Positions 1 through 64,000 of a stretch of DNA of 64,000 bases are shown here, in pieces. Positions within the stretch are counted from its first letter, which is position 1; each line of letters starts with the position of its first letter. Made by a program: the position numbers and the translations under genes. Source of the DNA: Candidatus Latescibacterota bacterium (GTDB lineage: Bacteria; Latescibacterota; UBA2968; UBA8231). Where the stretch lies: NCBI GenBank assembly GCA_965242865.1, contig CBDETK010000013.1, positions 416,001-480,000 on the forward strand, in the 5' to 3' direction. The notes under the pieces are model-generated. The model made no database searches and had not been told where the DNA came from. It worked only from the letters and a program-made list of their open reading frames with translations.

Positions 1-830
1 TGGTCTTTCACTACCTGCCCATGTTCGGGCTGGTGCTGGCCTTTAAGGAGTTTCGCCTGAGTGCGGGCATCTTGGGCAGCGAGTGGAGCGGGTTGGAGAA
101 TTTCTCGCGCCTCTTTGGCGGGGCGGACTTTCCCAATGCCCTGCGCAACACGGTCGTCATCAGCTTCTTGCGCTTGCTCTTTGGCTTCTTCGCGCCGATC
201 GCGCTGGCACTGATGCTCAACGAGGTCCGCGTCTCTTGGTACAAGCGCACCGTGCAGACGGTGACGTACATCCCCTACTTCCTCTCGTGGGTCATCTTGG
301 GCGGCATTTTCCTGATGATTTTCTCGCAGAGCGGGCCGGTCAACCAGCTAGCCCAGCTCTTCGGGGTCTCGGCCATTGAGTTCCTCACCGACGACTTTTG
401 GTTTATCGCAGTGGTCATCGCCACCGGAATCTGGCAGGCGGCCGGGTACGGGGCGGTGATTTACTTGGCCGCGCTGGCCGGGATTTCTCCCGACTTGTAC
501 GAGACCGCCGTCGTCGATGGGGCCGGGCGCTGGAAGCAGACCTTGCACATCACCATTCCGGGGCTGGTGCCGACGATTATCACGCTTTTCATCCTCAATC
601 TCGGGCACGTGCTCAACGCGGGCTTTGACCAGATTTACAACATGTACAATCCCATGGTGTACGACGCGGCCGACATTATCGACACGTACGTCCTGCGGCG
701 GATCGTGCTAATGGACTTTGGGCTGGCCACCGGGGCCGGGCTTTTCAAGTCCGTGGTCGGCTTGGTGATGGTGGTGTTGGCCAACTCGCTGGCTCGCCGG
801 CTCAGCCGAGGGGAGCAGGGAATATGGTAA
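1..830 (+). CDS. Carbohydrate ABC transporter permease (LplB-like), 5' end outside the window
   Basis: Multiple TM segments and EAA-type loop (YETAVVDGAGRWKQ); frame is open back to the window edge. Confidence 0.9.
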   Translation, partial: VFHYLPMFGLVLAFKEFRLSAGILGSEWSGLENFSRLFGGADFPNALRNTVVISFLRLLFGFFAPIALALMLNEVRVSWYKRTVQTVTYIPYFLSWVILGGIFLMIFSQSGPVNQLAQLFGVSAIEFLTDDFWFIAVVIATGIWQAAGYGAVIYLAALAGISPDLYETAVVDGAGRWKQTLHITIPGLVPTIITLFILNLGHVLNAGFDQIYNMYNPMVYDAADIIDTYVLRRIVLMDFGLATGAGLFKSVVGLVMVVLANSLARRLSRGEQGIW

Positions 831-1702
831 GCCGCACCCGAGGCGAGAAGGTGTTCAACGTCGTCAACCTGACGCTGTTGGGCTTGGTCGGGCTGATGGC
901 GCTCTATCCCTTTGCGTACACGCTCTCGATGTCGTTGAGCAGCGCGGCCGAGGCCATGCGCGCCAGCCTGCACCTGTACCCGCGGGAGATTTCCCTGACC
1001 TCGTACCGCATGGTGCTGTCCAACCCCGAGATCGTCGCCGGGTTTACCAACTCCATCCTGCGCACGGTCTTGGGCACGGCCCTGACCCTCTTTTTCACGT
1101 GCCTGACGGCCTACCCGCTGGCGCGGCGCGAAATGCCCCACCGCAGTGCCCTGCTGTTCTTGGTGCTCTTCACCATGCTCTTCAGCGGCGGCATCGTACC
1201 CAGCTACTTGCTGGTTAAGAACTTGGGCCTGATGGACTCAATCTGGGCCCTGGTGCTGCCGCAGATGCTGACGGCCTTTAACATCATCGTGGTCAAGAAC
1301 TTTTTTCAAGCCATTCCCGAAAGCCTCGCCGAGTCCGCCAAGATCGACGGGGCCAGCGAGTTTAACATCCTCTTTCGGATTTACGTGCCCCTGTCCAAGC
1401 CGGTGCTGGCGACGATTGGGCTGTGGACGGCGGTGGCGCACTGGAACCACTGGTTCGACGCCATGCTCTACATTGCGTCGGACGAGAATCAGGTCTTGCA
1501 GACCTTTTTACAGCGGATCGTCATCGAAAACAGCGTCGAGCTCATTGAGCAGGGGTTGGTCGATCCGAACATCACCGAGTTCACGCCCGAGACGATCAAG
1601 GCGGCGACCGTGATCGTCACCATCTTGCCGATGCTGTTGGTCTATCCGTTTGTGCAGAAGTACTTCGTGCGCGGGATCATGCTGGGGAGCGTCAAGGAGT
1701 AA
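824..1702 (+). CDS. Carbohydrate ABC transporter permease
   Basis: ESAKIDGAS EAA motif; C-terminal YPFVQKYFVRGIMLGSVKE; overlaps the previous gene. Confidence 0.92.
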   Translation: MVSRTRGEKVFNVVNLTLLGLVGLMALYPFAYTLSMSLSSAAEAMRASLHLYPREISLTSYRMVLSNPEIVAGFTNSILRTVLGTALTLFFTCLTAYPLARREMPHRSALLFLVLFTMLFSGGIVPSYLLVKNLGLMDSIWALVLPQMLTAFNIIVVKNFFQAIPESLAESAKIDGASEFNILFRIYVPLSKPVLATIGLWTAVAHWNHWFDAMLYIASDENQVLQTFLQRIVIENSVELIEQGLVDPNITEFTPETIKAATVIVTILPMLLVYPFVQKYFVRGIMLGSVKE

Positions 1703-1715
1703 ACGCGCCCGGGCT

Positions 1716-2543
1716 TCACATCTGAAAGCCGCCGGCCACCACCAGCGACGCCCCGGTGATGTAATCGGCTTCGCCCGAAGCGAGAAAGGCCACGGCGCGC
1801 GCCACGTCTTCGGGGGTGCCGACGCGGCCCCAAGGCGTTTGCGCTTCGAGGTCGTGGACGAGGGCGGCCGTAGCGGCCGCGTCTGGCTCGGTGCGCTCGG
1901 CGAGGCCGGCGGCAATGTAGTGGGTGCGCTCGGTGAGCGTGTTGCCCGGGCAGACCGCGTTGACATTGATGCGGTGGGGAGCCAGCTCGCCGGCGAGGGA
2001 TTGGGTAAAGCCGATGATCGCGAATTTGGACGCGCAGTACGCGGCGTACCGCGGCAATCCTTGGCGACCGGCCGTTGAGGCCATGTTGATGATCTTGCCG
2101 CCGTCGCCGCGGTCAATTAGGTGCCGGGCTACGGCCCGCGCGCAGAGAAAGGTGCCCTTGACGTTGACGCTTTGCACTTGGTCCCAAGCAGCTTCGCTCA
2201 GCTCGACGACCGGGACGCGGTCCGGCCCGGGGCGCGAGCCAGCGTTGTTGACCAACAGGTCGATGCGGCCAAAACGGGCGAGCGCGTCTTGCACCAGGCC
2301 CTCGACTTGGGCGGCGTCGGCCACGTCGGCCTCCACCGCGAGGGCCTGCCGGCCGACAGCTTCGACTTCGGCGACGAGGGCTGGCAGGCCGCCCCAGCCC
2401 GCCGCGCCATAGGGCCGAGCGCGCAAGTCATTGACTACGAGGTCGCACCCTTCGCGCGCTAGACGCTGGCAGATGGCGCGGCCAATGCCGTGTTCGCCGC
2501 CAGTGCCGGTGACCAGGGCGACTTTGCCGTTGAGATTGTACAT
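1716..2543 (-). CDS. SDR family oxidoreductase
   Basis: TGxxxxxGIG, NNAG and YCASK catalytic motifs. Confidence 0.92.
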
Positions 2544-2557
2544 GAGATGGTCCTAAA

Positions 2558-2692
2558 CACGACGAGCAAAGGAACAAAAAAGGGGTCGTTTTTGCCTTCG
2601 GCTCGCTTAAAAAACCGGTACACAATTTCTACTTGTTTTTTGTCATCCCGGACGAGAAAGCGAACGAGCACATTGGTGTCTAATGCTTTCAC
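2558..2692 (-). pseudogene. Truncated PIN-domain VapC toxin (N-terminal ~45 aa only)
   Basis: [21 protein letters not shown]-terminal motif; GTGA overlap with the antitoxin stop; similarity ends just before the SDR RBS. Confidence 0.75.
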
Positions 2693-2943
2693 TTAAAACG
2701 GACCTTCATTTTTTGCTTAATTGCAGACTTCATTTGGTGAACCGAAACAGGCTTGCGGCCCGCTTTATATAACTTCCCGAAAATTTCATCTACTTTTACT
2801 TTTTTGGCCGTAGGTTTTAGAAGTGCTTCACCATTTTCTGTGAGCATAAAATCGACTGTATCGCCTTCGCGGAGCTGTAGCGCATCGCGCACGGTTTTGG
2901 GAATTGTGATTTGCCCTTTGCTCGTTAGCGTTGCTGTTGCCAT
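2689..2943 (-). CDS. AbrB/MazE/SpoVT-family antitoxin
   Basis: [25 protein letters not shown] swapped-hairpin signature. Confidence 0.9.
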
Positions 2944-2968
2944 GCCGTGCTCCTGTTATTGAAGGTTG

Positions 2969-2990
2969 TTCCTTACTTAAGAGTAAGGAA
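2969..2990. promoter_or_regulatory. Inverted repeat, probable TA autoregulatory operator
   Basis: TTCCTTACT-taag-AGTAAGGAA, perfect 9-bp arms, ~25 bp upstream of the antitoxin start. Confidence 0.6.
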
Positions 2991-3074
2991 AACGATCTTT
3001 GAGCGCGAATGCCCCTTAGGGCCTCGACCCGCGTCTTGAGGTGGATTCTCGGCGAGAAGAATCGTAGGGACCGT

Positions 3075-4598
3075 TCACTGCTGCGCGGCGGGCGGGCGGA
3101 ATTTTGCGATGGCTTGGGCGGCTGCGGCCGAGTCTCCGGCCTGCCGGTACGCGAGCACGAGCCCGCGCTGGGCCGCTGGCCGATCGGGAGCTTGGACTAG
3201 TGCCTGTTCGTATCGCTGGGCGGCCGCGTGGGCATCGCCTTGCTGCAACTCGAGATTCCCCAGCGCAATGAGGATGTCCGCCAAATGCTCGGACCACTCC
3301 AGAGCCTGGTTGTACGCCTCGCGGCTTAGGTCAATGTAGCCGCCGGTGGCGTAGGCCGTGCCCAAGTTGTACCAAGCCAAGCCATAGTCTGGCCTGAGAT
3401 TCAGAGCTTGGCGGTACGCGGCGATCGCTTCGCCGGAGCGGCCCAAGCGGATGTGGGCATTGCCGAGGTTTTGCCACGCTCGGGCGTTGTCTGGCTGGAG
3501 GGCCAAGCCGGCGCGCAGGTGTCTTACGGCCCCCGCGTCGTGCCCGAGGCGGGCGTAGAGGCGGGCGAGGTCAAAGTGTGCGCTGGGATTGCGGCCCGGC
3601 TGGGCCAGTGCCCGCAGCTGCTCAATCTGGGCCACGTGTGGCTCGATGCGCCGCTGGGCCGCGTCCTGCGCTTCGGCGTCTCGGCTGCGCCCCAGATGGC
3701 GGTACGCGGAAGCCAATTGCAATCGGACCGCGGGATGCACCGGGTCGAGCGCGAGGGCCCGCTCAAGAGCAGTGGCCGCCTCAACGTACTGCTCCAGCTT
3801 GGCTCGGGACACGCCGAGGCCAATGTGGGCCTCCACCGCAAAGGGGTCGAGATGGACGGCGGTCGAAAACGCCTGTAGGGCCGGGCGGCCCCGTCCCACC
3901 TGTAGGAGGGCGCGGCCGGTCGCCACCTCGTAGCGGACGCTGTCCGGGGCCAAGGCGACCGCGCGTTGGAGGAGTGCCAAACCTTCTGCACAACGCCCTA
4001 GCCGCTCGCACTGGAGAACACCCAATGCAAAGCTGGCCTCGTGAGATGCGGGATCCAATTCCACCGCCCGCTCCAGCGAAATCTGCGCGGCCGCTACATC
4101 CCCTCGCGCCCCTTGCACCGCGCCCATCAACTCGTGCAGCGTAGGGCGGGCCGGTTCCAGCGCGATCGCTTCGGCGAGTGCGAGTTGGGCGTTCTCAAGT
4201 TGCCCGAGCCCGAGCCACGCCCCTGCTAGCCGCTCCAATGTCTCGGCATCGCGCTTGGCCGCGACGGCTCGCTGCGCTAGGGCGAGTGCTGTCGCGTGGT
4301 CGCGGACCCGGGCCATAACCTCGCTAAGCCCCAGCAGTGCTCCCACGTGCAGACTGTCTGACCGGAGAATCCGCTCGAACTGGTCCATGGACCGATCGGT
4401 GTGTCCCAAGTCGAGCAGCACGTGGGCCAGCGCCAGCCGCGTCTCGCGATCGGCGGGCCGCTCGCGCAGTTGTTTTTCGTAGGTTAGCTGCAACCGCCCC
4501 AACTCGTCGGCCGTGGGCGGCGTGGCCGCCTTATCGCACCCCACGAGCACCGCGATCAGGATGAGGCCCCGCGCAGACGCGCTCACAGCGGCGTCCAT
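3075..4598 (-). CDS. Tetratricopeptide repeat protein, probable lipoprotein
   Basis: Many TPR motifs (AWQNLGNA..., AWYNLGTA...); LVGC lipobox-like N-terminus. Confidence 0.85.
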   Translation of the reverse strand: MDAAVSASARGLILIAVLVGCDKAATPPTADELGRLQLTYEKQLRERPADRETRLALAHVLLDLGHTDRSMDQFERILRSDSLHVGALLGLSEVMARVRDHATALALAQRAVAAKRDAETLERLAGAWLGLGQLENAQLALAEAIALEPARPTLHELMGAVQGARGDVAAAQISLERAVELDPASHEASFALGVLQCERLGRCAEGLALLQRAVALAPDSVRYEVATGRALLQVGRGRPALQAFSTAVHLDPFAVEAHIGLGVSRAKLEQYVEAATALERALALDPVHPAVRLQLASAYRHLGRSRDAEAQDAAQRRIEPHVAQIEQLRALAQPGRNPSAHFDLARLYARLGHDAGAVRHLRAGLALQPDNARAWQNLGNAHIRLGRSGEAIAAYRQALNLRPDYGLAWYNLGTAYATGGYIDLSREAYNQALEWSEHLADILIALGNLELQQGDAHAAAQRYEQALVQAPDRPAAQRGLVLAYRQAGDSAAAAQAIAKFRPPAAQQ

Positions 4599-6295
4599 GG
4601 CTCGCCCTCGACGATGCGGACGAAGCGGCCGGCCGGCACCGTCCCCACAGTCTGCAATTCACCCGAGGGCCAACGAATTAGGATGCTGTCCACCGCTGTC
4701 CTGCGCCCGAGCCCGAAGTGTAAGCGCAGGTCGTTGTGCGACAGGTAACTGCTGCCGCCCCGCACCTCGGCCATCTGCCGCAGAGCAGCGGCAACCACGG
4801 TGACCCGCGCCCCGATCCCGCTGCGATTGCTCCGCGTACCTTCGACCTCGACGGAGATCCAGTTGGATCGATTGCCGCCGTCGTTTCTGAGCAGGTGCGG
4901 GGGCTGGTTGTTGTTCGACACGAATAGATCGACATCGCCGTCGTTGTCGTAGTCGGCCGCAGCCGATCCTCGCCCCACACCCGGTGAGAACGCCGTCAGC
5001 CCGCTGGCCACGGTCGCATCGGTGAACGTGCCGTCGCGATTGTTCAGGAAGAGCTGGTCGTGCTGGGCATAGCGCGGGCCGGCGCTGTCGAGAATCTCGA
5101 TGTTGGGCTCGACATGGCCGTTGGCGAGAAACAGATCGGGGTAGCCATCGTTGTCGATGTCGATGAAATCGGTCCCAAAGGTGAGGGTCTGATAGGTCGG
5201 CCCACCCAGTCCGCTCTGGGCGGTGTGGTCTGCGAATTGACCCGCCCCGGCATTGTGCAGCAGCCGGCAAGGCTCCCACTGAAAATTGCACACGCTTAGG
5301 TCGAGGCGGCCGTCGCGATCGTAGTCGGCCCAATCAGTGCCCATGCCCGCTTCCGGGACGCCATCGGGGCTGGTCGCGACGCTGGCGGCGACCCCGACTT
5401 CGGCAAATCGGGACCCGTCGTTGCGGAACAGGAAATTCGGCTCGTGGTCGTTGGCGACGTAGAGATCGAAATCGCCGTCGCTGTCGTAGTCGGCAAATCC
5501 CACGCCGAGCTGGCGGCCTTCTTCGGTCCAGAGTCCCATTGAGGCGGTGATGTCCGTGAAGCGGAGGTCGCCATCGTTGCGGAACAGCACCCCGGAATCG
5601 CCGGGATAGGCTCCAGGGCCGCAGTAAATCTGAATCGGCCCACTCCGGCACTCCGGGTGCTCGTCCCCGACGATCCGCACATCGTTGGCGACATACAGAT
5701 CCAAATCGCTGTCGAGATCGATATCGGCGAAGGCCGCGCTCGTGGACACCCGGAGGTCGCCGGTTCCCGCCCGGGCGGTCACGTCCGCAAAGCGGCCGTT
5801 GCCCAAGTTGCGATAGAGCCGGTTGGCGCCCCAGTTGGTGACGTAGAGATCCGCATGGCCATCGTTGTCAATGTCCCCAACGCCGACCCCCATGCCAAAG
5901 CTGGTGTCGGCGACCCCTGCTTCGGCTGCTCTATCGACAAACGTTCCGTCGGTCTGATTCGCAAACAGGGCGTTGGCCGGCGGGTCAGCGGTGCGTCCGC
6001 CGTGAATAGCCGCGCTGTTCACGACGTAGAGATCGGGAAAGCTGTCGCCGTTGAAGTCGGCAAATGCGGCGCCCGAGCCGTGGGTTTCGGGATAGTAATA
6101 GGACCCGGCCGCGCCGTTGAAGTGGCGGAATTCGATCCCAGCCTCGGCGGCGACCTCGCTGAAGCGAGGGAGGGGCCGCGCCGATTTTCCACCGTCGCTG
6201 CAACCCGACAAAACGAGCGCGGTCGCCAAAGCAACTCCCAGCACCCGACGTGGACGATTTGGGGCGTTGAATCGCTGCTGTACCCTATACATCAT
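4583..6295 (-). CDS. CRTAC1/ASPIC-UnbV family FG-GAP repeat protein
   Basis: Repeated DxDxDGxxDLYV motifs; C-terminal GIGARV...SYLSHN...HFGLG...WPSG. Confidence 0.9.
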   Translation of the reverse strand: MMYRVQQRFNAPNRPRRVLGVALATALVLSGCSDGGKSARPLPRFSEVAAEAGIEFRHFNGAAGSYYYPETHGSGAAFADFNGDSFPDLYVVNSAAIHGGRTADPPANALFANQTDGTFVDRAAEAGVADTSFGMGVGVGDIDNDGHADLYVTNWGANRLYRNLGNGRFADVTARAGTGDLRVSTSAAFADIDLDSDLDLYVANDVRIVGDEHPECRSGPIQIYCGPGAYPGDSGVLFRNDGDLRFTDITASMGLWTEEGRQLGVGFADYDSDGDFDLYVANDHEPNFLFRNDGSRFAEVGVAASVATSPDGVPEAGMGTDWADYDRDGRLDLSVCNFQWEPCRLLHNAGAGQFADHTAQSGLGGPTYQTLTFGTDFIDIDNDGYPDLFLANGHVEPNIEILDSAGPRYAQHDQLFLNNRDGTFTDATVASGLTAFSPGVGRGSAAADYDNDGDVDLFVSNNNQPPHLLRNDGGNRSNWISVEVEGTRSNRSGIGARVTVVAAALRQMAEVRGGSSYLSHNDLRLHFGLGRRTAVDSILIRWPSGELQTVGTVPAGRFVRIVEGEPWTPL

Positions 6296-6329
6296 AATTA
6301 TAGCAATCCTACATCATTTTCAAGACTGG

Positions 6330-6349
6330 ATTCCCGCTTGTGCGGGAAT
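6330..6349. repeat. REP-like palindrome of ATTCCC-N8-GGGAAT type
   Basis: ATTCCC-GCTTGTGC-GGGAAT, intergenic, in TGGATTCCCGC...GCGGGAATGAC context. Confidence 0.65.
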
Positions 6350-6467
6350 GACGGAGACCGGCTCTACGGCTTGTTCAACATGACCCAAGGGGGATTTTTC
6401 AGACCGCCTCTAAGGAGGGTTGCTGTGAGGTCAGAGGCGAGTTGGTCGCAAGCGGGCGGCGGGCCGC

Positions 6468-7523
6468 TTAGTCCACCGCGGGATTTTCCAAATACGCCAG
6501 CAGCAACCGCGCCGCGTTGACGATGCCGTCCCACGCGCAGATTTCGTACCCGTGCGTGTTGTCGCCCGGGTAGCCAATCAGCGCCGCGCGCCCAATGGCA
6601 CCGGACGTTTTGGCAATGGACGAGTCGCTGGAGTACGAAGTGAGGACGGCCGGTTGGATGCCGAACCCGCCGACCGCGGCGAGGGCGTCAAAGCGGTCGA
6701 TGATGCGTGCGTCGTACAGGCCGCGGCTGTCGCGGACGCCGATGATAGGGTCGCCGCTGTTGGCCGTGCCATACTCAGCCGCGACCGGCGCAATGTCGAT
6801 GGCAACAGCCGCTTCTACCGGCAGCCGCCCGAGCGCGTACAGCGCGCCGTGCCCGCCGATTTCTTCGCTGGAACTGGCCACGAGATATACGTCTTGGGCC
6901 GGCCGGTTCGCCCGCAAGTGCAAGCCCACTTCAAGCATGATGGCCAAGCCGGCGCGGCAATCGAGGTTGTAGCCGCAGACGCAATCGCCTAGCCGCCAGA
7001 GTGCCTTGTGCCTACCGGCGATGACCACCCGGGTGCCGGCGCGCACCCCGCGCTGGGCCAACTCCTCGGGCGCGAGCCTCGTTTCAATCCACATCTGTTC
7101 CCATTTGAGGGGGTGGTCGTCTTTGAGCCGCCCGGCCGGACTCTCGGTGGAGACGTGCTTGGCGCCGATGGAGAGCACGCCCGGGCACAGACCGTCCCGC
7201 GCCATGATCTCGACCGGGCTTTCCCCGAGTGCCCAAGGGTGCAAACCGCCCAAGGGCTGCACCCGGATTTTGCCATCGGCTTCAACGCGCTTGACGATGA
7301 GGGCGATCTCGTCCTTGTGGGCGAGGGCTGCCACGGGCTGATCGCAGCGTTGGCCCTTGACGTGGATGATGATGTTGTCGGCCGCATCCTGCCAGACAGC
7401 GTCGCCGATGGGGGCGGCGAGCTCGGTGACGAGGGCGTCCATCGCGGCTTCCGCGCCCGAAGGCGCGTGTGCGGCGAGCAGCTGCTCGACAAAGCCGTAA
7501 AGGCGTTGGGCATCAATGGTCAT
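6468..7523 (-). CDS. M42/M20 family metallopeptidase
   Basis: AHKDE, NLDCR, SEEIG and THGYE metal-binding motifs; start placed at MTIDAQ. Confidence 0.85.
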   Translation of the reverse strand: MTIDAQRLYGFVEQLLAAHAPSGAEAAMDALVTELAAPIGDAVWQDAADNIIIHVKGQRCDQPVAALAHKDEIALIVKRVEADGKIRVQPLGGLHPWALGESPVEIMARDGLCPGVLSIGAKHVSTESPAGRLKDDHPLKWEQMWIETRLAPEELAQRGVRAGTRVVIAGRHKALWRLGDCVCGYNLDCRAGLAIMLEVGLHLRANRPAQDVYLVASSSEEIGGHGALYALGRLPVEAAVAIDIAPVAAEYGTANSGDPIIGVRDSRGLYDARIIDRFDALAAVGGFGIQPAVLTSYSSDSSIAKTSGAIGRAALIGYPGDNTHGYEICAWDGIVNAARLLLAYLENPAVD

Positions 7524-7527
7524 CGGG

Positions 7528-8442
7528 TCATTCTGCTTCCAGAACGTCCGGGTCGAGTTGATACCAAAACACCGTGCCGGATTTAATGAGGTCCTGTATC
7601 CGATCATCGCGGCGCAGGCCAGCGACCGCAGGGTATGAACGCCTACCTGTGAACTCGGTCAGCAACTCGGCGTTGCGCATGGCTCGACGGGTATCCCGTC
7701 CATTGGCGGTGAAGGAGATTTCTACGGCAATGTAACAAGGATCGCCATCCGAGTCCGTGGCCTCCATAATCAGGTCGGCCCGGCGGTAGCTTTTCAACTC
7801 GTTTGCGGGAATGATCGACGTGTTGGCTTGGTCGGTCATCATCCACAGATCATCTTGAGTGAGGGTTTTTGTCCGCCGCAGGCCCATTTCCCTAGCGATG
7901 CTAGTGGCTTCTCTGAGAGCGGCGGTGCGGGCGTGGCTGCCTTTGAGTATGCCGAGATCCGTTTGGATAGACCTCACTTGGGTTTTGAGCGTGCCGACAT
8001 CTTCTTTGAGTATGCTGACGTCTTTTTTGAGCGTACTGACCTCTTCTTTAAGCGTACTGACGTCTTCTTTAAGCGTACTGACGTCTTTTTTAAGTATGCT
8101 GACGTCTTTTTTAAGTATGCTGACGTCTTTTTTGAGCGTACTGACGTCTTCTTTAAGCGTACTGACGTCTTTTTTAAGTATGCTGACGTCTTTTTTAAGA
8201 ACGCCGACATCTTTTTTGAGAGCCTCTACTTGGGTTTCAAGGGCATCAAAACGTCGGTTCGTGGCCTCGACGAAGCTGTGCATCTCGGCGACGAAGCTGT
8301 GCATCTCGGCGACGAACTGAGTGAACTTTTGGGGCAGTTCGAGCAATTCGCGCGACAGCAGCCGAGTGCGCAGGGCCTCAACCCAATCGGGGTTTTCGTC
8401 CAGTGCGTGAAGCAGGTCTTCTATGGTATGGATCGTGGTCAT
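7528..8442 (-). CDS. Coiled-coil heptad-repeat protein with a possible C-terminal PD-(D/E)XK-like domain
   Basis: 11 LK(K/E)(D/E)V(S/G)x heptads; C-terminal RADL...IAVEIS motif. Confidence 0.7.
   Translation of the reverse strand: MTTIHTIEDLLHALDENPDWVEALRTRLLSRELLELPQKFTQFVAEMHSFVAEMHSFVEATNRRFDALETQVEALKKDVGVLKKDVSILKKDVSTLKEDVSTLKKDVSILKKDVSILKKDVSTLKEDVSTLKEEVSTLKKDVSILKEDVGTLKTQVRSIQTDLGILKGSHARTAALREATSIAREMGLRRTKTLTQDDLWMMTDQANTSIIPANELKSYRRADLIMEATDSDGDPCYIAVEISFTANGRDTRRAMRNAELLTEFTGRRSYPAVAGLRRDDRIQDLIKSGTVFWYQLDPDVLEAE
7990..8220 (-). repeat. In-frame 21-bp tandem repeat, 11 copies
   Basis: Near-identical units such as TCTTTTTTAAGTATGCTGACG on the + strand. Confidence 0.9.
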
Positions 8443-8557
8443 TAAGTTCCCGCCCATTTTGCGTTTTGGAGCCTACGAATTTGTTTGATCTAAATAGACA
8501 GAAAGGCCCCGTCAAGCGCAAGTCTCGGGCGATCGCTCGGGCCGCGCAGAAAAGCGA

Positions 8558-9166
8558 TCAGGCCGGTGCGGCGAGCGGCCCAATCACTTCTTCGGCCAGC
8601 CCGCGCAAGGTCTTTTGCAGCCGCAGGCGGCCCCGGTTGACGCGCGATTTGACCGTGCCCACGGGGCAATTAATGATCTGGGCAATTTCCTCATACGAGA
8701 GCCCATTCATATCGCGGAGGAGCACGGCGGCGCGAAACTCTGTCGGCAGCCCCTCAATGGCATGGACGACGAGGGACTTGACGCGGGTGCCATCGGTCTG
8801 TTCGCCGGGCAGGGGGTCTTTGGCCACCGGCTCGTAAAAGGCGGCGGGCTGGTCGTCGTCACTGGGGCTGATCGGAACCCAATGCCAGCGCTTGCGGCGG
8901 CGCAGTTCGGTCTTGGCCAAATTGCCGGCAATGGTGTAGAGCCAAGTGGAAACCTGTTCGATGGCTGGGTACTGGTGGCTGTGGCGCAGGCAGCGGAGAA
9001 AAGTCTCTTGGACGATGTCCTCGGCCGTTTCCCTATCGCCGACAAAGCGATAGACGAAATTGTACAAAGGGGTGCGGTAGCGTTTGACCAGTATGCCGAG
9101 GTGGCCTTGGTCCTCAGCGGCCCGCAGCAAAACTTCCCTATCTGTGAGCTCCTTCGTCGCTTCCAT
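8558..9166 (-). CDS. ECF RNA polymerase sigma-70 factor (RpoE-like)
   Basis: [17 protein letters not shown] and [22 protein letters not shown] motifs; AAGGAG RBS. Confidence 0.92.
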
Positions 9167-9262
9167 GGTTGTGCTCCTTTTGGGTGACGTGCGCCGCTTG
9201 CTGAAGGCAAGGCGACACAACTCAAGCGATTATCGTCGTGGCTATACGGCTAACGTAAACTT

Positions 9263-9278
9263 AGCAAGAACCGTGCCA
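9263..9278 (-). promoter_or_regulatory. Sigma54 (-24/-12) promoter upstream of the ECF sigma gene
   Basis: Minus strand reads TGGCAC-GGTTC-TTGCT, a match to TGGCAC-N5-TTGCW. Confidence 0.75.
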
Positions 9279-9354
9279 TTGCTCGCGGAGGCGAAAATAG
9301 GCCCCTTTTCGCCCGTTTTTAGGGGGTATTGGCCACAAAAAACCGAATGCAGCA

Positions 9355-9386
9355 CTCAGAAATCTGAGGGTCCTCAGAAATCTGAG
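9355..9386. promoter_or_regulatory. Tandem palindromes, candidate enhancer (UAS) or operator
   Basis: CTCAGA-AA-TCTGAG at 9355-9368 and 9373-9386. Confidence 0.55.
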
Positions 9387-9470
9387 GCTCGTCTTTTGAC
9401 AGATTTTGGGGCAAACAGTAGATTTCGCGCCGGTAAAATTCGCGTAATTGCTGGCGATGGAGGGGTGCTC

Positions 9471-10076
9471 GTGCAAGAGTTGACCACGCGCTTGGCGGCC
9501 TTGTGCCAAGCCAAGGGGGCCGAGAAATTCTCGGCCGAAGAAATAGTCGAGCTATTGACCGACGGCGAAGAGGTCGATTGGATCGTCGATCAAGTGCTAC
9601 CGGCCGCGGCGGAGGCCGATCGCCGCGAAATGGGCCAAGTACTGGCCGAAATAGCCGATGCGGTGGCACCGGCTCCCGCCCCCGGTGCCGAGGAACCGGG
9701 GGCCGTGGAGGAGGTGGACTTGTTCCTGCAAGCTCTGCCGGCCGGGGTTGACGTGCAGCAGGTCGAGGACCTGTTGCGCTCGCCGCAAGGGGCTTTGCTG
9801 GCCGATTTTAGTGCTTTTTGCCAAGAGCGCGGGTTTGAGGACGAGGGGGACGAAGCGGCGACGAGCGAAGCCGTAATGGAATTGCACGAGGAATGGCTAC
9901 AGACGCCACGGCCGGCGCTAGAAGGCGAAAAACCGGCCGCCGTGCTGGAGGGCGGTCGGCTCTTTCCCAGCAAGGTCGAGCCCTTCCGCCGCCAAACCCC
10001 CAAGGTCGGCCGCAACGATCCGTGCTCCTGCGGCAGCGGCAAGAAATTCAAAAGATGCTGCGGCCGGGCCGCTTGA
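9471..10076 (+). CDS. SEC-C metal-binding motif protein
   Basis: C-terminal [20 protein letters not shown]; start inferred from GGAGG RBS. Confidence 0.8.
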
Positions 10077-10077
10077 G

Positions 10078-10617
10078 ATGACCCAGCTCCACCCCTCTAC
10101 GGTCATTGAAGGCGTTTATGTCGCCGAGCTGCAATCGCACGGCGACGAGCGGGGCCGCTTTACCGAGGTGTATCGCAAGGAGTGGTTTCCCCAGCACAGC
10201 TCCGCCCTACAGTGGAACCGTTCGGACTCGCAACGGGGCGTGCTGCGCGGCCTGCACTATCACCACCGCCAAGTTGACTACTGGCACTGCGGCCTGGGCG
10301 CGTTGCGCGTCGGGCTGCTCGATTTGCGCCGCAGCTCGCCGACCTGCGGTCGGGGGCAGGTCATCGGATTGGGTCAAGAGCTATTGCAAGGCGTCTTTAT
10401 TCCGGCGGGGGTCGCGCACGGCTTTTACGCCGTTACCGACGCCATGCTTTTTTACTTGGTCGATGCTTACTACGACGGCACGGACGAGTGGGGGGTGGCT
10501 TGGGACGATCCCGACGGGGGATTGGACTGGGGCATTGCAGAGGGGCCGATTCTCTCTCCGCGCGATCGGGCGAACCCGCGACTGCGAGACATTCCCGCCG
10601 AGGATCTGCCGGGCTAG
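10078..10617 (+). CDS. rfbC: dTDP-4-dehydrorhamnose 3,5-epimerase family protein
   Basis: DERGRF, GVLRGLHY, IPAGVAHGF and WDDP motifs. Confidence 0.85.
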   Translation: MTQLHPSTVIEGVYVAELQSHGDERGRFTEVYRKEWFPQHSSALQWNRSDSQRGVLRGLHYHHRQVDYWHCGLGALRVGLLDLRRSSPTCGRGQVIGLGQELLQGVFIPAGVAHGFYAVTDAMLFYLVDAYYDGTDEWGVAWDDPDGGLDWGIAEGPILSPRDRANPRLRDIPAEDLPG

Positions 10618-10665
10618 GATACGTTGTTCGACAGCCGGGTACAAGGTTACAAAGGAGGTTACCGA

Positions 10666-11535
10666 ATGATTGCAGAGACGAGCACCGTAGTCTATCGAGC
10701 CATCAGCTTGGGTGCAGGAGCCCAGAGTTCAGTCCTAGCACTTCTCTTGTCTCGGTCTAACGCTCGCTTGGTCGAACTTGGGTATCCCAAGCCGGACGTC
10801 GCTATATTCGCCGACACCGGATGGGAGCCAGACTATGTGTACCGTCACTTGGACTGGCTCGAGGAGCAACTTGAGTATCCATTGCTTCGAGTGTCAGATG
10901 GCGACCTGAAGACCAACTTGAAAAAAGGACGCACGGTATCGAACCATCGCTTTGTCGATGTCCCTTTGTTCATGGTCAATCAGGATGGCAAGAAGGGCAT
11001 GCTGCGACGACAATGCACCAACCACTACAAGATCAGACCTATCTATCGGCGGATCAGGGAACTTGCAGGTGGACAGCGTGGACGGCCATTCCCGAAGGGT
11101 ACGCATGCCGAAATGTGGCTTGGGATTTCACTAGACGAGGTAGGCCGCATGAAACCGAGTAGGGAACCTTGGGTTGAGCATCGCTGGCCGCTTGTGGACC
11201 TCGGCATGTCGCGCCGCGATTGCGTTGAGTGGTTCGCCGCGGAGTATCCAAGCCGCCACTTGCCTAGGTCGGCCTGTGTAATATGCCCGTATCGGTCCGA
11301 CGAACATTGGCTCGAACTAAAGCGGTCGGAACCAGCCAGCTACGACGAAGCTGTAGAGTTCGACCGTTGGCTCCGACGAAGCAAAAAGACCCCTGTACGC
11401 AAGTTGCTGAATGGTCGCCCATACCTTCATGCCGCACGGCGGCCTCTTAGCAGCATCATAGAAGAACGGGAGATGGAAGGCGCGAACGAGATCAACAACT
11501 TCAATAACGAGTGCGAGGGCCTCTGCGGTGTCTGA
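10666..11535 (+). CDS. PP-loop adenine nucleotide alpha-hydrolase / PAPS-reductase-like Cys-rich protein
   Basis: ISLGAGAQSS PP-loop variant, FADTGWE, RQCTNHYKIRPI, GISLDE, RSACVICPY, ECEGLCGV; AAGGAGG RBS. Confidence 0.75.
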   Translation: MIAETSTVVYRAISLGAGAQSSVLALLLSRSNARLVELGYPKPDVAIFADTGWEPDYVYRHLDWLEEQLEYPLLRVSDGDLKTNLKKGRTVSNHRFVDVPLFMVNQDGKKGMLRRQCTNHYKIRPIYRRIRELAGGQRGRPFPKGTHAEMWLGISLDEVGRMKPSREPWVEHRWPLVDLGMSRRDCVEWFAAEYPSRHLPRSACVICPYRSDEHWLELKRSEPASYDEAVEFDRWLRRSKKTPVRKLLNGRPYLHAARRPLSSIIEEREMEGANEINNFNNECEGLCGV

Positions 11536-12775
11536 AACAGGGCTGATAACGGTCAGTCCTAAGTTCCCGCTATATCCCTATCAGCGGCAGGTGCTGACTG
11601 ACATCGTCCGTGCCCTATCATCTCCTGAGCGTCGAGCTGTGGCTCATCTTCCCACCGGTGCCGGAAAGACCAGAATCGCAGCTCATATAGCCTGCCACTT
11701 GCTGAATGAGAAAGATACCAACGATTCCCTCGTCATCTGGTTGGCGGCTACAGAGGAACTTTGCGAACAGGCGGCAGACCAACTCTCAGAGGCTTGGACT
11801 CATCTGGGACGACGAGATGCCTGCATTCATCGACACTGGGGAAGCCGGTCGCTTGATCTAAGGCGTCTCCCAGCTGGGTTCTTGGTGACAGGTCTTGCCA
11901 AACTGCGCTCCGCTGCATTCCAAGACAACACCCTTCTTGCCCACCTTGCCCACTGTGTCGCGGCCATCATCTTTGACGAAGCTCATCAGGCAGTTGCGAA
12001 AACCTACTCCTTTATAACTGAGCAGCTATGCAGTGTAAGGCCGCCACTTCTCGGTCTTACGGCCACGCCGGGCCGCTCAGCGAATCTGACTGAGGACGAC
12101 TATCGACTTGCCGGCATGTTCAATCACAACAAAGTTTCGATAGACCCACGAGGCCACGCCAATCCCGTCACCTATCTCATCCAAAACCGCTACTTGGCCG
12201 ACCCGCGCTTTGTGCCAGTCAGCTTCGAGTCTGATGCTGCCATCGCAGACCCGCAACCCGGCATGGATTACAGCAAGGATGATCTTGACCATATAGGCCA
12301 CAACCGCGAACGTACTGGCAGAATCGTCGAACTCGCTGAGGCCGCGGCTGCACGACACCTTCGCACCCTTGTGTTCTGCCCGTCGGTAGAAAGTGCCTTG
12401 GAATGCAACAAAATTCTGCGAGAAAAAGGGGTCGTAGCTAACGTCATTACCGCCAATACTCCCGGTGAAGACCGGCGAGTTATCATCGACGGTTTCAAAA
12501 GTGCCAGCAGGGATCATATCGTGTTGTTTAACTACGGCGTACTCACCGCCGGTTTCGACGCACCCCGGACGCGATGCGTCATCATCGCTCGCCCGACTAC
12601 TTCTCTAGTGCTTTACTCGCAAATGGCGGGACGAGCGATGCGCGGCCCTAGGGCAGGTGGAAATTCAAAAGCTGAGATACTCACCGTTGCCGACACGAAT
12701 CTCCCGGGATTCGGGTCTGTGACTGATGCCTTCACAAATTGGGAGGAACTATGGTCGACCAACTCGCCGAACTAA
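11528..12775 (+). CDS. SF2 DEAD/DEAH-box (ResIII-like) helicase
   Basis: PYQ, LPTGAGKT, DEAH, GLTATP, LTAGFDAP and QMAGRAMR motifs. Confidence 0.92.
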   Translation: MSETGLITVSPKFPLYPYQRQVLTDIVRALSSPERRAVAHLPTGAGKTRIAAHIACHLLNEKDTNDSLVIWLAATEELCEQAADQLSEAWTHLGRRDACIHRHWGSRSLDLRRLPAGFLVTGLAKLRSAAFQDNTLLAHLAHCVAAIIFDEAHQAVAKTYSFITEQLCSVRPPLLGLTATPGRSANLTEDDYRLAGMFNHNKVSIDPRGHANPVTYLIQNRYLADPRFVPVSFESDAAIADPQPGMDYSKDDLDHIGHNRERTGRIVELAEAAAARHLRTLVFCPSVESALECNKILREKGVVANVITANTPGEDRRVIIDGFKSASRDHIVLFNYGVLTAGFDAPRTRCVIIARPTTSLVLYSQMAGRAMRGPRAGGNSKAEILTVADTNLPGFGSVTDAFTNWEELWSTNSPN

Positions 12776-14604
12776 AAGACGCCGATCGCAGCCTCTTTCC
12801 AAGCGATTTAACCATACGTGCTCTACGAGATAGTCGGTATCACAACACCGCCTATGCCATTGCCGAACTCATCGACAACTCGATAGAGGCAAATGCTGGA
12901 CAGATTGACCTCCTCTGCATGGAAGAGCCTCAGAGAGTAAGGGCGCGGACTCAGCGACGAGTTTCCGAAGTGGCGGTCCTTGACAACGGCGATGGGATGG
13001 ACGTAAAGACCCTCCTTGACGCCCTCAAATTTGGCGGGGGAACCCGTCATAATTCGGATAGAGGAGTAGGGAAATACGGCATGGGCCTCCCCACCTCGTC
13101 GATGTCGCAATGCAAAAGGGTGGATGTATGGACGTGGCAGGATGGCCTAGATTCGGTATGGCACTCCAGCATAGACGCTGACGACATCGAGCAAGGGGAC
13201 CATGAGGTTCCCATTCCCGATCAAGAGACGCCTATACCCGAGGTCTGGAGAGAGGCCGGCAGCGACAAAATATATGAACATCGCTCGGGTACGCTTGTCG
13301 TTTGGAGCAAACTGGACAAAATTCAGTGGAGAACCGGCAGCACGATCCTCAGACACACAGCCCGAGAGGTCGGTCGGATCCATCGGCACTGGATTGATGC
13401 GGAGATGACAAAAATACGAGTCGGCTTTTTTCTCAAAAACCGCCCTACCGAAATTGAGAGCGAGGACTGTATTGTCGCAAACGATCCTCTCTACCTGATG
13501 AATCCTTCCTCTACTCCTGTGCCTTGGAGTAACGAACCGATGTTTAGAGAATGGGCCAAGAAAGAATATACGCCTACCGTGGAGGGCAAAGAGGTCACTA
13601 TTGAAGTGAAGTATTCAATCGTTAAGCCTGAAGCCTTGCAGACGAGCAGAGTTACGCAGAATCCCGGTGCTGAAAAGCATGGTACTCACGCCAGACACAA
13701 CATCGGCGTATCGGTCGTTCGGGAGGACAGGGAGATTGTGCTCGAAGACGCCTTTCTTAGGGAAGGTGGCAGTGCTGAGAATCCACAGAACCGCTGGTGG
13801 GGTTGCGAGGTGCATTTCCCTCGCAGTTGCGATGAGTTGTTTGGCGTAGATCACAACAAGCAGATGGCTGCAAATTTCACACATGCTGCGAAGACCCTCG
13901 CTCGTGACGACCGTCCCAATCAGGCAATACTAGACGAGATGGGAATCGACGACGACATCATCTATACCATAGTAGGAGATATCCGAGACCAAACACGTGC
14001 CATGATGCGTGAAATAAGGCAGATGTTTGATCAGAGATGGGACTCACAGAATGGGAGTGGCAGAAAAAGCCCCGAAAAGAAAGCCGCGAAGACCGCTACT
14101 GACGCAGACAGAGACGCTATAGAAGCCGGTAAAGAGACGCCGACTAAGACTGATAGAGACCGTGAGCAAATTCCGCCCCAAGAGCGGGAGGCTCGCCTTA
14201 CGGAACAGTTCAAAGCATCTGGTCGGGCCGATCAAGATGCCCAACAACTCGCGAAGCAGTTGGTAGAGGAAGACCTCTCGTACCAGTTCAACTCGGATCA
14301 GCTCGACGGATCCCAGATTTTTAACGTGCGCTCGAACCAAGGAGTTCTGCACATCAATCTCAACACCGACCACCCGATCTATAACCTCCTCAAGCACATT
14401 GAAGACGACCTTCCAGAAGATATAGACGAGAGCAACCCTGCATTCCAAGCCAGCGTTGCGATCAGATTATTGTTGTCGTCGTGGGCTCGAATGGAAGATC
14501 AGACCGAATCACGTGAGGAGCGAATACGCATTCAGGACATTGCCATAAACTGGGGTCGTCAGGTAGATAAGGCCATCAATCAACTGCGCGATAGAGAGGG
14601 CTAG
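12751..14604 (+). CDS. MORC-like GHKL ATPase
   Basis: AIAELIDNSIEA, DNGDGM, GKYGMGL and GTLV Bergerat motifs; C-terminal LNTDHP. Confidence 0.85.
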   Translation: MVDQLAELKDADRSLFPSDLTIRALRDSRYHNTAYAIAELIDNSIEANAGQIDLLCMEEPQRVRARTQRRVSEVAVLDNGDGMDVKTLLDALKFGGGTRHNSDRGVGKYGMGLPTSSMSQCKRVDVWTWQDGLDSVWHSSIDADDIEQGDHEVPIPDQETPIPEVWREAGSDKIYEHRSGTLVVWSKLDKIQWRTGSTILRHTAREVGRIHRHWIDAEMTKIRVGFFLKNRPTEIESEDCIVANDPLYLMNPSSTPVPWSNEPMFREWAKKEYTPTVEGKEVTIEVKYSIVKPEALQTSRVTQNPGAEKHGTHARHNIGVSVVREDREIVLEDAFLREGGSAENPQNRWWGCEVHFPRSCDELFGVDHNKQMAANFTHAAKTLARDDRPNQAILDEMGIDDDIIYTIVGDIRDQTRAMMREIRQMFDQRWDSQNGSGRKSPEKKAAKTATDADRDAIEAGKETPTKTDRDREQIPPQEREARLTEQFKASGRADQDAQQLAKQLVEEDLSYQFNSDQLDGSQIFNVRSNQGVLHINLNTDHPIYNLLKHIEDDLPEDIDESNPAFQASVAIRLLLSSWARMEDQTESREERIRIQDIAINWGRQVDKAINQLRDREG

Positions 14605-14606
14605 GA

Positions 14607-15452
14607 ATGTACGGGCGGCCCGGAGACCTGTTGAGCAATGTTTGTTCAGGTGCCCAACATCTCATCATGGCGGCACCGTACATCAAGGCTGATGCTCTCA
14701 CTAAAGTTCTGGCCGCCGTTAGCCCGGCAGCATCCCTTATATGCATTACGCGGTGGAATCTGCACGACCTCGCGGTGGGTGCTTCCGACACCGAATGCCG
14801 CACTATTGTCACTGAACGTGGAGGCTCATTCAGGCTCCACCCCTCTCTTCACGCCAAATACTATCGAGTCGATAACGTGGTCCTCATCGGGTCTGCTAAT
14901 CTGACCTCTTCCGCATTGGGCTGGTCGCGCCAGCCTAATCTGGAAATTCTCTGTCGTCCAAGAGACGACTTTGACGCGGACGCCTTTCAGCAGTTTCTGT
15001 TTGAAGGAGCAAGAGAAATCGGCGCTGAGGAATTCGCACATTGGGAATCCATAGCTAAAATCGGTGCGCGAGAGGCGGGAAAGGCAGCTAGCGGCCAACC
15101 CCGGCTTGACACTTGGCGACCGGCAACTCGCGACTTTAGGAACTTAGAACTCGCCTATCAGGGTAGAGAAGATGAGATCGCTTCATTCGACGAGCAGCGA
15201 GCGGCGCAGCGCGACATCCACACGCTCCTAATCCCGCCGAGCTCAACCGCTGAACAGGTCCGAATGTGGGCATCGGCTTGTCTGCTTGCTGCTCCCTTTA
15301 CCAACGCCGTGATACGGCTGCATGGTATAGAGGAACCAGATGCTTCCCGCTCGCTTGCTGCGGCCTATAATCTCGGAAGAGCTGAGGCTCGCAGAGACAT
15401 GGAAACTGTCCAGAACTGGCTCGCATTCCTCATGCCAGAATTACTGAACTGA
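14607..15452 (+). CDS. Phospholipase D-like (single HKD) nuclease-family protein
   Basis: APYI, LHAKYYRVD and IGSANLT motifs. Confidence 0.82.
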   Translation: MYGRPGDLLSNVCSGAQHLIMAAPYIKADALTKVLAAVSPAASLICITRWNLHDLAVGASDTECRTIVTERGGSFRLHPSLHAKYYRVDNVVLIGSANLTSSALGWSRQPNLEILCRPRDDFDADAFQQFLFEGAREIGAEEFAHWESIAKIGAREAGKAASGQPRLDTWRPATRDFRNLELAYQGREDEIASFDEQRAAQRDIHTLLIPPSSTAEQVRMWASACLLAAPFTNAVIRLHGIEEPDASRSLAAAYNLGRAEARRDMETVQNWLAFLMPELLN

Positions 15453-15530
15453 AAGGACGCCGATTCTATCGCCGTGCGATCGGGCGAATCCGCGTTGAGG
15501 GATATTCCACAGAGAGGAGATGCCGACCTA

Positions 15531-16394
15531 ATGACATTTGATTTGATAAAAGCCCTCTTAGACACGCAAGCCCTGCGCCTCGCCCCACCGGGCGAAGTCT
15601 TTTGGTACACCTCGGGTACGGTAGGGCCCTACTACCTCAACGCGCACTATCTCTACGGCGGCCCGGCCGCGGCGACCGAATTGCTATCCTTCATCGACGC
15701 GGCCAAAGAGCAGGAGAGCTTCCCCCAGTGCTTGCGGGAGCGCGTCTTAAAGCAGTGCGCTGAGGACGCCATCTATCGCCAAGTCATCGACGCCTTGGTC
15801 GCACAAGCGCGGGCCAGCCGAGCGCGGTTCGACGCAGTGTCCGGTGGCGAGCGCCGCGACTGGTTTTTTTCACTGGCCGTGGCCGAGCGGTTGGGCAAGC
15901 CCGCATTGCTAATTTACAAGGATCGGCGCACCGCGTTATTGGAGGGGGACGCGCTGCGCCCGATAGCGGCCAACGAAATGGACGCGCTGCACGTGGCCGA
16001 TATGGTGACCGAAGCGTCGAGTTACCTCCGCGCTTGGATTCCGGCGATCGCGGCCGGTGGCGGGCGAATCGCCTATGCGGCCAATGTGGTCGATCGCGGG
16101 CAAGGCGGCCTAGAAGTGCTCAAAGCCGAGGGCGTGGCGGCCGGAGCCCTTATGAGGGTGGATGAGGCGTTCTTTGGGCGCCTAGGCGAACTGGGGCAGG
16201 TAGATGAGGCGCAACGGGCGAGGCTGATTGAGTACTACCGCGATCCGTACGGAGCGATGCGGGCCTTCTTGGCGGCGCATCCCGAGTTTTTGCGGAACGC
16301 ACTCCGCGGCGGCGATGCCCGGGCAGCGCAACGCGCCCGCTTGCTCCTCGCCGAAAACCCCTACGCGCTCAACGAGGCCCTCTGGCGGGGCTGA
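15531..16394 (+). CDS. Orotate phosphoribosyltransferase-like PRTase
   Basis: YTSGTVGPYY, SGGERRDWFFS and PRPP loop HVADMVTEASS. Confidence 0.7.
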   Translation: MTFDLIKALLDTQALRLAPPGEVFWYTSGTVGPYYLNAHYLYGGPAAATELLSFIDAAKEQESFPQCLRERVLKQCAEDAIYRQVIDALVAQARASRARFDAVSGGERRDWFFSLAVAERLGKPALLIYKDRRTALLEGDALRPIAANEMDALHVADMVTEASSYLRAWIPAIAAGGGRIAYAANVVDRGQGGLEVLKAEGVAAGALMRVDEAFFGRLGELGQVDEAQRARLIEYYRDPYGAMRAFLAAHPEFLRNALRGGDARAAQRARLLLAENPYALNEALWRG

Positions 16395-16395
16395 C

Positions 16396-19300
16396 CTAGC
16401 CGGCGGCCGCTTCCAATTCCTCGCCCTCGACCCGCACTGAAACGAGCTGCGAAACCCCTTCCTCGGGCATGGTGACGCCGTGCAGGGCGTCGGCTGCCGC
16501 CATGGTGATCTTGTTATGAGTCACCACGACGAATTGCGTTTCTCGGGCAAACTCCTTGAGCACGCGCACGAAGCGGTTGATGTTGGCGTCGTCGAGCGGG
16601 GCATCGACCTCGTCGAGGATGCAGAACGGGCTGGGCTTGACTTGGTAGATGGCAAAGAGCAACGAGATGGCCGTCAGCGCCCGCTCGCCGCCCGACAGCA
16701 GGGCAATGTTTTGCAGACGCTTGCCGCGAGGGCGGGCGATGATGTCGATGCGGGCCTCTAGGGCATCGACGTTTTCTTCGAGGCGGAGGTCGGCTTCGCC
16801 GCCGGGGAAAAAGCGGACAAAGGTCCCCTTAAACTGCTCGCGGATCTGCTCGAAAGACTGGAGAAACATCCGCCGCGCCCGGCGGTCGATCAGGCTGAGG
16901 GTCTTCTTCAGGTCCTCGGCCGCGATCACCAGGTCGTCGCGCTGGTGGCGGAGAAAGTCGTAGCGCTCCTTTTGTTCCCGGTGTTCTTCCAATACGCCTA
17001 AATGTACCGAACCCAAGCGGTGTAGGGACTGACGCAGTTGGTCGAGGCGCTGTTGGGCCGCTTCCTCGTCAAGGGCTTCGTCGAGAGGCCCCATGGCCGC
17101 GACATCGCAGTGATGCTCCTCCTGCAAGCGCGTGCGAATGTGCTCGGTCTGTAGCTGCAACTCGGAGACGCGCACTTCGAGGCTTGCTCGCCGCTCGCGC
17201 TGGTCGTTGAGCTGCCGCTGTAGGTGGCTGATGTTTTCCTGCAACTCGCGGTTTTGGGCATTGGCCGCGGCCCAGTGCTGGCGGCGTTGGTCTTGCTCGG
17301 CGGCCAAGGTCTCGCGGCCCTGATGCAGCCCCTTGAGCTCGTCGGCCAAGGCGGTGCTGCGCGTACTGCATTCGACCTGCTGGCGCTCGGCCTCGGTCCC
17401 TTCAGCCGCTAGACGCTCCATGTTGTTGTGCAGGTTGGCGTCGATGCTTTTTAAGCGAGCGGCGTCTCGCTCTAGTCCTTGGATTATTTCGGTGGTGCGG
17501 GCGTGTTCCACCTGCAGCTCGCCCAGTGCTTCGCGCTGTGCGTGCCGGCGGGTTTCGCTCTGCTTGAGCTCCTCTTCCAAGGCACTGCTTTCCTCGCTGA
17601 GGCGGGTGCTTGCGGCCTCGTTGTGGCGCAGGCGCTCGGCTCGTTCGGCAATGCTTTGGTCGAGGGCTTGGCGGCGCTGGGCCAAGCGGGTGCTCTCGCT
17701 GTGGAGCTGCTCGAGGCGGGCGGCCAGTCGCTCGGCGTCCGCGCCGGCGCGTTGGTGTTGGTGGGCCTGCTCGCGCTCGTTGGCTCGCTCCGTTTCGCTC
17801 TCGGCGGCCAAGGTCTCTAGGCGGTGGGCGAGCGCGTCGAGGTGCTCGGTGAGCGCGTCGAGTCGGGGGCCTAAGGCCGCATGGCGCGCGGTTTGGTGAG
17901 CCACGAGCGAGCGCAGGGCGCGGATTTCCCGGCCGCGCCCGAGGACTCCCGAATCCTCGGCTTGGCTCTGGCCGCCCGAGGCGAGGCCAAACAGATCGAT
18001 GGCTTCGCCGTCCATTGTGACACAGCGCATGTACGCACTCGGATAGCGGCGCGTCAGGGCCAGCGCGGTTTGCAGGTCGTCAACGAGAAAGGTGTTGTGC
18101 AAGAGGCCGGCGATCAGTGGGGCGATGGAGGCGTCGGGCCGCACGCAATTGAGCAGCGGGCCGTGCAGCCCGGGCATGGGGTCGGGGACCAAAACCGGGC
18201 CGAGGGGGCGCGGAGGGGCCTCTAGCGAGAGGATGCCGACGCGCCCAGAACGCGCCCGGAGATGGGCAATGCCTTTGAGCAAGCCGCGGTCCGAATGGGC
18301 GATCAGCGCCTGAAGGGCCTCGCCGAGAGCGACCTCGACCGCCCGGGCGCGGGCGGGTTCGACTTCGACTAGGTCGCCGAGGACGCCGCGGAACAGGGCC
18401 GTATGCGGCGATTCAAGCATCAAGGTCCGCACCCCACTCTGATAGCCTTCGTAGCCGGCGCGAACTTTTTCGAGGGCTTGGAGCCGCGCTTGGTTGGCCT
18501 CGGCCGCGCGCCGCGCCCCGTCGCGTTGGACGCCGAGTTCGCGGAGGTCCTGCTCGATTTGGTCGCGCTCGGCGCGGGCCGCGGTGCGCTGGTGCTGGCA
18601 GCGGGATAGTTGCTGCCGAGTTGCGGCTAGGGCGGCTTCGGCTTCGGCCGCCGCTTGCAGGGCTTGGTCGCGCTCGGCCACGACCGTGGACTCTTCGCCG
18701 CGCATGGCAACGACGCGCTCGTCGAGCGCGTCGCGCTCGGCCTGATGACGCTCGAGTGCCCGGCTTATTTCGCCGCCTTGGCGCAGGTGCTCCATGCGCC
18801 CGCGCTGGCGTTGGGCCAACTCGGCGCGGTAGCGGTTGTATTCCTCTTCGGCCTGAGCGGCGCGCTGCTGGTGTTCCTGCAAGGCGCGCTCTACGCGCAC
18901 AAAGGCGGTCCGCACTTGGTCGCGGTGCGCGGTATTGTCGCGGCGCTGCTGCTGCACGGCTTCGAGCTGGCTTTTGTAATCCGCGTGTTCACGGGCCGTG
19001 CGCTCGCGGATTTGTTCGGCCGCCTCGCCCCGCTCGCGCACGGCGACGAGGAGCTGTTCGCGCTCGTGGATGGCCTCGATGCGGCGATTGAGTTCGAGGC
19101 CGGCTTGCTGCATGGCCTTCTCGGCTTCGGTCAGCGCGAGGCGCACCTTTTCGAGCTCGGCCTCGCGGGCGGTAAAGCGGGTATAGCCGGCTTCGGTGGC
19201 TTGGCTGAGGGCGGCAAATTCGTCTTGCAGGGGGGAGATTTGGGCGCTGAGGGCGAAGAAACGCTGGCGGCCCAAGCGCACATCGAGCTGGTCGAGCTCC

Positions 19301-19959
19301 TCTTTGAGCTCGCGGTAGCGGCGCGCCCGGCCAACTTGGCGGCCGAGATGGTCCACTTGGCGCTTGACCTCGACGATGATGTCCTCAATCCGCTGTAAAT
19401 CGGCTTGGGCAGCCTCAATGCGGTTCCAGGTGGAGCGCCGCTGAACTTTGTACTTGGTGATGCCGGCGGCCTCTTCGAGGATGCGGCGGCGGTTGTCGGT
19501 CTTGTCGCTGATGATTTCATCGACCATGCCCTGCTCCATTACGGCATAAGCGCCTTGGCCCAAGCCGGTGTCCATGAGCAGGTTGGTGATGTCTAAGAGG
19601 CGACAGGGGATTTTGTTGAGGAGATAATCGCTTTCGCCGGAGCGGAAAAGCCGTCGGGTGAGCACGACCTCGGCGAATTCGATGGGCAGCGCGTTATCGC
19701 GGTTGGCGATTTTTAGCGCGACTTCGGCCATGCCGAGGGCCTTGCGCTGGCGGGTGCCGGCAAATATCACGTCCTCCATGCGCTGGCTGCGGAAAGCGCC
19801 GGCGCGCTGTTCGCCTAAAACCCAGCGGATGGCCTCCACCACGTTGGACTTGCCGCAGCCGTTGGGGCCGACGATGGCCGTAATGCCCGGCTCAAAGGGA
19901 ATGACGATTTTTTGGGCAAAGGACTTAAAACCGAAAATCTCGAGTTGATTGAGGCGCAC
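16396..19959 (-). CDS. smc: Chromosome segregation protein SMC
   Basis: GFKSF, GPNGCGKSN, coiled coils with hinge, LSGGE, LDEVDAPLD. Confidence 0.97.
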   Translation of the reverse strand: MRLNQLEIFGFKSFAQKIVIPFEPGITAIVGPNGCGKSNVVEAIRWVLGEQRAGAFRSQRMEDVIFAGTRQRKALGMAEVALKIANRDNALPIEFAEVVLTRRLFRSGESDYLLNKIPCRLLDITNLLMDTGLGQGAYAVMEQGMVDEIISDKTDNRRRILEEAAGITKYKVQRRSTWNRIEAAQADLQRIEDIIVEVKRQVDHLGRQVGRARRYRELKEELDQLDVRLGRQRFFALSAQISPLQDEFAALSQATEAGYTRFTAREAELEKVRLALTEAEKAMQQAGLELNRRIEAIHEREQLLVAVRERGEAAEQIRERTAREHADYKSQLEAVQQQRRDNTAHRDQVRTAFVRVERALQEHQQRAAQAEEEYNRYRAELAQRQRGRMEHLRQGGEISRALERHQAERDALDERVVAMRGEESTVVAERDQALQAAAEAEAALAATRQQLSRCQHQRTAARAERDQIEQDLRELGVQRDGARRAAEANQARLQALEKVRAGYEGYQSGVRTLMLESPHTALFRGVLGDLVEVEPARARAVEVALGEALQALIAHSDRGLLKGIAHLRARSGRVGILSLEAPPRPLGPVLVPDPMPGLHGPLLNCVRPDASIAPLIAGLLHNTFLVDDLQTALALTRRYPSAYMRCVTMDGEAIDLFGLASGGQSQAEDSGVLGRGREIRALRSLVAHQTARHAALGPRLDALTEHLDALAHRLETLAAESETERANEREQAHQHQRAGADAERLAARLEQLHSESTRLAQRRQALDQSIAERAERLRHNEAASTRLSEESSALEEELKQSETRRHAQREALGELQVEHARTTEIIQGLERDAARLKSIDANLHNNMERLAAEGTEAERQQVECSTRSTALADELKGLHQGRETLAAEQDQRRQHWAAANAQNRELQENISHLQRQLNDQRERRASLEVRVSELQLQTEHIRTRLQEEHHCDVAAMGPLDEALDEEAAQQRLDQLRQSLHRLGSVHLGVLEEHREQKERYDFLRHQRDDLVIAAEDLKKTLSLIDRRARRMFLQSFEQIREQFKGTFVRFFPGGEADLRLEENVDALEARIDIIARPRGKRLQNIALLSGGERALTAISLLFAIYQVKPSPFCILDEVDAPLDDANINRFVRVLKEFARETQFVVVTHNKITMAAADALHGVTMPEEGVSQLVSVRVEGEELEAAAG

Positions 19960-20146
19960 GGTTGAGCTCCTGCCGGGCGCTGGGGAGGGCGCGCTCCGCT
20001 GGGGAGAAGGTGAGGGGCGGGCAATGCTAGGGGAGTGCGAAATGGCTTGGGGGAGCCACTGTCGTGCGGCAAAGTATAGGCATTGAGCGGGCGCGCTACA
20101 AGCCCTTGCGCCACTTTTGGCGATGCGTGATATTTAACCCTGTTTT

Positions 20147-20188
20147 GCGGGGCGGAAGGGGTCGGCGCAGCCAGCCCCGTCTTTTTTT
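20147..20188 (+). terminator. Terminator-like hairpin in the gatC-pyrG leader
   Basis: GC-rich stem ending GCCCCGT followed by a run of 7 T, ~35 bp before gatC. Confidence 0.4.
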
Positions 20189-20222
20189 GCTTTTACTCCA
20201 TCAATCAAAATCAACGTTCATC

Positions 20223-20510
20223 ATGGCGGTTACTACAAAAGATGTCCACGAGGTCGCCGAGTTGGCGCGGTTGCGCTTTTCGCCGGCCGCGGAGGAAAGG
20301 CTGGCCAAGGAGCTCAACCGCATCTTGCAGTACATGGACACGCTCAACGAGCTAGACACCGCTGGCGTAGAGCCTACGTCCCACATCCTGCCCCTCGCCA
20401 ACGCCTTTCGCCGCGACGAGGCAACGCCCTCTCCCGCCGCGGCCGAAATCGCCGCGGCCGCCCCGCAGCGCCAAGGGGATTACTTCAAGGTTCCGAGAAT
20501 CATCGATTGA
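20223..20510 (+). CDS. gatC: Asp/Glu-tRNA amidotransferase subunit C
   Basis: VAELARL, LNELDTAGVEPTSH and YFKVPRII motifs. Confidence 0.92.
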   Translation: MAVTTKDVHEVAELARLRFSPAAEERLAKELNRILQYMDTLNELDTAGVEPTSHILPLANAFRRDEATPSPAAAEIAAAAPQRQGDYFKVPRIID

Positions 20511-20533
20511 CGCCGGATAAGGAGCGCGCCACC

Positions 20534-22321
20534 GTGGCCGAAGAATACAAAGGCCCCAAATACGTCGTCGTGACCGGCGGCGTGATCAGCGGGGTAGGCA
20601 AGGGCCTGACCACCGCTTCCATCGGCAAGATCCTGCAGCAATACGGGTACAGCACCACAGCCGTCAAAATCGATCCGTACATCAACTACGACGCCGGCAC
20701 CATGCGGCCCACCGAGCACGGCGAGGTGTGGGTGACGGACGACGGCGGCGAAATAGATCAAGACTTGGGCAATTACGAGCGCTTCTTGGGGTTGGATCTG
20801 CCGCGTTCCAACAACCTGACCACCGGGCAGATTTATCACGCGGTCATCGAGCGCGAGCGGCGCGGCGAGTACCTCGGCGAGACCGTGCAGCCAATCCCCC
20901 ACATTACGGATGAGATCACCAGCCGCTTGCAGGAGGCGGGCGCCGGCTACGACATCGTGCTGGTCGAGATCGGCGGCATCGTCGGCGACTACGAGAACGA
21001 GCCGTTCCTCTTCGCCGTCAAGACCTTGGAACGCGACTTGGGCAAGGAGCACTTTGCCCACGCCCTGATTACCTATCTCCCGATACCGCCGCACGTCGGC
21101 GAGATGAAGACCAAGCCCACCCAGCAGGCCATTCGCATGCTCAGCGAGCACGGCATTTTCCCCGATTTCATCGTCTGTCGCGCCGAGACCGCCACCGACG
21201 AGGTGCGCAAGAAAAAGATCCAGATCGGCGCCAACGTGCCCAACGACCACATCATTTCGGCCCCGGACTCAGAGACCATTTACAACATCCCGCTGGTTTT
21301 GGAAGAAGAAGGGCTGGGCGCAAAAATCCTCAGCCGGCTCGGCTGTACGCCCAAAAAGACTCCAGATTGGCGGCCTTGGCGCGAACTAGTCCAGCGCAGT
21401 CGGCAGCCGCGCCAGCGCGTCCGCGTGGCCATGGTCGGCAAGTACGTGGGCACGGGCGATTTTCAGCTCACGGATTCGTACATTTCGGTCAATCAATCGC
21501 TGCTGCACGCTGGCGTGGCAGCGGATGCACAGGTCGAGATCACTTGGATCGACGGCCACCAGTTTGAGCGCGGCACAATGGAGCTAGCCCAGCTCGACGG
21601 CTTCGACGGCATCATCGTCCCCGGGGCCTTTGGCGCCGGCGGGGCCGAAGGCGTACTCGCGGCCATTCGCTACGCCCGCGAGCGCGACATCCCCTATTTG
21701 GGCCTGTGCTACGGCTTGCAGCTCGCGGTGATCGAATTCGCCCGCCACGTCGCTGGAATCGCCGAGGCCACTTCCGAAGAGTTCGATGCCGATTCCGAGT
21801 GGCAGGTCATCTGCGCCCAACAAGCCCAGAAAGACCTTCTAGCGGAAAATCGCTACGGCGGCAGCATGCGCTTGGGGGCCTACGCGGCCGTGTTCAAAAA
21901 CGACAGCCGCGTCCTCCAGCTCTACGCGGCCTCGGGCCGCCTCCGCGAAGACGCCCGTCGCATCGAGCAACTGCTGGCCAATCCCGACCAAGCCTTCCGC
22001 GTGGGCTTGGTCATGCTGGAGCGCGACAAAGTGGCCTTAGAGCGCCACCGCCATCGCTACGAGGTCGCGCCCCGCTTCATCGAGCTCCTCGAGGAGGAGG
22101 GACTGGTCTTTTCCGGGTATCACCGCCGCGTCGATGGCACCCGCTTAATGGAATTTATCGAGCTGCCCGAGCACCGCTTCTTCATCGCCACCCAAGCCCA
22201 TCCCGAGTTCAAGTCGCGGATGGACAATCCCTCGCCCTTGTTTGCCGGGTTTGTCGAGGCTGCATTGGCCTACCAACAGGAGGTTGCCAGCCATGCGGAG
22301 GAGCAGGCCGCGGCCTCCTAA
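20534..22321 (+). CDS. pyrG: CTP synthase
   Basis: TGGVISGVGKG, KTKPTQ, GLCYG, RHRHRYE and HPEF motifs. Confidence 0.96.
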   Translation: MAEEYKGPKYVVVTGGVISGVGKGLTTASIGKILQQYGYSTTAVKIDPYINYDAGTMRPTEHGEVWVTDDGGEIDQDLGNYERFLGLDLPRSNNLTTGQIYHAVIERERRGEYLGETVQPIPHITDEITSRLQEAGAGYDIVLVEIGGIVGDYENEPFLFAVKTLERDLGKEHFAHALITYLPIPPHVGEMKTKPTQQAIRMLSEHGIFPDFIVCRAETATDEVRKKKIQIGANVPNDHIISAPDSETIYNIPLVLEEEGLGAKILSRLGCTPKKTPDWRPWRELVQRSRQPRQRVRVAMVGKYVGTGDFQLTDSYISVNQSLLHAGVAADAQVEITWIDGHQFERGTMELAQLDGFDGIIVPGAFGAGGAEGVLAAIRYARERDIPYLGLCYGLQLAVIEFARHVAGIAEATSEEFDADSEWQVICAQQAQKDLLAENRYGGSMRLGAYAAVFKNDSRVLQLYAASGRLREDARRIEQLLANPDQAFRVGLVMLERDKVALERHRHRYEVAPRFIELLEEEGLVFSGYHRRVDGTRLMEFIELPEHRFFIATQAHPEFKSRMDNPSPLFAGFVEAALAYQQEVASHAEEQAAAS

Positions 22322-22325
22322 TCGG

Positions 22326-24152
22326 ATGGGCGGTACAATCGCCTCAGAGGGCCGCGCTTTCCCGAGGGGAGCGCGGCTTTTTCGCGTTTGCTGCGGGGCC
22401 ATGCTCTGGGCCTGCGGCGCGGAAGCCCCCCCGGAAGAGCCGCTGCAGATCCCCGCCGTCGATGGGGAAGCATGGGACGCGCACATCGAGCTGGGACGGC
22501 CCGGCCATCGCATCCAGATCCGCGCCGCTTACTGGCGCGAATTTTCCAAGTCTCAGCACGTCATCGCCACCGGCGGCGTAGAGGTTGCCTTGCGCGGGAG
22601 CGAAGCCGGTTCAACGCTGCGGGCCGAGCGCTTGGTGCTAGAACACCAGCGCGACCGCTTTGGTTTGGCTGGCGGCGTGGTGTTGCGCGCTGGGGATGGC
22701 CTAGCGATGCAGGCCGACACCCTAGTGTGGGATGGCGCGCACGAGCAGTTGCGCGTTCCGGGCGCCGTGCAGGTGGAGCTCGACGAGGGCCAAGAGAGGG
22801 GCCGCAATCTCACGAGCAATTTCGCCGTGGATGCGTGGTCCTTGGAAGCCGTTGAGGGCCGCTGGCGCGGCCGGGACGGCGCAGTCGTGGAGGTGCGCGC
22901 CAAGCGCGAGGAAAGCCGGCGCGTCGCCGGGGTACAGGAGATCGCCTACGACAGCGTGGAGGTGCGCTACGACGGAGTGCAATTGACCGGGCCGCACGCC
23001 GCATTCCTCCCCCAAAGCGGCCGCTTCGACCTCAGCGGCGGGGTTGAGGGCACTGACTCGCTAACTCAGTTTGCGGCCGACGAGGTCGCGGTGGATGCAC
23101 AAAGGCAGCGGCTGGTGGCGCGGGGCGCGGTCTGCTACCGAGAGGAGGAGGCCGAGTTGCGGGCCGACGAGGTCGCGGAGGACCGCAGCGCAACGCAATG
23201 GCAGGCCCGCGGGGCGCCGGCGACCTTTGTGCAGGGCGAGCGGCAGATCGAGGCCAGTCAGTTGATTTATGCGCGCTCCGAGCGCACGCTCACAGCGCAA
23301 GGCGGGGTGGTCTTGCGCGCCGGGGAACGTGTGCTGACGGCCCAAACCCTTCGCTATACGCGCCCCGGCCAAGTCCAAGCCGAGGGTGCGATTGCGCTCA
23401 AAGCCCCTGAATTGGCTGGCTCGCTCGCCGGCGATTCGCTCGCTCTCGACTTGGAGCAGGAGGCCGGGTGGGTGCGAGGGGGGGCCTCGCTGCGTCGGCA
23501 CGACGTCGCCCTCTCGGCCCCGGTGTTGCGCTTCGATCTCGCGCAGGGTCGGTTGGCCGGAACCGGCGGGTTTGCCCTACGCGCCGATGGGCTGGAGATC
23601 GCGGCCGAGCGCGGTGCGTACCAAGCGGATTCCACGCGGGTACAGGTGGCCGAAGGCGTGGTGTTGGACGAGCGAGACGACGAGCGCACGTACCACAGCC
23701 GGTTGATGGCCGACTCCATGGTCGTCGCCTTGGCCGACAACCGAGTCGAATGGATCGCCATACCCGGCCCCGTGCACGGTGAAATCGAGGTCGGCGACCG
23801 CCACAGCTATATTGAGGGGCGGGACGGGCAAGTCTTTATGGCCGATGGGCGCTTGGAGCGGGTTGAGGTGCGGGCCGAGGCCGACGTGACGCACGGCCGA
23901 GCCGACGACGAAGCGATCAATCGCTTTCGCGGGCAGCAGATGACCCTGTACTTTGACTCGACCGGATTGCGCCGGGCCTTGGTAACGGGCGCGGCCGAGC
24001 TGGTCTCGCGGCTGCAAGAGGACGACGCGGTCTCCGTCAACGAGGTCGCCGGTGCCGAATTGGACATTCGCTTTGCCGATGGGGTGCTGACCGAGGTGGG
24101 CGTCGGCCCGGACATTGAAGGCCGCTACTATCCGCCGGCCGAGGAGCCGTAA
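22326..24152 (+). CDS. LptC/LptA (OstA)-like multi-beta-jellyroll protein
   Basis: Repeated A.G.V / ADTL.W beta-jellyroll patterns; sits directly upstream of lptB; start uncertain. Confidence 0.7.
   Translation: MGGTIASEGRAFPRGARLFRVCCGAMLWACGAEAPPEEPLQIPAVDGEAWDAHIELGRPGHRIQIRAAYWREFSKSQHVIATGGVEVALRGSEAGSTLRAERLVLEHQRDRFGLAGGVVLRAGDGLAMQADTLVWDGAHEQLRVPGAVQVELDEGQERGRNLTSNFAVDAWSLEAVEGRWRGRDGAVVEVRAKREESRRVAGVQEIAYDSVEVRYDGVQLTGPHAAFLPQSGRFDLSGGVEGTDSLTQFAADEVAVDAQRQRLVARGAVCYREEEAELRADEVAEDRSATQWQARGAPATFVQGERQIEASQLIYARSERTLTAQGGVVLRAGERVLTAQTLRYTRPGQVQAEGAIALKAPELAGSLAGDSLALDLEQEAGWVRGGASLRRHDVALSAPVLRFDLAQGRLAGTGGFALRADGLEIAAERGAYQADSTRVQVAEGVVLDERDDERTYHSRLMADSMVVALADNRVEWIAIPGPVHGEIEVGDRHSYIEGRDGQVFMADGRLERVEVRAEADVTHGRADDEAINRFRGQQMTLYFDSTGLRRALVTGAAELVSRLQEDDAVSVNEVAGAELDIRFADGVLTEVGVGPDIEGRYYPPAEEP
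22351..22382 (+). terminator. Rho-independent terminator-like hairpin after pyrG
   Basis: GCCGCGCT...AGCGCGGC followed by TTTTT. Confidence 0.5.
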
Positions 24153-24153
24153 C

Positions 24154-24885
24154 ATGGCCCTAGAAACGCGCGCATTGAGCAAGTACTACGGGGGGCGGGC
24201 CGTCGTCGACGAGGTCAGCATCCGCGTCGAGCCAGGGGAGGTCGTCGGCCTGTTGGGGCCCAATGGCGCGGGCAAGACCACGACCTTTCACAGCATCGTC
24301 GGCTTTGCCGCCCCGGACGGGGGGCACATCGTGCTCGACGATGCGGACATTACCGGGCTGCCCATGTATCGCCGCGCCCAACTCGGCATTGGCTACCTGC
24401 CGCAGGAGACTTCCATTTTTCGCAAGCTGAGCGTGGCCGACAACATCCGCGCCGTATTGGAAGTGCGCGGGGTCACCAAAGCGCGCATCGCCGCGCACCA
24501 ACGGCAGCTCCTGACCGAGCTACACTTGCTCGCACGAGCCGACCAACGCGCGGATACGCTTTCCGGCGGCGAGACGCGCCGCGTCGAAATCGCCCGGGCC
24601 TTAGCCTGCGAGCCGCACTACATGCTCCTCGACGAGCCTTTTGCCGGCATTGATCCGCGCACGGTCGAAGACATCCAAAACATCATCGCCGAGCTGAGAA
24701 GCCGGGGCCTCGGCGTGTTGATTACCGATCACAACGTCCGCGAGACCTTGGAGATCGCCGATCGGGCCTATATCCTCGTGGATGGCAAAATTTTAACGGC
24801 GGGCACGGCCGAGGAGCTCATTGCCAACGAACAGGTGCGGCGCATCTACCTCGGCGAGCGCTTTAGCTGGCGGGTCAATCGGTAG
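24154..24885 (+). CDS. lptB: LPS export ABC transporter ATPase
   Basis: GPNGAGKTT, YLPQETSIFRKL, DEPFAGIDP, TDHNVRETL; lptB-rpoN synteny. Confidence 0.95.
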   Translation: MALETRALSKYYGGRAVVDEVSIRVEPGEVVGLLGPNGAGKTTTFHSIVGFAAPDGGHIVLDDADITGLPMYRRAQLGIGYLPQETSIFRKLSVADNIRAVLEVRGVTKARIAAHQRQLLTELHLLARADQRADTLSGGETRRVEIARALACEPHYMLLDEPFAGIDPRTVEDIQNIIAELRSRGLGVLITDHNVRETLEIADRAYILVDGKILTAGTAEELIANEQVRRIYLGERFSWRVNR

Positions 24886-24941
24886 GCGTGCGCCGCGCTT
24901 GCACCTTGACTTTTCTCTCTGCACGGGCTTGAATTTATCCG

Positions 24942-26408
24942 ATGTTTCGCGCCGAGCCAAATAACAGCTTGCGCCTCCAGCAAAAGCTGGCCCCGCAGCT
25001 AATCCAATCGCTGCGGGTGTTGCAGATGTCCACCTTTGATTTGGTGCAGGAGGTCAAGCAGCAGGTCGAACTCAATCCCTTGCTCGAAGAGGACTTTGAT
25101 ATACGCGAAGAATGGGACGAGGAACGGCGCGAGCAGGAGGAGGGGATCGCGGCCGAGGAGGAACTGCCCGAGGACCCGGAGGAGGTCCATTGGGACGCGG
25201 TGCTCAGCGACCAGTTCGACGCCGGCGCGTACAATACCGAGCGCACGGAGTACGATCCCAACTGGGAGGCCAATCGCGAGCCACAGGCCAACCGCATCAC
25301 CGCGATGCCCCCCCTCTTAGAGCCGCTTTACGAGCAGGTGTTGTTCAGCGACTTGGGGCCGGAAGAGCGCGTCATTGCCGAGTACATCTTGGGCAATATC
25401 GACGAGCGCGGGTACGTGGGCTGCTCGGCCGCCGAGATCGCCGCAGGTCTAAAAATTGAAGCCGCGGCCGTGCAAAAGGTGCTGCGCGTCATTCAGACGT
25501 TTGACCCGCCCGGGGTCGGCGCCCGCGATTTGCGCGAGTGCCTGATGATCCAGTTGCGCCGGCTCGACGACCCGCTCAGCAAGCTGGCCCTACGGGTGGT
25601 GCGCGACCACTTAGAGGACTTGGCCCGGCGGCGTCTGCGGCGCATTACCCGCGCCTTGGGCATCTCCGACGAGAAGCTCAAAGAGGTTGCGCAAGTAATC
25701 GAGCAATTACAGCCGCAGCCGAACCTGTCGGCGAGCAGCGACCCTAACAAGCTCTTGGCGCTCGATACCGAGGTGTCGTACATCACGCCGGACTTGATCG
25801 TCCAAAAAATTGGCGCGGAGTGGGTTGCAGCGCTGGCCGACGGGTCTGTGCCGTCCATAAAGATCAACGCGGCGTACCTGCATCTGCTCAACAACTCCCG
25901 CGGCGACATCAAGGACGCGGCCGACGACTACGTGGCCAAAAACCTCGACGACGCCCGCTGGTTCATCAACGCCATCGACCAGCGCCGCACCACCATGCTC
26001 AAGGTGGCCAATTACCTATTGCAGGCGCAGTTGCCCTTTTTCGAGGAGGGGCCGACGCGGCTGCGGCCCATGGTCTTGCAGGACTTGGCTGACGCGATCG
26101 GAATGCACGTCTCGACGATTAGCCGCGTCAGCAACGGCAAGTACATGCAGACGCCGCACGGGGTTTTTGAGCTGAAGTACTTCTTCGACAACAAGCTCAA
26201 CACAGACGAGGGCGAAGCAGTGTCGGTGCGCTCGGTGAAGGAGAAAATTTCCCAGCTCGTCGCCGCCGAGGACAAAGTCCAGCCGCTTTCGGATCAACAG
26301 CTCGTCGAGGAGTTGAACAAGGGCGGGTTGAAAATTGCGCGGCGAACAGTGGCCAAATACCGTGATCAGCTAAAAATCCCCGCGCAGCGATACCGCAGAG
26401 CGTTGTAG
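24942..26408 (+). CDS. rpoN: RNA polymerase sigma-54 factor
   Basis: GVGARDLRECL, STISR and RpoN box ARRTVAKYR. Confidence 0.97.
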   Translation: MFRAEPNNSLRLQQKLAPQLIQSLRVLQMSTFDLVQEVKQQVELNPLLEEDFDIREEWDEERREQEEGIAAEEELPEDPEEVHWDAVLSDQFDAGAYNTERTEYDPNWEANREPQANRITAMPPLLEPLYEQVLFSDLGPEERVIAEYILGNIDERGYVGCSAAEIAAGLKIEAAAVQKVLRVIQTFDPPGVGARDLRECLMIQLRRLDDPLSKLALRVVRDHLEDLARRRLRRITRALGISDEKLKEVAQVIEQLQPQPNLSASSDPNKLLALDTEVSYITPDLIVQKIGAEWVAALADGSVPSIKINAAYLHLLNNSRGDIKDAADDYVAKNLDDARWFINAIDQRRTTMLKVANYLLQAQLPFFEEGPTRLRPMVLQDLADAIGMHVSTISRVSNGKYMQTPHGVFELKYFFDNKLNTDEGEAVSVRSVKEKISQLVAAEDKVQPLSDQQLVEELNKGGLKIARRTVAKYRDQLKIPAQRYRRAL

Positions 26409-26467
26409 AGGGCCGAGCCAGAATCGCGTTACCCGCGTACCCGCGACCTCCTCCTTCAAGTACAACA

Positions 26468-26598
26468 CGCGCCGCGCCGAACATCCATTGGAAAAAGGAC
26501 CGCGGCAAGATCAGTTCCCATGGTTCTGGAACAACGGCAATGTGCATTGGACCAAAGAGCAGAAACTCACGGCCCGAGACCGGGCGGAGGGCGCATGA
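26468..26598 (+). pseudogene. Frameshifted 3' remnant of a lost gene, possibly a large DNA methyltransferase
   Basis: RAAPNIHWKKDRGK, then in another frame DQFPWFWNNGNVHWTKEQKLTARDRAEGA*; stop overlaps the next ATG (ATGA). Confidence 0.5.
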
Positions 26599-29420
26599 CG
26601 ATGACAAGCACACAGCAAAATTGGCCTTATCCCGGGTCGCGTTGGTGGAAGTTCGACTTCCACACGCATACGCCGGCGTCCGTTGATACCTACTGGGCTC
26701 GATCGGGTGACGCCCCATCCCCTGAATCATGGCTGCTCCGATACATGGCCGCCGAAATCGATTGTGTGGCAATCACGGACCACAATAGCGGTGCTTGGGT
26801 TGATCGCCTTAAAGCAGCTTACGAGGCGATGAAGGGGCAAGCCGATGAGGGATCGCCACCGGAAGGGTTTCGAGAACTGACGCTATTTCCGGGGGTCGAG
26901 ATTTCGGTACAGGGGGGATTCCACCTGCTCGCCATCCTAGATCCCGATACCACTACAAGCGACATCGATAAATTGCTGGGGCAGGTGGGTTACGACGGAA
27001 CCAAAGGATCCAGCGACGGAGTGACCCACAAGGGTGCCGCCGAGGTGGTCTGTGAAATTAGGGACGCCGGAGGCATTCCGATCCCAGCCCATGCCGACCG
27101 ACAAGGTGAAAATGGCAACGGCAAGGGCCTTCTCGCTGTACGTACAGATACCCGTAAACTCCAACTCGACGCCAACACGGTTCGCCAAGTGCTTGACACT
27201 GAATATCTACTGGCGATGGAGTGGGAAGACATGGCGAAACTTCTTCCTAAGTATGTTGAGAAACAAGCCAAAAAACTGACGCGGGTGCTCGGTAGCGACT
27301 GCCACAGCTTCCAAGGAACGGGTATTCACGGATCCCGTTTCACTTGGGTCAAGATGGCAAAACCTACATTGGAAGGGCTGCGTCTCGCGCTCTTAGATGG
27401 CAACGAAATCTCGATTCGACGGAGCGACGACGAGGGGGAGTTCGACCCATTCCAGAAGCCCACGCACTTCATCACCAGCGTTGCGGTCGAGTCTGCTCGA
27501 TTTATGGGTGTAAGGACCACGACACGACTTGTCCTCACACCGTACTACAACGCGCTGATTGGCGGGCGCGGAACCGGCAAGTCCACAATTGTTCATGCGT
27601 TGCGCCTTGCCTATCGGCGCGATAAAGAGTTACAGCATTTGGGCGAAAAAACAGAGCCCTATCGCCAGTTCAGAAGTTTTTCCCAATCTGTCAAGGGACG
27701 CAGCGGGGATGGTGGGTTGCGCGATGACACGGAAATTCGCGTGGAGCTGATGCGCGACGAGGTAGAGCACATCTTACGTTGGCGACACGATGGACAAAAG
27801 ACGGTTGTCGAAGAACGAGACACGGACGGCCAGTGGCAGCCCACTGCAAGCCAAGCGGTGAACTCCGAGCGTTTCCCAATCCGGCTGCTTTCGCAGGGCC
27901 AGATTGCGGCCATGGCCGGAGAGAATCGGCAGGCTTTGCTCGATGTCATTGACGACGCGGCTGATGTGGCCAAGTTACATCGCGCCTTTGACGAGACGAA
28001 GACCTCCTATTTAGCGCAGCGAGCTAGGCTGCGCGAACTGGAGGAAAAGTTAGCTAGGCGACCAGAGTTGGAACGCAGGCTCGCAGATTTGACCCGCAAG
28101 CTCGCAACGTTCACACAATCACATCACGCTGAAGTCCTGAAGGCTCATCAACAGGCACTGCGTCAACGCCGGGAGATCGATACGACTGCGGAACAATTGC
28201 GAGAAATGCCCGGACGCGTCACGGCGTTGGCCGAGGACTTGCTTCTCGACGACTGGCCAGATGGTGTCTTCAATGCCGCACAGGACAGCGATGCTCTCGC
28301 TTGGAGGAGCGAAGCCGAGCGGCTCGTGGCGGCAATGCAAGAGGCACTCACTCGTAGTGCCGACACATTTACGGACAAGGTGCAGGAGTGGCAAAAGGAC
28401 GAAAGATTCAGCCAGTGGCAACAGCGTGCCGAGAAGGCCGGATCGGACTACAAGGATCTTCAAGCGGTGCTCGCCGATCAGGGAGTGACCGATCCGCAAG
28501 CCTTTGGGCGGTTAGAACAGGAGCGCCAGAACCTCGAAGCGCAACTGAAGCAACTCGACTTGTTGAATCAGGATTGGGATCGCCTTGACGAGGAGAACAA
28601 AAACCAGTGGCAACGAGTGCTTGAAGCGCGTAAGGCCATCACTCGAAAGCGTGCCGAGTTTGTTGCGAAAACGCTGGAGACCAACCCCTTTGTGAAAATT
28701 GAGGTCGTCGGATTCGGCTTTGAGCCTCGTCATATCGAGCACAGCCTACGTAGAATTATCGAGGTGCCAGATGATCGTTTTGAATACGACATTCTGCGAG
28801 AGAAAGATGGCAAACCCGTTGGCGGCTTGGCCTTTGACATCGCGCAGGACGAAAATCGCGAAGTGAAGCTAGAGGATGCGAAACGACGCCTGATAGAAAT
28901 CTGCCCTAACTTCCGCGGCCAATTTCGCAACTACCTTGAACGCAAGCACGAGAAGCTGGAGTTCACCGATTACATCCAGTGCTGGTTTCCAGAGGACGAC
29001 CTGCGGATTGAGTACAGCCGCCAAGGGGACGGCAGCGATTGGACGTCCATCACCCAAGGCTCGCAAGGACAGCGTTCAGCCGCACTACTGGCATTCCTGC
29101 TTGCATTCGGCGATGAGCCCCTTGTATTGGATCAGCCCGAGGACGATCTGGACAATCACCTGATTTACGACTTGGTCGTACGACAGATTCGCGAGAACAA
29201 ATTGCGGCGACAACTGATCATAGTCACCCACAACCCCAACGTGATGATCAACGGAGACGCGGAAATGGTCCATGCCTTCAATTTTAGTGGCGGTCAATGC
29301 AGAGTCATTGAGCACGGTGCCCTACAGGAAAAAGCAGTCCGTGAAGAAGTCTGCCGGGTCATGGAGGGCGGACGAGAGGCGTTCGCTCGGCGCTGGGAAC
29401 GCTTGGGACGAGAAAGCTGA
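26595..29420 (+). CDS. PHP phosphoesterase fused to an SMC/ABC-like ATPase (TrlF/Ppl-like)
   Basis: DFHTHTPAS, TDHN, PAH, GSDCH; GGRGTGKST; SQGQRS, DQPEDDLDN, VTHN. Confidence 0.88.
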   Translation: MTMTSTQQNWPYPGSRWWKFDFHTHTPASVDTYWARSGDAPSPESWLLRYMAAEIDCVAITDHNSGAWVDRLKAAYEAMKGQADEGSPPEGFRELTLFPGVEISVQGGFHLLAILDPDTTTSDIDKLLGQVGYDGTKGSSDGVTHKGAAEVVCEIRDAGGIPIPAHADRQGENGNGKGLLAVRTDTRKLQLDANTVRQVLDTEYLLAMEWEDMAKLLPKYVEKQAKKLTRVLGSDCHSFQGTGIHGSRFTWVKMAKPTLEGLRLALLDGNEISIRRSDDEGEFDPFQKPTHFITSVAVESARFMGVRTTTRLVLTPYYNALIGGRGTGKSTIVHALRLAYRRDKELQHLGEKTEPYRQFRSFSQSVKGRSGDGGLRDDTEIRVELMRDEVEHILRWRHDGQKTVVEERDTDGQWQPTASQAVNSERFPIRLLSQGQIAAMAGENRQALLDVIDDAADVAKLHRAFDETKTSYLAQRARLRELEEKLARRPELERRLADLTRKLATFTQSHHAEVLKAHQQALRQRREIDTTAEQLREMPGRVTALAEDLLLDDWPDGVFNAAQDSDALAWRSEAERLVAAMQEALTRSADTFTDKVQEWQKDERFSQWQQRAEKAGSDYKDLQAVLADQGVTDPQAFGRLEQERQNLEAQLKQLDLLNQDWDRLDEENKNQWQRVLEARKAITRKRAEFVAKTLETNPFVKIEVVGFGFEPRHIEHSLRRIIEVPDDRFEYDILREKDGKPVGGLAFDIAQDENREVKLEDAKRRLIEICPNFRGQFRNYLERKHEKLEFTDYIQCWFPEDDLRIEYSRQGDGSDWTSITQGSQGQRSAALLAFLLAFGDEPLVLDQPEDDLDNHLIYDLVVRQIRENKLRRQLIIVTHNPNVMINGDAEMVHAFNFSGGQCRVIEHGALQEKAVREEVCRVMEGGREAFARRWERLGRES

Positions 29421-29421
29421 G

Positions 29422-30678
29422 ATGTTTGAAACACGCGAAGAACTACTAGAGAAGATCCACCTAGGCGAAGACAGCTTTCTCGAACTGAAGGAGGTGCGCT
29501 TTGCCGGAGGCAAAATCCGCGGCCCAAGGAGAGAAGACCTCGCCGATGAGTTGGCGTCCTTCGCCAACAGTCACGGCGGCGTCCTCGTCCTAGGCGTCCA
29601 AGACACACCGCGTGAGATTCTGGGTATCGCTCTCAGCGACCTCAGTAGAGCCGAGCTTGCCGTACGCGAGATTTGCCGCGATGCGATCGAGCCACCGCTG
29701 GCACCCGTAATAGAGCGCCTCTGGCTGCCAACAACCGGCGGGGATGTAGCCGTCATCAAAATTGATGTGGCCCAAAGTTTGTTCGTCCACCAAAGCCCCG
29801 GAGGGTTTATTTACCGAATCGGCAGCGAGAAACGTCGCATGTCGACCGAATATATCGCCCGGTTAATATCGCAGCGTTCGCAGACGCGAATGATTCGCTT
29901 CGACGAAGATGTCGTTACCGGAAGTACGCTGAACGATTTGCAGCCCGATCTATTTGAACGATTTCGCACCACCCGATCGGCCAGAGACCTTCGGCGCTTC
30001 TTGTCCAATTTGCACATGGTGCGCTCGGACGAAAAAGGTGAACTCAGACCCACCGTAGCCGGCGTACTGATCGGCACATCCGATGCGCGACCTTGGTTGC
30101 CTAATGCATACATCCAAGCGGTGGCCTATCGAGGAACAAGAATTAGGGCGGGATCGGACGATCCGTACCAAATCGATGCGGAAGATCTGGTCGGCCCCTT
30201 AGATCAGCAAATTGAGGACGCTTGCCGGTTCGTCGCAAAGAACATGAAGACAGCAGCTTTCAAGAACATGGGGAGATCGGACAGACCGCAGTTCGATATG
30301 TCGGCGGTCTTTGAAGCAGTCGTCAACGCAGTAGCGCATCGCGATTACTCAATCTACAGCTCGAAAATTCGGATGCGACTTTTTGAGGATCGCCTAGAAC
30401 TTTATTCTCCCGGTTCGATCCCGAATTCCATGTCCGTAGAAGCTCTAAGCGATATCCAAGCTACGAGAAACGAAGTGGTCACGAGCTTACTGGCCAAAAT
30501 TCCGGTCCCGGATCGACCTTGGCTGACCACTGATCGCTCGACCCTGATGGACCGGCGGGGCGAAGGTGTAAGCGTCATCTTGGACAACAGCGAGCAACTC
30601 TCCGGGAAGACGCCGGAGTATCGAATGATCGGTGGCGAAGAACTCCTTCTGACAATTTGGGCCGCGCATGGATCGTGA
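29422..30678 (+). CDS. Schlafen AlbA_2 domain fused to a RecG-C/HATPase_c_4-type domain
   Basis: GEDSFLELK, SFANSHGGVLVLGV, EAVVNAVAHRDY and SPG motifs. Confidence 0.85.
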   Translation: MFETREELLEKIHLGEDSFLELKEVRFAGGKIRGPRREDLADELASFANSHGGVLVLGVQDTPREILGIALSDLSRAELAVREICRDAIEPPLAPVIERLWLPTTGGDVAVIKIDVAQSLFVHQSPGGFIYRIGSEKRRMSTEYIARLISQRSQTRMIRFDEDVVTGSTLNDLQPDLFERFRTTRSARDLRRFLSNLHMVRSDEKGELRPTVAGVLIGTSDARPWLPNAYIQAVAYRGTRIRAGSDDPYQIDAEDLVGPLDQQIEDACRFVAKNMKTAAFKNMGRSDRPQFDMSAVFEAVVNAVAHRDYSIYSSKIRMRLFEDRLELYSPGSIPNSMSVEALSDIQATRNEVVTSLLAKIPVPDRPWLTTDRSTLMDRRGEGVSVILDNSEQLSGKTPEYRMIGGEELLLTIWAAHGS

Positions 30679-30696
30679 ACTCGGGTTAGCCGCGAC

Positions 30697-31941
30697 TTAG
30701 CGCAAGCGCCCTGCGCCGTCAAAAGCCATCTCGGCCAGTGCGCCGGTTTGCGCTAAATCGGGATGGTCGCCGCATTCTCGCAGCAGGCTGGCGGATAGGT
30801 GAATGTGGCCGAGGTCGAGCGTGTTTTTGATGCGGACGATGCGCGCCTGTTCGGGGCGAGCGAGGTTTTGCACGGCCAGCGCGGCCTCAATGGCGGCGCG
30901 GTCGGTTTCCATGACGACCGGGACGTACGCGCGATTGAGGAAGGTGGTGGTCAATGCGTTGGCGTACGTGGACTTGAAGTCGATGCGCTCGTACAGGCGG
31001 CGGGTGATGATGTCGGCGAGGCCGACGCCGTTGGCGTTGCCGTGGGTTTCGTCGGTCAGGTCGAGCACCACGATGCGAGCCGTGCCCGGCACCTCCGGCT
31101 CCTTGACCCCGGGGAGGAGCATGCGGCCGACGACGTTGGTGTCCATGCCCGTGCCCGAGATGTTCTTGCCAATTTGATCGATGATTAGCAGATCGATGCC
31201 TTGGGCTAAGATGCGGGGCATGGCGCGCCGCGCTTCCTCCAAAAGCTGGGGCTCGCGGCTTTGGAACTGCCCGGGTTGCAGGGCCTCAACGCGGAGGGTC
31301 TCTTCATAAGCGTTTTCCACGAGGGCCACCCCGAGAAGGATCGGTGCTTGGTCGAGGATGCAGCGGCCCCAAGCCGGAATCAGGCGGGCGAGGCTGTCGG
31401 CTCCTCCGGCGTGGGCGATGGTCGCGCCGCGATGGCTGCCCAAGCCAATGGTCATCATCTTCATCAGGCCGCTTTCAAACTGGCCGCGGAAGGAGGTGTG
31501 CGGCTTGACGCGGTTGATGAGCACCACGCCATCGGCTTCGGTCGCGAGCCGGTTGAGCAGCACCGGAGTGCCGTCGCTGAGTTGGCCCACCTCGACGACG
31601 TCCATGGTCGCCTCGACCGGGCAGCCCATGCTTTCGGCGTCGAGCCCGTAACCGGCCAGCACCTGCTTTTGGCCCTCGGCCGTGGCGCCGCCGTGGCTGC
31701 CCATCGCCGGCAGCAAGAAGGGCGCGCCACCAGCCTCCTTGACGCAATCGACGACGGTGCGGGTGATGAGCGGGATATTGGCGATGCCCCGGCTGCCGCC
31801 GGTGACGGCAATCCGGGCGCCGGGGGCGCTGGCGTCGGCGAGCCCGGCGTGCGCTAGCTGGCGGCGCACCTCGCCAGCCACGTCCGCGAGCGAGTCGCGG
31901 GCAAAGCGCTGCTCGACCGGGGCCATTTGCGGTAGTTGCAC
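30697..31941 (-). CDS. Lactate racemase (LarA)-like / DUF362-type domain protein
   Basis: GSRGIANI, PAMGSHGGATAEGQ, NRVKPHT and GKNISGTGMD motifs; GTG start inferred. Confidence 0.75.
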   Translation of the reverse strand: MQLPQMAPVEQRFARDSLADVAGEVRRQLAHAGLADASAPGARIAVTGGSRGIANIPLITRTVVDCVKEAGGAPFLLPAMGSHGGATAEGQKQVLAGYGLDAESMGCPVEATMDVVEVGQLSDGTPVLLNRLATEADGVVLINRVKPHTSFRGQFESGLMKMMTIGLGSHRGATIAHAGGADSLARLIPAWGRCILDQAPILLGVALVENAYEETLRVEALQPGQFQSREPQLLEEARRAMPRILAQGIDLLIIDQIGKNISGTGMDTNVVGRMLLPGVKEPEVPGTARIVVLDLTDETHGNANGVGLADIITRRLYERIDFKSTYANALTTTFLNRAYVPVVMETDRAAIEAALAVQNLARPEQARIVRIKNTLDLGHIHLSASLLRECGDHPDLAQTGALAEMAFDGAGRLR

Positions 31942-31952
31942 GGTGCGTACCT

Positions 31953-32522
31953 CTATCCCTCGCCGACCAAGGCCGCGCGCAAACGCTGGGCGCGCTCGAG
32001 AATGGGGCGGGCCGGTTTGGGCACCGGCTCGGTCGCCGGGGCGATTTTCCAGATAAAGACGACCGGGCCTTCTTCCGCAAAGTGCCGGTCGAGCTGGGCG
32101 TCGAAGGCGGCGGCGGTGTCGATGGTATAGACGCGCTGGAGGCCGGCCCCGCGGCAGATTTGCTCGTAGTCGATAAAGGCCGCGCCGGGCACGGGCTGGC
32201 TGCCGGTTACTTCGTACGTGCCGTTTTCCGTGATGACGAGGGTTAGATTCGGGGCCGGGCACTGGGCCAAGGTGACGAGGACGCCCAGCGACATGAGCGT
32301 GCTGCCGTCGCCGTTGAGGCACAAGACCCGGCGGTCGGGCTGGGCAAGGGCCACGCCCAGCGCAAAATCGGCCGCGTGGCCCATGGCGCTTTCGACGTGG
32401 GCAAAGTCGAGCGGGCCGTCGGAGTGCGCGGCCCAAGGCATGGCCACGCTCATGGTGGTGACCACGACTTCGTCCGTGCGCTGGGCGGCCAGTTTTTTGA
32501 GGCAGGTGTATTTGTCGAGCAT
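31953..32522 (-). CDS. ThDP-dependent decarboxylase beta subunit (sulfopyruvate/phosphonopyruvate type)
   Basis: AMGHA and NGDGSTLM...ENGTYEVTG ThDP motif. Confidence 0.8.
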   Translation of the reverse strand: MLDKYTCLKKLAAQRTDEVVVTTMSVAMPWAAHSDGPLDFAHVESAMGHAADFALGVALAQPDRRVLCLNGDGSTLMSLGVLVTLAQCPAPNLTLVITENGTYEVTGSQPVPGAAFIDYEQICRGAGLQRVYTIDTAAAFDAQLDRHFAEEGPVVFIWKIAPATEPVPKPARPILERAQRLRAALVGEG

Positions 32523-32523
32523 C

Positions 32524-33018
32524 TCACGCAGTCTCCGCGACCAGCAACACAGCGGTGGGCAACGAGGTTGCTTGGGCTTGGGCAAAAGCGGCGTCGAGCT
32601 GGCCGCTATCGCCATCCGTGTGCATGGCGGTGTAGGGGATGTTCCAAGCCTTGAGGGTCGGCTCGAAAAAGGTGGCGGCCGTATCGACCCGGGGTGCTCC
32701 CGGGGCCATGGTCGCATAGCCGCGATAGCCGACGAGCATGACCAGGGGAATGCCCATGTTGTAGGCCGTGCCGCGGAAGGCGTCGCCGGCCTCCAAAAAG
32801 CCCGTGTTCTGGATCAGCACCAGCGGATGGGCGCCGCCCAAATACAGGCCGGAGGCCAAGCCGAATGCTTCGCCCTCGCGGCTGGTGAAGATCACTTCGA
32901 TGGTGTCGTGGTCCCACAGGCGCTCGTACAGGGCGCACGAGCCATTGTCGGGGACGCCGAGCACGTGCGTGACGCCGTGCCGGTCGAGGGCGGCGATGAT
33001 GTGGGCAGCACTGAGCAC
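32524..33018 (-). CDS. ThDP-dependent decarboxylase alpha subunit (ComD-like)
   Basis: GVPD, SREGEAFG, LIQNTG and GYRG motifs. Confidence 0.8.
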   Translation of the reverse strand: MLSAAHIIAALDRHGVTHVLGVPDNGSCALYERLWDHDTIEVIFTSREGEAFGLASGLYLGGAHPLVLIQNTGFLEAGDAFRGTAYNMGIPLVMLVGYRGYATMAPGAPRVDTAATFFEPTLKAWNIPYTAMHTDGDSGQLDAAFAQAQATSLPTAVLLVAETA

Positions 33019-33022
33019 GGGC

Positions 33023-34219
33023 TTACTCGGCGAAGATCGCACGGGAGGAGATGCCGCTCTGATGGCCTTCCCGCTGGATGCCGCCGATAAACTGGGCGGT
33101 GCGGCCGGCCGGGGCGGTGCCGGCGTAGTACGCGCTGAAGGACTCGTTGAAGGCGGCCAGCGCGGCGCGATTTTGCGCGGAGTCGGCCCCGGCGACGATG
33201 TACGCGTTGTTGAAGACGCCGTCCTCTTTGAGACCGGCACCGCCGGCTTCCCGGATGCGGGCATCGAGCGTGCCGAGCTGCTCGCCGGCCTCGCGACCGC
33301 CAACGGCCGAGAGGTGGACTTCGCGCACGCCGTGGTGGCGCAAGCCCGCCCAAGTGGAGAAGCCGTCCTCGAGCTGGCCGGAGCGCACGATCTCGACTTC
33401 GCCCGACACCACGCGCGGCTGCGGCTCGATGATCCCGTCGAGATTGGGTATCCGCGACACCGGGTAAATCAAGCCGGCCGGGCGGTCGTCGCCGTAGTAC
33501 TCGGCAAAGACTTGGCGGGTGGTCTCGACGCGCTCCCACGTTTGGTCTGGAGCGTCATCTACGGCCACGAGGATCTCCATAAACACGGTCTGCTTTTTGA
33601 AGTCAATGCCTTGTTCGGCAAAGGGCTTGGCGTATTGCTCGTCGAGGATGAAGCGCATTTCTTCGGCCAAGTCGGAGCCGAGCGTGGTGATCGTTTCGCC
33701 GCCGCGCTGGTGCAGGACCGACGCGCCCGAAGGCTGGTGATCGACCCACGTGCCGTAGTCGATGGTGCCGTTGCGGACCGCGACGGTCTCGCCCGCGCAG
33801 GCCTTGATTTGGACCTCGAAGAGCGCGGCCGGATCCGGGAAGCCTTCGGGGTGGGTGAAGCGGGCCATGCGGTTGGAGCGCAGGGGGCCGCCGGTGACAG
33901 CCGCGAGCATGGCCCCGTAGCAGGCGTTGAAGTCGTTTTTGCGCTGGTCGCAGGCGTCGCGGTCGGCCGAAGGGGTGGTCCACAAGACGTCGGTCTTGTA
34001 CACGTCAGACCAGTGGACGCCGCAAATTTTGAGCCCTTGGTTGAGGTTTTCGATGGTGCCGAACCACTCCGAGCCGACGTCGTTGGCGTATTGGGTGCCG
34101 ACGTTGCCCGAAGGCTCAACGAGGCGCACGACGTGGCCGTTGTCGTCGGTGATGAGTACTTCTGTGGGGTTGGAAAAGATGGCGATGGGGTTGTGGCGGA
34201 CGATGTTGACTTGGGCCAT
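33023..34219 (-). CDS. Hypothetical protein with possible tandem Rid/YjgF-like domains
   Basis: DPAALFEVQIKA, YYGDDRPA...GIIE and APAGRT segments resemble Rid-fold C-termini; GAGGAG RBS. Confidence 0.5.
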   Translation of the reverse strand: MAQVNIVRHNPIAIFSNPTEVLITDDNGHVVRLVEPSGNVGTQYANDVGSEWFGTIENLNQGLKICGVHWSDVYKTDVLWTTPSADRDACDQRKNDFNACYGAMLAAVTGGPLRSNRMARFTHPEGFPDPAALFEVQIKACAGETVAVRNGTIDYGTWVDHQPSGASVLHQRGGETITTLGSDLAEEMRFILDEQYAKPFAEQGIDFKKQTVFMEILVAVDDAPDQTWERVETTRQVFAEYYGDDRPAGLIYPVSRIPNLDGIIEPQPRVVSGEVEIVRSGQLEDGFSTWAGLRHHGVREVHLSAVGGREAGEQLGTLDARIREAGGAGLKEDGVFNNAYIVAGADSAQNRAALAAFNESFSAYYAGTAPAGRTAQFIGGIQREGHQSGISSRAIFAE

Positions 34220-34313
34220 GAGCTCCTCGGTCGATTTTGTGGTTGTGAAGGGTTGCCGCGAATTATAGTGCAGAAAATACGCGGTTGGCCGACGATAGAC
34301 AAGGGAGGAGCGA

Positions 34314-34994
34314 ATGCCTACCTGCGCGGTACTCTTTGCCAAAAAACCAGCCCCCGGAGCGGTCAAAACCCGGCTCCACAGCCATCTGAGCGCCTCCCAA
34401 GCCGCCCGCCTGTACGAGGCCCTGCTGCTCGATTGCGCCACGGCGCTCGCTGCGACCGAGGCCGACGCCAAGGTCGTGGCCTTTGCCCCGGCCCATGCCG
34501 AAAACGCCCTGCGCACCCTGCTGGCCCGGATTGGCCGCTTCGAGTACGTGCCGCAGATGGAAGCCGACCTAGGGCAGCGGATGGAGGCCCTGATGCAGTG
34601 GGCCTTTGCACAGGGGGCCGAGCGAGTGGTGCTCATCGGCTCAGACAGCCCTTCGCTGCCGGCCGCGTACATCGACGAGGGGCTGGCGCTCTTGCGCGAG
34701 CGGGAAGTGGTCTTAGGCCCGAGCACGGACGGCGGCTACTACTTGGTGGGCCGGCAAAGGGGGGATAGCCGGATATTCCAAGACGTGGCTTGGAGCACCG
34801 GGATGGTGCTGGAGCAAACCCTAGCGCGCTTGGGGACCCAGACCCTCGGCCTGCTGCCGCCTTGGTACGACGTGGATACGCCGGCTGAGGCCGGGTTCCT
34901 AAAGGTCCATCTCGAAGCGTTGGCGCGGGCGGGCCAACCCCAAGGGCGGCACAGCTTGGCCGTGCTGCGCGACCTCGCGCTGCCGCGCCCCTAG
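34314..34994 (+). CDS. DUF2064/TIGR04282-type nucleotidyltransferase-like protein
   Basis: FAKKPAPGAVKTRL, DLGQRM, IGSDSP, LGPSTDGGYYL and DVDT motifs. Confidence 0.85.
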   Translation: MPTCAVLFAKKPAPGAVKTRLHSHLSASQAARLYEALLLDCATALAATEADAKVVAFAPAHAENALRTLLARIGRFEYVPQMEADLGQRMEALMQWAFAQGAERVVLIGSDSPSLPAAYIDEGLALLREREVVLGPSTDGGYYLVGRQRGDSRIFQDVAWSTGMVLEQTLARLGTQTLGLLPPWYDVDTPAEAGFLKVHLEALARAGQPQGRHSLAVLRDLALPRP

Positions 34995-35503
34995 TCGGCG
35001 GCGCGGCGGAACAAGGCTTCCCAGCGGTCGAGTTCGCCCGGGTCGAGGGACGGGTGGGCTTCCGTGCCGTCGCAAGTGGACGCCGGGGTGTGCGGTGCTT
35101 GCACGGGTGCGGTGAGTTCGTCGAGAAAATCCTCCGAGCAGGTCGCGCGGATCCGGTGGCGTGCGGCACTGCGCTGCACGGCGCGGTCCGAGCTGATGAC
35201 CCGCAGCCACTTGGCGCCGTGTTTTTTTGCCACAGCTTGCGCGATCAGGTCGTCGGCCTGCTGAGGGTAGCGCGAAAATTCTATGGTGAGATATGGGCTG
35301 CTCGCGTCGACCGCCCGGGGCGCGGCGCGGGTGCCGTCGTAGTACAGGGTAATGTCCTTGCCGGCGCGGCGGCCGTAGGCGGCGAGGTCCTGCTGCAAGC
35401 GACAACGCGCCTGTTTTAGCTCGTCGCCGCGGCCTTGGAACAGCCCGCTCGATTTGATGAGGTTGTAGCCGTCGATGAGCAGATGCTCTCTTTGGGGGTC
35501 CAT
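34991..35503 (-). CDS. NYN/YacP-like ribonuclease domain protein
   Basis: LIDGYN, YDG, ADDLI and VISSD motifs. Confidence 0.85.
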   Translation of the reverse strand: MDPQREHLLIDGYNLIKSSGLFQGRGDELKQARCRLQQDLAAYGRRAGKDITLYYDGTRAAPRAVDASSPYLTIEFSRYPQQADDLIAQAVAKKHGAKWLRVISSDRAVQRSAARHRIRATCSEDFLDELTAPVQAPHTPASTCDGTEAHPSLDPGELDRWEALFRRAAD

Positions 35504-35513
35504 GGCGCTGTTC

Positions 35514-37361
35514 TCAGGTGAGTTGGATACCTTGGGCGTTTAGCTGATAGGAGACCACGCTGCTTTTGGCAAAGGCCGCGCGTTGGCGCAACTTGTCGAG
35601 CCGCACGCGCAACGCGGCCGCTTGCCCCTCGGCCGCGATGAGGAGCGCAAAGCCACCGCCGCCGGCTCCGGTGATGAGCCCGCCCTCGGTCAGGTCGGTG
35701 ATCTGTGGGTTTTCAAACAGGTGTTGCAAGTCGTGGTTGGTGGCTTGGGGGTCGAGGATACAGCGCAACTGCCAGTAGCGGTCGGCCAGCCGCCCCAAAT
35801 CGGCGTATTCGCCCGCACCCAGCGCGGCCACCATGTCGTCGTGAATGGCCAGTGACTCGCGGATGGCCGCATAGCGCTGGCGATCCCGCGACAGATAGAC
35901 ATCGAGAACGACGTTGAGGCCGCGGGTAGCCGAGCGCGAGACCCCGGTGTCGAAGAGCACGACCCGCTCGGCGAACAAGCGCTCATCGACCTCGGTGAGG
36001 AATGTGCGCTCGGGCGCGGGCAGGCCATCGGTCGGGGGTGCGTAGAAGTTCTTGATGGCCGAAGGGCCGCCGCTGGCGCCGCGCGCATCCTGCCAACCGC
36101 TGTTGAGGCCGAGGCTTTGTTCGAGCAGGAGGCTTTGGTCGTAGAGGTTGGGGTACTCGCACACCGGCGCGGCATAGGGGTGGCCGGAGAGGTGGTAGAG
36201 CATTTTGAGGATGGCCGCGGACAAAATGCCGCTGGTTCCTAGCCCCGACCCTTGGGGCACCTTGCTACGGGTGGTGATTGCCAAACCGCCACCGCCGGTA
36301 AAGGCGGCGATGTCTTGGATGACGTCCGGGGAGTTGGGCCGGACGATGCCGGCGTGGACCAGCCCTTGCTTGACCAAGCGCAGGGCTTCGTCGCCGCTGC
36401 GGCGGTAGGCAAAAAACAGCTCGCTGACGGTCGCGGCCGAGCTGTGCTTGTTGGCCTCAAAGTCGGCCTTGAAGTCCCGAGAGCGGGAGCGGAGGATGAG
36501 CTGGGGTTCGGCCAGCCGCCGAGCGATAACCTCCAACGGCGGTTGGGCGCGCTCTTGCTCGCCCTGTTGCAGGTTGACGGCGATGTTGAGCGTCTTGCCG
36601 CCCTGTTCCTTGCTGCGTAGGTAATTGTCCGAGGCATTGGCACTGGAGATGCCCAAGCGCAGGGGGGCTTGGATGCAAAAGGTTTGCTCGTAGGCCGCTT
36701 CGAGCATCCGCGGCCTAGCGGTGCGGCCCCGGTCGTCAAGGGCGGCCAAGCTGCGCTGGAGGTCCAGGCTCTGCAGCGGGTTGATCCGCGCCTCGTAGGC
36801 CGCGGCGAGCGCGTCGAGGTCCTTGGCTTCTTTGAGCTGGACGAGGGCTGGGCTGTCGAGGCAGCAGGGCGGCAGCGTACGCCGCCAGAGCCGCGACTCA
36901 GCCGCGAGCAGCCGGTAGATGTCGGCCATGATGCGCGCGACGCGTATGCCGCGCATGCCGCGGACCGCTGCATCGCATTCTTCGAGGTACGCGTTGAGGC
37001 GTTTGAGCACCTGCAACAGGGCCTTGGCGGATTGCGACGGCCGCAGCCGCAGCAGTTCGCGGTGATCGAGATCGACCAAACCATCGACTAAATCGACCAG
37101 TAGCTGGGGCAGCTCTTTTTCGACCGCGTCGCCGAAGAGTGCGTCCCACTCGCGGGGCGTGGTGGCCGCTAGGAGCGCGTCAATGGCGGCCGGCGTCTCT
37201 AGGCTGGACAAAAGCGCTCGGTTGAAGAGCAGGGCGCGGAGGAAGCGGTGCTTTTCTGCGGGTTTGCCGCCAGCCCGCGCCCCAGCGAGGATGGGGTCGA
37301 TGAGCGATTGGACTTCGCGCAAATCAGCGGCTTGTTCGAGACGTGCGAGGAATGCTTGCAT
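35514..37361 (-). CDS. GHMP kinase, fucokinase-like, with N-terminal helical extension
   Basis: APLRL, PQGSGLGTS, GWQD and GAGGGG motifs. Confidence 0.75.
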   Translation of the reverse strand: MQAFLARLEQAADLREVQSLIDPILAGARAGGKPAEKHRFLRALLFNRALLSSLETPAAIDALLAATTPREWDALFGDAVEKELPQLLVDLVDGLVDLDHRELLRLRPSQSAKALLQVLKRLNAYLEECDAAVRGMRGIRVARIMADIYRLLAAESRLWRRTLPPCCLDSPALVQLKEAKDLDALAAAYEARINPLQSLDLQRSLAALDDRGRTARPRMLEAAYEQTFCIQAPLRLGISSANASDNYLRSKEQGGKTLNIAVNLQQGEQERAQPPLEVIARRLAEPQLILRSRSRDFKADFEANKHSSAATVSELFFAYRRSGDEALRLVKQGLVHAGIVRPNSPDVIQDIAAFTGGGGLAITTRSKVPQGSGLGTSGILSAAILKMLYHLSGHPYAAPVCEYPNLYDQSLLLEQSLGLNSGWQDARGASGGPSAIKNFYAPPTDGLPAPERTFLTEVDERLFAERVVLFDTGVSRSATRGLNVVLDVYLSRDRQRYAAIRESLAIHDDMVAALGAGEYADLGRLADRYWQLRCILDPQATNHDLQHLFENPQITDLTEGGLITGAGGGGFALLIAAEGQAAALRVRLDKLRQRAAFAKSSVVSYQLNAQGIQLT

Positions 37362-37417
37362 GCGGCTCAGGGGGCGAGGGTGGGCTGAAAATTTACGCAA
37401 AAAACGCCCAGCGCGCA

Positions 37418-38011
37418 TTAGCGGGGAGCGGCTGCGGGCATTCGCTCGCCGGCTTCTACGGCAAAGTCGAGGTGGTTTTGTCGCGGGGGCAGCGGGCAAA
37501 TATAGGTGGGATTGTACGCGCAGTATGGATTGTACGCGTTGTTGAAATCAACGACATACATGCCATCGTCCGCCCGCGTCAGGTGCGCGTAGCGCCCGCC
37601 CTCATACGTGGTATGCCCGTTGGTTAGGTCCTTGAAGAAGACTTCCGCTTCGCCGGTTTGCAGGCTGCGGTACACCTCCAGCCAAAAATTTCTCTCGCCT
37701 AAGGCCGCCACAAAGCGCCCCAATCGCTCAAACTCGGTGGTCGTGCCGTCGGTATTGGGGATTTCGACGATGCGCTGGCGGCCGTACACGTGCAGCTCGC
37801 CCCTCAGGCGATAGCGCAGGTCAATGGGATAGTACGCGAGCGGCTCAAAGCGGGCGCGCTGGGCGGGCAGCAGCGGCGAATCCTCGCTTTTGAGCAGGCT
37901 ATCTTTGGCGGCGCGGAGTGCTTTGATCTGGGCGCGGATGGCGTCGTCGGCCGAGGCCGGGCCAAGGGACAGGCATAGCAAGCCGGCGATAATGAACAGG
38001 CTCACAGGCAT
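37418..38011 (-). CDS. DUF1684 family exported protein
   Basis: FKDLTNG..TYEGGRY, DFNNAYNPYCAYN..CPLPP..N..AGE. Confidence 0.88.
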   Translation of the reverse strand: MPVSLFIIAGLLCLSLGPASADDAIRAQIKALRAAKDSLLKSEDSPLLPAQRARFEPLAYYPIDLRYRLRGELHVYGRQRIVEIPNTDGTTTEFERLGRFVAALGERNFWLEVYRSLQTGEAEVFFKDLTNGHTTYEGGRYAHLTRADDGMYVVDFNNAYNPYCAYNPTYICPLPPRQNHLDFAVEAGERMPAAAPR

Positions 38012-38100
38012 GACAGTATTTTAGCGTCAACCTGCCGCCGCATCAATTGTCCCGCTTCTCTGGCCGCCCTACATTTTCGCGCCCAACCGGAGGAAAATCC

Positions 38101-38976
38101 ATGTGTTTGCAGGACCGCGGAGGGAGTTCGGGCATTTTTGCCGCGGATGACGCGGGTTGGTCCATCGTCGCAGCGAGTCGCGTCCGGGGAAGGTCGCGGT
38201 TGACGTCCTGCTTGGCCGTCGCGCCGCTGAAGATCCTCAGCCCCCAAGCCGAGGCCGATTACAGCACGGCCGTGCTTTCGAGCTATGGCGGCGGCTTGGT
38301 GGCCGGCGACTGCGTCCGGCTGCGCGTGCATTGCGGCCGAGCGGCCAAGCTCTTTTTGGGCACCCAGGCCTTTACCAAAGTGTACAAGGCCGCCGACGGG
38401 CAGGTTGCGCGGCAGGAGCTGGCCGGGCGCGTTGAAGCCGGTGCTTGCGTAGTATCGCTGCCCGACCCGGTGGTGCCCTATGCCGACAGCGCCTTTGTGC
38501 AGGAGCAGGTCTGGCATCTGGACGCAAAAGCCTCGCTAATTTTGCTCGATGGCGGCACGGCCGGCCGCGGCGCACGCGGCGAGCGGTTCCACTACCGCTC
38601 TTATACCTCTAATATATCCATCTACTTGGAAAGCGAACTCGTGTTGGCTGAACGCTTGCGTTGGCAGCCCCAGCGGCAGCGCCCCGACCGCGTTGGAGCT
38701 TTTGGCCCATACACTGCATTCGCCAACGCCTTTATCGTCGGCGCTCCAGCGCGTGCTGCTGTCGAGGAAGTGCTGCGCCGGATCCTCGCGCCGCTGCTCG
38801 CCGATCAGCGGAGTGGGGCCACGTTGGTTTCGCTCGCCGAACCTCGTCCCGGCGTGCTCGCGCTCCGCGCCTTGGGGCGTACCTATGGCGATCTAGAGGA
38901 GGTCTTGCACGCGCTCGCCACGGCCGTAGCGCTCCCCCAAGTCCTAGGCGAAAATCCACTGCGCCGAAAGCATTGA
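38101..38976 (+). CDS. ureD: Urease accessory protein UreD
   Basis: YGGGLVAGD, TQAFTKVYK, LPDP and GR..RGE motifs; adjoins the urea cluster. Confidence 0.88.
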   Translation: MCLQDRGGSSGIFAADDAGWSIVAASRVRGRSRLTSCLAVAPLKILSPQAEADYSTAVLSSYGGGLVAGDCVRLRVHCGRAAKLFLGTQAFTKVYKAADGQVARQELAGRVEAGACVVSLPDPVVPYADSAFVQEQVWHLDAKASLILLDGGTAGRGARGERFHYRSYTSNISIYLESELVLAERLRWQPQRQRPDRVGAFGPYTAFANAFIVGAPARAAVEEVLRRILAPLLADQRSGATLVSLAEPRPGVLALRALGRTYGDLEEVLHALATAVALPQVLGENPLRRKH

Positions 38977-39290
38977 TCGCTTGGGCCGCAACCCCGCGAA
39001 ACACCACATTTTTGTCTTTTTTGAGTACTCTCCCTAGCCGCAGAGTGCGGCGGATGGTGGATTCGTTCCACCGCGAGGCCGCTAAAAACGACATATATGT
39101 CTCTTGTAAATTCGCAAAGCAACATTCTTGTCGTCATTCAACGGAAAAACCAAGCGGTCAAATCGCCAAAAATGCCATTTACGTAAAAAAATAAACAAAA
39201 TTACAAATCGCGTATCTCTTTGTTACATAAAGACATAACACCAAAAATGTTCCCTACCCGTTCCGCACTGGGCGACTGCAGCGGCCGTGC

Positions 39291-39306
39291 TGGTATCCTT
39301 TTTGCA
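39291..39306 (+). promoter_or_regulatory. Sigma54 promoter of the urt/ure operon
   Basis: TGGTAT-CCTTT-TTGCA (GG-N10-GC), ~55 bp upstream of urtA, preceded by an AT-rich region. Confidence 0.6.
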
Positions 39307-39359
39307 ATAAGGGTGCAGACGTTCAAACCCTTTAACACCATAACTTTCGGAGGGATTCA

Positions 39360-40622
39360 ATGGCAAGACTAAGTACGTTCTGGATTGCATTTGTCGCCTT
39401 GGGGCTAACGTGCTCAAGTGCGCGGGCGCAGGAGACGGTCAAAATAGGCGTCCTGCATTCGCTCAGCGGCACAATGGCTATCTCGGAGGTGTCGCTGCGC
39501 GATGCCGTGCTGATGGCGGTCGAGGAAATCAATTCCAACGGCGGCGTGCTGGGCCGCAACATGGAGCCGGTGGTCGTCGATCCGGCGTCCGACTGGGATT
39601 TGTTCGCTGAAAAGTCCAAGGAACTGTTGCTGGAGCACGAGGTGGCGTCCGTGTTTGGCTGCTGGACCTCGGTGTCGCGCAAGTCGGTGTTGCCGGTCTT
39701 TGAAGAAAACAACGGGCTGCTGTTCTATCCGGTTCAGTACGAGGGCGAAGAGTGCTCGCGCAACATCATCTATACCGGGGCCACGCCCAACCAGCAGTTG
39801 ATTCCAGCGGCTCAGTATCTGATGAGCGAGGAAGGCGGCGGGTACGAGAAATTCTACCTGCTCGGCACGGATTACGTGTTCCCGCGCACGGCCAACAAAA
39901 TCCTGCGGGCCTACCTGCTCGACCAAGGAGTGCCCGAAGCGAACATCATGGAGGAGTACACGCCCTTCCACCATCAGGATTACCAGACCATCGTGCAGAA
40001 GATCAAGAGTTTCGCCGCCGATGGTACGGCCGCGGTCTTGAGCACGATCAACGGCGATTCCAACGTGCCCTTTTACAAGGAATTCGCCAATCAGGGGCTG
40101 ACCTCGGCGATGTGCCCGATCATGGCCTTTTCAGTGGCCGAAGACGAACTGCGGGCCATGGACACCGAGTTTCTGGTCGGCCACTTGGCGGCTTGGAACT
40201 ACTTCCAATCGGTCGCTACCCAAGAAAACCGGGCTTTCGTCAAGCGCTTCAAGCAGTACTGCGAGGCCAACGACTTGCCCGGCGGCCTAATGCGCGTCAC
40301 CGACGATCCGATTCTCTGGGCCTATACTGGGGTCTATCTGTGGAAAGGTGCGGTCGAAAAAGCCGGTTCCTTTGACGTGGAAAAGGTGCGGCCGGCGCTC
40401 TATGGGCTGACGTTTGCTTCGCCGGGCGGCCCAGTGATGATGGACGAGCGCAATCACCATCTGCACAAGCCCGTCTATATCGGCGAGATCAAAAAGAACG
40501 GCCAGTTCAAGATCGTCTATGAATCGGATGGCCTCGTGGCCCCGGATCCGTGGGACGATATCACCAGTGCGGACAAGGACTGCGACCACGTCAATCACTT
40601 GGGTACTTATACCCTAGAGTAA
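39360..40622 (+). CDS. urtA: Urea ABC transporter substrate-binding protein
   Basis: HSLSGTMAISE, GCWTSVSRKSVLP, YPVQYEG and GTDYVFPRT motifs. Confidence 0.95.
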   Translation: MARLSTFWIAFVALGLTCSSARAQETVKIGVLHSLSGTMAISEVSLRDAVLMAVEEINSNGGVLGRNMEPVVVDPASDWDLFAEKSKELLLEHEVASVFGCWTSVSRKSVLPVFEENNGLLFYPVQYEGEECSRNIIYTGATPNQQLIPAAQYLMSEEGGGYEKFYLLGTDYVFPRTANKILRAYLLDQGVPEANIMEEYTPFHHQDYQTIVQKIKSFAADGTAAVLSTINGDSNVPFYKEFANQGLTSAMCPIMAFSVAEDELRAMDTEFLVGHLAAWNYFQSVATQENRAFVKRFKQYCEANDLPGGLMRVTDDPILWAYTGVYLWKGAVEKAGSFDVEKVRPALYGLTFASPGGPVMMDERNHHLHKPVYIGEIKKNGQFKIVYESDGLVAPDPWDDITSADKDCDHVNHLGTYTLE

Positions 40623-40653
40623 TACTTTACCTAGCGCAGAAGGAAACAAACCG

Positions 40654-41604
40654 ATGAACGAGAAAGTAAAAGTTGCAGCACTCGCACTGGCGATTTTTGC
40701 CGCCCAGCCGGCCGCCGCCGAGGTCAAATTCTCTGGGTTTGTCGATATGAGCGTGTTCAGCGACGATGGCAACGCGAGCATGTCGCTGGACCAGTTCGAG
40801 TTGGACGTCTCGACAGACCTCGGGGGCGGGGTCTCCATGCGGGCCGATGTCAATGCCCTGGGGCCTACCGCTCCGGTCGAGCTAGAGCAGGCCTTCATCA
40901 CGTACAACCCTGGCGCGGGCTTGGCCCTAACGGTGGGCAAGTTTCTTAGCTGCACCGGCTTTGAAGCGGCCGAACCCACGGGGTTATATCAGTATTCGCA
41001 TTCTGCCACCTTGGTGTACGGCGGCTATCAGAATGGGATCGCGGCCTCCTACGGCTCGGATACGTTCGGCCTGTATGGGGCGGTTATTGCCAGCGTCTGG
41101 GACGGCGCGAAAACGGGTTTCTCTGGCGATGATTTCGGCATAGAGGTCCAAGCAACGCTCACTCCCATCAGCGGCTTGACCGCCAAAGCCGCGCTCGCAT
41201 GGGAGGACGGTTTTGAGCACGCGACCCAGACCGCGCCCTTTGACCGGGCACTGCTCAACATCTGGGCGGCCTACGAGACCGGCCCGCTGACCTTGGCCGT
41301 TGAACTGAACGGACTGGGCAACTGGGAAGGCGGTGCTATGCTTTACGAATCCGGTGCGGGGCTGCTGGCGATGGCCAATTATGGGATCAGCGACAAAGTG
41401 GGCGTGACTGGCCGAATTTCCGGGATGGCCTTGACGGATGCCGTCGTCGAAGACGCGGGCGATTACGAGGTCAGCGAATTCACCATCGCCCCGAGCTACG
41501 CGGTCTCGGACAACTGGAGCCTTATCGGCGAGGTAAAGATGCTCACCGTGGGCGACGCCGACGCCGTAGCGCAGCTCGCGCTGGAGTCGCTGCTGACGTT
41601 TTAG
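40654..41604 (+). CDS. Outer-membrane beta-barrel / putative porin
   Basis: Signal peptide, alternating beta strands, LEQAFITY...TVGKF, terminal Phe. Confidence 0.75.
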   Translation: MNEKVKVAALALAIFAAQPAAAEVKFSGFVDMSVFSDDGNASMSLDQFELDVSTDLGGGVSMRADVNALGPTAPVELEQAFITYNPGAGLALTVGKFLSCTGFEAAEPTGLYQYSHSATLVYGGYQNGIAASYGSDTFGLYGAVIASVWDGAKTGFSGDDFGIEVQATLTPISGLTAKAALAWEDGFEHATQTAPFDRALLNIWAAYETGPLTLAVELNGLGNWEGGAMLYESGAGLLAMANYGISDKVGVTGRISGMALTDAVVEDAGDYEVSEFTIAPSYAVSDNWSLIGEVKMLTVGDADAVAQLALESLLTF

Positions 41605-41610
41605 GTAAGT

Positions 41611-41691
41611 GGAGCGGAGACGGCCATTGGTACGGTACAAGGTAAAATACAAGGTGATTGGGCTGTCTCCGCTCCGTTTTATGGGGCGGAG
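41611..41691 (+). other. Intra-operonic inverted repeats able to form alternative hairpins
   Basis: GGAGCGGAGAC...GTCTCCGCTCC-GTTTT; the 3' arm can instead pair with GGGGCGGAG at 41683-41691. Confidence 0.55.
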
Positions 41692-41732
41692 CGATCTGCC
41701 CTCGATCCCGGACGCCGTGGGAACGGCAGAAA

Positions 41733-43430
41733 ATGCGTTCGCAAAGTAGGGGGCGGAGTTCAATTTTGTCGCTGGGAGTTCTAAAAATACTGGCGGTGTG
41801 GGTCTTAGCCGTGAGCGCGGCGGCGGCCAACCCGTGGGACGAAGCGCAGTTTGCGCGGCTGGCCAGCGGCGAGGACGCCGCGATCCAACAGGCCGTAACC
41901 GCCTTGGTCGCCCGCTACGACCCAGCCCATTACGCCTTGATGCAGGGGCTGTTCAGCGGGGCGGTCTATCGCTGGAACGAGCGCTTGGTGCTCATCGGCG
42001 ACGAGGAAATGGACGAGTACGGCGAGGCGATGGTCCCGCTCTTTACAGCGCATCCCGAGCGCGTGCCCATCCTCGACGAAGCGGGCAACCCGCTCAAGGT
42101 CTCGCTCTACGACCTAGAGGAGGTCGCAACCAATCGGCAGCTCCGGGCGCAGATTCAGCCCTATTTACTGCGGCTGGAACTGGTCCACCCGGCGGACGAC
42201 AAACGGCGGATCGCGGCTGAAAATATCGGCAACAAGGGAAGCACCGCCGACATCCCAGCGTTGCGCCGCTCCATCGAGGCCGAGACCGATGGGTCGATCC
42301 AGCGGTTGAAGCGCGTGTCGCTGGCTAAGCTGCAATTGGCGGACGCCCGGGCCGAGGTGCGCTTGCAGGCGGTGGCGGCACTGGGCGGCCTGCGTAGTCC
42401 GCTGGCCATACCCGTGCTAGAGCGACTCTTGAGTACCGGCGAGTCCGGGTCCTTGGCCGAGCCGGACGCTCAGGTGCGAGAACGAGCGGCCGCGGCTCTG
42501 ACCAACTTGCGGCGTTTTAGCTCCTTCATGCAGGCGGTGCAGACGATTTTTATCGGTCTGAGCTTGGGGTCCATTCTGGTGTTGATGTCGCTGGGGTTGG
42601 CGATTATCTACGGGCAGATGGGGGTGATTAACATGGCGCACGGCGAGTTTATGATGATCGGTGCCTATACAACCTTCGTGGTGCAGAACCTGTGTGCGGG
42701 CGTCCTGCCGGCGGAGCACGGCGATCTCTTTTTCGCGCTCTCCTTTCCGCTGGCCTTCCTCGTCGCTGGCGGCGTCGGGTTCCTACTAGAGGCGTCGATT
42801 ATATGCCGGCTCTACAGCCGACCTCTCGAAAGCCTGCTGGCCACTTGGGGCATCAGTCTGGTGCTGATTCAGGCGGCGCGCAGCGTCTTTGGCGATCTGA
42901 CCGCGGTGAAGTTGCCGCAGCTTTTGAGCGGCGGCTGGGAACTGGCGCCCCAAGTGGTGTTGCCCTACAACCGCATGTTCATCATGGTGCTGGCCGCGGC
43001 CATCGTCGGGATGCTGTTGGCGCTTTTTTTTCGCACGCGCTTTGGCCTCAAGCTGCGGGCCACGACCCAAAATCGAGCGATGAGTGCCTGCGTCGGGGTG
43101 CCAGTGCGGCGCATTGACGCCATGGCCTTTGCCTTGGGCACCGGGATTGCCGGGGTCGCCGGTTGGGCCATGACCCTGATTGGCAACGTCGTCCCCAACA
43201 TGGGCCAGACTTACATCGTCGATTCGTTCCTCGTGGTCGTCACCGGCGGGGTCGGCAAGCTGCTAGGCACGATCAGCGCCGGGCTGGGGATCGGCATTTT
43301 CAACAAGATGCTCGAGCCGCTCTTTGAAGCGGTGTACGGCAAGGTCATCCTGTTGGGCTTGATCATCGTCTTTTTGCAAGCGCGTCCGACCGGCCTCTTC
43401 CCGGCCAAAGGACGGAGCGCGGAACTATGA
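41733..43430 (+). CDS. urtB: Urea ABC transporter permease
   Basis: GVINMAHGEF, RPLESLLATWG and YIVDSF motifs; HEAT-like periplasmic N-terminus; start uncertain. Confidence 0.92.
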   Translation: MRSQSRGRSSILSLGVLKILAVWVLAVSAAAANPWDEAQFARLASGEDAAIQQAVTALVARYDPAHYALMQGLFSGAVYRWNERLVLIGDEEMDEYGEAMVPLFTAHPERVPILDEAGNPLKVSLYDLEEVATNRQLRAQIQPYLLRLELVHPADDKRRIAAENIGNKGSTADIPALRRSIEAETDGSIQRLKRVSLAKLQLADARAEVRLQAVAALGGLRSPLAIPVLERLLSTGESGSLAEPDAQVRERAAAALTNLRRFSSFMQAVQTIFIGLSLGSILVLMSLGLAIIYGQMGVINMAHGEFMMIGAYTTFVVQNLCAGVLPAEHGDLFFALSFPLAFLVAGGVGFLLEASIICRLYSRPLESLLATWGISLVLIQAARSVFGDLTAVKLPQLLSGGWELAPQVVLPYNRMFIMVLAAAIVGMLLALFFRTRFGLKLRATTQNRAMSACVGVPVRRIDAMAFALGTGIAGVAGWAMTLIGNVVPNMGQTYIVDSFLVVVTGGVGKLLGTISAGLGIGIFNKMLEPLFEAVYGKVILLGLIIVFLQARPTGLFPAKGRSAEL

Positions 43431-44485
43431 GCGCGTCTAGGCACCACATCGTCGTCGGTTCGCTGTTCGCCTTCTTTGGGCTGCTAGTCCCCTTGCTCAA
43501 CTATCTGGGCCTAGTGGCCGATACCACCCTGAACCTGTGGGGACGCTATTTTTGCTTTGCCATCGTCGCTTTGGGGATGGACCTGATTTGGGGGTTTACC
43601 GGCATTCTGTCGCTGTGTCAGGCGTTTTTCTTTTGTCTGGGCGGCTACGCCATAGGCATGCACATGCTGCTCAAGACCGGGACGAAGGGCGTGTACGGCA
43701 GTGCCTTGCCCGACTTCATGGTCTGGAACCGGGTCGAGGAGCTGCCGCTTTTTTGGCAGCCGTTCCACAGCCTGCCCCTGACCTTGCTCCTCGGGCTGCT
43801 GGTGCCGGGAGTGGCCGCGCTGGTCTTTGGTTTTCTCGCCTTCCGCAGCCGCATCAAGGGCGTGTACTTGGCCATTATCACCCAAGCGCTGGCGCTGGCG
43901 CTGTGGCTGCTCTTTTTGCGCAACGAGACCCTGTTGGGGGGGACCAACGGGCTGACGGATTTCAAGACCCTGCTGGGGTTTGAATTGGCCGAGCCAGCGA
44001 CCAAGCGCGGGCTTTACGTGGGGGCGTGTGCCGCGCTGGTGGGGGCGTATTATCTCTGCCGCTATATCGTCGGGTCCAAATTGGGCAAACTGCTGGTGGC
44101 CATCCGCGACAGCGAACACCGCCTGCGCTTTATCGGCTACCCTATCACCCGCTACAAGCTCTTCGTCTTTGTCGTCGCCAGCGCCTTGGCCGGCTTGGGA
44201 GGGATGCTCTACGTGCCGCAGACCGGCATCATCACGCCGGGGCGCATGGACGTGCAGGCTTCGATTGAGATCGTGGTGTGGACCGCGGTCGGCGGCCGGG
44301 GGACGTTGGTCGGCGCGATCGTCGGGGCCGTGCTGGTCAACTTGCTCTATAGCTTCCTCACCGGCGCGTTCCCCGGCACTTGGCTCTACTTCCTCGGTGC
44401 GCTCTTCGTCGGGGTGGTGCTGTTCTTTCCCGAGGGCATCGCCGGCCTAGTCGGGCGGTTGCGCCGGCGGCTGACGCCGGCCTAA
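43427..44485 (+). CDS. urtC: Urea ABC transporter permease
   Basis: DLIWGFTGILSL, LPDFMVW, FRSRIKGVY and GGTNGLTDF motifs. Confidence 0.93.
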   Translation: MSASRHHIVVGSLFAFFGLLVPLLNYLGLVADTTLNLWGRYFCFAIVALGMDLIWGFTGILSLCQAFFFCLGGYAIGMHMLLKTGTKGVYGSALPDFMVWNRVEELPLFWQPFHSLPLTLLLGLLVPGVAALVFGFLAFRSRIKGVYLAIITQALALALWLLFLRNETLLGGTNGLTDFKTLLGFELAEPATKRGLYVGACAALVGAYYLCRYIVGSKLGKLLVAIRDSEHRLRFIGYPITRYKLFVFVVASALAGLGGMLYVPQTGIITPGRMDVQASIEIVVWTAVGGRGTLVGAIVGAVLVNLLYSFLTGAFPGTWLYFLGALFVGVVLFFPEGIAGLVGRLRRRLTPA

Positions 44486-44494
44486 CGAGGGGCG

Positions 44495-45259
44495 ATGGAC
44501 AATCTATACGTACAGCAGTTGAGCGTGTCGTTTGACGGCTTCAAGGCACTGGACATCGACATTTTTGAGGTGGCCCAAAACGAGTTGCGGGTGGTCATCG
44601 GCCCCAACGGCGCGGGCAAGACGACCCTGCTCGACGTGCTCTGCGGCCGGGCGCGGCCCGACGCGGGTCACGCTTACTTTAAGGACAAGGACCTGACGAA
44701 GCTGAGCGAGGATGAGATCGTCGAGCTCGGAGTGGGGCGCAAGTTCCAAGCACCGACGGTTTTTACTTCCCTGACCGTGGCCGACAACCTGATGCTCGCG
44801 GTAAAGGCCAACCGCGGCGTCTTTGCCTCGCTGTTCCACCGGCTCAAAGCAACCGAGGGCCGCCGGATTGCGGAAGTGGCCGAGCGCACTGGGCTGGCGG
44901 ACGCGCTCGACGAGGTGGCCGGGGCGCTGTCGCACGGTCAGAAGCAGTGGTTGGAGATCGCCATGGTCATCTTGCAGGACCCCACGCTCTTTTTGGTCGA
45001 TGAGCCAGCGGCCGGCATGACCGACGAGGAGACGTTCCGCACCGGGGAGATCCTCCAAGGGCTGGCCGAAGATCACGCCCTGATCGTCATTGAGCACGAC
45101 ATGGAATTCGTGCGGCAAATCGCCCGCAAAGTCACGGTGCTGCACGAGGGCAAAATCCTAGTTGAAGGGCCGATGGAAGCGGTGCAGAACGACCCGCGCG
45201 TCATTGAGTGCTATTTGGGAACGGCCATGGACCGGGAGGAACCGAGTGCAGCCCGTTGA
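44495..45259 (+). CDS. urtD: Urea ABC transporter ATPase
   Basis: GPNGAGKTT, GRKFQ and LSHGQKQWLEI motifs. Confidence 0.93.
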   Translation: MDNLYVQQLSVSFDGFKALDIDIFEVAQNELRVVIGPNGAGKTTLLDVLCGRARPDAGHAYFKDKDLTKLSEDEIVELGVGRKFQAPTVFTSLTVADNLMLAVKANRGVFASLFHRLKATEGRRIAEVAERTGLADALDEVAGALSHGQKQWLEIAMVILQDPTLFLVDEPAAGMTDEETFRTGEILQGLAEDHALIVIEHDMEFVRQIARKVTVLHEGKILVEGPMEAVQNDPRVIECYLGTAMDREEPSAAR

Positions 45260-45956
45260 GACCACGCTGGCGGTGGAGGAGTTGGAGGTCCACTACGGGG
45301 GCAGCCGCATCTTGCGGGACATGAGCTTGCAGGTTCCCAGCGGCTCAATTGTGGCGGTGATGGGGCGCAACGGCGTCGGCAAAACCACGCTGCTCAAGGC
45401 GATCATGGGGTTGTTGACGCCGAGCAAGGGCCGGGTGTTTTTTGCCGGCGAGGATGTCACCGCGCTGACGGCTGACAAGCGCACCCGGCGGGGGTTGGGG
45501 TACGTGCCGCAGGGCCGCGAGATTTTTCCGCAGCTCACGGTGCGAGAAAACTTGGCGATCGGCTTGCAGGCGTGCGGGGGCCGGGGCGAGGTGCCCGAGG
45601 AAGTGTTCGCGCTGTTTCCGGTGTTGGCGGACATGCAGGAGCGGATGGGCGGCAATTTGAGCGGGGGACAGCAACAGCAATTGGCCATTGCCCGGGCGCT
45701 GGTCGGCCAACCCAAGGTCCTGATGCTGGACGAGCCGACCGAGGGGATTCAGCCGTCGATCATCTTGGAAATAGAAAAGGTGTTGCTCCAGCTCAAGGAG
45801 CGCGGCGAGTTCGCCATCGTCCTAGTTGAGCAGTACTTCGACTTCGCCCGGCAGATCGCCGATCACTTCTTTCTGATGGACCGCGGCCGCATCCTGTTGC
45901 AGGGAACCGCCGCCGAGCTGTCCGATGAAAGCATCAAAACCCATCTGACGTTTTGA
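45246..45956 (+). CDS. urtE: Urea ABC transporter ATPase
   Basis: [20 protein letters not shown] and [12 protein letters not shown] motifs. Confidence 0.93.
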
Positions 45957-45967
45957 GGGAGGGCTTC

Positions 45968-46723
45968 ATGCGGCTTTCGCCGAGGGAAATCGACAAGCTG
46001 GTGTTGCACAACGCCGGGTTTGTGGCGCAGAAGCGCTATGCTCGGGGCCTGCGGCTGAACTACCCGGAGGCGACCGCGCTGCTCGCAGCGCAGTTGCTCG
46101 AATTTATCCGCGATGGCGAGCGAGTCGCCCTCTTGATGGACAAGGGCAAGCAATTGCTCGGAATCGAAGAGGTGTTGCCGGGGGTGCCGGAGCTGGTCCA
46201 CGAGGTACAAGTCGAGGGCACGTTTCCCGACGGCACCAAGCTGGTGACGGTCCATCAGCCGATCTGCCGCGCCCGGGGCAGTGCCGAGTTGGCGCTTTAT
46301 GGATCGGGGTTGGTGCGCGTGGGCGAGCCGTGGTCGCCAGACAATGCGTCCCATGCCGCGCCTGGGGAAACACTCGTAGCGGGCGAGGAGCTCGCGCTCA
46401 ACGCTGGCCGCGCAAAAGTGGAGCTCGAAGTGGCGAATATGGGCGACCGGCCGGTGCAGGTGGGGTCGCACTTTCCCTTTTTTGAGGCCAACGCTGAATT
46501 GCGCTTTGACCGCGCCCGGGCTTATGGCTTTCGCCTCGACATTCCCTCGGGCACGGCGGTGCGGTTTGAGCCGGGCGAGACCAAGACGGTGACGCTAATT
46601 GCCATCGCTGGCCAGCGCGTCGTCCACGGCGGCAGTGGTTTGATCGACGGGGCCTTGAGCGACCCCAACAAGGCCGCGGCCCTCAACCGCGCAAAAGAGC
46701 GCGGCTTTTTAGGAGTGGAGTAG
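45968..46723 (+). CDS. ureAB: Urease gamma-beta fused subunit
   Basis: LNYPEA...[12 protein letters not shown] (gamma) followed by [11 protein letters not shown]...GTAVRFEPG (beta). Confidence 0.95.
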
Positions 46724-46725
46724 CC

Positions 46726-48429
46726 ATGCACCTTGATCGACGCGCTTATGCGGATATGTACGGCCCCACCACCGGCGACCGGGTGCGGCTGGGCGACACA
46801 GACTTGGTCGTCGAGGTGGAAAAGGATCACACCGTGTACGGGGAGGAGTGCAAGTTTGGCGGCGGCAAGGTGCTGCGCGACGGCATGGGCCAGCAGAGCG
46901 GCGCGAGCCAACAAGAGGCCCTCGACTTGGTAATCACCAACGCGCTGGTGCTCGACTACACGGGTATTTACAAGGCCGATATCGGCGTCAAGGCCGGGCG
47001 CATCGCCGGGATTGGCAAGGCGGGCAACCCAGACATTATGCCGGGGGTGGCCGAGCGGATGATCGTCGGCGCGACCACCGAAGTGGTAGCCGGGGAAAAG
47101 CTGATTTTGACGGCCGGCGCACTGGACGTACACGTGCATTTTATTTGCCCGCAGCAAGTTGAAGAGGCCATTGCCTCGGGCGTCACCACCCTGCTCGGCG
47201 GCGGCACCGGCCCGGCGACCGGCACGAAGGCCACCACTTGTACCCCGGGGGCCTTTTACATCCGCACGATGCTGCAAGCAGCCGATGCGTGGCCGCTCAA
47301 CGTTGGCTTTTTGGGCAAGGGCAATTCGTCGGCGCGCCTCGGATTGGCGGCGCAAGTTGAGGCCGGAGCGTGCGGTCTCAAGCTGCACGAGGACTGGGGC
47401 ACGACGCCGGCGACCATTGATGCGTGTCTGGCGGTTGCCGACGAATTCGACGTGCAGGTTTGCATCCACACCGACACGCTCAACGAGTCCGGCTTTGTCG
47501 AGGCGTCGCTGGCGGCTTTCAAAGGCCGGACGATTCACACCTACCACACCGAGGGCGCGGGCGGCGGACACGCGCCCGATATTCTGCGGCTTTGCGGCGA
47601 GGCCAATGTGCTGCCCTCTTCGACCAACCCGACGCGGCCCTTTACGGTCAACACCATCGACGAACATTTAGACATGCTGATGGTCTGCCACCACCTCGAC
47701 AAGAACATTCCCGAGGACGTGGCCTTTGCCGAGAGCCGGATCCGCCAAGAGACCATTGCGGCCGAAGACATTTTACACGACTTGGGCGCGCTGTCGATTA
47801 TCGCCTCGGACAGCCAAGCGATGGGCCGCGTGGGAGAGGTGGTGTGCCGGACTTGGCAGACGGCGCACAAGATGCGCCAGCAGCGGGGCCTGCTGCCCGA
47901 AGACGCGGGCGGCGCCGACAACTATCGCGCCCGGCGCTACATCGCCAAATACACCATCAATCCGGCCATTGCCCACGGCCTCTCGGCCCACATCGGCTCG
48001 GTGGAGACGGGCAAGTGGGCCGATTTGGCGTTGTGGCAGCCGGCTTTTTTCGGCGTCAAGCCCGAGCTCGTGCTCAAAGGCGGGGTCATTGCCTACGCCC
48101 AGATGGGCGACGCCAATGCGTCCATCCCCACGCCGCAGCCCGTGTATCCGCGCCCCATGTTCGGGGCTTACGGCAATGCGGTGGGGCCGACCTCGCTCGC
48201 TTTTGTATCGCCGGCGTCGCGCGAGCGGGTGGGCGAGTACGGGTTGGCCAAAGCGGTCGTGCCGGTCGAGCATTGCCGCGCCATTGGCAAGGCCGACATG
48301 CAGCTCAACGACGCGGTGCCCAATATCGAGGTCGATCCAGAGACCTATAAGGTGAACGTCGATGGCAGGGAAATTACCTGCGCGCCGGCAGAAAAACTGC
48401 CGCTGGCGCAGCTGTATCACCTGTTCTAA
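46726..48429 (+). CDS. ureC: Urease alpha (catalytic) subunit
   Basis: [37 protein letters not shown] and SDSQAMGR motifs. Confidence 0.98.
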
Positions 48430-49082
48430 TGGATCGCCTCTATCCGTTGCTGCACCTCGCCGACAGCGCGCTGCCGGCCGGTGGCTACGCCTTTTCCAAT
48501 GGCTTGGAAGGGGCCTATCAGTTGGGCTTGTTGGCTGCGTCTGGAGCCTTGGAGGAGTTCGTGCATTCGGCGCTGATGGCCGCGGCTTACGGCGAGATTC
48601 CCTTCATCCATTCCTGTTACGTCGAAGCCGACGAAGCGGCTGTGGCAAAGATGGCCCAGTTCTACGACGCGCTGCTCGCGGCGCCGGCCATGCGCCGGGC
48701 GAGTTTGCTCTTGGGCAAGAACTGGTTGCGGCTGATGGCTGGTTTGTACCCAGCGGCTAAATTCGCAACCTTGCGGCGGGCACACGCGCACTACACGGTG
48801 GTGTTTGGGCTGGCGTTAAAAGCGGCGGGCTTTGCCCAAGCCGCTGCCCAGCAGCTTTACATGTTTCAGGTGCTCAGGGATCAGATGAGTGCTGCGGTGC
48901 GTCTCGGAATCGTCGGGCCGCTGGAGGCCACGCGGCAGCAGTTGGGTTTGTACGCGCATTGCGAGGGCTTGCTGGCGGAAGTGGCCGGCCGCCCCTACGC
49001 CCAAGCGACGCGCAGCACGCCGCAGCTAGACATCGCCCAGAGCGTCCACGACGACCTCTACTCGCGCCTTTTCCAAAGTTGA
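48429..49082 (+). CDS. ureF: Urease accessory protein UreF
   Basis: [22 protein letters not shown] and SRLFQS motifs. Confidence 0.92.
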
Positions 49083-49093
49083 TACAGGGAGAT

Positions 49094-49792
<699 letters not shown>

Positions 49793-49805
49793 TTGCTTCG
49801 GTCGC

Positions 49806-50111
49806 TCACGTGCCGAGGGCACGCACAACCGCTTCCGGCTCGCGGTCGATAACAGTCAGCAGAACGCGGGCCGCGCGGTCGGGAACGCGACGGCCTTGTT
49901 CCCAATCCTGCACTGCGCGTACGTCGAGACCGAACCGCTCGGCGAATTTCTGGCGACTCAGCTTCATGCCTTGGCGAAGCGCACGAATCCGCTCTGAGGT
50001 CGGATCATCCACGATTCGGCAGGGAAGATCGATCTCACCGCGCACATGGGCGCATACCTCTCCCAGTGCCGTCTCGATTTCTCGACCGAATGGGGTTCGT
50101 TCCGTTGTCAT
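49806..50111 (-). CDS. HigA-like Xre HTH antitoxin
   Basis: LSRQKFAERFG...QDWEQGRRVPDRAARVLL. Confidence 0.85.
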   Translation of the reverse strand: MTTERTPFGREIETALGEVCAHVRGEIDLPCRIVDDPTSERIRALRQGMKLSRQKFAERFGLDVRAVQDWEQGRRVPDRAARVLLTVIDREPEAVVRALGT

Positions 50112-50161
50112 TTGGTTTTCTCCTTTTCCTTGATCGCAGCCACTAGCCTTGTCAGTACCTT
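50108..50161 (-). pseudogene. C-terminal remnant of a probable HigB/RelE toxin
   Basis: KVLTRLVAAIKEKEKTK* with ATGA overlap onto the antitoxin start; begins at the purH-like stop codon. Confidence 0.5.
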
Positions 50162-51335
50162 AATGATGGAAAAGCCGCACCCCCGAATGAATCATGAGCA
50201 TTCCATATTCGTCTGCCGTCTCAATGACCTGATCGTCCCGCGTTGACCCGCCGGCTTGCACTAGATATTCCACGCCTGAACGCTGCGCCCGGTCGATGTT
50301 GTCGCGGAAGGGGAAAAAGGCGTCTGAGCTCAGGGCCACGCCTCGGAGCCGGTCCAACCACGCCCGCTTCTCTTCGGGGCTGAGCCGTTCTGGAACCGCG
50401 CGGAAATTGGCTTCCCAAGCCCGGAGTTCGGCGGGGGTGGCGTCGTCTTGCAGGTAGAGGTCGATGGCGTTGATTTTTTCCGGGCGCTTGAGGCCCTGGG
50501 CAAATTTCATGCCCAACACTTTGGGATGCAGGCGCAGATACCAATTGTCGGCCTTGGCGCAGGCCAAGCGCACGCAGTGGATGCGCGACTGCTGGCCGGC
50601 CCCGATGCCGATGACTTGGCCATCGCGGGCCAGACACACCGAGTTGGACTGGGTGTACTTGAGGGCAATGGTCGCCACCGTCAAGTCGCGCCGCGCACTA
50701 GCCGGCAAGCCTTGGCGAGCCGTGACGATGGGGCGGAAAAAGGCGGCGTCGGGAATAAAGTCGTTGCGTTGCTGCGCGAGTTGGACGCCGAATAGCTGGC
50801 GTTGCTCGGTCGCAGCGGGCGCGTAGTCTGGGTCGATTTGCAGGATGCGGTACTGACCGCCCTTTTTCTTTTTTAAGATCGCCAGAGCCTCTCGCTCGTA
50901 GCCCGGGGCGATGATCCCGTCGGAAACCTCGGCGCGGATGAGCTCGGCCGTAGGGACATCGACCACGTCGCTCAGGGCGATCCAGTCGCCAAAGGAGGCG
51001 AGGCGGTCGGCCCCGCGCGCCCGGGCGTATGCGGTAGCCAGCGGGCTGAGGGCGCGGTTGGCGACGAAGTAGGACGCGCTCAGGGCCTCGTCGAGCGGTG
51101 CGGCAATGGCCGCGCCGGCCGGAGAGACGTGTTTGAACGAGGCCGCGGCCGGCCGGCCGAGGACGCGCTTGAGGTCGCGGACGAGCGGCCAAGCGTTGAG
51201 CGAGTCTAGGAGATTGATGTAGCTGGGGGCGGCGTTGAGCGGCTCAATGGGCAGGGCGTGCCCATCGGCCATAAAGCAGCGGGCCGCTGCTTGGTGCGGG
51301 TTGCAGCCGTAGCGCATGTCGATTGCGGCGGGCAT
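50160..51335 (-). CDS. purH: AICAR transformylase (short PurH lacking the IMP cyclohydrolase domain)
   Basis: RYGCNPHQ, SFKHVSPAG, KYTQSNSV, GQQSRIHC and SSDAFFPF motifs. Confidence 0.88.
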   Translation of the reverse strand: MPAAIDMRYGCNPHQAAARCFMADGHALPIEPLNAAPSYINLLDSLNAWPLVRDLKRVLGRPAAASFKHVSPAGAAIAAPLDEALSASYFVANRALSPLATAYARARGADRLASFGDWIALSDVVDVPTAELIRAEVSDGIIAPGYEREALAILKKKKGGQYRILQIDPDYAPAATEQRQLFGVQLAQQRNDFIPDAAFFRPIVTARQGLPASARRDLTVATIALKYTQSNSVCLARDGQVIGIGAGQQSRIHCVRLACAKADNWYLRLHPKVLGMKFAQGLKRPEKINAIDLYLQDDATPAELRAWEANFRAVPERLSPEEKRAWLDRLRGVALSSDAFFPFRDNIDRAQRSGVEYLVQAGGSTRDDQVIETADEYGMLMIHSGVRLFHH

Positions 51336-51458
51336 ATTTTTTCCTCGGTGAGACCAATTTGACAAACGTTGGGGTGGCGTATTATGTTCGGCAATCGCGG
51401 CCAAAAGACAATCGCCAATCCACTCCCTTTTGACAAGCTAAGACGAGGTAAAGCGGCC

Positions 51459-52493
51459 ATGTTCAACGGTTGTAGTACAGCCTTAGTGACGCCCATGAAC
51501 GCCGACGGCAGCATTGACTACGGCGGCTTGGACCAACTCGTGGAATTCCAAATTGCCAACAACATCCAAGCCGTGCTCGCGGTCGGCACGACCGGCGAAA
51601 GCCCGACCCTGTTGTGGGAAGAGCACAACGAAGTCATCGACCGCACGGTCGCGCTGGCCAAGGGCCGCACCTTGGCCATTGCCGGCACGGGCAGCAACTC
51701 CACCAAGGAGACCATGGCTGGCAGCGAACACGCCGCCCATATAGGCGCGGACGCCGTGCTTTTAGTCGATCCCTATTACAACGGCCCGAGCTCCTTGGAG
51801 ATTCGGCGCGAATACGTCGAGCCGGTGGCCCGCGCTTTTCCCGAGCTGCAGATCATCCCTTACGTCATCCCCGGGCGCACCGGCTGCATGATGCAGGCCG
51901 AAGATTTGGCCATCCTCGCCCACCAGTACCCCAACGTGGCCCAAGTCAAAGAGGCGACCGGCGACTTGGACAACATGGCCAAGACGCGCCGGCTCTGCGG
52001 CGACGATTTTACCATCCTGTCGGGCGACGACGACAAGACCGTGGCGATGATGAAGAGCGAGGATATTCGAGCTGCGGGCGTGATCTCGGTGATGTCCAAC
52101 GTCATTCCGGGCCCCATCCAGCGGCTCACCGAGCTGCTCAACGCCGGGCGCGAGGACGAGGCCGATCGGTTGGCTGCAAAGCTGGCCCCGCTTTTTGGCA
52201 TCGTCGGCGTCACCACCACGGAGCAGAGTGCGTACGGCCCGGTTGAGTGCAAGGCGCGCAACCCCGTGCCGGTTAAGACGCTGATGAACATCCTCGGCAT
52301 GCCGGCCGGGCCGGTGCGGCCGCCGCTGGGCAAGATGACGGCCGCAGGCGCGCAAACGGTGCTGGCAGCCGCGCGCCAAGTACACGCAAACGACCCAACG
52401 GCTTTTGCGCCGATTGCCGAGTTCTTCGGCGTGGATGTGGAAGCGCGTCTGCACGACGGCTCGTTGGCCGAGCACGTGTATCCATCGTATTAA
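51459..52493 (+). CDS. dapA: 4-hydroxy-tetrahydrodipicolinate synthase
   Basis: GTTGESPTL, PYYN, KEATG, SGDD and NPVPVK motifs; adjacent to dapB. Confidence 0.92.
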   Translation: MFNGCSTALVTPMNADGSIDYGGLDQLVEFQIANNIQAVLAVGTTGESPTLLWEEHNEVIDRTVALAKGRTLAIAGTGSNSTKETMAGSEHAAHIGADAVLLVDPYYNGPSSLEIRREYVEPVARAFPELQIIPYVIPGRTGCMMQAEDLAILAHQYPNVAQVKEATGDLDNMAKTRRLCGDDFTILSGDDDKTVAMMKSEDIRAAGVISVMSNVIPGPIQRLTELLNAGREDEADRLAAKLAPLFGIVGVTTTEQSAYGPVECKARNPVPVKTLMNILGMPAGPVRPPLGKMTAAGAQTVLAAARQVHANDPTAFAPIAEFFGVDVEARLHDGSLAEHVYPSY

Positions 52494-52507
52494 CTGAGGC
52501 TAGCGCA

Positions 52508-53311
52508 ATGACTAAAATCGTACTCTGCGGGGTGGCCGGGCGCATGGGCCAGCGGCTGGCTCACTTGACTTTGGCCGCGCCCGATTTGGAGCTATGCGGC
52601 GGCAAGGAGCACCCAACTCACGAGGCGGTGGGGCGCGACATCGGCGAAGTGGTCGGCACCCGGCACCTCGACCTAATCATCAGCGACACGCTGGCCGGCA
52701 TCGTCGAACCCGACCGAGTCGTCATCAACTTTACGACTCCGGAGGCGACCCTTGAAGACGCAGCCCTCTGCGCGGTGCGCGGGGTGCCCATGGTAGTCGG
52801 GACCACGGGGTTTAACCCAGAGCAGCTCGCGGAATTCAAGCGGACGGTAGCCGACATTACCTGCGTGTTTGCGTCGAATTTTAGCACCGCCATGAACGTG
52901 CTCTTCAAGCTGGTTGAAGAGGCCGCCCGGATCTTGGGCGACGACTACGATGTGGAAGTCATCGAAGCGCATCACCGGCACAAGGTCGATGCGCCCTCTG
53001 GGTCGGCCCTGACGCTGGCCGAGCGGGCCGCGGCCGGGTTGGGCCGCACCTTACGCGAGGTGGCTGTCCACGGGCGGTCAGGCGTGATCGGCGAGCGTTC
53101 CCGCCAAGAGATTGGCCTACACGCGATTCGCGCCGGCGACTTGGCGGGCGAGCACTCGGTGCTCTACGCGGCCCTGGGCGAATGCTTGGAGCTGCGGCAC
53201 CGCGCCACAAATCGCGATTGCTTTGCCTTGGGCGCGTTGCGTGCCGCTCGTTTTGCCGCGCAGGCTGCGCCCGGGATGTACTCGATGGGAGATGTGTTGG
53301 GGCTGGGTTGA
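52508..53311 (+). CDS. dapB: 4-hydroxy-tetrahydrodipicolinate reductase
   Basis: GRMG, GTTG and EAHHRHKVDAPSG motifs. Confidence 0.95.
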   Translation: MTKIVLCGVAGRMGQRLAHLTLAAPDLELCGGKEHPTHEAVGRDIGEVVGTRHLDLIISDTLAGIVEPDRVVINFTTPEATLEDAALCAVRGVPMVVGTTGFNPEQLAEFKRTVADITCVFASNFSTAMNVLFKLVEEAARILGDDYDVEVIEAHHRHKVDAPSGSALTLAERAAAGLGRTLREVAVHGRSGVIGERSRQEIGLHAIRAGDLAGEHSVLYAALGECLELRHRATNRDCFALGALRAARFAAQAAPGMYSMGDVLGLG

Positions 53312-53315
53312 GTGC

Positions 53316-54083
53316 TCAGCGCTTGGGGCGGAGGAGGTGCTGAGGCCCCGGCCACAAGGTCTGAATTTTGTCGCGCAACCGCGCGGCTTCCTCAAAGTTT
53401 TCCGCCTCCACGGCCACCTGTAAGTCGCGCTCTAATTGTTCGCGCTGGGACAGCGGCCGCTCCTGCTCTAATTCCTCGTACCATTCGCGCAAAAAGGAAA
53501 TCTCGGGCAAATCCTCGTCTGGCTCGGATTCCCATTCTTCGACAAAGCCCTCGATGTGGGCAATGCCTTCCTCCACGGCGTGCAGGGCCGCTCGATAGTC
53601 GTCGTTTTGCAGGGCTATCATGGCCTGCGCCCGGGTCTGCATCATAACCGCGTGTGGATAGTACTGCTCAAAGTACCAGCGGATCTCGTCGTTGGGCGCG
53701 TGCAGATCGACCAATTCAAAAATCTGTAGGGTGTGCTCGGTATCGGCGATGACCCCTTCGTAGTCTTCGAGGTTGAACAGACTTAGATAGCGGTGATAGT
53801 ACTGCCAAGCCTCTTGGAAGAGTGCTTCGCACTCGCCCTCCTTTAGCACGAAGCCTTCTGGGGTGCCGCGCGATTCGACGAGTTCTTGGTAGTAGTCGAG
53901 CAGCGAGGGGCAACCGTGCGGTTGTTGGCCGTCGGGACGGCCATCCAATTCGAGCTGAAGAAGCCCCATGTCAATGCGGATTTGAAGTTTTTCCTCGCCC
54001 TTGCGGGTGCGGATGCGCCGGGCGAGGAATTCGTCGGGCTTGAACTCCCAACCATTGAGCAAGTCGCCAATATCGTAATTCAT
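53316..54083 (-). CDS. Conserved protein with a C-terminal UvrB/UvrC motif
   Basis: QIRIDMGLLQ..GRPDG..P.G; C-terminal AVEAENFEEAARLRDKI. Confidence 0.8.
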   Translation of the reverse strand: MNYDIGDLLNGWEFKPDEFLARRIRTRKGEEKLQIRIDMGLLQLELDGRPDGQQPHGCPSLLDYYQELVESRGTPEGFVLKEGECEALFQEAWQYYHRYLSLFNLEDYEGVIADTEHTLQIFELVDLHAPNDEIRWYFEQYYPHAVMMQTRAQAMIALQNDDYRAALHAVEEGIAHIEGFVEEWESEPDEDLPEISFLREWYEELEQERPLSQREQLERDLQVAVEAENFEEAARLRDKIQTLWPGPQHLLRPKR

Positions 54084-54456
54084 GGGCGCGCTCTCTGCGA
54101 AAATAGGATGAAGAAACCAGCCCCAAGGAGGTGGGGGAACGCAGGGGACAATATACGGCAGAACTTAGCACTGCGCCACTAGCACCACCCATTATAAACG
54201 CATAATATACAGAAAGGGAAAGATAGCGGCCAGTAAACTAACTTAAATATAATATAAATAATAGGTTAGAAAAATTTATCTCGACGCAGACAGCCGTCTA
54301 AACTACCTTAAAACCGCCGCTAATTTCCAACTCATTCCACCCGGGAGGACCGATGGCCCAGCACGAGCACAATGCGCTGCAAGTGCAGGACGACAGCGGC
54401 ATCGCTTGACAAGGCATCCCTTTGCAATCAACGTACTCTAGCAAAGGAGGCATACT

Positions 54457-55272
54457 ATGCGCGAAATTGAAAACCTGCACTACGGCACTGGGCAGATCGC
54501 ACAGGAGGTGCGCTGCGTCCCGGCGCGTTCCGCAGCCGACGAACAAGCGGACCCAATGTATATCGACATCAAGACGGACCAGCAGTATTGGCGTCGCCGG
54601 GAAGTTTGCTTGCCGAGCGCGTGGCAGCGCGGTAAAGAGGCCGAACCTTTCCTCAAGGGCGAGTGGATCACTGTCGATGCCAGCGACCAAGTGCGGCGCA
54701 TCACTCGCGATCCGCATGACAACATTAGTGTATTTCCGGTTGTCGAAGCGGCGGGGCCACGTACTCAAAAGCTGGGCGTGGCTATGGGCCTGTATGAAGC
54801 CGAGACCGACAACTACTGCGGTGTACCATCCCTTGACGACCCGCTGACGATAGCCAGCGATGGCGGTACACCCAATCGAGGCCGTCTGCGCGTGGCCACG
54901 GCCGGCGAGCCGGTCGTCGCCATGGTCGCGAAGTCCCCAGCACCGGGCGTCAACGATCTGGTCTTTCGCACGGTAATTACGATCTACGTAACCGAGCAAA
55001 TCGATGGATATACTTGCCGACTTGATCCCAGAAGCAAGATCGCCGTAACGGCTCAGGCGTCTCGACCGCTAGCCCGAAGCGTTTTTATTTCTCACGACAC
55101 GTACCATGTTGCCAAGCCGGATTTTGAGTATCTCTACGGATCAATGTGGCCTCATATTGCAGGGATGCTAACGGACATTCCGGCAGAAAAACTGCGCGAT
55201 CTGGTCAAGGTATTTTTTGTCGATCCAAAGACTAAAAAAACGCTGCTTGACCTCTCGGAATACCATGTCTAA
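54457..55272 (+). CDS. Two-domain hypothetical protein with a possible phage decoration-like N-domain
   Basis: AAGGAGG RBS, 271 aa, overlaps the downstream nuclease gene by 8 bp; domain call is from recall only. Confidence 0.6.
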   Translation: MREIENLHYGTGQIAQEVRCVPARSAADEQADPMYIDIKTDQQYWRRREVCLPSAWQRGKEAEPFLKGEWITVDASDQVRRITRDPHDNISVFPVVEAAGPRTQKLGVAMGLYEAETDNYCGVPSLDDPLTIASDGGTPNRGRLRVATAGEPVVAMVAKSPAPGVNDLVFRTVITIYVTEQIDGYTCRLDPRSKIAVTAQASRPLARSVFISHDTYHVAKPDFEYLYGSMWPHIAGMLTDIPAEKLRDLVKVFFVDPKTKKTLLDLSEYHV

Positions 55273-55741
55273 ACGGAGTAATCTGTACACAGGTAGAGCA
55301 GGTCATCTGGCGGTTATGGCGGAACTGCTGCTTCGAGGGTGGAACACCGCCATTCCAGAAGTCGATGTGGGCGACGATATTTTCGTCGTCCACGATAGCC
55401 AAAGGGACTTGCGCCGCGTACAGGTAAAGACAGCTTTGGCAAGACCGTTGCAGGTCGGGCACAGCGCACAGTTTAATCTCTCGCTCTCGCAGCTCCAAAC
55501 GTCAATGACTCCAGAAGTAACGTATATTTTTGCGGTCCGACTGTGCGATCGGTGGGACTCTTTTGTCGTGATTGACCGGGAAATTTTGGATGAGGAACAT
55601 AGCTCGTATCGCCTAGGAAGCGGGAGCACCGATAGACTCGTATTGCGGTTGCGCTTCAAGGGAACCAGCGTGACCTGTAAACGACGGGACTTGTCGCAAT
55701 ACCGCAATAACTGGACGGCCTTTCCCGTTATTGAGCACTAA
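55265..55741 (+). CDS. Small PD-(D/E)XK endonuclease-fold protein
   Basis: GRAGHLAVMAELLLRGW, DVGDD and RVQVKT motifs. Confidence 0.75.
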   Translation: MSKRSNLYTGRAGHLAVMAELLLRGWNTAIPEVDVGDDIFVVHDSQRDLRRVQVKTALARPLQVGHSAQFNLSLSQLQTSMTPEVTYIFAVRLCDRWDSFVVIDREILDEEHSSYRLGSGSTDRLVLRLRFKGTSVTCKRRDLSQYRNNWTAFPVIEH

Positions 55742-55773
55742 CCGCACCTAACCTTTTTTGGAGAATTTTATTT

Positions 55774-56694
55774 ATGGCTCATCACGAATTCGCCCCCACC
55801 CACTACCACACGACCATCGGCTGGCACGAGCCAGTGCTGGCCATCGCCCCCGGCGACGCGGTCTCTACCACCACCGTTGACGCCCGCGGCCAAGACCAGC
55901 ACGGCGAGCGGGTCACCGAGCGCGGCAACCCCATGACCGGCCCGTTCTACATAGAAGGAGCTGAGCCGGGCGATACGCTGGTCGTTCACTTCGACCGGCT
56001 CTATCCCAACCGCGACTGGGGCTGGACCGCCCACGGCATCGCGCCCAATGTGCTAGACCCGGGTTTTGCCACCGGCATTGAGCGCGACGACCAACCGCTC
56101 CGCTGGCCGATTGATCTGGCCGCGGGCACGGCCACCCAGCCGGAGGTCCTGCCGGGCTTGGAGTTGCCCCTCAGCCCGATGCTGGGCTGTTTCGGAGTGG
56201 CCCCGCCGCGCGGCCAAGCCATTTCCACGGCCACCTCCTCGACCCACGGCGGCAACATGGACTACCGCGGCTTTGTCGCGGGCGCGACCGTGTATTTGCC
56301 GGTTGCGGCCCCGGGGGCCCTCTTCCACCTAGGCGATGGGCACGCTGTCCAAGGCGACGGCGAGATCGTGGGCACGGGCGTGGAAATCTCCTTTGACGCG
56401 ACGTTTACGGTCGATCTGATCAAAGGCAAGCCCATCGGCTGGCCCCGCGCTGAAAACCCCACCCACCTGCTCGCGGTCGGCAATGCGCGGCCCTTGGACC
56501 AATGCGTCCAGCACGCCACCAGCGAGCTGGTCACTTGGCTCACCCAAGACTACGCGCTCACCGCGTTGAGTGCCCACGCGCTGTTGGGGCAGTGCGTGGA
56601 ATACGATCTGGGGAATGTGTACGACCCGGCGTACACCATGGTTTGCAAGGTCGCCAAGTCGCGGCTGGCGGCTTTGGACGCCGAGCGGTTATAA
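55774..56694 (+). CDS. Acetamidase/formamidase family protein
   Basis: NPMTGPF..GAEPGD, HGGNMD, GDGHAVQGDGE and VEI motifs. Confidence 0.9.
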   Translation: MAHHEFAPTHYHTTIGWHEPVLAIAPGDAVSTTTVDARGQDQHGERVTERGNPMTGPFYIEGAEPGDTLVVHFDRLYPNRDWGWTAHGIAPNVLDPGFATGIERDDQPLRWPIDLAAGTATQPEVLPGLELPLSPMLGCFGVAPPRGQAISTATSSTHGGNMDYRGFVAGATVYLPVAAPGALFHLGDGHAVQGDGEIVGTGVEISFDATFTVDLIKGKPIGWPRAENPTHLLAVGNARPLDQCVQHATSELVTWLTQDYALTALSAHALLGQCVEYDLGNVYDPAYTMVCKVAKSRLAALDAERL

Positions 56695-58185
56695 GTCGGC
56701 GATGGAGTCGAGGCCCTCGGGCTGGGGCAAGACGTAGCGGACGGGCTGGACGCCGCCGTCGCGGCGGCGCACCTGTTCGACCCGCTTGCACTTGATGACC
56801 GAGTGCTCGATCAGCAGGTCGTCGTCGATTTGGCAGCCGTAGAGGTAGCTGGTGCCCTTGATGGTCACGCGCTCGCCCACGCGCATGGGGTGCTCGTCGC
56901 TGCCGGTTAGGAGCACGCCCGACTCAATGCGGCTGCGCGCTCCAATCCGCAGGTTTCCCTTGATGATATTGCGGCTGAGTATTTCGACTCGCTCGCCCAG
57001 CGCGAGGGTTTGCGCCGGGTACGCACTCAGCTCGACGCCAACGCCAATTTGCACCCCCTCGCCGAGCACCACGTGGCCGCTCAGGTGGCTGCGGTCCCCA
57101 ATGGAGACTCGGCGGTTGAGCTGGACTTGGGGGCCGATGTACGTGCCCTTGCCGACGACGATGTCCAAGGGGCCGCGCTCCGCATCCATGCTGAGGATCT
57201 GGTCGATGACCTCGTCGGCGATGAAGAAGTCCTCCTCGTCGGCGATGGTGATGGTGTCTTTGAGCTTGTCGTAGGCCCAGCGGCGGGCGATGGCCTCCAT
57301 CTGCCGCCAGACGCTTTTGACGTTGAAGGCGAGGAGCGCCTCTTCGCTGTCGGCCGGAGCGGCCCGCACCACGAGCTGGTGCCGATTGAAAATTTGCACC
57401 AAGTCGGTCAGCAGCAACTCGCCTTGGGCATTGTCGGTGTTGAGGTGCGGGATGTACGTCCGCAGGGCGCTTTCTCTGAAGGCGACGCCGCCGGTGTTGA
57501 TCTCGCGCGTTTCCAACAACGCTTGGCGGGTGAAGGGGTACGTGCGGCCATTGTACAGGGCTTCGTAGGGCGTTGCCGCATCGAGGCTGAGGATGTCCTT
57601 GTGCTCGCGGATTTCAATGACTTTGTCGCGGTCGTCCCCCGCGGGCTGCCCGTCGGCGTCGGTGGCTGGTACGCGCACGATGCGGCCATAGAAGTTGGTG
57701 TCGGGGGGGCCGCTGTACAGGCTGGTGAGCACCATCATGTCGCAGTCGGCGTTTTCAAAGTGGGCGCGGAAGCGGGCCACGACTTGCCCGGTCAACAAGC
57801 CCATGTCCCCTAAAAAGATGTACACGTCGCGGTCGGTCGCGGCGGCCGGAAAGGCTTGGAGGCCGACGCGCACGGCGTCGCCGGTGCCGGCCGGCCGGCC
57901 GAGGACCGGGTTTTCTTGGTACGCGAAAAGACGCCCCGGCTGGGGGCCGGCCGCGCGGGCCACGTCCTCGCCCTTGATGCCCACGACCATGACCTGATTG
58001 GGGCTGTCAAGGCCCTGTTGCACGGCGCGGGCCACGCGCACGGCCGTTGGCTGGCCCCAAATTTCGTGCAGCATCTTGGAGGTCTCCGAGCGGATGCGCT
58101 TGCCGTGGCCAGCCGCCAAAATCAGGCCGATGCGGCGGCTGTCGTCCAAAATTGGCGAATTAAGCGCTGCGAGCAGGTCGTGCAT
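56689..58185 (-). CDS. GlmU-like nucleotidyltransferase with a short hexapeptide beta-helix
   Basis: ILAAGHGKR...K, GTGDAV, GDM, YGRIVR, EINTG and NAQGE..LTD motifs. Confidence 0.75.
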   Translation of the reverse strand: MHDLLAALNSPILDDSRRIGLILAAGHGKRIRSETSKMLHEIWGQPTAVRVARAVQQGLDSPNQVMVVGIKGEDVARAAGPQPGRLFAYQENPVLGRPAGTGDAVRVGLQAFPAAATDRDVYIFLGDMGLLTGQVVARFRAHFENADCDMMVLTSLYSGPPDTNFYGRIVRVPATDADGQPAGDDRDKVIEIREHKDILSLDAATPYEALYNGRTYPFTRQALLETREINTGGVAFRESALRTYIPHLNTDNAQGELLLTDLVQIFNRHQLVVRAAPADSEEALLAFNVKSVWRQMEAIARRWAYDKLKDTITIADEEDFFIADEVIDQILSMDAERGPLDIVVGKGTYIGPQVQLNRRVSIGDRSHLSGHVVLGEGVQIGVGVELSAYPAQTLALGERVEILSRNIIKGNLRIGARSRIESGVLLTGSDEHPMRVGERVTIKGTSYLYGCQIDDDLLIEHSVIKCKRVEQVRRRDGGVQPVRYVLPQPEGLDSIADL

Positions 58186-58202
58186 TGCGTTCCTTTCCGG
58201 GT

Positions 58203-60299
58203 TCACGCGCCCCCTCCCTCTACGATGTCGATGGCCTCGCCGAGGGCTGCGCGCATGAGTACCTCCTGCATACTGTGGCTGGGGCCGCCGGCTTCGGGCT
58301 GGCGGCGGCTGTACGTGCCATCTGGGCGCATCTGCCGAGATTTGGCGCGGTCGGCCAGCGCCAGCGCCAGCAACTCTCGATAGATGCGCCGCTTCAGGCC
58401 CGGGTCCAAGATGGGGAAGACGACTTCGACCCGGCCGCGCAGGTTGCGATTCATCCAGTCCGCGCTGCCGAGCCAAACTTCCTCGTCGCCGCCGTTGGCA
58501 AAGTAAAAGACCCGGCTGTGCTCCAAGAAGCGGCCAATGATGCTGTACACGCGGATGTTGTCGCTGATGCCGTCGAGGCCGGCGCGCAAGCAGCAGATCC
58601 CGCGCACGATTAGATCGATTTCCACGCCGGCTTGCGAGGCCGCGTACAAGGCGTTGATGATGGCCGGATCGATGAGGCCGTTCATCTTGGCGATGATCGC
58701 GGCCGGCCGATTGGCGCGGGCGTGTTGGCTCTCGCGCTCGATGCGGTCGAGCATGCCCTGCATCAGGCCGGAGGGGGCCACTAGCAGCTTTTTGAATTGG
58801 CTGGCGCGGTTGTGGGCGGTGAGCAGGTTGAAGACCTCGGCCACTTCGGCCGTGATCGTCGGCTCGGCCGTAATCAGCCCCAGATCCGTGTAGAGCCGAG
58901 CGGTGATGTGGTTGTAATTGCCGGTCCCCAAGTGGGCGTAGCGGCGCAGGCGGTCTTGGTCGCGGCGCACCAGCATGGACAGCTTGCAATGGGTCTTCAG
59001 GCCCATGATCCCATAGACCACGTGGATGCCGCTGTCTTCGAGCCGCTTGGCCCACTCGATGTTGGCCTCTTCGTCGCCGCGGGCCTTGAGCTCGACGAGC
59101 ACAGTAACCTCCTTGCGGCGCTCGGCCGCGTCAATGAGGGCCTGTCCCACCTCTGAATCGTCGCCCGTGCGGTAGATGGTCTGTTTGATCGCCAGCACTT
59201 TGGGATCGCTGGCCGCCATGCGGATGAAATCGGTTACGGTGGAAAACGACTCGTAGGGATGGTGCAAGAGGACGTCGCCGGCGCGAATGGCCGCGAAGAA
59301 CGCCTCCGGCTCTTGGGGTACGTCGCGCTTGACTGGCGAGAAGGGGGCGTCCTTGAGCAGGGGGCGCGGGACGAGCCCGTACAGGGTCATGACCCGGTGG
59401 AGATTGACCGGCCCGGCCGCCCTGAACACCAAGCTGTCGTCGAGGTCAAACTCCTGCTGCAAAAGCGCGACCAGCCGGTCGGGTGCCCCAGCGGTGATTT
59501 CCAGCCGCACGGCGTCGGCCTGCCGCTGCTTGGTCACTTGCTCGGCGATTTCTTCGAGCAGGTTGTCGGCGTCTTCTTCGTTGACGTACAGCTCGCTGTT
59601 GCGGGTGATGCGGAACGGGGCCGAGCCGAGGACCTCGTAGCCGCGGAACAAGGCCCGGACTTGCAGGTCCATGATCCCGGCCAAGGTCACGAAGTGGAGG
59701 TCCGGGCCTTGGCCGGGCAGGCGCAGGATGCGCGGCAACACGCGCGGCACCGTGGCCACGCCCATCACGGACTGGCCCTGTCCTTCGAGCAAAGCCCCGA
59801 TGCACAGGGCCTTGTTGAGCACCCGGGGGAAGGGATGGGCCGGATCGACGACGATGGGCGTGAGGATCGGTTCGAGCTCTTCTTCCCAGTATTGATGCAC
59901 AAAGTCGAGGTGCTCGCCTTGGAGTTGGCGCGCTTCCCACAGGTAGATGCCCTCGGCCGCCAGCGCTGGAATGAGGTCCTCGTTCCAGCAGCGATACTGC
60001 TCGGCGACCTGCTCGTGGGCTTGTTGGGCGATGCGCTCTAGCTGCTCGGCCGGGGTCAGCCCGTCGGGGCGGCTGGGGTTGGCTCCGGACTCGTGCAATT
60101 GCAGCAAGCCAGCGACCCGGATTTCGTAGAACTCGTCGAGGTTGCTGGCGACGATGGCCATGAACTTGACGCGCTCCAACAAGGGGTTGCGCTCGTCTTG
60201 GGCTTCTTCGAGCACCCGGGCGTTAAAGTCGAGCCAAGAGAGCTCGCGGTTGATGTAAAGCGCGGGCGCGCCTGCTGGGTCTTTGTCTTTAGCCGACAT
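58203..60299 (-). CDS. ppk1: Polyphosphate kinase 1
   Basis: NRELSWL, HPFP, HHPYESF, KTHCK, GTGNYN, FLEHSR and SADWM motifs. Confidence 0.96.
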   Translation of the reverse strand: MSAKDKDPAGAPALYINRELSWLDFNARVLEEAQDERNPLLERVKFMAIVASNLDEFYEIRVAGLLQLHESGANPSRPDGLTPAEQLERIAQQAHEQVAEQYRCWNEDLIPALAAEGIYLWEARQLQGEHLDFVHQYWEEELEPILTPIVVDPAHPFPRVLNKALCIGALLEGQGQSVMGVATVPRVLPRILRLPGQGPDLHFVTLAGIMDLQVRALFRGYEVLGSAPFRITRNSELYVNEEDADNLLEEIAEQVTKQRQADAVRLEITAGAPDRLVALLQQEFDLDDSLVFRAAGPVNLHRVMTLYGLVPRPLLKDAPFSPVKRDVPQEPEAFFAAIRAGDVLLHHPYESFSTVTDFIRMAASDPKVLAIKQTIYRTGDDSEVGQALIDAAERRKEVTVLVELKARGDEEANIEWAKRLEDSGIHVVYGIMGLKTHCKLSMLVRRDQDRLRRYAHLGTGNYNHITARLYTDLGLITAEPTITAEVAEVFNLLTAHNRASQFKKLLVAPSGLMQGMLDRIERESQHARANRPAAIIAKMNGLIDPAIINALYAASQAGVEIDLIVRGICCLRAGLDGISDNIRVYSIIGRFLEHSRVFYFANGGDEEVWLGSADWMNRNLRGRVEVVFPILDPGLKRRIYRELLALALADRAKSRQMRPDGTYSRRQPEAGGPSHSMQEVLMRAALGEAIDIVEGGGA

Positions 60300-60306
60300 G
60301 AGGCCC

Positions 60307-61110
60307 CTAGTCGAGCGCGGCAATGGTTGCGCGCACAAATTCCACCGACGTTTTGAGCGCGGCCCGGCGCTCGCCTTCAATGCCGCACTCGTAGGCCAGA
60401 TAGCCGCTAAAGCCGATGTCCTTGAGGGCCTGCAAGCCGGCGCGCCAATCGATGTCGCCAGTGCCCGGCTGTAGGCGCGTGTTGTCGGCCAGATGAACGT
60501 GGGCGACGTGGGGGCCGGCTTGGCGGAAGGCGGCCGGCGTGTCGGTCTCTTCGATGTGCATGTGGAAGAAGTCGCTGAGCAGGGCCACGCCCGGGGGGCG
60601 GCCGGCGCGCTCGATGATTTCAACGCCATCGGCTTGGCGGCGCAAGAGGTGTTGCTCGTAGCGGTTGAGGGGTTCGAGCAGGAGCAAAGTGCCTTGGCTG
60701 GCGGCCCAAGCGGCCAGCTCTTTGACCTGCTCGACGAGCAGGGCCTTTTCTAGCGCAATGGCGTCTTGCAGCGGCGACAGGTCTGGGATGCGCGGCGGCC
60801 CAAAGATGGGCGGGACGATCTGGCCGACGGCTTGGAAGTGCCCGCAGGCGGCGAGTTGGCGGCGCGTCTCAGCGAGGCTGTTGGCGCGCTTGCGCGGGTC
60901 TGGGTCGAGCCAGTCAAAGGTCTCTTGGCCGCATACCGAAGCGATTTTGATCGAGCGGCCAGCGAGGGCCTGTTCGTATTTTTCGACGTGGTCGTACAGG
61001 CGCGAGCCGCCGCTGACCTCTAGGCCCTCGACGGCGAGCGATTCAGCGAAGTCGAGCTTTTCAGCGAGGCTTTCGCCGGGCAGCAACCCTTCCTGTAAGG
61101 CAATTTTCAT
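60307..61110 (-). CDS. Sugar phosphate isomerase/epimerase (TIM barrel)
   Basis: EPLNRYE, DFFHMHIEE, HVHLADN.R and YEC motifs. Confidence 0.88.
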   Translation of the reverse strand: MKIALQEGLLPGESLAEKLDFAESLAVEGLEVSGGSRLYDHVEKYEQALAGRSIKIASVCGQETFDWLDPDPRKRANSLAETRRQLAACGHFQAVGQIVPPIFGPPRIPDLSPLQDAIALEKALLVEQVKELAAWAASQGTLLLLEPLNRYEQHLLRRQADGVEIIERAGRPPGVALLSDFFHMHIEETDTPAAFRQAGPHVAHVHLADNTRLQPGTGDIDWRAGLQALKDIGFSGYLAYECGIEGERRAALKTSVEFVRATIAALD

Positions 61111-61195
61111 GGCGTCCTTTCTCGCGGCTTGACGTTAGGGGCGTTTTTGGGGTTTATAGCGGGCCAAAATATACACTGCCAACGGAGGATATGCC

Positions 61196-62158
61196 ATGCC
61201 AGAACGCGTCCAGATCGTAGTGCCCGGCGACCAGCCAACCCAGATCGCTGGTTCGCCGCATTTGCAGCGGCTCGCGCCCTACGGGGATGTCACCCTGTTT
61301 GAGGATACGCCGCAAAGCGCGGGCGAGAAGATCGCCCGGGCCGAGGGGGCGCAAATCATCATCAACACGCGCGGAGTCGTCACTTGGCGCGAGGAAATGC
61401 GCCGCTTGCCCGCGCTCAAAATGATTGCCACCTGCTCCATCGGCACGGACATGATCGACTTGGCGATTGCCAAGGAGTGCGGAATCGTGGTGTCGAACCA
61501 GCCCGGCCGCACCGCGCCCGTGGTGGCCGAGCATGTCTTAGGGCTGATGTTTGCCCTGTCCAAGCGCGCTTACTTTCAGACGGCCGAGCTCAAGGCGGGG
61601 CGCTGGACGCGCAAGATGAACACCATGCTGCAGGGCAAGGTGCTGGGCGTGGTGGGCACGGGGCCGATTGGCGCGGAGCTGGCGCGGTTGGGGCGGGCGA
61701 TTGGCATGGAGGTCATCGCGTGGACCTTCCATCCGTCGCCGCAACGCGCAGCCGAGTACGGGGTGCGCTTCGTCGAATTTGACGAGTTGTTGCAGACTGC
61801 GGACGTGGTCAGCCTGCACGTGCGGTTGACCGAGGATACCCGGCACTTGCTCGGGGCGCGCGAGTTTGGCCTGATGAAAAAGGGGGCGCTGTTGCTGAAC
61901 GGCGCGCGCGGCGACGTGCTAGACATTCACGCCTTGCGCGCGGCCCTGTTGTCCGGGCATTTGGGCGGCGCCGGGTTAGACGTATTTTCACAGGAGCCGC
62001 TGCCGAGCGACGACCCCATCCTCGATTGCGAGCAGGTAGTCCTAACGCCCCATGCCGCGGATCAGACGCCCGAGGGGGTGGATTTGTTGAACGAGGGCGC
62101 GGTGGATAATGTGATTGCGTTTTTGCAGGGGCGGCCGCAAAACAACGTGGCCGCGTGA
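61196..62158 (+). CDS. D-isomer-specific 2-hydroxyacid dehydrogenase
   Basis: GTGPIG, NGARG, LDVFSQEP and LTPH motifs. Confidence 0.9.
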   Translation: MPERVQIVVPGDQPTQIAGSPHLQRLAPYGDVTLFEDTPQSAGEKIARAEGAQIIINTRGVVTWREEMRRLPALKMIATCSIGTDMIDLAIAKECGIVVSNQPGRTAPVVAEHVLGLMFALSKRAYFQTAELKAGRWTRKMNTMLQGKVLGVVGTGPIGAELARLGRAIGMEVIAWTFHPSPQRAAEYGVRFVEFDELLQTADVVSLHVRLTEDTRHLLGAREFGLMKKGALLLNGARGDVLDIHALRAALLSGHLGGAGLDVFSQEPLPSDDPILDCEQVVLTPHAADQTPEGVDLLNEGAVDNVIAFLQGRPQNNVAA

Positions 62159-62207
62159 GGCCGACGAGCAGGGGAGTTCGAGATACGACGCACCAAACAG
62201 GAGAGCT

Positions 62208-62915
62208 ATGGACGACAAAAAGCTAGCAAAAGAAAAAAAGGAATTTGCCACGGTCCTACGGCGCGAGCCGTCCTCGGAGGGGGTAGATGATAAGGGGCGG
62301 ACGGATCTGCACCATGCAGCGGCATTGAACCTGCCCGCCCTTTCCACTTTTCTGCTGCACGGCGGGGCCGAGGTCAACGCCAAGGACGAGGAAGGGATGA
62401 TGCCGCTGCACAGTGCGTCCATGCGGAATGCGATTGAGGTCGCGAGGATTTTGCTACCCAGCGGGGCCGAGGTCAACGCCAAGGACAAGGACGGCCTGAC
62501 GCCGCTGCACGTTGCAACCGCGCGGAACGCGCTGGTGGTGGCGGAGTTTCTGCTGGCCAATGGCGCGGATATCAACGCCAAAAACTACTACAATGGCCTG
62601 ACGCCGCTCCACCTTGCGACCGCGCGGAATGAGGTTGGAGTGGCGGAGTTTCTGCTGCACAACGGCGCGGACGCCAACGCCAAAAACTACCACGACGACC
62701 TGACGCCGCTGCACATTGCAACGATGCGGAACATTTTTCGCATCGCCGAGATTTTGCTGGACAACGGCGCGGATGTCAACGCCAAGACGAGTGACGGCTG
62801 GACGCCGTTGTTTCTCGCCACGCACAAAAGAGATAAGGTCGGTCTGGTGCTTCGTTTCTTTGGGATGGAGAGGGGGATCGTTCGTTTGTTGCGCTGGCAC
62901 GGGGGCGAGGAATAA
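62208..62915 (+). CDS. Ankyrin repeat protein
   Basis: About 5 G.TPLH.A...LL..GADVNAK repeats. Confidence 0.92.
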   Translation: MDDKKLAKEKKEFATVLRREPSSEGVDDKGRTDLHHAAALNLPALSTFLLHGGAEVNAKDEEGMMPLHSASMRNAIEVARILLPSGAEVNAKDKDGLTPLHVATARNALVVAEFLLANGADINAKNYYNGLTPLHLATARNEVGVAEFLLHNGADANAKNYHDDLTPLHIATMRNIFRIAEILLDNGADVNAKTSDGWTPLFLATHKRDKVGLVLRFFGMERGIVRLLRWHGGEE

Positions 62916-63054
62916 AGCAGCTAGGAAAACGCTCAGGACGCGACGCCTATGGAGTGCGTATTTTTTAAGGCGGTGGGGAGGCAGCCGAGAATAGGACGCC
63001 GCCGCGGGGCGATCAGAAAAAGCCTGCCAATCAACCACATGCAAAAGAAAACCA

Positions 63055-63984
63055 ATGAAAAGCTCAGAGCAGCCTAAGCAGTCCCGATTCAAGCGGCTTG
63101 CCGTAGCCTTGGGCGCGGTGGCTCTTTTGATGTGGGGCATCATGTATGTTGGATCCCTGCTCACATCGGGCGAGGGGGGCAACGCCCAAGACACCGAGGG
63201 CTGGACGCCGCTGCACGAAGCGGCGGCGGCGTATGATGAGTCGCTGGCGAAGGTGTTGCTGGACCAAGGCGCGGACGTACACGCCCAAGACAGCTATGGC
63301 CAGACGCCCCTGCACGAAGCGGCACATAAGAATGCGGCGGCGGTGGCGAAGGTGCTGCTAGAAAACGGCGCGGAGATAAACGCCCAAGACCACGAGGGCC
63401 GGACGCCCCTGCACAGAGTGACGGCGTACATGGATGCCGCGGAGACAGCGGAGGTGTTGATAGAAAACGGCGCAGACGTACACGCCAAAAACAACTATGG
63501 CCGGACGCCGATGCACGAAGCGGCGTGGGGTAAAGCGTCGGCGACGGCAAAGATGTTGCTGGAAAACGGTGCCGACGCAGACGTCAAAAGCAACAAGGGC
63601 CGGACGCCCCTGTGCGATACGGCGACGAGGAATGATACGACGATGGCGAGGATGTTGCTGGCCCAAGGCGCGGACGTAAACGCCCAAGACCTCAAGGGCT
63701 GGACACCCCTACACTGGGCGGCACCCGAGGATGCGGCAGCGGTAGCGAAGATATTGCTGGAAAACGGCGCAGACGCAGACGTCAGAACCAAAAGCGACCT
63801 CGGCTGGACGCCCCTGCACTACGCGGCGATGGAGGATGCGGCGGCGATGGCGACGGTGTTGCTGGAAAACGGCGCGGACGTAAATGCCCAAGACCTCAAG
63901 GGCTGGACGCCCCTGCACTGGGCAGAGTTTAAGAACGCCGCGGCGACAGCCGAGGTGTTGCGCCGCTATGGTGGGCGAAAGTGA
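63055..63984 (+). CDS. Ankyrin repeat protein with an N-terminal membrane anchor
   Basis: Hydrophobic N-terminal helix followed by about 8 GWTPLH.AA...LLENGADVNAQD repeats. Confidence 0.92.
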   Translation: MKSSEQPKQSRFKRLAVALGAVALLMWGIMYVGSLLTSGEGGNAQDTEGWTPLHEAAAAYDESLAKVLLDQGADVHAQDSYGQTPLHEAAHKNAAAVAKVLLENGAEINAQDHEGRTPLHRVTAYMDAAETAEVLIENGADVHAKNNYGRTPMHEAAWGKASATAKMLLENGADADVKSNKGRTPLCDTATRNDTTMARMLLAQGADVNAQDLKGWTPLHWAAPEDAAAVAKILLENGADADVRTKSDLGWTPLHYAAMEDAAAMATVLLENGADVNAQDLKGWTPLHWAEFKNAAATAEVLRRYGGRK

Positions 63985-64000
63985 AAGAATCGGAGCGGCC

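What the first reader, a model, noticed from the sequence alone, without database searches (positions are those of the whole stretch)
10666..15452. Candidate new modification-restriction defence operon: PP-loop/PAPS-reductase-like enzyme + SF2 helicase + MORC ATPase + PLD nuclease
Seen: four co-oriented genes that are tightly coupled (8-bp overlap, 25-bp overlap, 2-bp gap), visibly lower in GC than their flanks, inserted between rfbC and a PRTase gene. No methyltransferase is present. Established: PAPS-reductase-like PP-loop enzymes (DndC, SspD) install sulfur on DNA, and SF2 helicases, MORC ATPases and single-HKD PLD nucleases recur as restriction components (e.g. DISARM DrmC). The DndD/DndE and SspB/C partners are absent here, and I do not recognise this four-gene combination as a named system. 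Inference: gene 1 marks self DNA by adenylation or thiolation, and the other three detect and cut unmarked DNA.
Basis: partly seen in the sequence, partly recalled or inferred. Interest (0 to 1): 0.9.

Follow-up and report, generated by a model that had tools for sequence, protein, structure and literature searches.

The report
Compact sulfur-type restriction-modification cassette
A mobile four-gene cassette pairs a phage-type sulfur-transfer-like enzyme with a helicase, a MORC-like ATPase and a nuclease that elsewhere sit next to DNA-phosphorothioation genes, so it is probably an unnamed, stripped-down relative of those anti-phage systems.

Summary
Four co-oriented, coupled genes at 10666-15452 have lower GC than their flanks. 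They lie in a 4.9-kb insertion after rfbC, flanked by a 73-nt direct repeat.

- **Domains:** gene 1 is a PAPS-reductase-like PP-loop enzyme, gene 2 an SF2 helicase, gene 3 a MORC-like GHKL ATPase, gene 4 a single-HKD PLD nuclease.
- **Linkage:** the same four genes in the same order occur in 20 of 24 related loci from several phyla. Their flanks are unrelated.
- **New lead:** full-length homologues of genes 2-4 (about 34-44% identity) follow canonical Ssp phosphorothioation genes. This holds in 9 of 11 plasmid loci and 9 of 10 chromosomal loci of the window's own phylum.
- **Naming:** this triad is not SspE, SspFGH, DndFGH or PbeABCD. I found it in neither PADLOC v2 nor my literature searches.
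- **Gene 1 is not SspD:** it shares 21-24% identity with SspD. It belongs to the solo "PAPS reductase" family of phages and plasmid leading regions (phrog_424, 37-44% identity).
- **Partners absent:** the genome has no SspB or SspC. Five cassette-bearing genomes have neither SspD nor DndC.

Best reading (about 0.55): a compact sulfur-modification/restriction system in which a solo enzyme replaced SspABCD. No biochemical or phage evidence exists. I rate it a new variant of a known kind, interest 0.7.

The parts
10545..10617 (+). Left direct repeat: the last 73 nt of rfbC, ending at its stop codon.
   Evidence: It repeats at 15459-15531 with 49 of 73 identical bases. The first 36 nt match at 32 of 36. 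The best of 30 shuffles reached 38 of 73.
10666..11535 (+). g1: a 289-aa PAPS-reductase-like PP-loop enzyme of the phage/plasmid solo clade, and the candidate DNA-marking enzyme.
   Evidence: Family scores: phrog_424 138 bits, PADLOC SspD 46.5 bits, Pfam PAPS_reduct 18.3 bits, below cut-off. The AF2 model has pLDDT 93.6. Its fold matches CysH, TtuA, LarE and APS reductase. G16, G18, Q20, R115, C117, C204, C207 and C287 are invariant in 113 family members.
11528..12775 (+). g2: a 415-aa SF2 helicase, RadD/ResIII-like with a DEAH box.
   Evidence: Pfam ResIII, DEAD and Helicase_C. RadD structure 6jde at E 2e-23. Motifs I, II (DEAH), III and VI are invariant in 22 orthologues. It shares 39-44% identity with helicases that follow SspD.
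12751..14604 (+). g3: a roughly 617-aa MORC-like GHKL ATPase.
   Evidence: HATPase_c_3 at 1.4e-21. Human MORC2 at E 8e-5. The N-box, G1 and G2 motifs are invariant in 21 orthologues. It shares 34-38% identity over 95% of its length with Ssp-linked ATPases.
14607..15452 (+). g4: a 281-aa single-HKD PLD-family nuclease with a helical C-terminal domain.
   Evidence: PLDc_2 at 2e-5 and DrmC at 8e-8. The AF2 model has pLDDT 88.7. Foldseek's best matches are SauUSI, Nuc, NgoAVII, NucT and BfiI. H82, K84, G95, S96 and N98 are invariant in 27 sequences.
15459..15531 (+). Right direct repeat: a decayed second copy of the rfbC 3' end that marks the end of the inserted island.
   Evidence: In the empty sites of G146 and G144, the rfbC stop codon runs directly into the ATG of the downstream ORF.

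Best explanation
The region is a 4.9-kb mobile cassette that most likely encodes a compact modification-dependent defence system related to the phosphorothioate (Ssp) systems.

**Proposed mechanism (inferred)**
- Genes 2-4 (SF2 helicase, MORC-like GHKL ATPase, PLD nuclease) form the ATP-driven restriction part. It tracks along DNA and nicks or cuts it.
- Gene 1 is a PP-loop enzyme with four invariant cysteines, consistent with an Fe-S cluster. It belongs to the phage/plasmid solo PAPS-reductase-like family.
- Gene 1 takes the place that SspABCD holds in related loci. It is inferred to put a sulfur-type mark on host DNA, with sulfur supplied by a housekeeping cysteine desulfurase. The restriction part reads that mark as self.

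**Shown here**
- The gene content, the conserved catalytic motifs and the conserved four-gene linkage across phyla.
- Homology of the triad to Ssp-linked triads.
- Placement of gene 1 outside the SspD clade.
- Absence of SspB and SspC from the genome.

**Not shown**
- That gene 1's substrate is DNA, the chemistry of the mark, physical complex formation, and any defence phenotype.
For: **Conserved unit**
- All four genes occur in order in 20 of 24 loci from Latescibacterota, Chloroflexota, Binatia and Rhodothermaceae MAGs. Of the other four, two are cut by contig ends and two are truncated.
- Clustering of flank ORFs found only these four genes shared by 21 or more of 25 loci.
- Ten neighbouring ORFs from six loci in other phyla were scanned. 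Seven gave matches, all metabolic, and they differ from locus to locus.

**Link of the triad to phosphorothioation**
- Of 11 distinct plasmid loci with a full-length g3 homologue, 9 carry a bona fide SspD within the fetched flanks. The six SspDs scanned score 303-457 bits.
- Those 9 loci also carry some of SspB/DUF4007 or a DndB-like gene, SspC and a cysteine desulfurase.
- Fourteen Ssp-type g3 loci were seen in the window's phylum. I fetched 10, and 9 of those have SspD alongside SspC and SspB or a DndB-like gene.

**Clean split between the two triad types**
- All 12 cassette-type g3 copies in the phylum (76% identity or more) have a g1-type gene about 2 kb upstream and no SspB or SspC. Four were fetched. 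The rest rest on coordinates.

**Identity of g1**
- 37-44% identity to solo genes of phages and plasmids, against 21-24% to SspD.
- In the tree the SspD clade and the solo clade are separate, each with 96% support. Cassette g1 is monophyletic at 95%.

**Autonomy**
- The own genome (93.6% complete) has no SspB and no credible SspC.
- Five cassette genomes (G141, G133, G084, G051, G082) have neither SspD nor DndC.

**Conservation**
- Catalytic motifs of all four proteins are invariant in 21-24 orthologues.

**Sulfur chemistry is plausible**
- The g1 fold is nearest CysH, the [4Fe-4S] sulfurtransferases TtuA, LarE and NcsA, and APS reductase.
- C117, C204, C207 and C287 are invariant in the family.

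**Accessory and mobile**
- By DNA, 5 of 31 genomes of the genus carry the cassette. There are precise empty sites, one copy at another locus, and one 265-bp remnant.
- The island is flanked by a 73-nt direct repeat.

**Room in the field**
- Wang et al. 2021 report that 2,211 of 2,678 sspBCD clusters lack SspE or SspFGH. They propose that undiscovered restriction partners exist (PMC8092258, section 9 passages).
Against: - There is no experimental evidence: no modification data, no phage challenge and no expression data.
- According to a review (PMC12707154, one passage), known phosphorothioation needs three activities: a PAPS-reductase-like enzyme, an ATPase (DndD or SspC) and a DNA-recognising protein (DndE or SspB). 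The cassette has only the first.
- g1's own family has no known function. A 2024 paper calls the phage homologues uncharacterised (PMC11437467, one passage).
- g1 matches Pfam PAPS_reduct only below the cut-off. The fold matches are modest (TM 0.35-0.54).
- The window's helicase lacks the roughly 120-aa N-terminal extension found in every Ssp-linked homologue compared. How the mark is read may therefore differ.
- Of 80 marine-metagenome loci of solo-clade homologues, 22 of them 8 kb or longer, none had g3 or g4 nearby. Linkage to the triad is specific to one subclade.
- The own genome has a DndA-DndC-like pair 3.2 Mb away. In this genome another source of a sulfur mark cannot be excluded.
- One plasmid locus (Agrobacterium, L031) and one chromosomal locus (L054) have a triad with no SspD or g1 within the fetched flanks. 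The HL-69 plasmid locus (L033) also showed no SspD in its flanks, though it has a DndB-like gene and a cysteine desulfurase.
Confidence: 0.55

Rival explanations
1. The parts are the same but the logic is reversed. The triad is switched on by the mark on host DNA, as SspE is stimulated by phosphorothioate. It then acts on invading DNA, and does not attack every unmarked molecule.
For: The triad's relatives sit beside SspABCD. One known Ssp partner, SspE, depends on the modification for its activity (PMC8092258 introduction passages).
Against: No sequence feature tells the two logics apart. SspFGH, DndFGH and DndI are reported to be toxic without the modification (PMC8092258; PMC11662687 discussion passage). 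Both logics therefore exist among partners of phosphorothioation.
Confidence: 0.2
2. Gene 1 does not modify DNA. It acts on a nucleotide, a tRNA or a protein, or it serves as a regulator or sensor. The helicase-GHKL-PLD triad would then be a defence module that is independent of modification.
For: g1's family is functionally uncharacterised (PMC11437467). The ATPase and DNA-recognition partners of known phosphorothioation are missing. The nearest solved folds include tRNA thiolases and cofactor sulfurtransferases.
Against: g1 occupies the SspD position immediately upstream of the helicase, as in Pannonibacter and Pleomorphomonas. In mobile elements its homologues sit in replication modules, beside ArdC, ParB and SSB, or fused to a C5 DNA methyltransferase. 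Those contexts point to DNA. The triad is almost always paired with a DNA-modification module.
Confidence: 0.15
3. The cassette is a DNA-repair or recombination module (RadD-like helicase, MutL/MORC-like ATPase, nuclease) and not a defence system.
For: g2's best named relatives are RadD: NCBIfam 112.6 bits, far below the 720 cut-off, and structure 6jde. g3 also gives a weak MutL match.
Against: The cassette is patchy: 5 of 31 genomes in the genus by DNA. It is transferred between phyla, has lower GC, and is flanked by direct repeats. It is linked to Ssp modification genes. Iyer et al. 2008 predict restriction-modification roles for MORC + SFII helicase + nuclease operons (PMC2292703, section 4).
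Confidence: 0.05

Closest known systems
SspABCD-SspE / SspABCD-SspFGH phosphorothioate defence systems
   Same: Both have a PAPS-reductase-like enzyme upstream of an ATP-dependent restriction part. Homologues of genes 2-4 follow bona fide sspABCD in 9 of 11 plasmid loci and 9 of 10 chromosomal loci examined.
   Different: The cassette has no SspA, SspB or SspC. g1 is outside the SspD clade. The restriction part is neither SspE nor SspFGH: SspF carries a Walker A motif and SspH has an FtsK-like C-terminus (PMC8092258, section 6). PADLOC gave no SspE, SspF, SspG or SspH hit.
DndCDEA-PbeABCD (archaeal/bacterial phosphorothioate system)
   Same: PbeA combines a PLD domain, ResIII and Helicase_C, and works with an ATPase, PbeC (PMC6459918 passages). 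g2 matches the PbeA helicase region at 66.7 bits.
   Different: Here the PLD and the helicase are separate genes. The ATPase is a GHKL/MORC type, not SMC-like. There are no small PbeB or PbeD genes and no DndCDE.
Prokaryotic MORC + SFII helicase + nuclease operons (Iyer, Abhiman & Aravind 2008)
   Same: A GHKL/MORC ATPase is linked to an SFII helicase and a nuclease, sometimes of HKD type, and these operons were predicted to be restriction-modification systems (PMC2292703, section 4).
   Different: That paper links them to DNA methylases. My term search of it found no occurrence of PAPS or Dnd. Here the partner is a PAPS-reductase-like enzyme or SspABCD.
Phage/plasmid solo PAPS-reductase homologues (phrog_424; e.g. 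Thermus phage P23-77 ORF3, Pelagibacter phage HTVC034P gp12)
   Same: g1 shares 37-44% identity with them over its full length and scores 138 bits on phrog_424. The invariant Cys and PP-loop-like motifs are shared.
   Different: Those genes stand alone in replication modules or plasmid leading regions. None of 80 metagenome loci had the triad nearby. Their function is unknown (PMC11437467).
SauUSI / DISARM DrmC (PLD-nuclease restriction components)
   Same: The g4 fold is nearest the PLD domain of SauUSI, and g4 gives weak DrmC hits. g2 also matches the SauUSI helicase at E 1e-9.
   Different: SauUSI is a single polypeptide that depends on modified DNA. The DISARM genes DrmA, DrmB and the methyltransferase are absent. 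The DrmC score of 20.9 bits is far below the 133 cut-off.

Membership tests
Ssp system (SspABCD + SspE or SspFGH) | SspD-type PAPS-reductase-like enzyme | tested here: not met
   g1 scores 46.5 bits on the PADLOC SspD model. Six plasmid SspDs score 303-457 bits. Identity to SspD is 21-24%. The two fall in separate clades.
Ssp system (SspABCD + SspE or SspFGH) | SspB (DUF4007 or DndB-like) and the SspC ATPase in the locus or genome | tested here: not met
   tblastn and HMM searches of the own genome (93.6% complete) found no SspB. For SspC they gave only generic P-loop hits of 19.7 bits or less, which also ring in control genomes. Neither gene is in the flanks of the four cassette loci fetched.
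Ssp system (SspABCD + SspE or SspFGH) | SspE or SspFGH restriction component | tested here: not met
   The PADLOC scan of g2-g4 gave no SspE, SspF, SspG or SspH hit. The published SspFGH domains differ.
Dnd system (DndABCDE + DndFGH) | DndC with DndD and DndE next to the restriction genes | tested here: not met
   g1 gave no DndC hit at E<=0.01. A separate DndA-DndC-like pair lies 3.2 Mb away with no DndD or DndE hit beside it. DndC is absent from 8 of 10 cassette genomes tested.
PbeABCD | PbeA fusion (PLD + ResIII + Helicase_C) with the SMC-like PbeC and the small PbeB and PbeD | tested here: not met
   Only the helicase region of PbeA matches g2, at 66.7 bits. The PLD is a separate gene, and the ATPase is GHKL type. 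The architecture is taken from PMC6459918.
DISARM | DrmA, DrmB (DUF1998), DrmC and a methyltransferase | tested here: not met
   There is only a weak DrmC-like hit for g4: 29.6 bits in PADLOC, and 20.9 bits in NCBIfam against a cut-off of 133. There are no DrmA, DrmB or methyltransferase hits.
MORC/GHKL + SFII helicase + nuclease restriction-modification operons (Iyer 2008) | GHKL ATPase with N, G1 and G2 motifs, linked to an SFII helicase and a nuclease | tested here: met
   HATPase_c_3 77 bits. MORC2 is the best solved relative by sequence. Motifs are invariant. The helicase is adjacent upstream and the PLD downstream. The MORC-specific S5-domain motif was not checked.
PP-loop / adenine-nucleotide alpha-hydrolase superfamily (PAPS-reductase-like) | Fold and N-terminal nucleotide-binding loop | tested here: met
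   The AF2 model (pLDDT 93.6) matches CysH, APS reductase, TtuA, LarE, TilS and GMP synthetase at probability 0.97-1.00. The S-L-G-x-G-x-Q-S loop is conserved in 113 sequences.
phrog_424 (phage 'PAPS reductase') | Profile match over the catalytic domain | tested here: met
   E 7e-40 and 138 bits, covering residues 12-289.

The most novel reading that the evidence does not exclude
A single phage-type PAPS-reductase-like Fe-S enzyme installs a sulfur mark on DNA (a backbone phosphorothioate or another mark). It needs no DndD/SspC ATPase and no DndE/SspB DNA-recognition protein of its own, though it may borrow the helicase-GHKL machine for DNA access. The helicase-MORC-PLD triad is then a third, still unnamed restriction partner of phosphorothioation. 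This reading would also explain the thousands of solo 'PAPS reductase' genes in phages and plasmid leading regions: they would be self-protective DNA-marking, anti-restriction enzymes.
Probability: 0.3. Interest if true: 0.85.

Novelty: new variant of a known kind. Interest (0 to 1): 0.7.

Why it matters
- **An unexplained majority of Ssp clusters.** Most sspBCD clusters (2,211 of 2,678 in Wang et al. 2021) have no known restriction partner. The helicase-MORC-PLD triad is a concrete, widespread candidate for one.
- **A minimal system to test.** The window's cassette goes further, with one small enzyme in place of the whole SspABCD machinery. If it works, it is a four-gene, 4.9-kb system for studying how sulfur-type DNA marks are written and read.
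- **A function for an orphan family.** It would give a first function to a very large orphan family of phage and plasmid "PAPS reductase" genes. That family has 4,142 clusters at 50% identity with E<=0.001, and its members are often annotated as sulfur-metabolism auxiliary genes.
- **Ecology.** Copies at 65-96% identity occur in MAGs of several phyla. This suggests active exchange of a defence module within one type of habitat.

Tried and rejected
**Ideas rejected**
- I first recalled that SspFGH was a helicase/ATPase/PLD triad. Reading section 6 of PMC8092258 showed this was wrong, so genes 2-4 are not SspFGH.
- PbeABCD was considered and rejected as a family. Only part of the domain logic is shared.

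**Tests that gave no answer**
- Complex prediction on g2 + g1 returned "no answer" (score 0.00, controls not run). It is evidence neither for nor against binding.
- The look-up of sequencing runs listed DNA holders only. No RNA holder was listed, so I did not use read laying.
- The promoter and terminator scan found nothing above the shuffled expectation.
- Sequence search of solved structures gave nothing meaningful for g1 or g4.

**Searches that missed their aim**
- The metagenome scan with a DUF6339 fusion protein (P0128) returned only solo forms that match the C-terminal half. The context of the DUF6339 fusions stays unknown.
- The tree is the quick IQ-TREE search. The careful search did not finish.
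- Paper searches that found no description of this gene combination.
- Term searches inside PMC12839542, PMC8569181, PMC11662687 and PMC12914056 also found none.
- Supplementary tables of the Ssp, Pbe and BREX papers could not be seen and may list such neighbourhoods. Xiong et al. 2020 (Nat Microbiol) was not read.

- The look-up of encoding contigs was stated to be closed and was not called.


Full report
**1. What is in the sequence**

Four co-oriented ORFs fill 10666-15452.
- g1 is 10666-11535, 289 aa from the ATG that follows an AAGGAGG site. Database homologues are also about 289 aa.
- g2 is 11528-12775 (415 aa) and overlaps g1 by 8 bp.
- g3 is 12751-14604 and overlaps g2 by 25 bp.
- g4 is 14607-15452 (281 aa), after a 2-bp gap.

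GC is 0.51-0.57 inside the cassette and 0.62-0.67 in most flanking windows. The upstream gene is rfbC. Downstream lie an unassigned 306-aa ORF and then smc.

**2. Domain assignments**

- **g1** scores 18.3 bits on Pfam PAPS_reduct, below the cut-off. It scores 46.5 bits on PADLOC SspD and 138 bits on phrog_424 "PAPS reductase".
  - An AlphaFold2 model built from 113 homologues has pLDDT 93.6.
  - Its best structural matches are CysH, APS reductase, the [4Fe-4S] sulfurtransferases TtuA, LarE and NcsA, TilS and GMP synthetase (TM 0.35-0.54).
  - Across the 113 sequences the S-L-G-x-G-x-Q-S loop, R115, C117, C204-x-x-C207 and C287 are invariant or nearly so. Four invariant cysteines on a sulfurtransferase-like fold fit an Fe-S cluster. 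That last step is inference.
- **g2** has ResIII, DEAD and Helicase_C domains. RadD is its best solved relative.
- **g3** has HATPase_c_3. Human MORC2 is its best solved relative by sequence, E 8e-5.
- **g4** is a single-HKD PLD protein.
  - Its model (pLDDT 88.7) best matches PLD nucleases: SauUSI, Nuc, NgoAVII, NucT and BfiI.
  - It also has an all-helical C-terminal domain.

The catalytic motifs of all four proteins are invariant in 21-24 orthologues.

**3. The four genes are a unit that moves**

A scan of species-representative genomes found 24 loci with g1 at 65-96% identity. They come from MAGs labelled Latescibacterota, Chloroflexota (several classes), Binatia and Rhodothermaceae.
- All four genes are present in the same order in 20 of the 24.
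- Two loci are cut by contig ends (L007, L024).
- Two hold truncated cassettes (L011, L017).

Clustering of all flank ORFs found no other gene shared widely. Ten neighbouring ORFs from six loci in other phyla were scanned. Seven gave matches, all metabolic, and they differ from locus to locus.

Within the window's genus, a DNA search of 31 genomes gave the following.
- Five genomes carry the cassette.
- In three of them (G139, G134, G133) it lies at the same rfbC-smc site.
- In G141 it lies elsewhere, and the rfbC-smc site is empty.
- G131 keeps a 265-bp remnant of the g2/g3 junction.

In the empty sites of G146 and G144, the rfbC stop codon is followed directly by the ATG of the downstream ORF.

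In the window the cassette is bracketed by a 73-nt direct repeat, the rfbC 3' end and a decayed second copy. The copies share 49 of 73 bases, and the first 36 nt match at 32 of 36. The best of 30 shuffles reached 38.

g1 is the most conserved gene. In L004, L016, L019 and L020 it stays at 65-82% identity while g3 falls to 43-49%. This suggests the modules recombine.

**4. The decisive lead: relatives of genes 2-4 sit beside Ssp genes**

A tblastn of g3 against annotated plasmids gave 13 records with at least 80% coverage. Twelve of these, at 34-38% identity, make up 11 distinct loci, which I examined.
- In each, a helicase lies upstream of the ATPase. A PLD gene that matches g4 lies downstream in 9 of the 11; in Agrobacterium and Aminobacter the downstream gene did not match g4.
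- Nine carry SspD within the fetched flanks. The six SspDs scanned score 303-457 bits on the PADLOC model.
- Those nine also carry some of SspC, SspB/DUF4007 or a DndB-like gene, and a cysteine desulfurase.
- Pannonibacter, Mesorhizobium onobrychidis and Pleomorphomonas show sspA-B-C-D followed by helicase, ATPase and PLD.
- Cyanobacterium HL-69 has the DndB-like gene and the desulfurase but no SspD within the flank.
- One Agrobacterium plasmid has none of them.

In the window's own phylum, 24 of 168 genomes have a g3 homologue. These fall into two classes.
- **Ssp-type, 30-38% identity.** I fetched 10 of 14 such loci. Nine have SspD with SspC and SspB or a DndB-like gene. One (L054) has none.
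- **Cassette-type, 76% identity or more.** All 12 have a g1-type gene about 2 kb upstream.

Ssp-linked helicases are about 540 aa. They carry an N-terminal extension of roughly 120 aa with no Pfam family, and the window's g2 lacks it.

**5. Gene 1 is not SspD**

- g1 shares 21-24% identity with six SspDs. It shares 37-44% with solo genes of Pelagibacter phage HTVC034P, Geobacillus phage PK5.1, Thermus phage P23-77, a Mycobacterium prophage and alphaproteobacterial plasmids.
- In a quick maximum-likelihood tree SspD and the solo clade are separate, each with 96% support. Cassette g1 forms one clade (95%) nested in the solo clade, next to a group with N-terminal DUF6339 fusions.
- Solo homologues lie in phage replication modules.
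- In plasmids they lie next to ArdC, ParB and SSB. In one phage-plasmid the homologue is fused to a C5 DNA methyltransferase.
- The family is large: 4,142 clusters at 50% identity with E<=0.001.
- In 80 marine-metagenome loci of the solo clade, none had g3 or g4 nearby.

**6. Partners are missing**

- The own genome (6.0 Mb, 93.6% complete) has no SspB and no credible SspC.
- It does have housekeeping cysteine desulfurases.
- It also has a separate DndA-DndC-like pair 3.2 Mb away. That pair is followed by a DUF262-type protein and an SNF2 helicase, with no DndD or DndE hit.
- Among ten other cassette genomes, four have SspD elsewhere.
- One of the nine tested for DndC has it. G089 was not tested.
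- Five cassette genomes (G141, G133, G084, G051, G082) have neither SspD nor DndC.

**7. Comparison with what is known**

Papers I read in part list DndFGH, PbeABCD, SspE, SspFGH and DndI as the restriction partners of phosphorothioation (PMC11662687 passages).
- SspFGH has other domains (PMC8092258, section 6).
- PbeA fuses a PLD domain to a helicase and works with an SMC-like ATPase (PMC6459918 passages).
- Iyer et al. 2008 predicted that MORC + SFII helicase + nuclease operons are restriction-modification systems. They tied them to methylases (PMC2292703, section 4).
- Wang et al. 2021 note that 84% of sspBCD clusters have no known partner.
- Phage PAPS-reductase homologues are described as uncharacterised (PMC11437467 passage).

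I found no paper that describes this triad with Ssp genes or with a solo PAPS-reductase-like gene. Supplements were closed.

**8. Verdict**

The cassette is best read as a stripped-down relative of Ssp-type systems. An unnamed helicase-MORC-PLD restriction module is paired with a solo phage-type sulfur-transfer-like enzyme in place of SspABCD.

Mechanism and phenotype are inferred, not shown. Confidence is about 0.55. I rate it a new variant of a known kind, with interest 0.7.

Noticed in passing
own genome G000:C13 about 3621850-3627500 (locus L148 2855-8527): This is a second sulfur-modification-like locus. It holds a DndA/SspA-like cysteine desulfurase (519 bits) and a short DndC (388 bits, 419 aa). 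These are followed by a DUF262-type HEC-06/Orf5/SspE-N-like protein (243 bits) and an SNF2 helicase resembling DpdE/ZorD. The next three ORFs gave no DndD or DndE hit. Within the genus, the same short DndC occurs only in G139.
   Followed up: partly
plasmid loci L035, L047, L049 and chromosomal loci L050-L053, L055-L059: Canonical sspABCD clusters, with or without a DndB-like gene, are followed by a helicase-GHKL-PLD triad. PADLOC v2 does not name this triad. It looks like an undescribed restriction partner of Ssp systems.
   Followed up: partly
window 15474-16394: This 306-aa ORF downstream of the cassette has no Pfam or PHROG match. Its true start is probably the ATG near 15531, just after the repeat. 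The ORF is itself variably present at the rfbC-smc site within the genus.
   Followed up: partly
window about 9999-10072: This 65-nt stretch encodes the SEC-C motif at the end of ORF 9084-10076. It recurs two or three times per genome across the genus at 78-91% identity.
   Followed up: no
proteins P0128, P0129, P0130, P0244: In these roughly 545-aa proteins the solo PAPS-reductase-like domain is fused to an N-terminal DUF6339. In the quick tree they are sister to the cassette g1 clade. Their genomic context could not be retrieved.
   Followed up: partly
G084:C1:649738-651597 and 4553536-4555398: One genome carries two copies of the cassette. The g3 of the second copy has an in-frame TAA.
   Followed up: no
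L012 6665-7582 and 12897-13802: In a Dehalococcoidia MAG the cassette lies between two aldo/keto-reductase paralogues.
   Followed up: no
G134:C1:3821096-3822868 (locus L054): This is an Ssp-type triad with no SspD, SspB or SspC within about 8 kb. The genome also carries the g1 cassette and two SspD genes elsewhere.
   Followed up: no

Follow-up and report, generated by a model that had tools for sequence, protein, structure and literature searches.

A PAPS-reductase-like PP-loop enzyme at the head of a horizontally exchanged four-gene cassette, a candidate DNA-marking and restriction system, in Candidatus Latescibacterota

The PP-loop gene and its cysteine motifs

The window, by which the whole analysed stretch of 64,000 nt is meant, comes from a Candidatus Latescibacterota bacterium and carries on its forward strand a 289-aa ORF (10666..11535, + strand) coding for a cysteine-rich PP-loop protein with resemblance to PAPS reductases and SspD, which is the main finding reported here. 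A Shine-Dalgarno sequence, AAGGAGG (10652..10658, + strand), can be read off 7 nt 5′ of its ATG. A longer reading of the ORF from an alternative TTG start at 10624 exists as well, and the ATG at 10666 is preferred to it because of the position of AAGGAGG and because the homologues begin at the same Met.

All six cysteines of the protein (C117, C186, C204, C207, C283 and C287) are invariant in the family alignment, which comprises 50 sequences with a mean column identity of 41%. The nucleotide-binding loop SLGAGAQSS (residues 14-22; 10705..10731, + strand) is a variant one with G16, G18, Q20 and S21 invariant. The canonical consensus of PP-loop ATP pyrophosphatases is SGGxDS, and the loop departs from it in having Gln in place of Asp. 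The other motifs, all on the + strand, are RQCT (residues 115-118; 11008..11019) with invariant R115 and C117, the RRDC segment R183-D-C186 (11215..11223) with invariant R183 and the sixth invariant cysteine C186, SACVICPY (residues 202-209; 11269..11292) with the CxxC pair C204/C207 and invariant S202, C204, C207 and P208, and the C-terminal ECEGLCGV (residues 282-289; 11509..11532) with the dyad C283/C287, which is invariant together with G285. The first-pass annotation had given the length of 289 aa and listed SLGAGAQSS, RQCT, SACVICPY and the terminal ECEGLCGV, and all four motifs were found in the ORF; C186 is the cysteine missing from that list. With 7108 of 8000 scored candidates matching at E ≤ 0.001 and 4142 clusters (50% identity) matching in a representative library, the motifs are far beyond chance. 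The AF2 model has a pLDDT of 92.4, which drops below 50 at residues 276-289, so that the C283/C287 dyad is predicted to sit on a disordered C-terminal tail.

Fold and family assignment

The closest solved structures are of the PAPS/APS reductase fold, with 7rge at the top (VIA-align Z 11.9, rmsd 3.5, 161 residues aligned), followed by 6vpu (Z 10.8), 2goy (10.7) and 7lhr (10.6); over these matches Z ranges from 10.6 to 11.9 with 161-172 residues aligned, and Foldseek likewise matched the model to 6vpu with E 9.7e-5. Sulfur-transfer and other PP-loop folds include NcsA (Z 10.6), the [4Fe-4S] form of LarE (9.5), TtuA (9.5) and Cap9 (8.7), and the gap of about 1 in Z between reductases and thiolases amounts to a tie. 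C117, C186, C204 and C207 are invariant and may be cluster ligands as in [4Fe-4S] sulfur-transfer enzymes of the TtuA, NcsA or LarE type. The earlier assignment to the PP-loop proteins is supported, the fold being of the PAPS-reductase/PP-loop type and the cysteine pattern resembling that of Fe-S members of the superfamily.

Profile searches place the protein outside the sulfate-assimilation enzymes. The Pfam model PAPS_reduct (PF01507) gave 18.5 bits (E 0.0022), below the gathering cut-off of 22.5, and in a search of the whole genome the protein scored 18.7 bits versus 116.2 bits for a host CysH-type gene at another locus; the protein is not CysH. No match at E ≤ 0.01 was obtained with the NCBIfam models, including those of CysH and DndC. 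In contrast to these, phrog_424, a phage “PAPS reductase” profile filed under auxiliary metabolic genes, matches residues 12-289 with E 7.1e-40 and 138.3 bits, making the protein a member, and five of five other family members that were checked match it too. Its closest clusters in the ESM Atlas come from viruses. The PADLOC profile of SspD (PDLC02782), which has no curated cut-off, was matched with E 7.6e-13 and 46.8 bits (residues 13-264 versus profile positions 4-219 of 277), suggesting remote homology at the sequence level. A PDB sequence search with the single protein returned only a chance-level hit to NOTUM (E 0.36), and the family profile gave one marginal match, chain C of 21fy, named “PptA” (E 0.0087), spanning the GxSxDE...R / R..DC / CxxC region; a literature search for this PptA returned unrelated PptA proteins. 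The gene product is thus a small PP-loop enzyme from the PAPS-reductase-like branch of that superfamily, belonging to the phage-borne uncharacterised family phrog_424.

The downstream genes

The second gene codes for a minimal SF2 helicase of 415 aa (11528..12775, + strand) and overlaps the PP-loop gene by 8 nt. It matches Pfam ResIII (1.5e-20) as well as DEAD and Helicase_C, PADLOC PbeA (3.7e-19) and, far under the cut-off in both cases, the NCBIfam models RadD (1.6e-32) and dnd_restrict_1 (6e-10). Its Walker A motif PTGAGKT and its DEAH box are invariant. The third gene codes for a MORC-like GHKL ATPase with a HATPase_c_3 domain, 621 aa long if read from the TTG at 12739 (12739..14604, + strand); translation may in truth begin at the invariant Met5, encoded by the ATG at 12751. 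Pfam HATPase_c_3 was found with 1.4e-21 and MzaB-like similarity across the N-terminal part only, the alignment profile matched MORC2 in the PDB with E 4.1e-10, and the N-box and G-box residues are invariant. No close relative of this protein was found among viral contigs by a search which reaches close relatives only.

The fourth gene codes for a DrmC-like HKD/PLD nuclease of 281 aa (14607..15452, + strand; Pfam PLDc_2, 2.1e-5), which has a helical domain at its C-terminus and in which H82, K84, S96 and N98 are invariant. In its AF2 model (pLDDT 93.0) the N-terminal domain resembles SauUSI (Z 15.2, rmsd 2.5, 140 residues aligned), BfiI (12.9) and Nuc (12.8), and the C-terminal domain gave weak fold matches that are not interpretable (BrxA Z 5.6, SspB Z 4.5). 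SauUSI is a modification-dependent enzyme which cuts modified DNA.

Organization and spread of the cassette

The PP-loop gene, the helicase gene, the GHKL gene and the nuclease gene overlap or abut in the window, and the same four genes in the same order were found at 34 of 38 distinct loci possessing a PP-loop protein that shares 62% or more identity with the one studied here, the remaining four loci either ending at contig edges (two) or being decayed (two). The loci come from at least six phyla. The PP-loop gene thus heads a fixed operon, contrary to the “stand-alone” enzyme proposed by the first-pass annotation, which was nevertheless right about the lack of sulfate-assimilation neighbours: a dTDP-sugar epimerase gene lies upstream, and the helicase, GHKL ATPase and PLD nuclease genes lie downstream. 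Due to its low GC content (0.54-0.58 compared to about 0.62-0.66 around it), flanks common to only three close relatives and a mere 74-aa helicase remnant at the matching site of a same-genus genome, the cassette is considered foreign and dispensable, and it is exchanged horizontally between distant bacteria.

Searches with profile libraries detected neither DndD or DndE nor DndA or DndB among the four genes or their flanks, and no cysteine desulfurase and no scanning or recognition component in the cassette; PADLOC found no SspA, SspB or SspC among the neighbours. There is no DNA methylase among the four genes or in the immediate flanks, and the PP-loop gene occupies the place where a methylase would stand. 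No hypervariable specificity domain was seen in any of the four proteins. Known defence genes flank 8 of 18 loci (10 of 115 ORFs, a raw count without a background control), a weak defence-island signal. The promoter and terminator scan gave counts at the level of shuffled sequence, and the tRNA scan of the window found none.

Of the four proteins, the PP-loop protein shows the strongest conservation, with a mean pairwise identity of 69.5% versus 52.1% for the PLD nuclease. Pairwise identities within the downstream trio correlate with r 0.88-0.95, and those of the PP-loop protein with the trio less tightly (r 0.75-0.78), a pattern expected of a separable modification module. The complex predicted for the PP-loop protein with the helicase scored 0.00, which is evidence in neither direction. 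Literature searches returned no paper on the combination of a PAPS reductase with a helicase, a GHKL and a PLD protein, though the cassette may yet be among the gene neighbourhoods tabulated in the supplement of PMC10853773; the terms HATPase, PLD and GHKL are absent from Jian et al. 2021 (PMC8569181).

Phage and plasmid homologues

Homologues of the PP-loop protein are present in 48 phage and 173 plasmid records, and together with the phrog_424 membership and the viral ESM Atlas clusters this bears out the earlier statement that the family is found mostly in phages and mobile DNA. Only there are its members solitary. Their neighbours are replication genes, DNA methylases and ArdC, an anti-restriction gene; in phages of Pelagibacter, Thermus, Geobacillus and Mycobacterium they occupy the replication regions, and Agrobacterium plasmids are among the plasmids that carry them. 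Phage records label them PAPS reductase, which makes them sulfur-metabolism genes in the current annotation. Their location beside methylases and ArdC is a setting like that of orphan protective modification enzymes.

Distant relatives and exchange of modules

Among 61 loci with a PP-loop gene 41-51% identical, three (L059, L063 and L065) also have the trio, which in L059 is in convergent orientation. At many of these loci (36 and 34 of the 61) there is an operon consisting of PDC-M33A, PDC-M33B and a DUF6339::PP-loop fusion, behind which DndB-like genes lie at 12 loci and GmrSD-like ones at 7 + 5 loci, and in L059, L063 and L065 the trio stands in the position otherwise taken by these DndB-like and GmrSD-like genes. 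Modification and restriction parts are thus exchanged modularly, as in the Dnd and Ssp systems. A literature search for “DUF6339” found nothing. The M33A consensus contains N-box- and G-box-like motifs; as a candidate GHKL ATPase, however, M33A aligned weakly with the cassette GHKL protein (hhalign E 0.001, probability 21%) and matched only topo VI-B in a PDB profile search (E 0.41), so it remains a lead. M33B showed no relation to the PLD protein on comparison, and the large ATPase beside the distant relatives has no PDB sequence match.

Of ten loci whose trios are only 30-45% identical, nine possess an ORF of the PP-loop family in the vicinity (profile E 2.5e-18 to 2.8e-8), the exception being L149, where no PP-loop gene lies within 16 kb. 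Unlike SLGAGAQSS of the window protein, the loop of these relatives is canonical, SGGKDS or SGGRDS. All nine have RWCT where the window protein has RQCT, the CxxC of SACVICPY is represented by C(Y/T)FC, and in eight of nine a CxxC lies within the last 6 residues. In the distant relative L148 the PLD protein is fused to the helicase, as in PbeA.

Interpretation and alternatives

It is possible, at chances a little below even, that the cassette is an undescribed phosphorothioate-like restriction system with the PP-loop gene as its self-marking arm, making use of a housekeeping cysteine desulfurase. The desulfurase would place a persulfide on C283/C287 of the flexible C-terminal tail, C117, C204, C207 and perhaps C186 would ligate a [4Fe-4S] cluster beside the nucleotide-binding loop, and the sulfur would be moved by the enzyme to the cell's own DNA to give a phosphorothioate or a similar thio-mark. 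The helicase, the MORC-like GHKL ATPase and the HKD/PLD nuclease would form an ATP-driven restriction module, the marked DNA being spared or regulatory and foreign DNA being cut, which would give the cassette an anti-phage role. The sulfur relay is proposed on account of the six invariant cysteines, the terminal dyad on a disordered tail and the parallel with a dyad of DndC to which PMC10853773 gives this role. Partners of the restriction type are suggested by the fold matches to SauUSI (Z 15.2) and the profile match to MORC2 (E 4e-10), along with the invariant catalytic motifs of the helicase, GHKL and PLD proteins. As SauUSI, the nuclease's best fold match, cuts modified DNA, the system might work with the opposite polarity. 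The cassette's having no desulfurase or scanning part, the absence of a hypervariable specificity domain, the weak defence-island signal, the remoteness of the SspD similarity, the negligible similarity to the host DndC and the trio of L149 standing apart from any PP-loop gene count against this proposal.

Since an invariant Gln replaces Asp, ATP-dependent adenylation of the kind carried out by DndC and SspD is not assured, and the enzyme may work on a pre-activated adenylate like PAPS reductases rather than adenylate with ATP. An unlikely variant keeps the same operon and a trio that reads the mark but has the enzyme produce, as the first-pass annotation suggested, something other than the known phosphorothioates, such as a thio-base or a different adduct on base or backbone, possibly from a pre-activated adenylate. 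The GAGxQS loop with its invariant Gln in a family whose relatives beside distant trios keep SGGKDS, the higher rank of PAPS/APS reductases, whose adenylate is pre-formed, over thiolases that use ATP, and the lack of DndD/E or SspB/C partners together with the failure to match the DndC model and the remote SspD match all speak for such a product; but RxCT, CxxC and the terminal dyad are common to canonical PP-loop relatives in Dnd-like contexts with DndB-like genes, the Z values of reductases and thiolases are tied, and nothing points to a specific alternative product. It is similarly improbable that the PP-loop enzyme, instead of marking self DNA, is an effector or sensor arm, tagging invader DNA for a modification-dependent nuclease formed by the PLD protein and the helicase, thiolating or otherwise altering a nucleotide or tRNA in infection or binding a nucleotide signal that activates the trio. 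In other defence systems QueC-like Cap9, a PP-loop relative, acts on proteins, modification-dependent SauUSI is the best fold match of the nuclease domain, and neither a recognition subunit nor a desulfurase is encoded, all of which would suit an arm of this kind; protective marking, however, fits the solitary phage and plasmid members beside methylases and anti-restriction genes better than a host effector does, the replacement of the trio by DndB-like and GmrSD/SspE-like genes in related operons is a pattern of modification plus restriction, and the catalytic-looking residues are all invariant.

We regard as very improbable an ordinary PAPS/APS reductase (CysH) of sulfate assimilation, or a viral-type auxiliary metabolic gene, with incidental neighbours. 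The best fold matches, the PAPS reductase label of phage homologues and the category of phrog_424 would agree with it, but the Pfam score is below the cut-off, no NCBIfam CysH model matches, the host has a proper PAPS_reduct gene elsewhere, sulfate-assimilation neighbours are lacking, the four-gene synteny extends across phyla and the phage copies lie in replication modules.

Should the phosphorothioate-like reading be true, the cassette would contain the smallest known module for marking DNA with sulfur or a related group, paired with a restriction partner of a new type that has a MORC-like ATPase at its core, and a tractable single-protein system for studying sulfur insertion into DNA. If this large family is DNA-directed, its phage and plasmid “auxiliary metabolic genes” would be a matter of epigenetic disguise or counter-defence. 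In an unlikely but bolder reading, one 289-aa Fe-S enzyme, with neither scanning machinery of the DndD/DndE or SspB/SspC type nor its own desulfurase, would suffice to mark DNA heritably with sulfur or another group, perhaps by way of a pre-activated adenylate; mobile elements would carry it alone as a disguise, and the machine of MORC-like ATPase, helicase and PLD nuclease would read the mark and act on it, so that a MORC of prokaryotes would be tied to an epigenetic mark other than methylation.

Comparison with known systems

The window gene is neither the CysH nor the DndC gene of its host, as both are found at other loci. CysH proteins are the closest solved folds and share with the window protein a degenerate, Asp-less loop and a mobile C-terminal cysteine tail, which in CysH carries the motif ECGLH; the window protein differs in its sub-threshold Pfam score, its six invariant cysteines including a terminal dyad and its context devoid of sulfate assimilation. 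DndC belongs to the same superfamily and has the R-x-C-T motif in common with it (RWCT in the host DndC, RQCT in the window protein), this segment being the sole part aligned by BLASTP; hhalign of the two gave negligible similarity (106 columns, E 0.019, probability 2.5%). The true DndC of the host, at G000:C13:3623245, scores 345.9 bits with TIGR03183 (equivalog cut-off 290.4), whereas the window protein has no TIGR03183 match, is shorter, as the first-pass annotation had said (289 versus 419 aa), and lacks adjacent DndD and DndE. Rakesh et al. 2024 (PMC10853773) present DndC as a [4Fe-4S] protein, assign the part of sulfur acceptor to a cysteine dyad in it and describe the way in which it puts sulfur into DNA as still unsettled; the words MORC and GHKL do not occur in their reappraisal of Dnd.

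SspD, from SspABCD with SspE or SspFGH as partners, is the best match in the defence library and is of the same PAPS-reductase-like fold class. The likeness extends to exchangeable modification and restriction modules, relatives of the window gene preceding GmrSD/SspE-like or DndB-like genes, but the match amounts to 46.8 bits, the loop is a variant one, the cassette is without SspA, SspB and SspC, and the trio matches no model of SspE, SspF, SspG or SspH. The candidate system PDC-M33 is linked to the cassette by its 41-51% identical PP-loop relatives, which are fused to DUF6339 (PDC-M33C) and in three operons accompanied by the trio; M33A, M33B and DUF6339 are absent from the window cassette.

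Operons of MORC and SF2 helicase genes, with or without HKD, have been read as restriction-modification-like by Iyer et al. 2008 (PMC2292703). Those operons and PbeABCD include either methylases acting on DNA or a CxC ABC ATPase together with DndE, whereas no DNA methyltransferase accompanies the cassette and the PP-loop enzyme is the sole candidate for such a role. In the remaining parts the correspondence with what these sources describe is close, as the window likewise combines in a single operon a MORC-like GHKL ATPase, a ResIII-type helicase matching PbeA, itself an HKD and SF2 helicase protein, and an HKD nuclease.

The PP-loop protein and its family

The ORF at 10666-11535 on the forward strand codes for a 289-aa protein and was confirmed. 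Its homologues begin at the same Met, and a strong Shine-Dalgarno sequence, AAGGAGG (10652-10658, +), is located in front of it, with the ATG 7 nt downstream. The first-pass annotation had suggested a stand-alone, Cys-rich, DNA-modifying Fe-S enzyme with a PP-loop, and the motifs it listed, SLGAGAQSS (residues 14-22), RQCT (115-118), SACVICPY (202-209) and the terminal ECEGLCGV (282-289), were all found, along with a sixth Cys, C186, which it had overlooked. In a 50-member family alignment with a mean column identity of 41%, all six Cys are invariant, as are the loop residues G16, G18, Q20 and S21. The family is very large, including 7108 of 8000 scored candidates at E ≤ 0.001, the best 120 of which share 74-96% identity with the window protein, and comprising 4142 clusters (50% identity) at the same threshold, 1207 of them at E ≤ 1e-30. 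The homologues are named "hypothetical" wherever the sources name them at all.

The protein scores 18.5 bits with the Pfam PAPS_reduct profile, under the cut-off of 22.5, and has no match in NCBIfam at E ≤ 0.01. PADLOC 2.0 contains no model for this type of enzyme except for a remote match to SspD (E 7.6e-13, 46.8 bits), while the phage family phrog_424, annotated as 'PAPS reductase', matches with E 7.1e-40. The AlphaFold2 model (pLDDT 92.4) is confident except for the last 14 residues, which hold C283 and C287. In an all-against-representatives search the top folds were PAPS/APS reductases (7rge, Z 11.9, rmsd 3.5, 161 aligned; 6vpu, Z 10.8; 2goy, 10.7; 7lhr, 10.6), with near-equal matches to the Fe-S thiolase NcsA (Z 10.6), TilS (10.3), LarE-[4Fe-4S] (9.5) and TtuA (9.5); Foldseek gave consistent results with weak TM scores.

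Assignment to CysH was rejected on the basis of the PAPS_reduct score and of the proper PAPS_reduct gene (116 bits) which the host carries at another site of the same contig. DndC was rejected as well, as the host's bona fide DndC (345.9 bits, over the cut-off) is also encoded elsewhere on that contig and resembles the PP-loop protein only in the R-x-C-T segment by BLASTP and over 106 columns by hhalign (E 0.019). The sub-cut-off profiles, the fold and the presence of the host's own CysH-type and DndC genes elsewhere therefore define a separate family within a PAPS-reductase-like branch.

Relatives on phages and plasmids

TBLASTN detected relatives in 173 plasmid records, including 105 from Agrobacterium, and in 48 phage records; none of the phage matches, 28 of which are in Mycobacterium prophages, reaches 60% identity. 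The ESM Atlas clusters nearest to the protein are viral. In the mobile-DNA records opened the PP-loop relative is solitary. On an Agrobacterium conjugative plasmid it adjoins ArdC, and in a Mycobacterium prophage it is close to RecT and a DNA methylase. Pelagibacter, Geobacillus and Thermus phages, the 17-kb P23-77 among them, carry it within their replication modules. In a Mesorhizobium phage-plasmid (NZ_AP023261.1), where its neighbours are a large methylase and a P4-type primase, it occupies the C-terminal portion of a 440-aa ORF (5413-6732) annotated as DNA cytosine methyltransferase, which is either a fusion or a mis-annotation. These neighbours are the company of protective DNA-modification genes, not of sulfate assimilation.

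The four-gene cassette

The enzyme is not stand-alone at the window locus: the three following genes on the same strand overlap or abut, coding for an SF2 helicase (11528-12775, +), a MORC-like GHKL ATPase (12739-14604, +) and an HKD/PLD protein (14607-15452, +), hereafter the trio. The complete cassette was found in the same order in 26 of 30 loci from species-representative genomes, two of the exceptions being cut by contig ends (L013, L030) and two decayed (L022, L024), and a second scan added eight new loci, all complete, giving 34 of 38 distinct loci. By record title, the hosts belong to Latescibacterota, several Chloroflexota lineages, Binatia, Rhodothermaceae, Alphaproteobacteria and Gemmatimonadetes. 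The PP-loop gene almost certainly belongs to this four-gene operon.

The genes that flank the cassette in the window, rmlC, a PRT-like gene and SMC, are shared with three close Latescibacterota relatives only, and the GC content is 0.54-0.58 across the cassette and about 0.62-0.66 around it. A same-genus genome (L162, G131:C1:1656000-1672000) retains only helicase residues 342-415 at 10001-10222, that is, the last 74 codons with 95% identity, between rmlC and the PRT-like gene; the remnant is a scar of a cassette lost from the same site. The cassette is present twice, or in two types, in at least three genomes (the one with L020 and L029, both on the chromosome OZ241986.1; G084; G134), the second set in some of them being a distant trio beside one cassette. 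The cassette is mobile and dispensable.

Outside it, the 306-aa PRT-like protein (15474-16394) has only weak phosphoribosyltransferase-like matches (E 1.9e-5) and is kept beside SMC only in the close Latescibacterota relatives. A 309-aa protein (7528-8457, reverse strand) contains near-identical KKDVSxLK repeats in a long series (coiled coil) and has a distinct C-terminal domain; in three other loci (L001, L004, L017), DNA close to the cassette matches parts of this protein. In an alphaproteobacterial locus (L023), an 839-aa protein whose C-terminal part is an SspA/DndA-like cysteine desulfurase is encoded at 4093-6612, about 1.4 kb upstream of the cassette, the only such flank among 18 loci scanned.

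The helicase possesses invariant Walker A and DEAH motifs and matches the PbeA profile, with RadD and dnd_restrict_1 far under cut-off. The GHKL protein has invariant N-box and G-box residues, its best solved relatives by profile being MORC2, MORC3 and MORC4 (E 4.1e-10). The PLD protein contains one invariant HxK...GSxN motif; the closest folds to its N-terminal domain are the restriction enzymes SauUSI (Z 15.2) and BfiI (12.9), as well as Nuc (12.8), and its C-terminal helical domain has weak fold matches only. Compared over 35 complete cassettes, including that of the window, pairwise identities correlate with r 0.88-0.95 within the trio and only 0.75-0.78 between the trio and the PP-loop protein, the most conserved of the four; in L011 it is 83% identical alongside a GHKL protein with 46% identity. 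The trio therefore behaves as one unit, with the PP-loop enzyme as a separable module.

Distant relatives of the cassette

The trio is absent from 58 of 61 loci with a PP-loop gene of 41-51% identity (gene families there were named from one representative per cluster). Matches to the PADLOC candidate families PDC-M33A and PDC-M33B occur in 36 and 34 of these loci, in which the PP-loop domain is fused to DUF6339 (PDC-M33C) in proteins of about 540 aa. Downstream of this operon, 12 loci have a DndB-like gene and 7 and 5 loci GmrSD-type genes, and in L059, L063 and L065 the trio occupies that position, once on the opposite strand (L059, convergent). The resulting six-gene operons (about 3400-11800) consist of PDC-M33A, PDC-M33B, DUF6339::PP-loop, helicase, GHKL and PLD genes. 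Motifs resembling the N-box and G-box of GHKL proteins occur in the PDC-M33A consensus, so that each of these operons may code for two GHKL ATPases.

When genomes were searched across the phylum with the GHKL protein, 24 of 168 gave matches, some only 30-45% identical, and ten loci with such versions were fetched. All ten contain helicase and GHKL genes. The PLD gene is separate in nine of them; in L148, the remaining one, a PLD domain is fused to the helicase N-terminus, the architecture described for PbeA in the text of PMC10853773. A PP-loop-family ORF is nearby in nine loci (profile E 2.5e-18 to 2.8e-8). In front of it there is usually an ORF of about 760-1190 aa (one with weak P-loop ATPase matches), and some loci include DndB/DGQHR-like and GIY-YIG genes. 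In these PP-loop relatives the loop is canonical (SGGKDS or SGGRDS) and is accompanied by RWCT and C(Y/T)FC, with CxxC in the last six residues of eight of the nine, and hhalign relates them to the window's family with 98.8% probability. The sole distant trio with no PP-loop ORF within 16 kb (L149) is from G134, which has a complete cassette elsewhere. The PP-loop/trio association is old and modular.

Other loci in the host genome and the window

The host's DndC locus (G000:C13:3621855-3627500; 8855-14527 in L116) includes in a row a DndA/SspA-like desulfurase, the DndC, a DUF262-type protein (HEC-06/Orf5/SspE-like) and an SNF2 helicase (DpdE/ZorD-like); PADLOC detected no DndD or DndE among the adjoining ORFs, and by its gene content this looks like a non-canonical phosphorothioate locus. 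A second low-GC stretch of the window (26520-30678, 0.56), directly after a sigma-54 gene, codes for a 966-aa AAA_21/SMC_N-type ATPase and a 468-aa Schlafen AlbA_2 and HATPase_c_4 protein and is probably another defence island.

Proposed function and comparison with known systems

The PP-loop protein combines a PAPS-reductase-like fold and an invariant variant loop with a single Cys after a strand (RQCT) and a later CxxC, which is the layout of APS-reductase cluster ligands. The Cys dyad C283/C287 on its disordered acidic tail recurs in distant relatives. In the text of their 2024 reappraisal of Dnd, Rakesh, Aravind and Krishnan proposed that the DndC Cys dyad takes sulfur from the desulfurase, and housekeeping IscS is described there as able to replace DndA (PMC10853773), from which we infer a similar route here: a housekeeping desulfurase would hand a persulfide to the C-terminal tail, where a cluster on C117, C204 and C207 (possibly also C186) would activate it, and the enzyme would pass the sulfur to DNA, the trio acting as a putative ATP-dependent restriction arm.

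Profile searches of the cassette genes revealed no desulfurase gene and no DndD/E- or SspB/C-type scanner, and identity comparison of the 35 cassettes showed no specificity domain that is visibly hypervariable. The PP-loop Asp is replaced by an invariant Gln, which makes the ATP chemistry uncertain. The polarity of the system could also be reversed, since SauUSI, the closest structural relative of the nuclease, is modification-dependent. Of 18 loci examined, only 8 are flanked by known or candidate defence genes, which account for 10 of 115 ORFs (no control). As the chemistry is predicted only, parts are missing, and the loop, the polarity and the weak defence-gene flanks add doubt, sulfur marking of DNA coupled to restriction by the trio is given slightly less than an even chance as a complete mechanism.

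The operon is quite probably some kind of defence or restriction-type system. More specifically, a modification-restriction system of the phosphorothioate type, in which a minimal PP-loop enzyme like that of phages is paired with a MORC-helicase-PLD partner, is suggested tentatively, with the balance just on the side of doubt. No description of the combination of PP-loop, helicase, GHKL and PLD genes was found in the literature searched, and the text of the 2024 reappraisal contains neither 'MORC' nor 'GHKL' (PMC10853773). Operons with MORC and SF2 helicase (and HKD) genes were interpreted as R-M-like in the text of a 2008 paper (PMC2292703); those operons include a methylase, whereas the window cassette has the PP-loop gene in that place.

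What the first reader, a model, noticed from the sequence alone, without database searches (positions are those of the whole stretch)
54457..55741. Phage capsid-decoration-like domain fused in a two-gene module with a PD-(D/E)XK nuclease
Seen: an isolated lower-GC two-gene insert behind an AT-rich tract, with overlapping genes and no other phage genes nearby. Residues ~34-173 of gene 1 (RRREVCL, PFLKGEWITVD, GLYEAET, PLTI..GRLRVATAGEPVVAMV..P..LVF) have the beta-rich pattern I associate with head cement/decoration proteins encoded beside major capsid genes. This is recall and unverified. A distinct ~100-aa C-terminal domain follows. Inference: a co-opted virion protein could sense assembling capsids and trigger the partner nuclease (abortive infection), or act as a capsid-interfering decoy.
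Basis: inference. Interest (0 to 1): 0.72.

Follow-up and report, generated by a model that had tools for sequence, protein, structure and literature searches.

The report
Capsid-decoration domain on antitoxin-like nuclease partner
A horizontally acquired two-gene cassette pairs a small DNA-cutting enzyme with a partner protein that here carries a domain folded like a phage head-decoration protein, so it may be a toxin-antitoxin-type defence that reads out phage capsid assembly.

Summary
Window 54395-55771 is a low-GC insert that replaced two native genes. It encodes gene 1 (54457 or 54556 to 55272) and gene 2 (55265-55741), which overlap by 8 nt.

- Residues 34-173 fold with high confidence into the fold of tailed-phage decoration/cement proteins (VIA Z up to 11.0; all 21 chains with Z>=5 are virion proteins). 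They have no Pfam or PHROG match.
- Residues 174-271 are a new ~95-aa domain with no family or fold match.

That C-domain, not the N-domain, is the conserved partner of gene 2. It lies directly upstream of the gene-2 homologue in 74 of 80 loci from many phyla, usually as a standalone protein. Sometimes it carries other unknown N-terminal extensions.

Gene 2 is a divergent PDDEXK_5-like nuclease.

Three results point to a toxin-antitoxin-like pair.
- The C-domain occurs without the nuclease in 7 of 168 genomes of the phylum. An intact nuclease never occurs without it.
- In one genome the C-domain is fused to a YefM-like tail upstream of a YoeB toxin.
- Neighbouring genes are unrelated housekeeping genes.

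Capsid sensing by the decoration domain is plausible but untested. The decoration fusion is rare (8 protein clusters) and under purifying selection.

The parts
54395..55771 (.). Horizontally acquired segment that replaced two native genes
   Evidence: The flanks (window 52500-54394 and 55772-57500) are conserved in the genus, while this stretch is replaced by about 1.68 kb of other DNA in most relatives and is absent in G144. GC is 0.50-0.58. No flanking direct or inverted repeats were found.
54457..55272 (+). Gene 1 (271 aa from ATG 54457, or 238 aa from ATG 54556): two-domain partner protein
   Evidence: ORF. AAGGAGG lies 7 nt before 54457. Close homologues start at M34. Eight homologue clusters at 76-91% identity.
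54556..54975 (+). N-domain (aa 34-173): phage capsid decoration/cement-protein fold
   Evidence: AF2 model pLDDT 89.9, all-beta over residues 1-140. VIA Z 11.0/10.3/10.2/9.8 to HFTV1, BB1, TW1 and Pam3 capsid accessory proteins. Foldseek PDB and BFVD top hits are all virion proteins. dN/dS 0.31 against the G061 copy.
54976..55269 (+). C-domain (aa 174-271): new ~95-aa nuclease-partner (antitoxin-like) domain
   Evidence: 34 of 43 phmmer hits match only this part. It lies directly upstream of the gene-2 homologue in 74 of 80 loci. Confident model, pLDDT 86.7, with no fold match and no Pfam hit.
55265..55741 (+). Gene 2 (158 aa): PDDEXK_5-like nuclease, putative toxin/effector
   Evidence: PF11645 E 0.0013, 19.2 bits, below the 26.1-bit cut-off. 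22 of 23 family members match it at E<=0.01. phrog_5018 E 1e-6. Invariant E20, D34, D38, Q53, K55 in 23 sequences. 631 homologues. dN/dS 0.14.
54353..54394 (+). Remnant (first 14 codons) of the displaced native 252-aa gene
   Evidence: MAQHEHNALQVQDD here against MSQHEHNALQVQGD at the start of the native gene in G139/G142. Flank homology ends at 54394.
54180..54290 (.). Native AT-rich intergenic tract (probable promoter region now upstream of the cassette)
   Evidence: The same tract is present at the empty site of G144 and within the conserved left flank. The sigma-70 consensus scan found no site.

Best explanation
The locus is a self-contained, horizontally moving two-gene cassette of toxin-antitoxin type.

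Gene 2 is a small PD-(D/E)XK (PDDEXK_5-like) nuclease, the putative toxin or effector. Gene 1 is its cognate partner. Its conserved C-terminal ~95-aa domain is the part that belongs with the nuclease and most likely holds it inactive, an antitoxin-like role.

In this lineage the partner has gained an N-terminal domain with the fold of tailed-phage head decoration/cement proteins.

Proposed mechanism:
1. In uninfected cells gene 1 neutralises gene 2.
2. When a phage builds capsids, the decoration-like domain binds the capsid lattice, as cement proteins do.
3. The partner is titrated away or distorted, and the nuclease is released to cut DNA (abortive infection).

Shown: the domain architecture, the decoration fold, the C-domain/nuclease linkage across phyla, the antitoxin-like distribution, the horizontal acquisition, and purifying selection on all three parts.

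Inferred: nuclease activity and toxicity, neutralisation by the C-domain, capsid binding, and any defence phenotype.

The confidence given is for the whole chain. The toxin-antitoxin-like cassette part alone I put at about 0.65, and the capsid-trigger step at about 0.3.
For: 1. Fold. The AF2 model (pLDDT 89.9, pTM 0.86) matches capsid decoration/cement proteins. VIA against 48,161 chains gives Z 11.0 (HFTV1 8qsy, rmsd 2.7, 114 aligned), 10.3 (BB1), 10.2 (TW1 capsid-stabilising protein), 9.8 (Pam3) and 9.7 (Sf11, XM1). All 21 chains with Z>=5 are virion proteins: 20 from capsid reconstructions or head-fibre bases and 1 phi29 appendage fragment. Foldseek PDB ranks 1-31 as listed are all phage capsid or head-fibre chains, best E 1.1e-3. 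BFVD gives 10 hits at E<=1e-3, with the top one an uncultured Caudovirales protein (E 1.9e-6, TMt 0.71), plus DUF2190 and head-fibre proteins.

2. Modularity. Separate protein sets match only aa 34-173 (6 standalone ~150-aa proteins) or only 173-271 (34 of 43 hits).

3. Linkage. In 80 loci found with the gene-2 profile across Latescibacterota, Acidobacteriota, Planctomycetota, Bacteroidota, Chloroflexota, Myxococcota and Proteobacteria, a C-domain ORF lies directly upstream on the same strand in 74. It is convergent in 4, cut off by a contig edge in 1 and absent in 1.

4. Antitoxin-like asymmetry in 168 genomes of the phylum. All 19 intact gene-2 copies have the C-domain beside them, and the other 3 gene-2 hits are fragments. 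Module-type C-domains occur without gene 2 in 7 genomes. One metagenomic variant (P0008) has the nuclease deleted in frame.

5. In G076 a C-domain protein carries a C-terminal tail whose only PDB matches are the toxin-binding segment of YefM-type antitoxins (4 of 4 hits, best E 0.097 for a 39-aa query). It overlaps by 4 nt a YoeB toxin (Pfam E 1.3e-36, PDB YoeB E 3.9e-32).

6. Context. The 146 nearest-neighbour ORFs hit 137 different, mostly housekeeping, Pfam families with no recurrent third gene, integrase or prophage module.

7. Selection. dN/dS against the G061 copy is 0.31 (N-domain), 0.27 (C-domain) and 0.14 (gene 2).

8. Precedent. A fused toxin-antitoxin, CapRel, is activated directly by a phage major capsid protein (PMC9712102; search listing and start of abstract seen only).
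Against: - No sequence-level link of the N-domain to any virion family: Pfam and PHROGs gave nothing, and phage tblastn gave only two chance-level hits.
- The genomic context of the standalone N-domain relatives is unknown, so a viral origin rests on fold alone.
- A shared fold does not show capsid binding.
- No PADLOC model matches either protein, and no defence-island enrichment was seen around the 80 loci.
- Most members of the cassette family (about 57 of 75 partner ORFs) have no N-terminal extension. The core system therefore works without any capsid-like domain.
- The other extensions have no recognisable function.
- Gene 2 is below Pfam's gathering score (19.2 against 26.1 bits). Its fold was not modelled here.
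- The YoeB chimera is a single genomic case plus one related database cluster (P0144).
- dN/dS comes from one pair of sequences.
Confidence: 0.4

Rival explanations
1. It is a plain toxin-antitoxin (addiction) cassette with no phage sensing. The decoration-fold domain was captured from a prophage and serves only as an oligomerisation or stabilising module for the antitoxin, since decoration proteins are typically trimers (recalled).
For: The core cassette works without any extension in about 57 of 75 loci. There is no defence-island context and no PADLOC hit. Type II antitoxins commonly rely on a dimerisation domain, and the C-domain replaces the YefM N-terminal domain in the G076 chimera.
Against: At least five unrelated N-terminal extension families are fused to the same C-domain. 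This looks more like swappable input domains than a shared structural need. The N-domain is kept under purifying selection (dN/dS 0.31).
Confidence: 0.22
2. The decoration-like domain tethers the nuclease complex to assembling capsids. The nuclease then cuts DNA at the packaging site, or the fusion blocks cement-protein sites and destabilises heads. This is interference or decoy action rather than abortive infection.
For: The fold is the same as capsid-binding cement proteins. Earlier notes of this scan describe phage proteins that use decoration domains as capsid anchors for fused enzymes (unchecked leads).
Against: Nothing shows that the nuclease stays bound to gene 1 when active. The orphan-partner asymmetry fits neutralisation better than co-delivery. 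Most cassettes lack the domain.
Confidence: 0.1
3. The pair is a two-subunit nuclease, with the C-domain as a DNA-binding or specificity subunit. It would be a restriction-like, repair or free-standing homing-type selfish element. PF11645's founding member, I-Ssp6803I, is a homing endonuclease.
For: Gene 2 is related to PDDEXK_5. I-Ssp6803I is a PD-(D/E)XK homing endonuclease related to Hjc and PvuII (PMC3384342, passages read). The cassette sits between housekeeping genes at many different sites with no integrase, and here it replaced native genes cleanly.
Against: Insertion sites differ from locus to locus while the nuclease is 40-70% identical. That argues against site-specific homing. No methyltransferase is nearby. 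C-domains survive without the nuclease, and one pairs with YoeB, which a specificity subunit would not do.
Confidence: 0.13
4. The fusion is an accident: a decaying prophage decoration gene joined to the cassette, with no function for the N-half.
For: The fusion is rare: 8 clusters and 2 of 168 species genomes. There are a degraded N-domain fragment with 3 stops in G144 and a frameshifted copy, P0173.
Against: The N-domain is complete, confidently folded, 76-91% conserved across 8 clusters, and has dN/dS 0.31, similar to the C-domain's 0.27. It travelled with the cassette between two families of the phylum.
Confidence: 0.05

Closest known systems
Tailed-phage capsid decoration/cement proteins (HFTV1, Borrelia BB1, TW1 capsid-stabilising protein, Pam3 cement protein, Sf11, phi29 gp8.5 base; more distantly lambda gpD/SHP and DUF2190)
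   Same: The N-domain has the same fold and size (~140 aa): VIA Z 8-11 over 114-129 aligned residues, with lambda gpD at Z 4.0. BFVD hits include DUF2190 and head-fibre proteins.
   Different: There is no sequence-family match. It is not in a phage or prophage, not beside a capsid gene, and it is fused to a non-virion domain that pairs with a nuclease.
CapRel(SJ46)-type fused toxin-antitoxin defence, activated by a phage major capsid protein (PMC9712102; listing and abstract start seen)
   Same: The proposed logic is the same: an antitoxin element that reads a capsid component and releases a toxin.
   Different: CapRel is one polypeptide, its toxin pyrophosphorylates tRNA (recalled), and its sensor is not a virion-derived fold. 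Here there are two genes, a nuclease toxin and a sensor that itself looks like a virion protein. Activation is untested here.
YefM-YoeB type II toxin-antitoxin
   Same: The architecture is the same: a small upstream partner overlapping a small downstream toxin. In G076 the C-domain is fused to a YefM-like YoeB-binding tail upstream of a true YoeB.
   Different: The window's toxin is a PD-(D/E)XK-like protein, not a YoeB RNase. The C-domain has no similarity to the YefM/Phd N-domain.
PF11645 PDDEXK_5 / I-Ssp6803I homing endonuclease
   Same: Gene 2 matches the N-terminal catalytic half of the model (positions 6-54 of 138). 22 of 23 relatives match at E<=0.01. An E...D...QxK pattern is invariant.
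   Different: Scores are below the gathering threshold. There is no intron context and no PDB sequence match, including with the family profile. It always comes with the C-domain partner.
Panacea-type promiscuous antitoxin domains (PMC8832971; listing and abstract start seen)
   Same: One antitoxin-like domain is combined with different toxins and extra domains.
   Different: It is a different, unrelated domain. Only two toxin types have been seen so far (PDDEXK_5-like and YoeB). Here the variable part is the N-terminal extension.

Membership tests
Phage head decoration/cement proteins | Characteristic beta-rich decoration fold | tested here: met
   VIA Z up to 11.0, and all 21 chains with Z>=5 are virion proteins. 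Foldseek PDB and BFVD top hits agree.
Phage head decoration/cement proteins | Sequence membership in a decoration family (Pfam HDPD, DUF2190 or similar; PHROGs) | tested here: not met
   0 Pfam and 0 PHROG families for gene 1 at E<=1. None for 6 standalone relatives apart from two weak PHROG hits of unknown function.
Phage head decoration/cement proteins | Encoded in a virion module beside the major capsid gene | tested here: not met
   The flanks are a UVR-motif protein and a formamidase. The site is chromosomal and conserved in the genus. The context of standalone relatives could not be fetched.
Phage head decoration/cement proteins | Binds the capsid lattice (usually as trimers) | not testable with these tools
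   Needs biochemistry or cryo-EM.
Type II toxin-antitoxin module | Compact bicistronic operon, small partner upstream and overlapping the toxin gene | tested here: met
   8-nt overlap here. Same-strand adjacency in 74 of 80 loci.
Type II toxin-antitoxin module | Partner domain recurs as orphan or with other toxins, while the toxin does not occur alone | tested here: met
   7 genomes have the C-domain but no gene 2. 19 of 19 intact gene-2 copies have the C-domain. C-domain plus YoeB in G076. Exception: L100 has gene 2 without a C-domain.
Type II toxin-antitoxin module | Toxin is toxic, and is neutralised by direct binding of the antitoxin | not testable with these tools
   Needs expression and pull-down assays.
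PF11645 PDDEXK_5 nucleases | HMM score at or above Pfam's gathering score | tested here: not met
   19.2 bits against a 26.1-bit cut-off for the window protein. 22 of 23 relatives match at E<=0.01, best 6.4e-6. Some homologues carry a precomputed PF11645 label.
PF11645 PDDEXK_5 nucleases | Conserved acidic/lysine catalytic pattern of the PD-(D/E)XK core | tested here: met
   E20, D34, D38, Q53 and K55 are invariant in 23 sequences. Their assignment to catalytic roles is inferred, not shown.
PF11645 PDDEXK_5 nucleases | Restriction-endonuclease-like fold | not tested
PDB sequence searches found nothing.
Known anti-phage defence systems (PADLOC-DB v2) | Match to a model of a described system | tested here: not met
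   0 families for either protein at E<=1.

The most novel reading that the evidence does not exclude
The C-domain/PDDEXK_5-like pair is an undescribed, widespread toxin-antitoxin-type immune module whose antitoxin accepts interchangeable N-terminal sensor domains. In this lineage the sensor is a domesticated phage head-decoration protein that docks onto assembling capsids and so converts capsid assembly itself into the trigger for a suicide nuclease. A virion accessory protein would here be exapted by the host as a pattern-recognition domain.
Probability: 0.28. Interest if true: 0.85.

Novelty: new variant of a known kind. Interest (0 to 1): 0.68.

Why it matters
If the reading is right, three things follow.

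1. It defines a new two-gene cassette family found in at least seven phyla. Its partner domain is in no family library and has no fold match in the PDB.
2. It gives a natural example of a host immune sensor built from a virion protein. The sensor would recognise the assembled capsid lattice rather than a free phage protein.
3. It offers a modular scaffold of swappable N-terminal domains on one antitoxin-like domain, which could be used to ask how toxin-antitoxin systems acquire trigger specificity.

Even under the conservative reading, it documents a decoration-protein fold recruited outside any virus.

Tried and rejected
- Complex prediction of the C-domain (A6) with gene 2 (A3): no verdict, score 0.19 against the 0.32 mark, controls not run. 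This says nothing either way about binding.
- Context of standalone N-domain relatives. Two viral-contig scans and two metagenome-contig scans found no relative. Whether these ~150-aa proteins sit beside capsid genes therefore stays open.
- Phage tblastn with the N-domain and P0167, P0170, P0134 and P0157 gave only H1 (E 0.6) and H2 (E 0.9). H1 lies antisense to a 925-aa ORF and was rejected as chance.
- Gene 2 against the phage and plasmid collections: no match.
- PDB sequence searches for gene 1, gene 2, their profiles and three long partner proteins: nothing meaningful.
- ESM Atlas: gene 2 falls among unnamed clusters, one with PF11645 on 18% of members. The C-domain had no usable hit.
- C-domain fold: Foldseek best E 0.35 and VIA best Z 3.8. 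No known fold was recognised, which does not prove the fold is new.
- Pfam and PHROGs on the other N-terminal extensions gave nothing. MFS and phrog_2034 hits on L042 are probably read-through of an upstream ORF.
- P0173 and P0174, first taken as standalone N-domains, are frameshifted copies. P0160 (651 aa, repetitive) was dropped as low complexity.
- Expression: no RNA holder listed, and read laying was not run.
- Promoter scan: 0 sites. No flanking repeats.
- Literature: searches for 'PDDEXK_5', decoration protein + anti-phage defense + nuclease + capsid, and antitoxin + decoration protein + capsid + abortive infection found no paper describing this pairing. The NetFlax paper (PMC10440598; passages only) has no PDDEXK or YoeB term in its main text. 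Supplements were not available and might list such nodes.
Full report
**1. What is there**

Gene 1 (54457..55272, +) and gene 2 (55217..55741 as listed) are real ORFs. The likely gene-2 start is ATG 55265. From that Met the 158-aa product aligns with its homologues, the 120 listed being 138-175 aa. This start overlaps the gene-1 stop by 8 nt. GC falls to 0.50-0.58 across the pair, against 0.62-0.69 around it.

A search of the other 30 genomes of the genus with window 52500-57500 found both flanks in all 30. Window 54395-55771 is the variable part.
- Most relatives carry about 1.68 kb there, encoding a 252-aa and a ~310-aa protein.
- G144 has an empty site.
- The first 14 codons of the displaced gene remain at 54353-54394.
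- No flanking repeats, integrase or transposase features were seen.

The closest copy is in G061, a genome of another family of the same class. It shares DNA only over 54554-55748, at 87.6%. The cassette therefore moved horizontally as a unit from Met34 of gene 1 to the end of gene 2. The 33 codons before Met34 are not shared. They form a separate 32-aa ORF in one relative (P0141), so the start of gene 1 is ambiguous, although ATG 54457 has a strong AAGGAGG. Record titles of the matching public loci place these genomes in Latescibacterota.

**2.

No Pfam, PHROG, PADLOC or NCBIfam model matches gene 1. Full-length relatives are few: 8 clusters, 76-91% identical. An exhaustive phmmer search gave 43 hits:
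- 1 is full length.
- 6 are standalone ~150-aa proteins matching only aa 34-173.
- 34 match only aa 173-271. Most are standalone ~95-105-aa proteins, and some are the C-terminus of longer ones.
- 1 is the leader peptide.
- 1 is a repetitive protein, which I dropped.

A profile search added only two more true standalone N-domain proteins. P0173 and P0174 proved to be frameshifted copies.

**3. The N-domain has a capsid decoration fold**

The AF2 model of the 238-aa form is confident (pLDDT 89.9, pTM 0.86).

| Search | Result |
|---|---|
| VIA-align against 48,161 PDB representatives | Z 11.0 HFTV1, 10.3 Borrelia phage BB1, 10.2 TW1 capsid-stabilising protein, 9.8 Pam3, 9.7 Sf11 and XM1, all over model residues 1-140. 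9 chains have Z>=8. All 21 chains with Z>=5 are virion proteins. Lambda gpD scores 4.0. |
| Foldseek PDB | Best E is 1.1e-3, so nothing at E<=0.001. Every listed rank down to 31 is a phage capsid or head-fibre chain. |
| Foldseek BFVD | 10 hits at E<=1e-3. The top hit is an uncultured Caudovirales protein (E 1.9e-6, 24% identity), with DUF2190 and head-fibre proteins below it. |

Sequence searches against phage collections found nothing credible. I could not recover the neighbourhoods of the standalone relatives.

**4. The C-domain is the nuclease's real partner**

I found 80 loci with the gene-2 profile in one-genome-per-species contigs, spanning at least seven phyla. The C-domain ORF is placed as follows:
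- Same strand, directly upstream of the nuclease gene: 74 of 80.
- Convergent with it: 4 (all Gemmata-type).
- Cut off by a contig edge: 1.
- Absent: 1.

About 57 of 75 partner ORFs are the bare domain. The rest carry unrelated N-terminal extensions of about 67, 86, 131, 300-320, 410-470, 436 and 563 aa. None has a Pfam, PHROG or PDB match. The decoration-like extension occurs only in the window and in G061.

The C-domain alone models confidently (pLDDT 86.7) but has no fold match (Foldseek best E 0.35, VIA best Z 3.8).

**5. Gene 2**

PF11645 (PDDEXK_5) matches at 19.2 bits, below the 26.1-bit cut-off. 22 of 23 diverse relatives match it at E<=0.01. E20, D34, D38, Q53 and K55 are invariant. 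The family has at least 631 members. PF11645's known member I-Ssp6803I is a PD-(D/E)XK homing endonuclease related to Hjc and PvuII (PMC3384342, passages read). Gene 2's fold was not modelled.

**6. Why toxin-antitoxin-like**

(a) The operon is compact and overlapping.

(b) The 146 nearest-neighbour ORFs of the 80 loci hit 137 Pfam families, mostly housekeeping. The commonest is an amino-acid permease in 5 loci. There is no recurrent third gene.

(c) Among the 168 genomes of the phylum, gene 2 is found in 22. Of those, 19 are intact and all 19 have the C-domain adjacent. The other 3 are fragments. Module-type C-domains occur without gene 2 in 7 genomes: G045, G051, G054, G073, G076, G087 and G139. 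Extra copies occur in G141, G046 and G061. P0008 is a copy with the nuclease deleted in frame.

(d) In G076 a 133-aa protein consists of the C-domain plus a tail. The tail's only PDB matches are the C-terminal, toxin-binding stretch of YefM-type antitoxins (4 of 4 hits, best E 0.097 for 39 aa). This protein overlaps by 4 nt a bona fide YoeB toxin. There the C-domain stands where the YefM N-terminal domain normally stands.

(e) dN/dS against G061 is 0.31 for the N-domain, 0.27 for the C-domain and 0.14 for gene 2 (one pair only).

**7. Mechanism**

Most likely gene 1 holds the nuclease in check through its C-domain, and the N-terminal extensions are input domains. For the decoration-fold input the natural ligand is a capsid lattice, which gives a capsid-triggered abortive-infection model. 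The model is analogous in logic to CapRel (PMC9712102; listing and abstract start only).

This last step is inference. The core cassette mostly lacks any extension, no defence-island context is seen, and PADLOC has no model for it. Rivals are listed separately:
- A plain addiction module with a structural N-domain.
- Capsid tethering or a decoy.
- A two-subunit or homing-type nuclease.
- An accidental fusion.

**8. Novelty**

My searches found no description of this pairing or of the C-domain. I rate it a new variant of a known kind: toxin-antitoxin-type modules with a phage-component sensor. It has a new partner domain and an unprecedented virion-fold input. Earlier notes of this scan describe decoration domains used by phages as capsid anchors for fused enzymes (unchecked). 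These make capsid binding by such fusions more plausible but are not evidence here.

Noticed in passing
L121 791-1540 (-), L122 768-1520 (-); about 25 further genomes: A conserved ~250-aa Latescibacterota protein carries a weaker C-domain-like region at its C-terminus (E 1e-12 to 1e-6). It has no Pfam match and no nuclease gene downstream. It may be a chromosomal relative or ancestor of the cassette's partner domain.
   Followed up: partly
L070, L084, L092, L099: In the four Gemmata-type (Planctomycetota) loci the C-domain gene is convergent with the nuclease gene and overlaps its 3' end, instead of lying upstream on the same strand.
   Followed up: no
L100 2555-3043 (+) and 3064-7038 (-): This is the only locus with the nuclease but no C-domain. 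Here it lies convergent with a 1324-aa helicase that has a Helicase_C and an MrfA Zn-binding (MZB) domain, a combination I recall from defence systems.
   Followed up: no
L128 1933-3213 (+), L131 485-1765 (-): In G054 and G051 an orphan C-domain gene is followed by a 426-aa protein ending in DUF433, a domain I recall as antitoxin-associated. In G045 it is followed by an unknown 317-aa protein. These may be alternative partners.
   Followed up: partly
L116 339-1097 and 779-1990; L118 330-1094 and 1064-2002: The two native genes displaced by the cassette (252-254 aa and about 310 aa) are unannotated: no Pfam hit for the first and a weak DUF6178 hit for the second. They are themselves missing in G144, so this intergenic site is a variable spot in the genus. 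G133 has about 7 kb there.
   Followed up: partly
L102 2793-3119 and 3112-3438; L125 941-1231 and 1418-2722: Tandem duplicated C-domain genes lie upstream of a single nuclease gene in a Saprospiraceae MAG and in G141.
   Followed up: no
L021 (G144:C1:3240904-3241140): A degraded fragment of the decoration-like N-domain (47-56% identity, 3 in-frame stops) sits elsewhere in the genome that has the empty site. This suggests an earlier, now decayed, copy of the fused gene.
   Followed up: no
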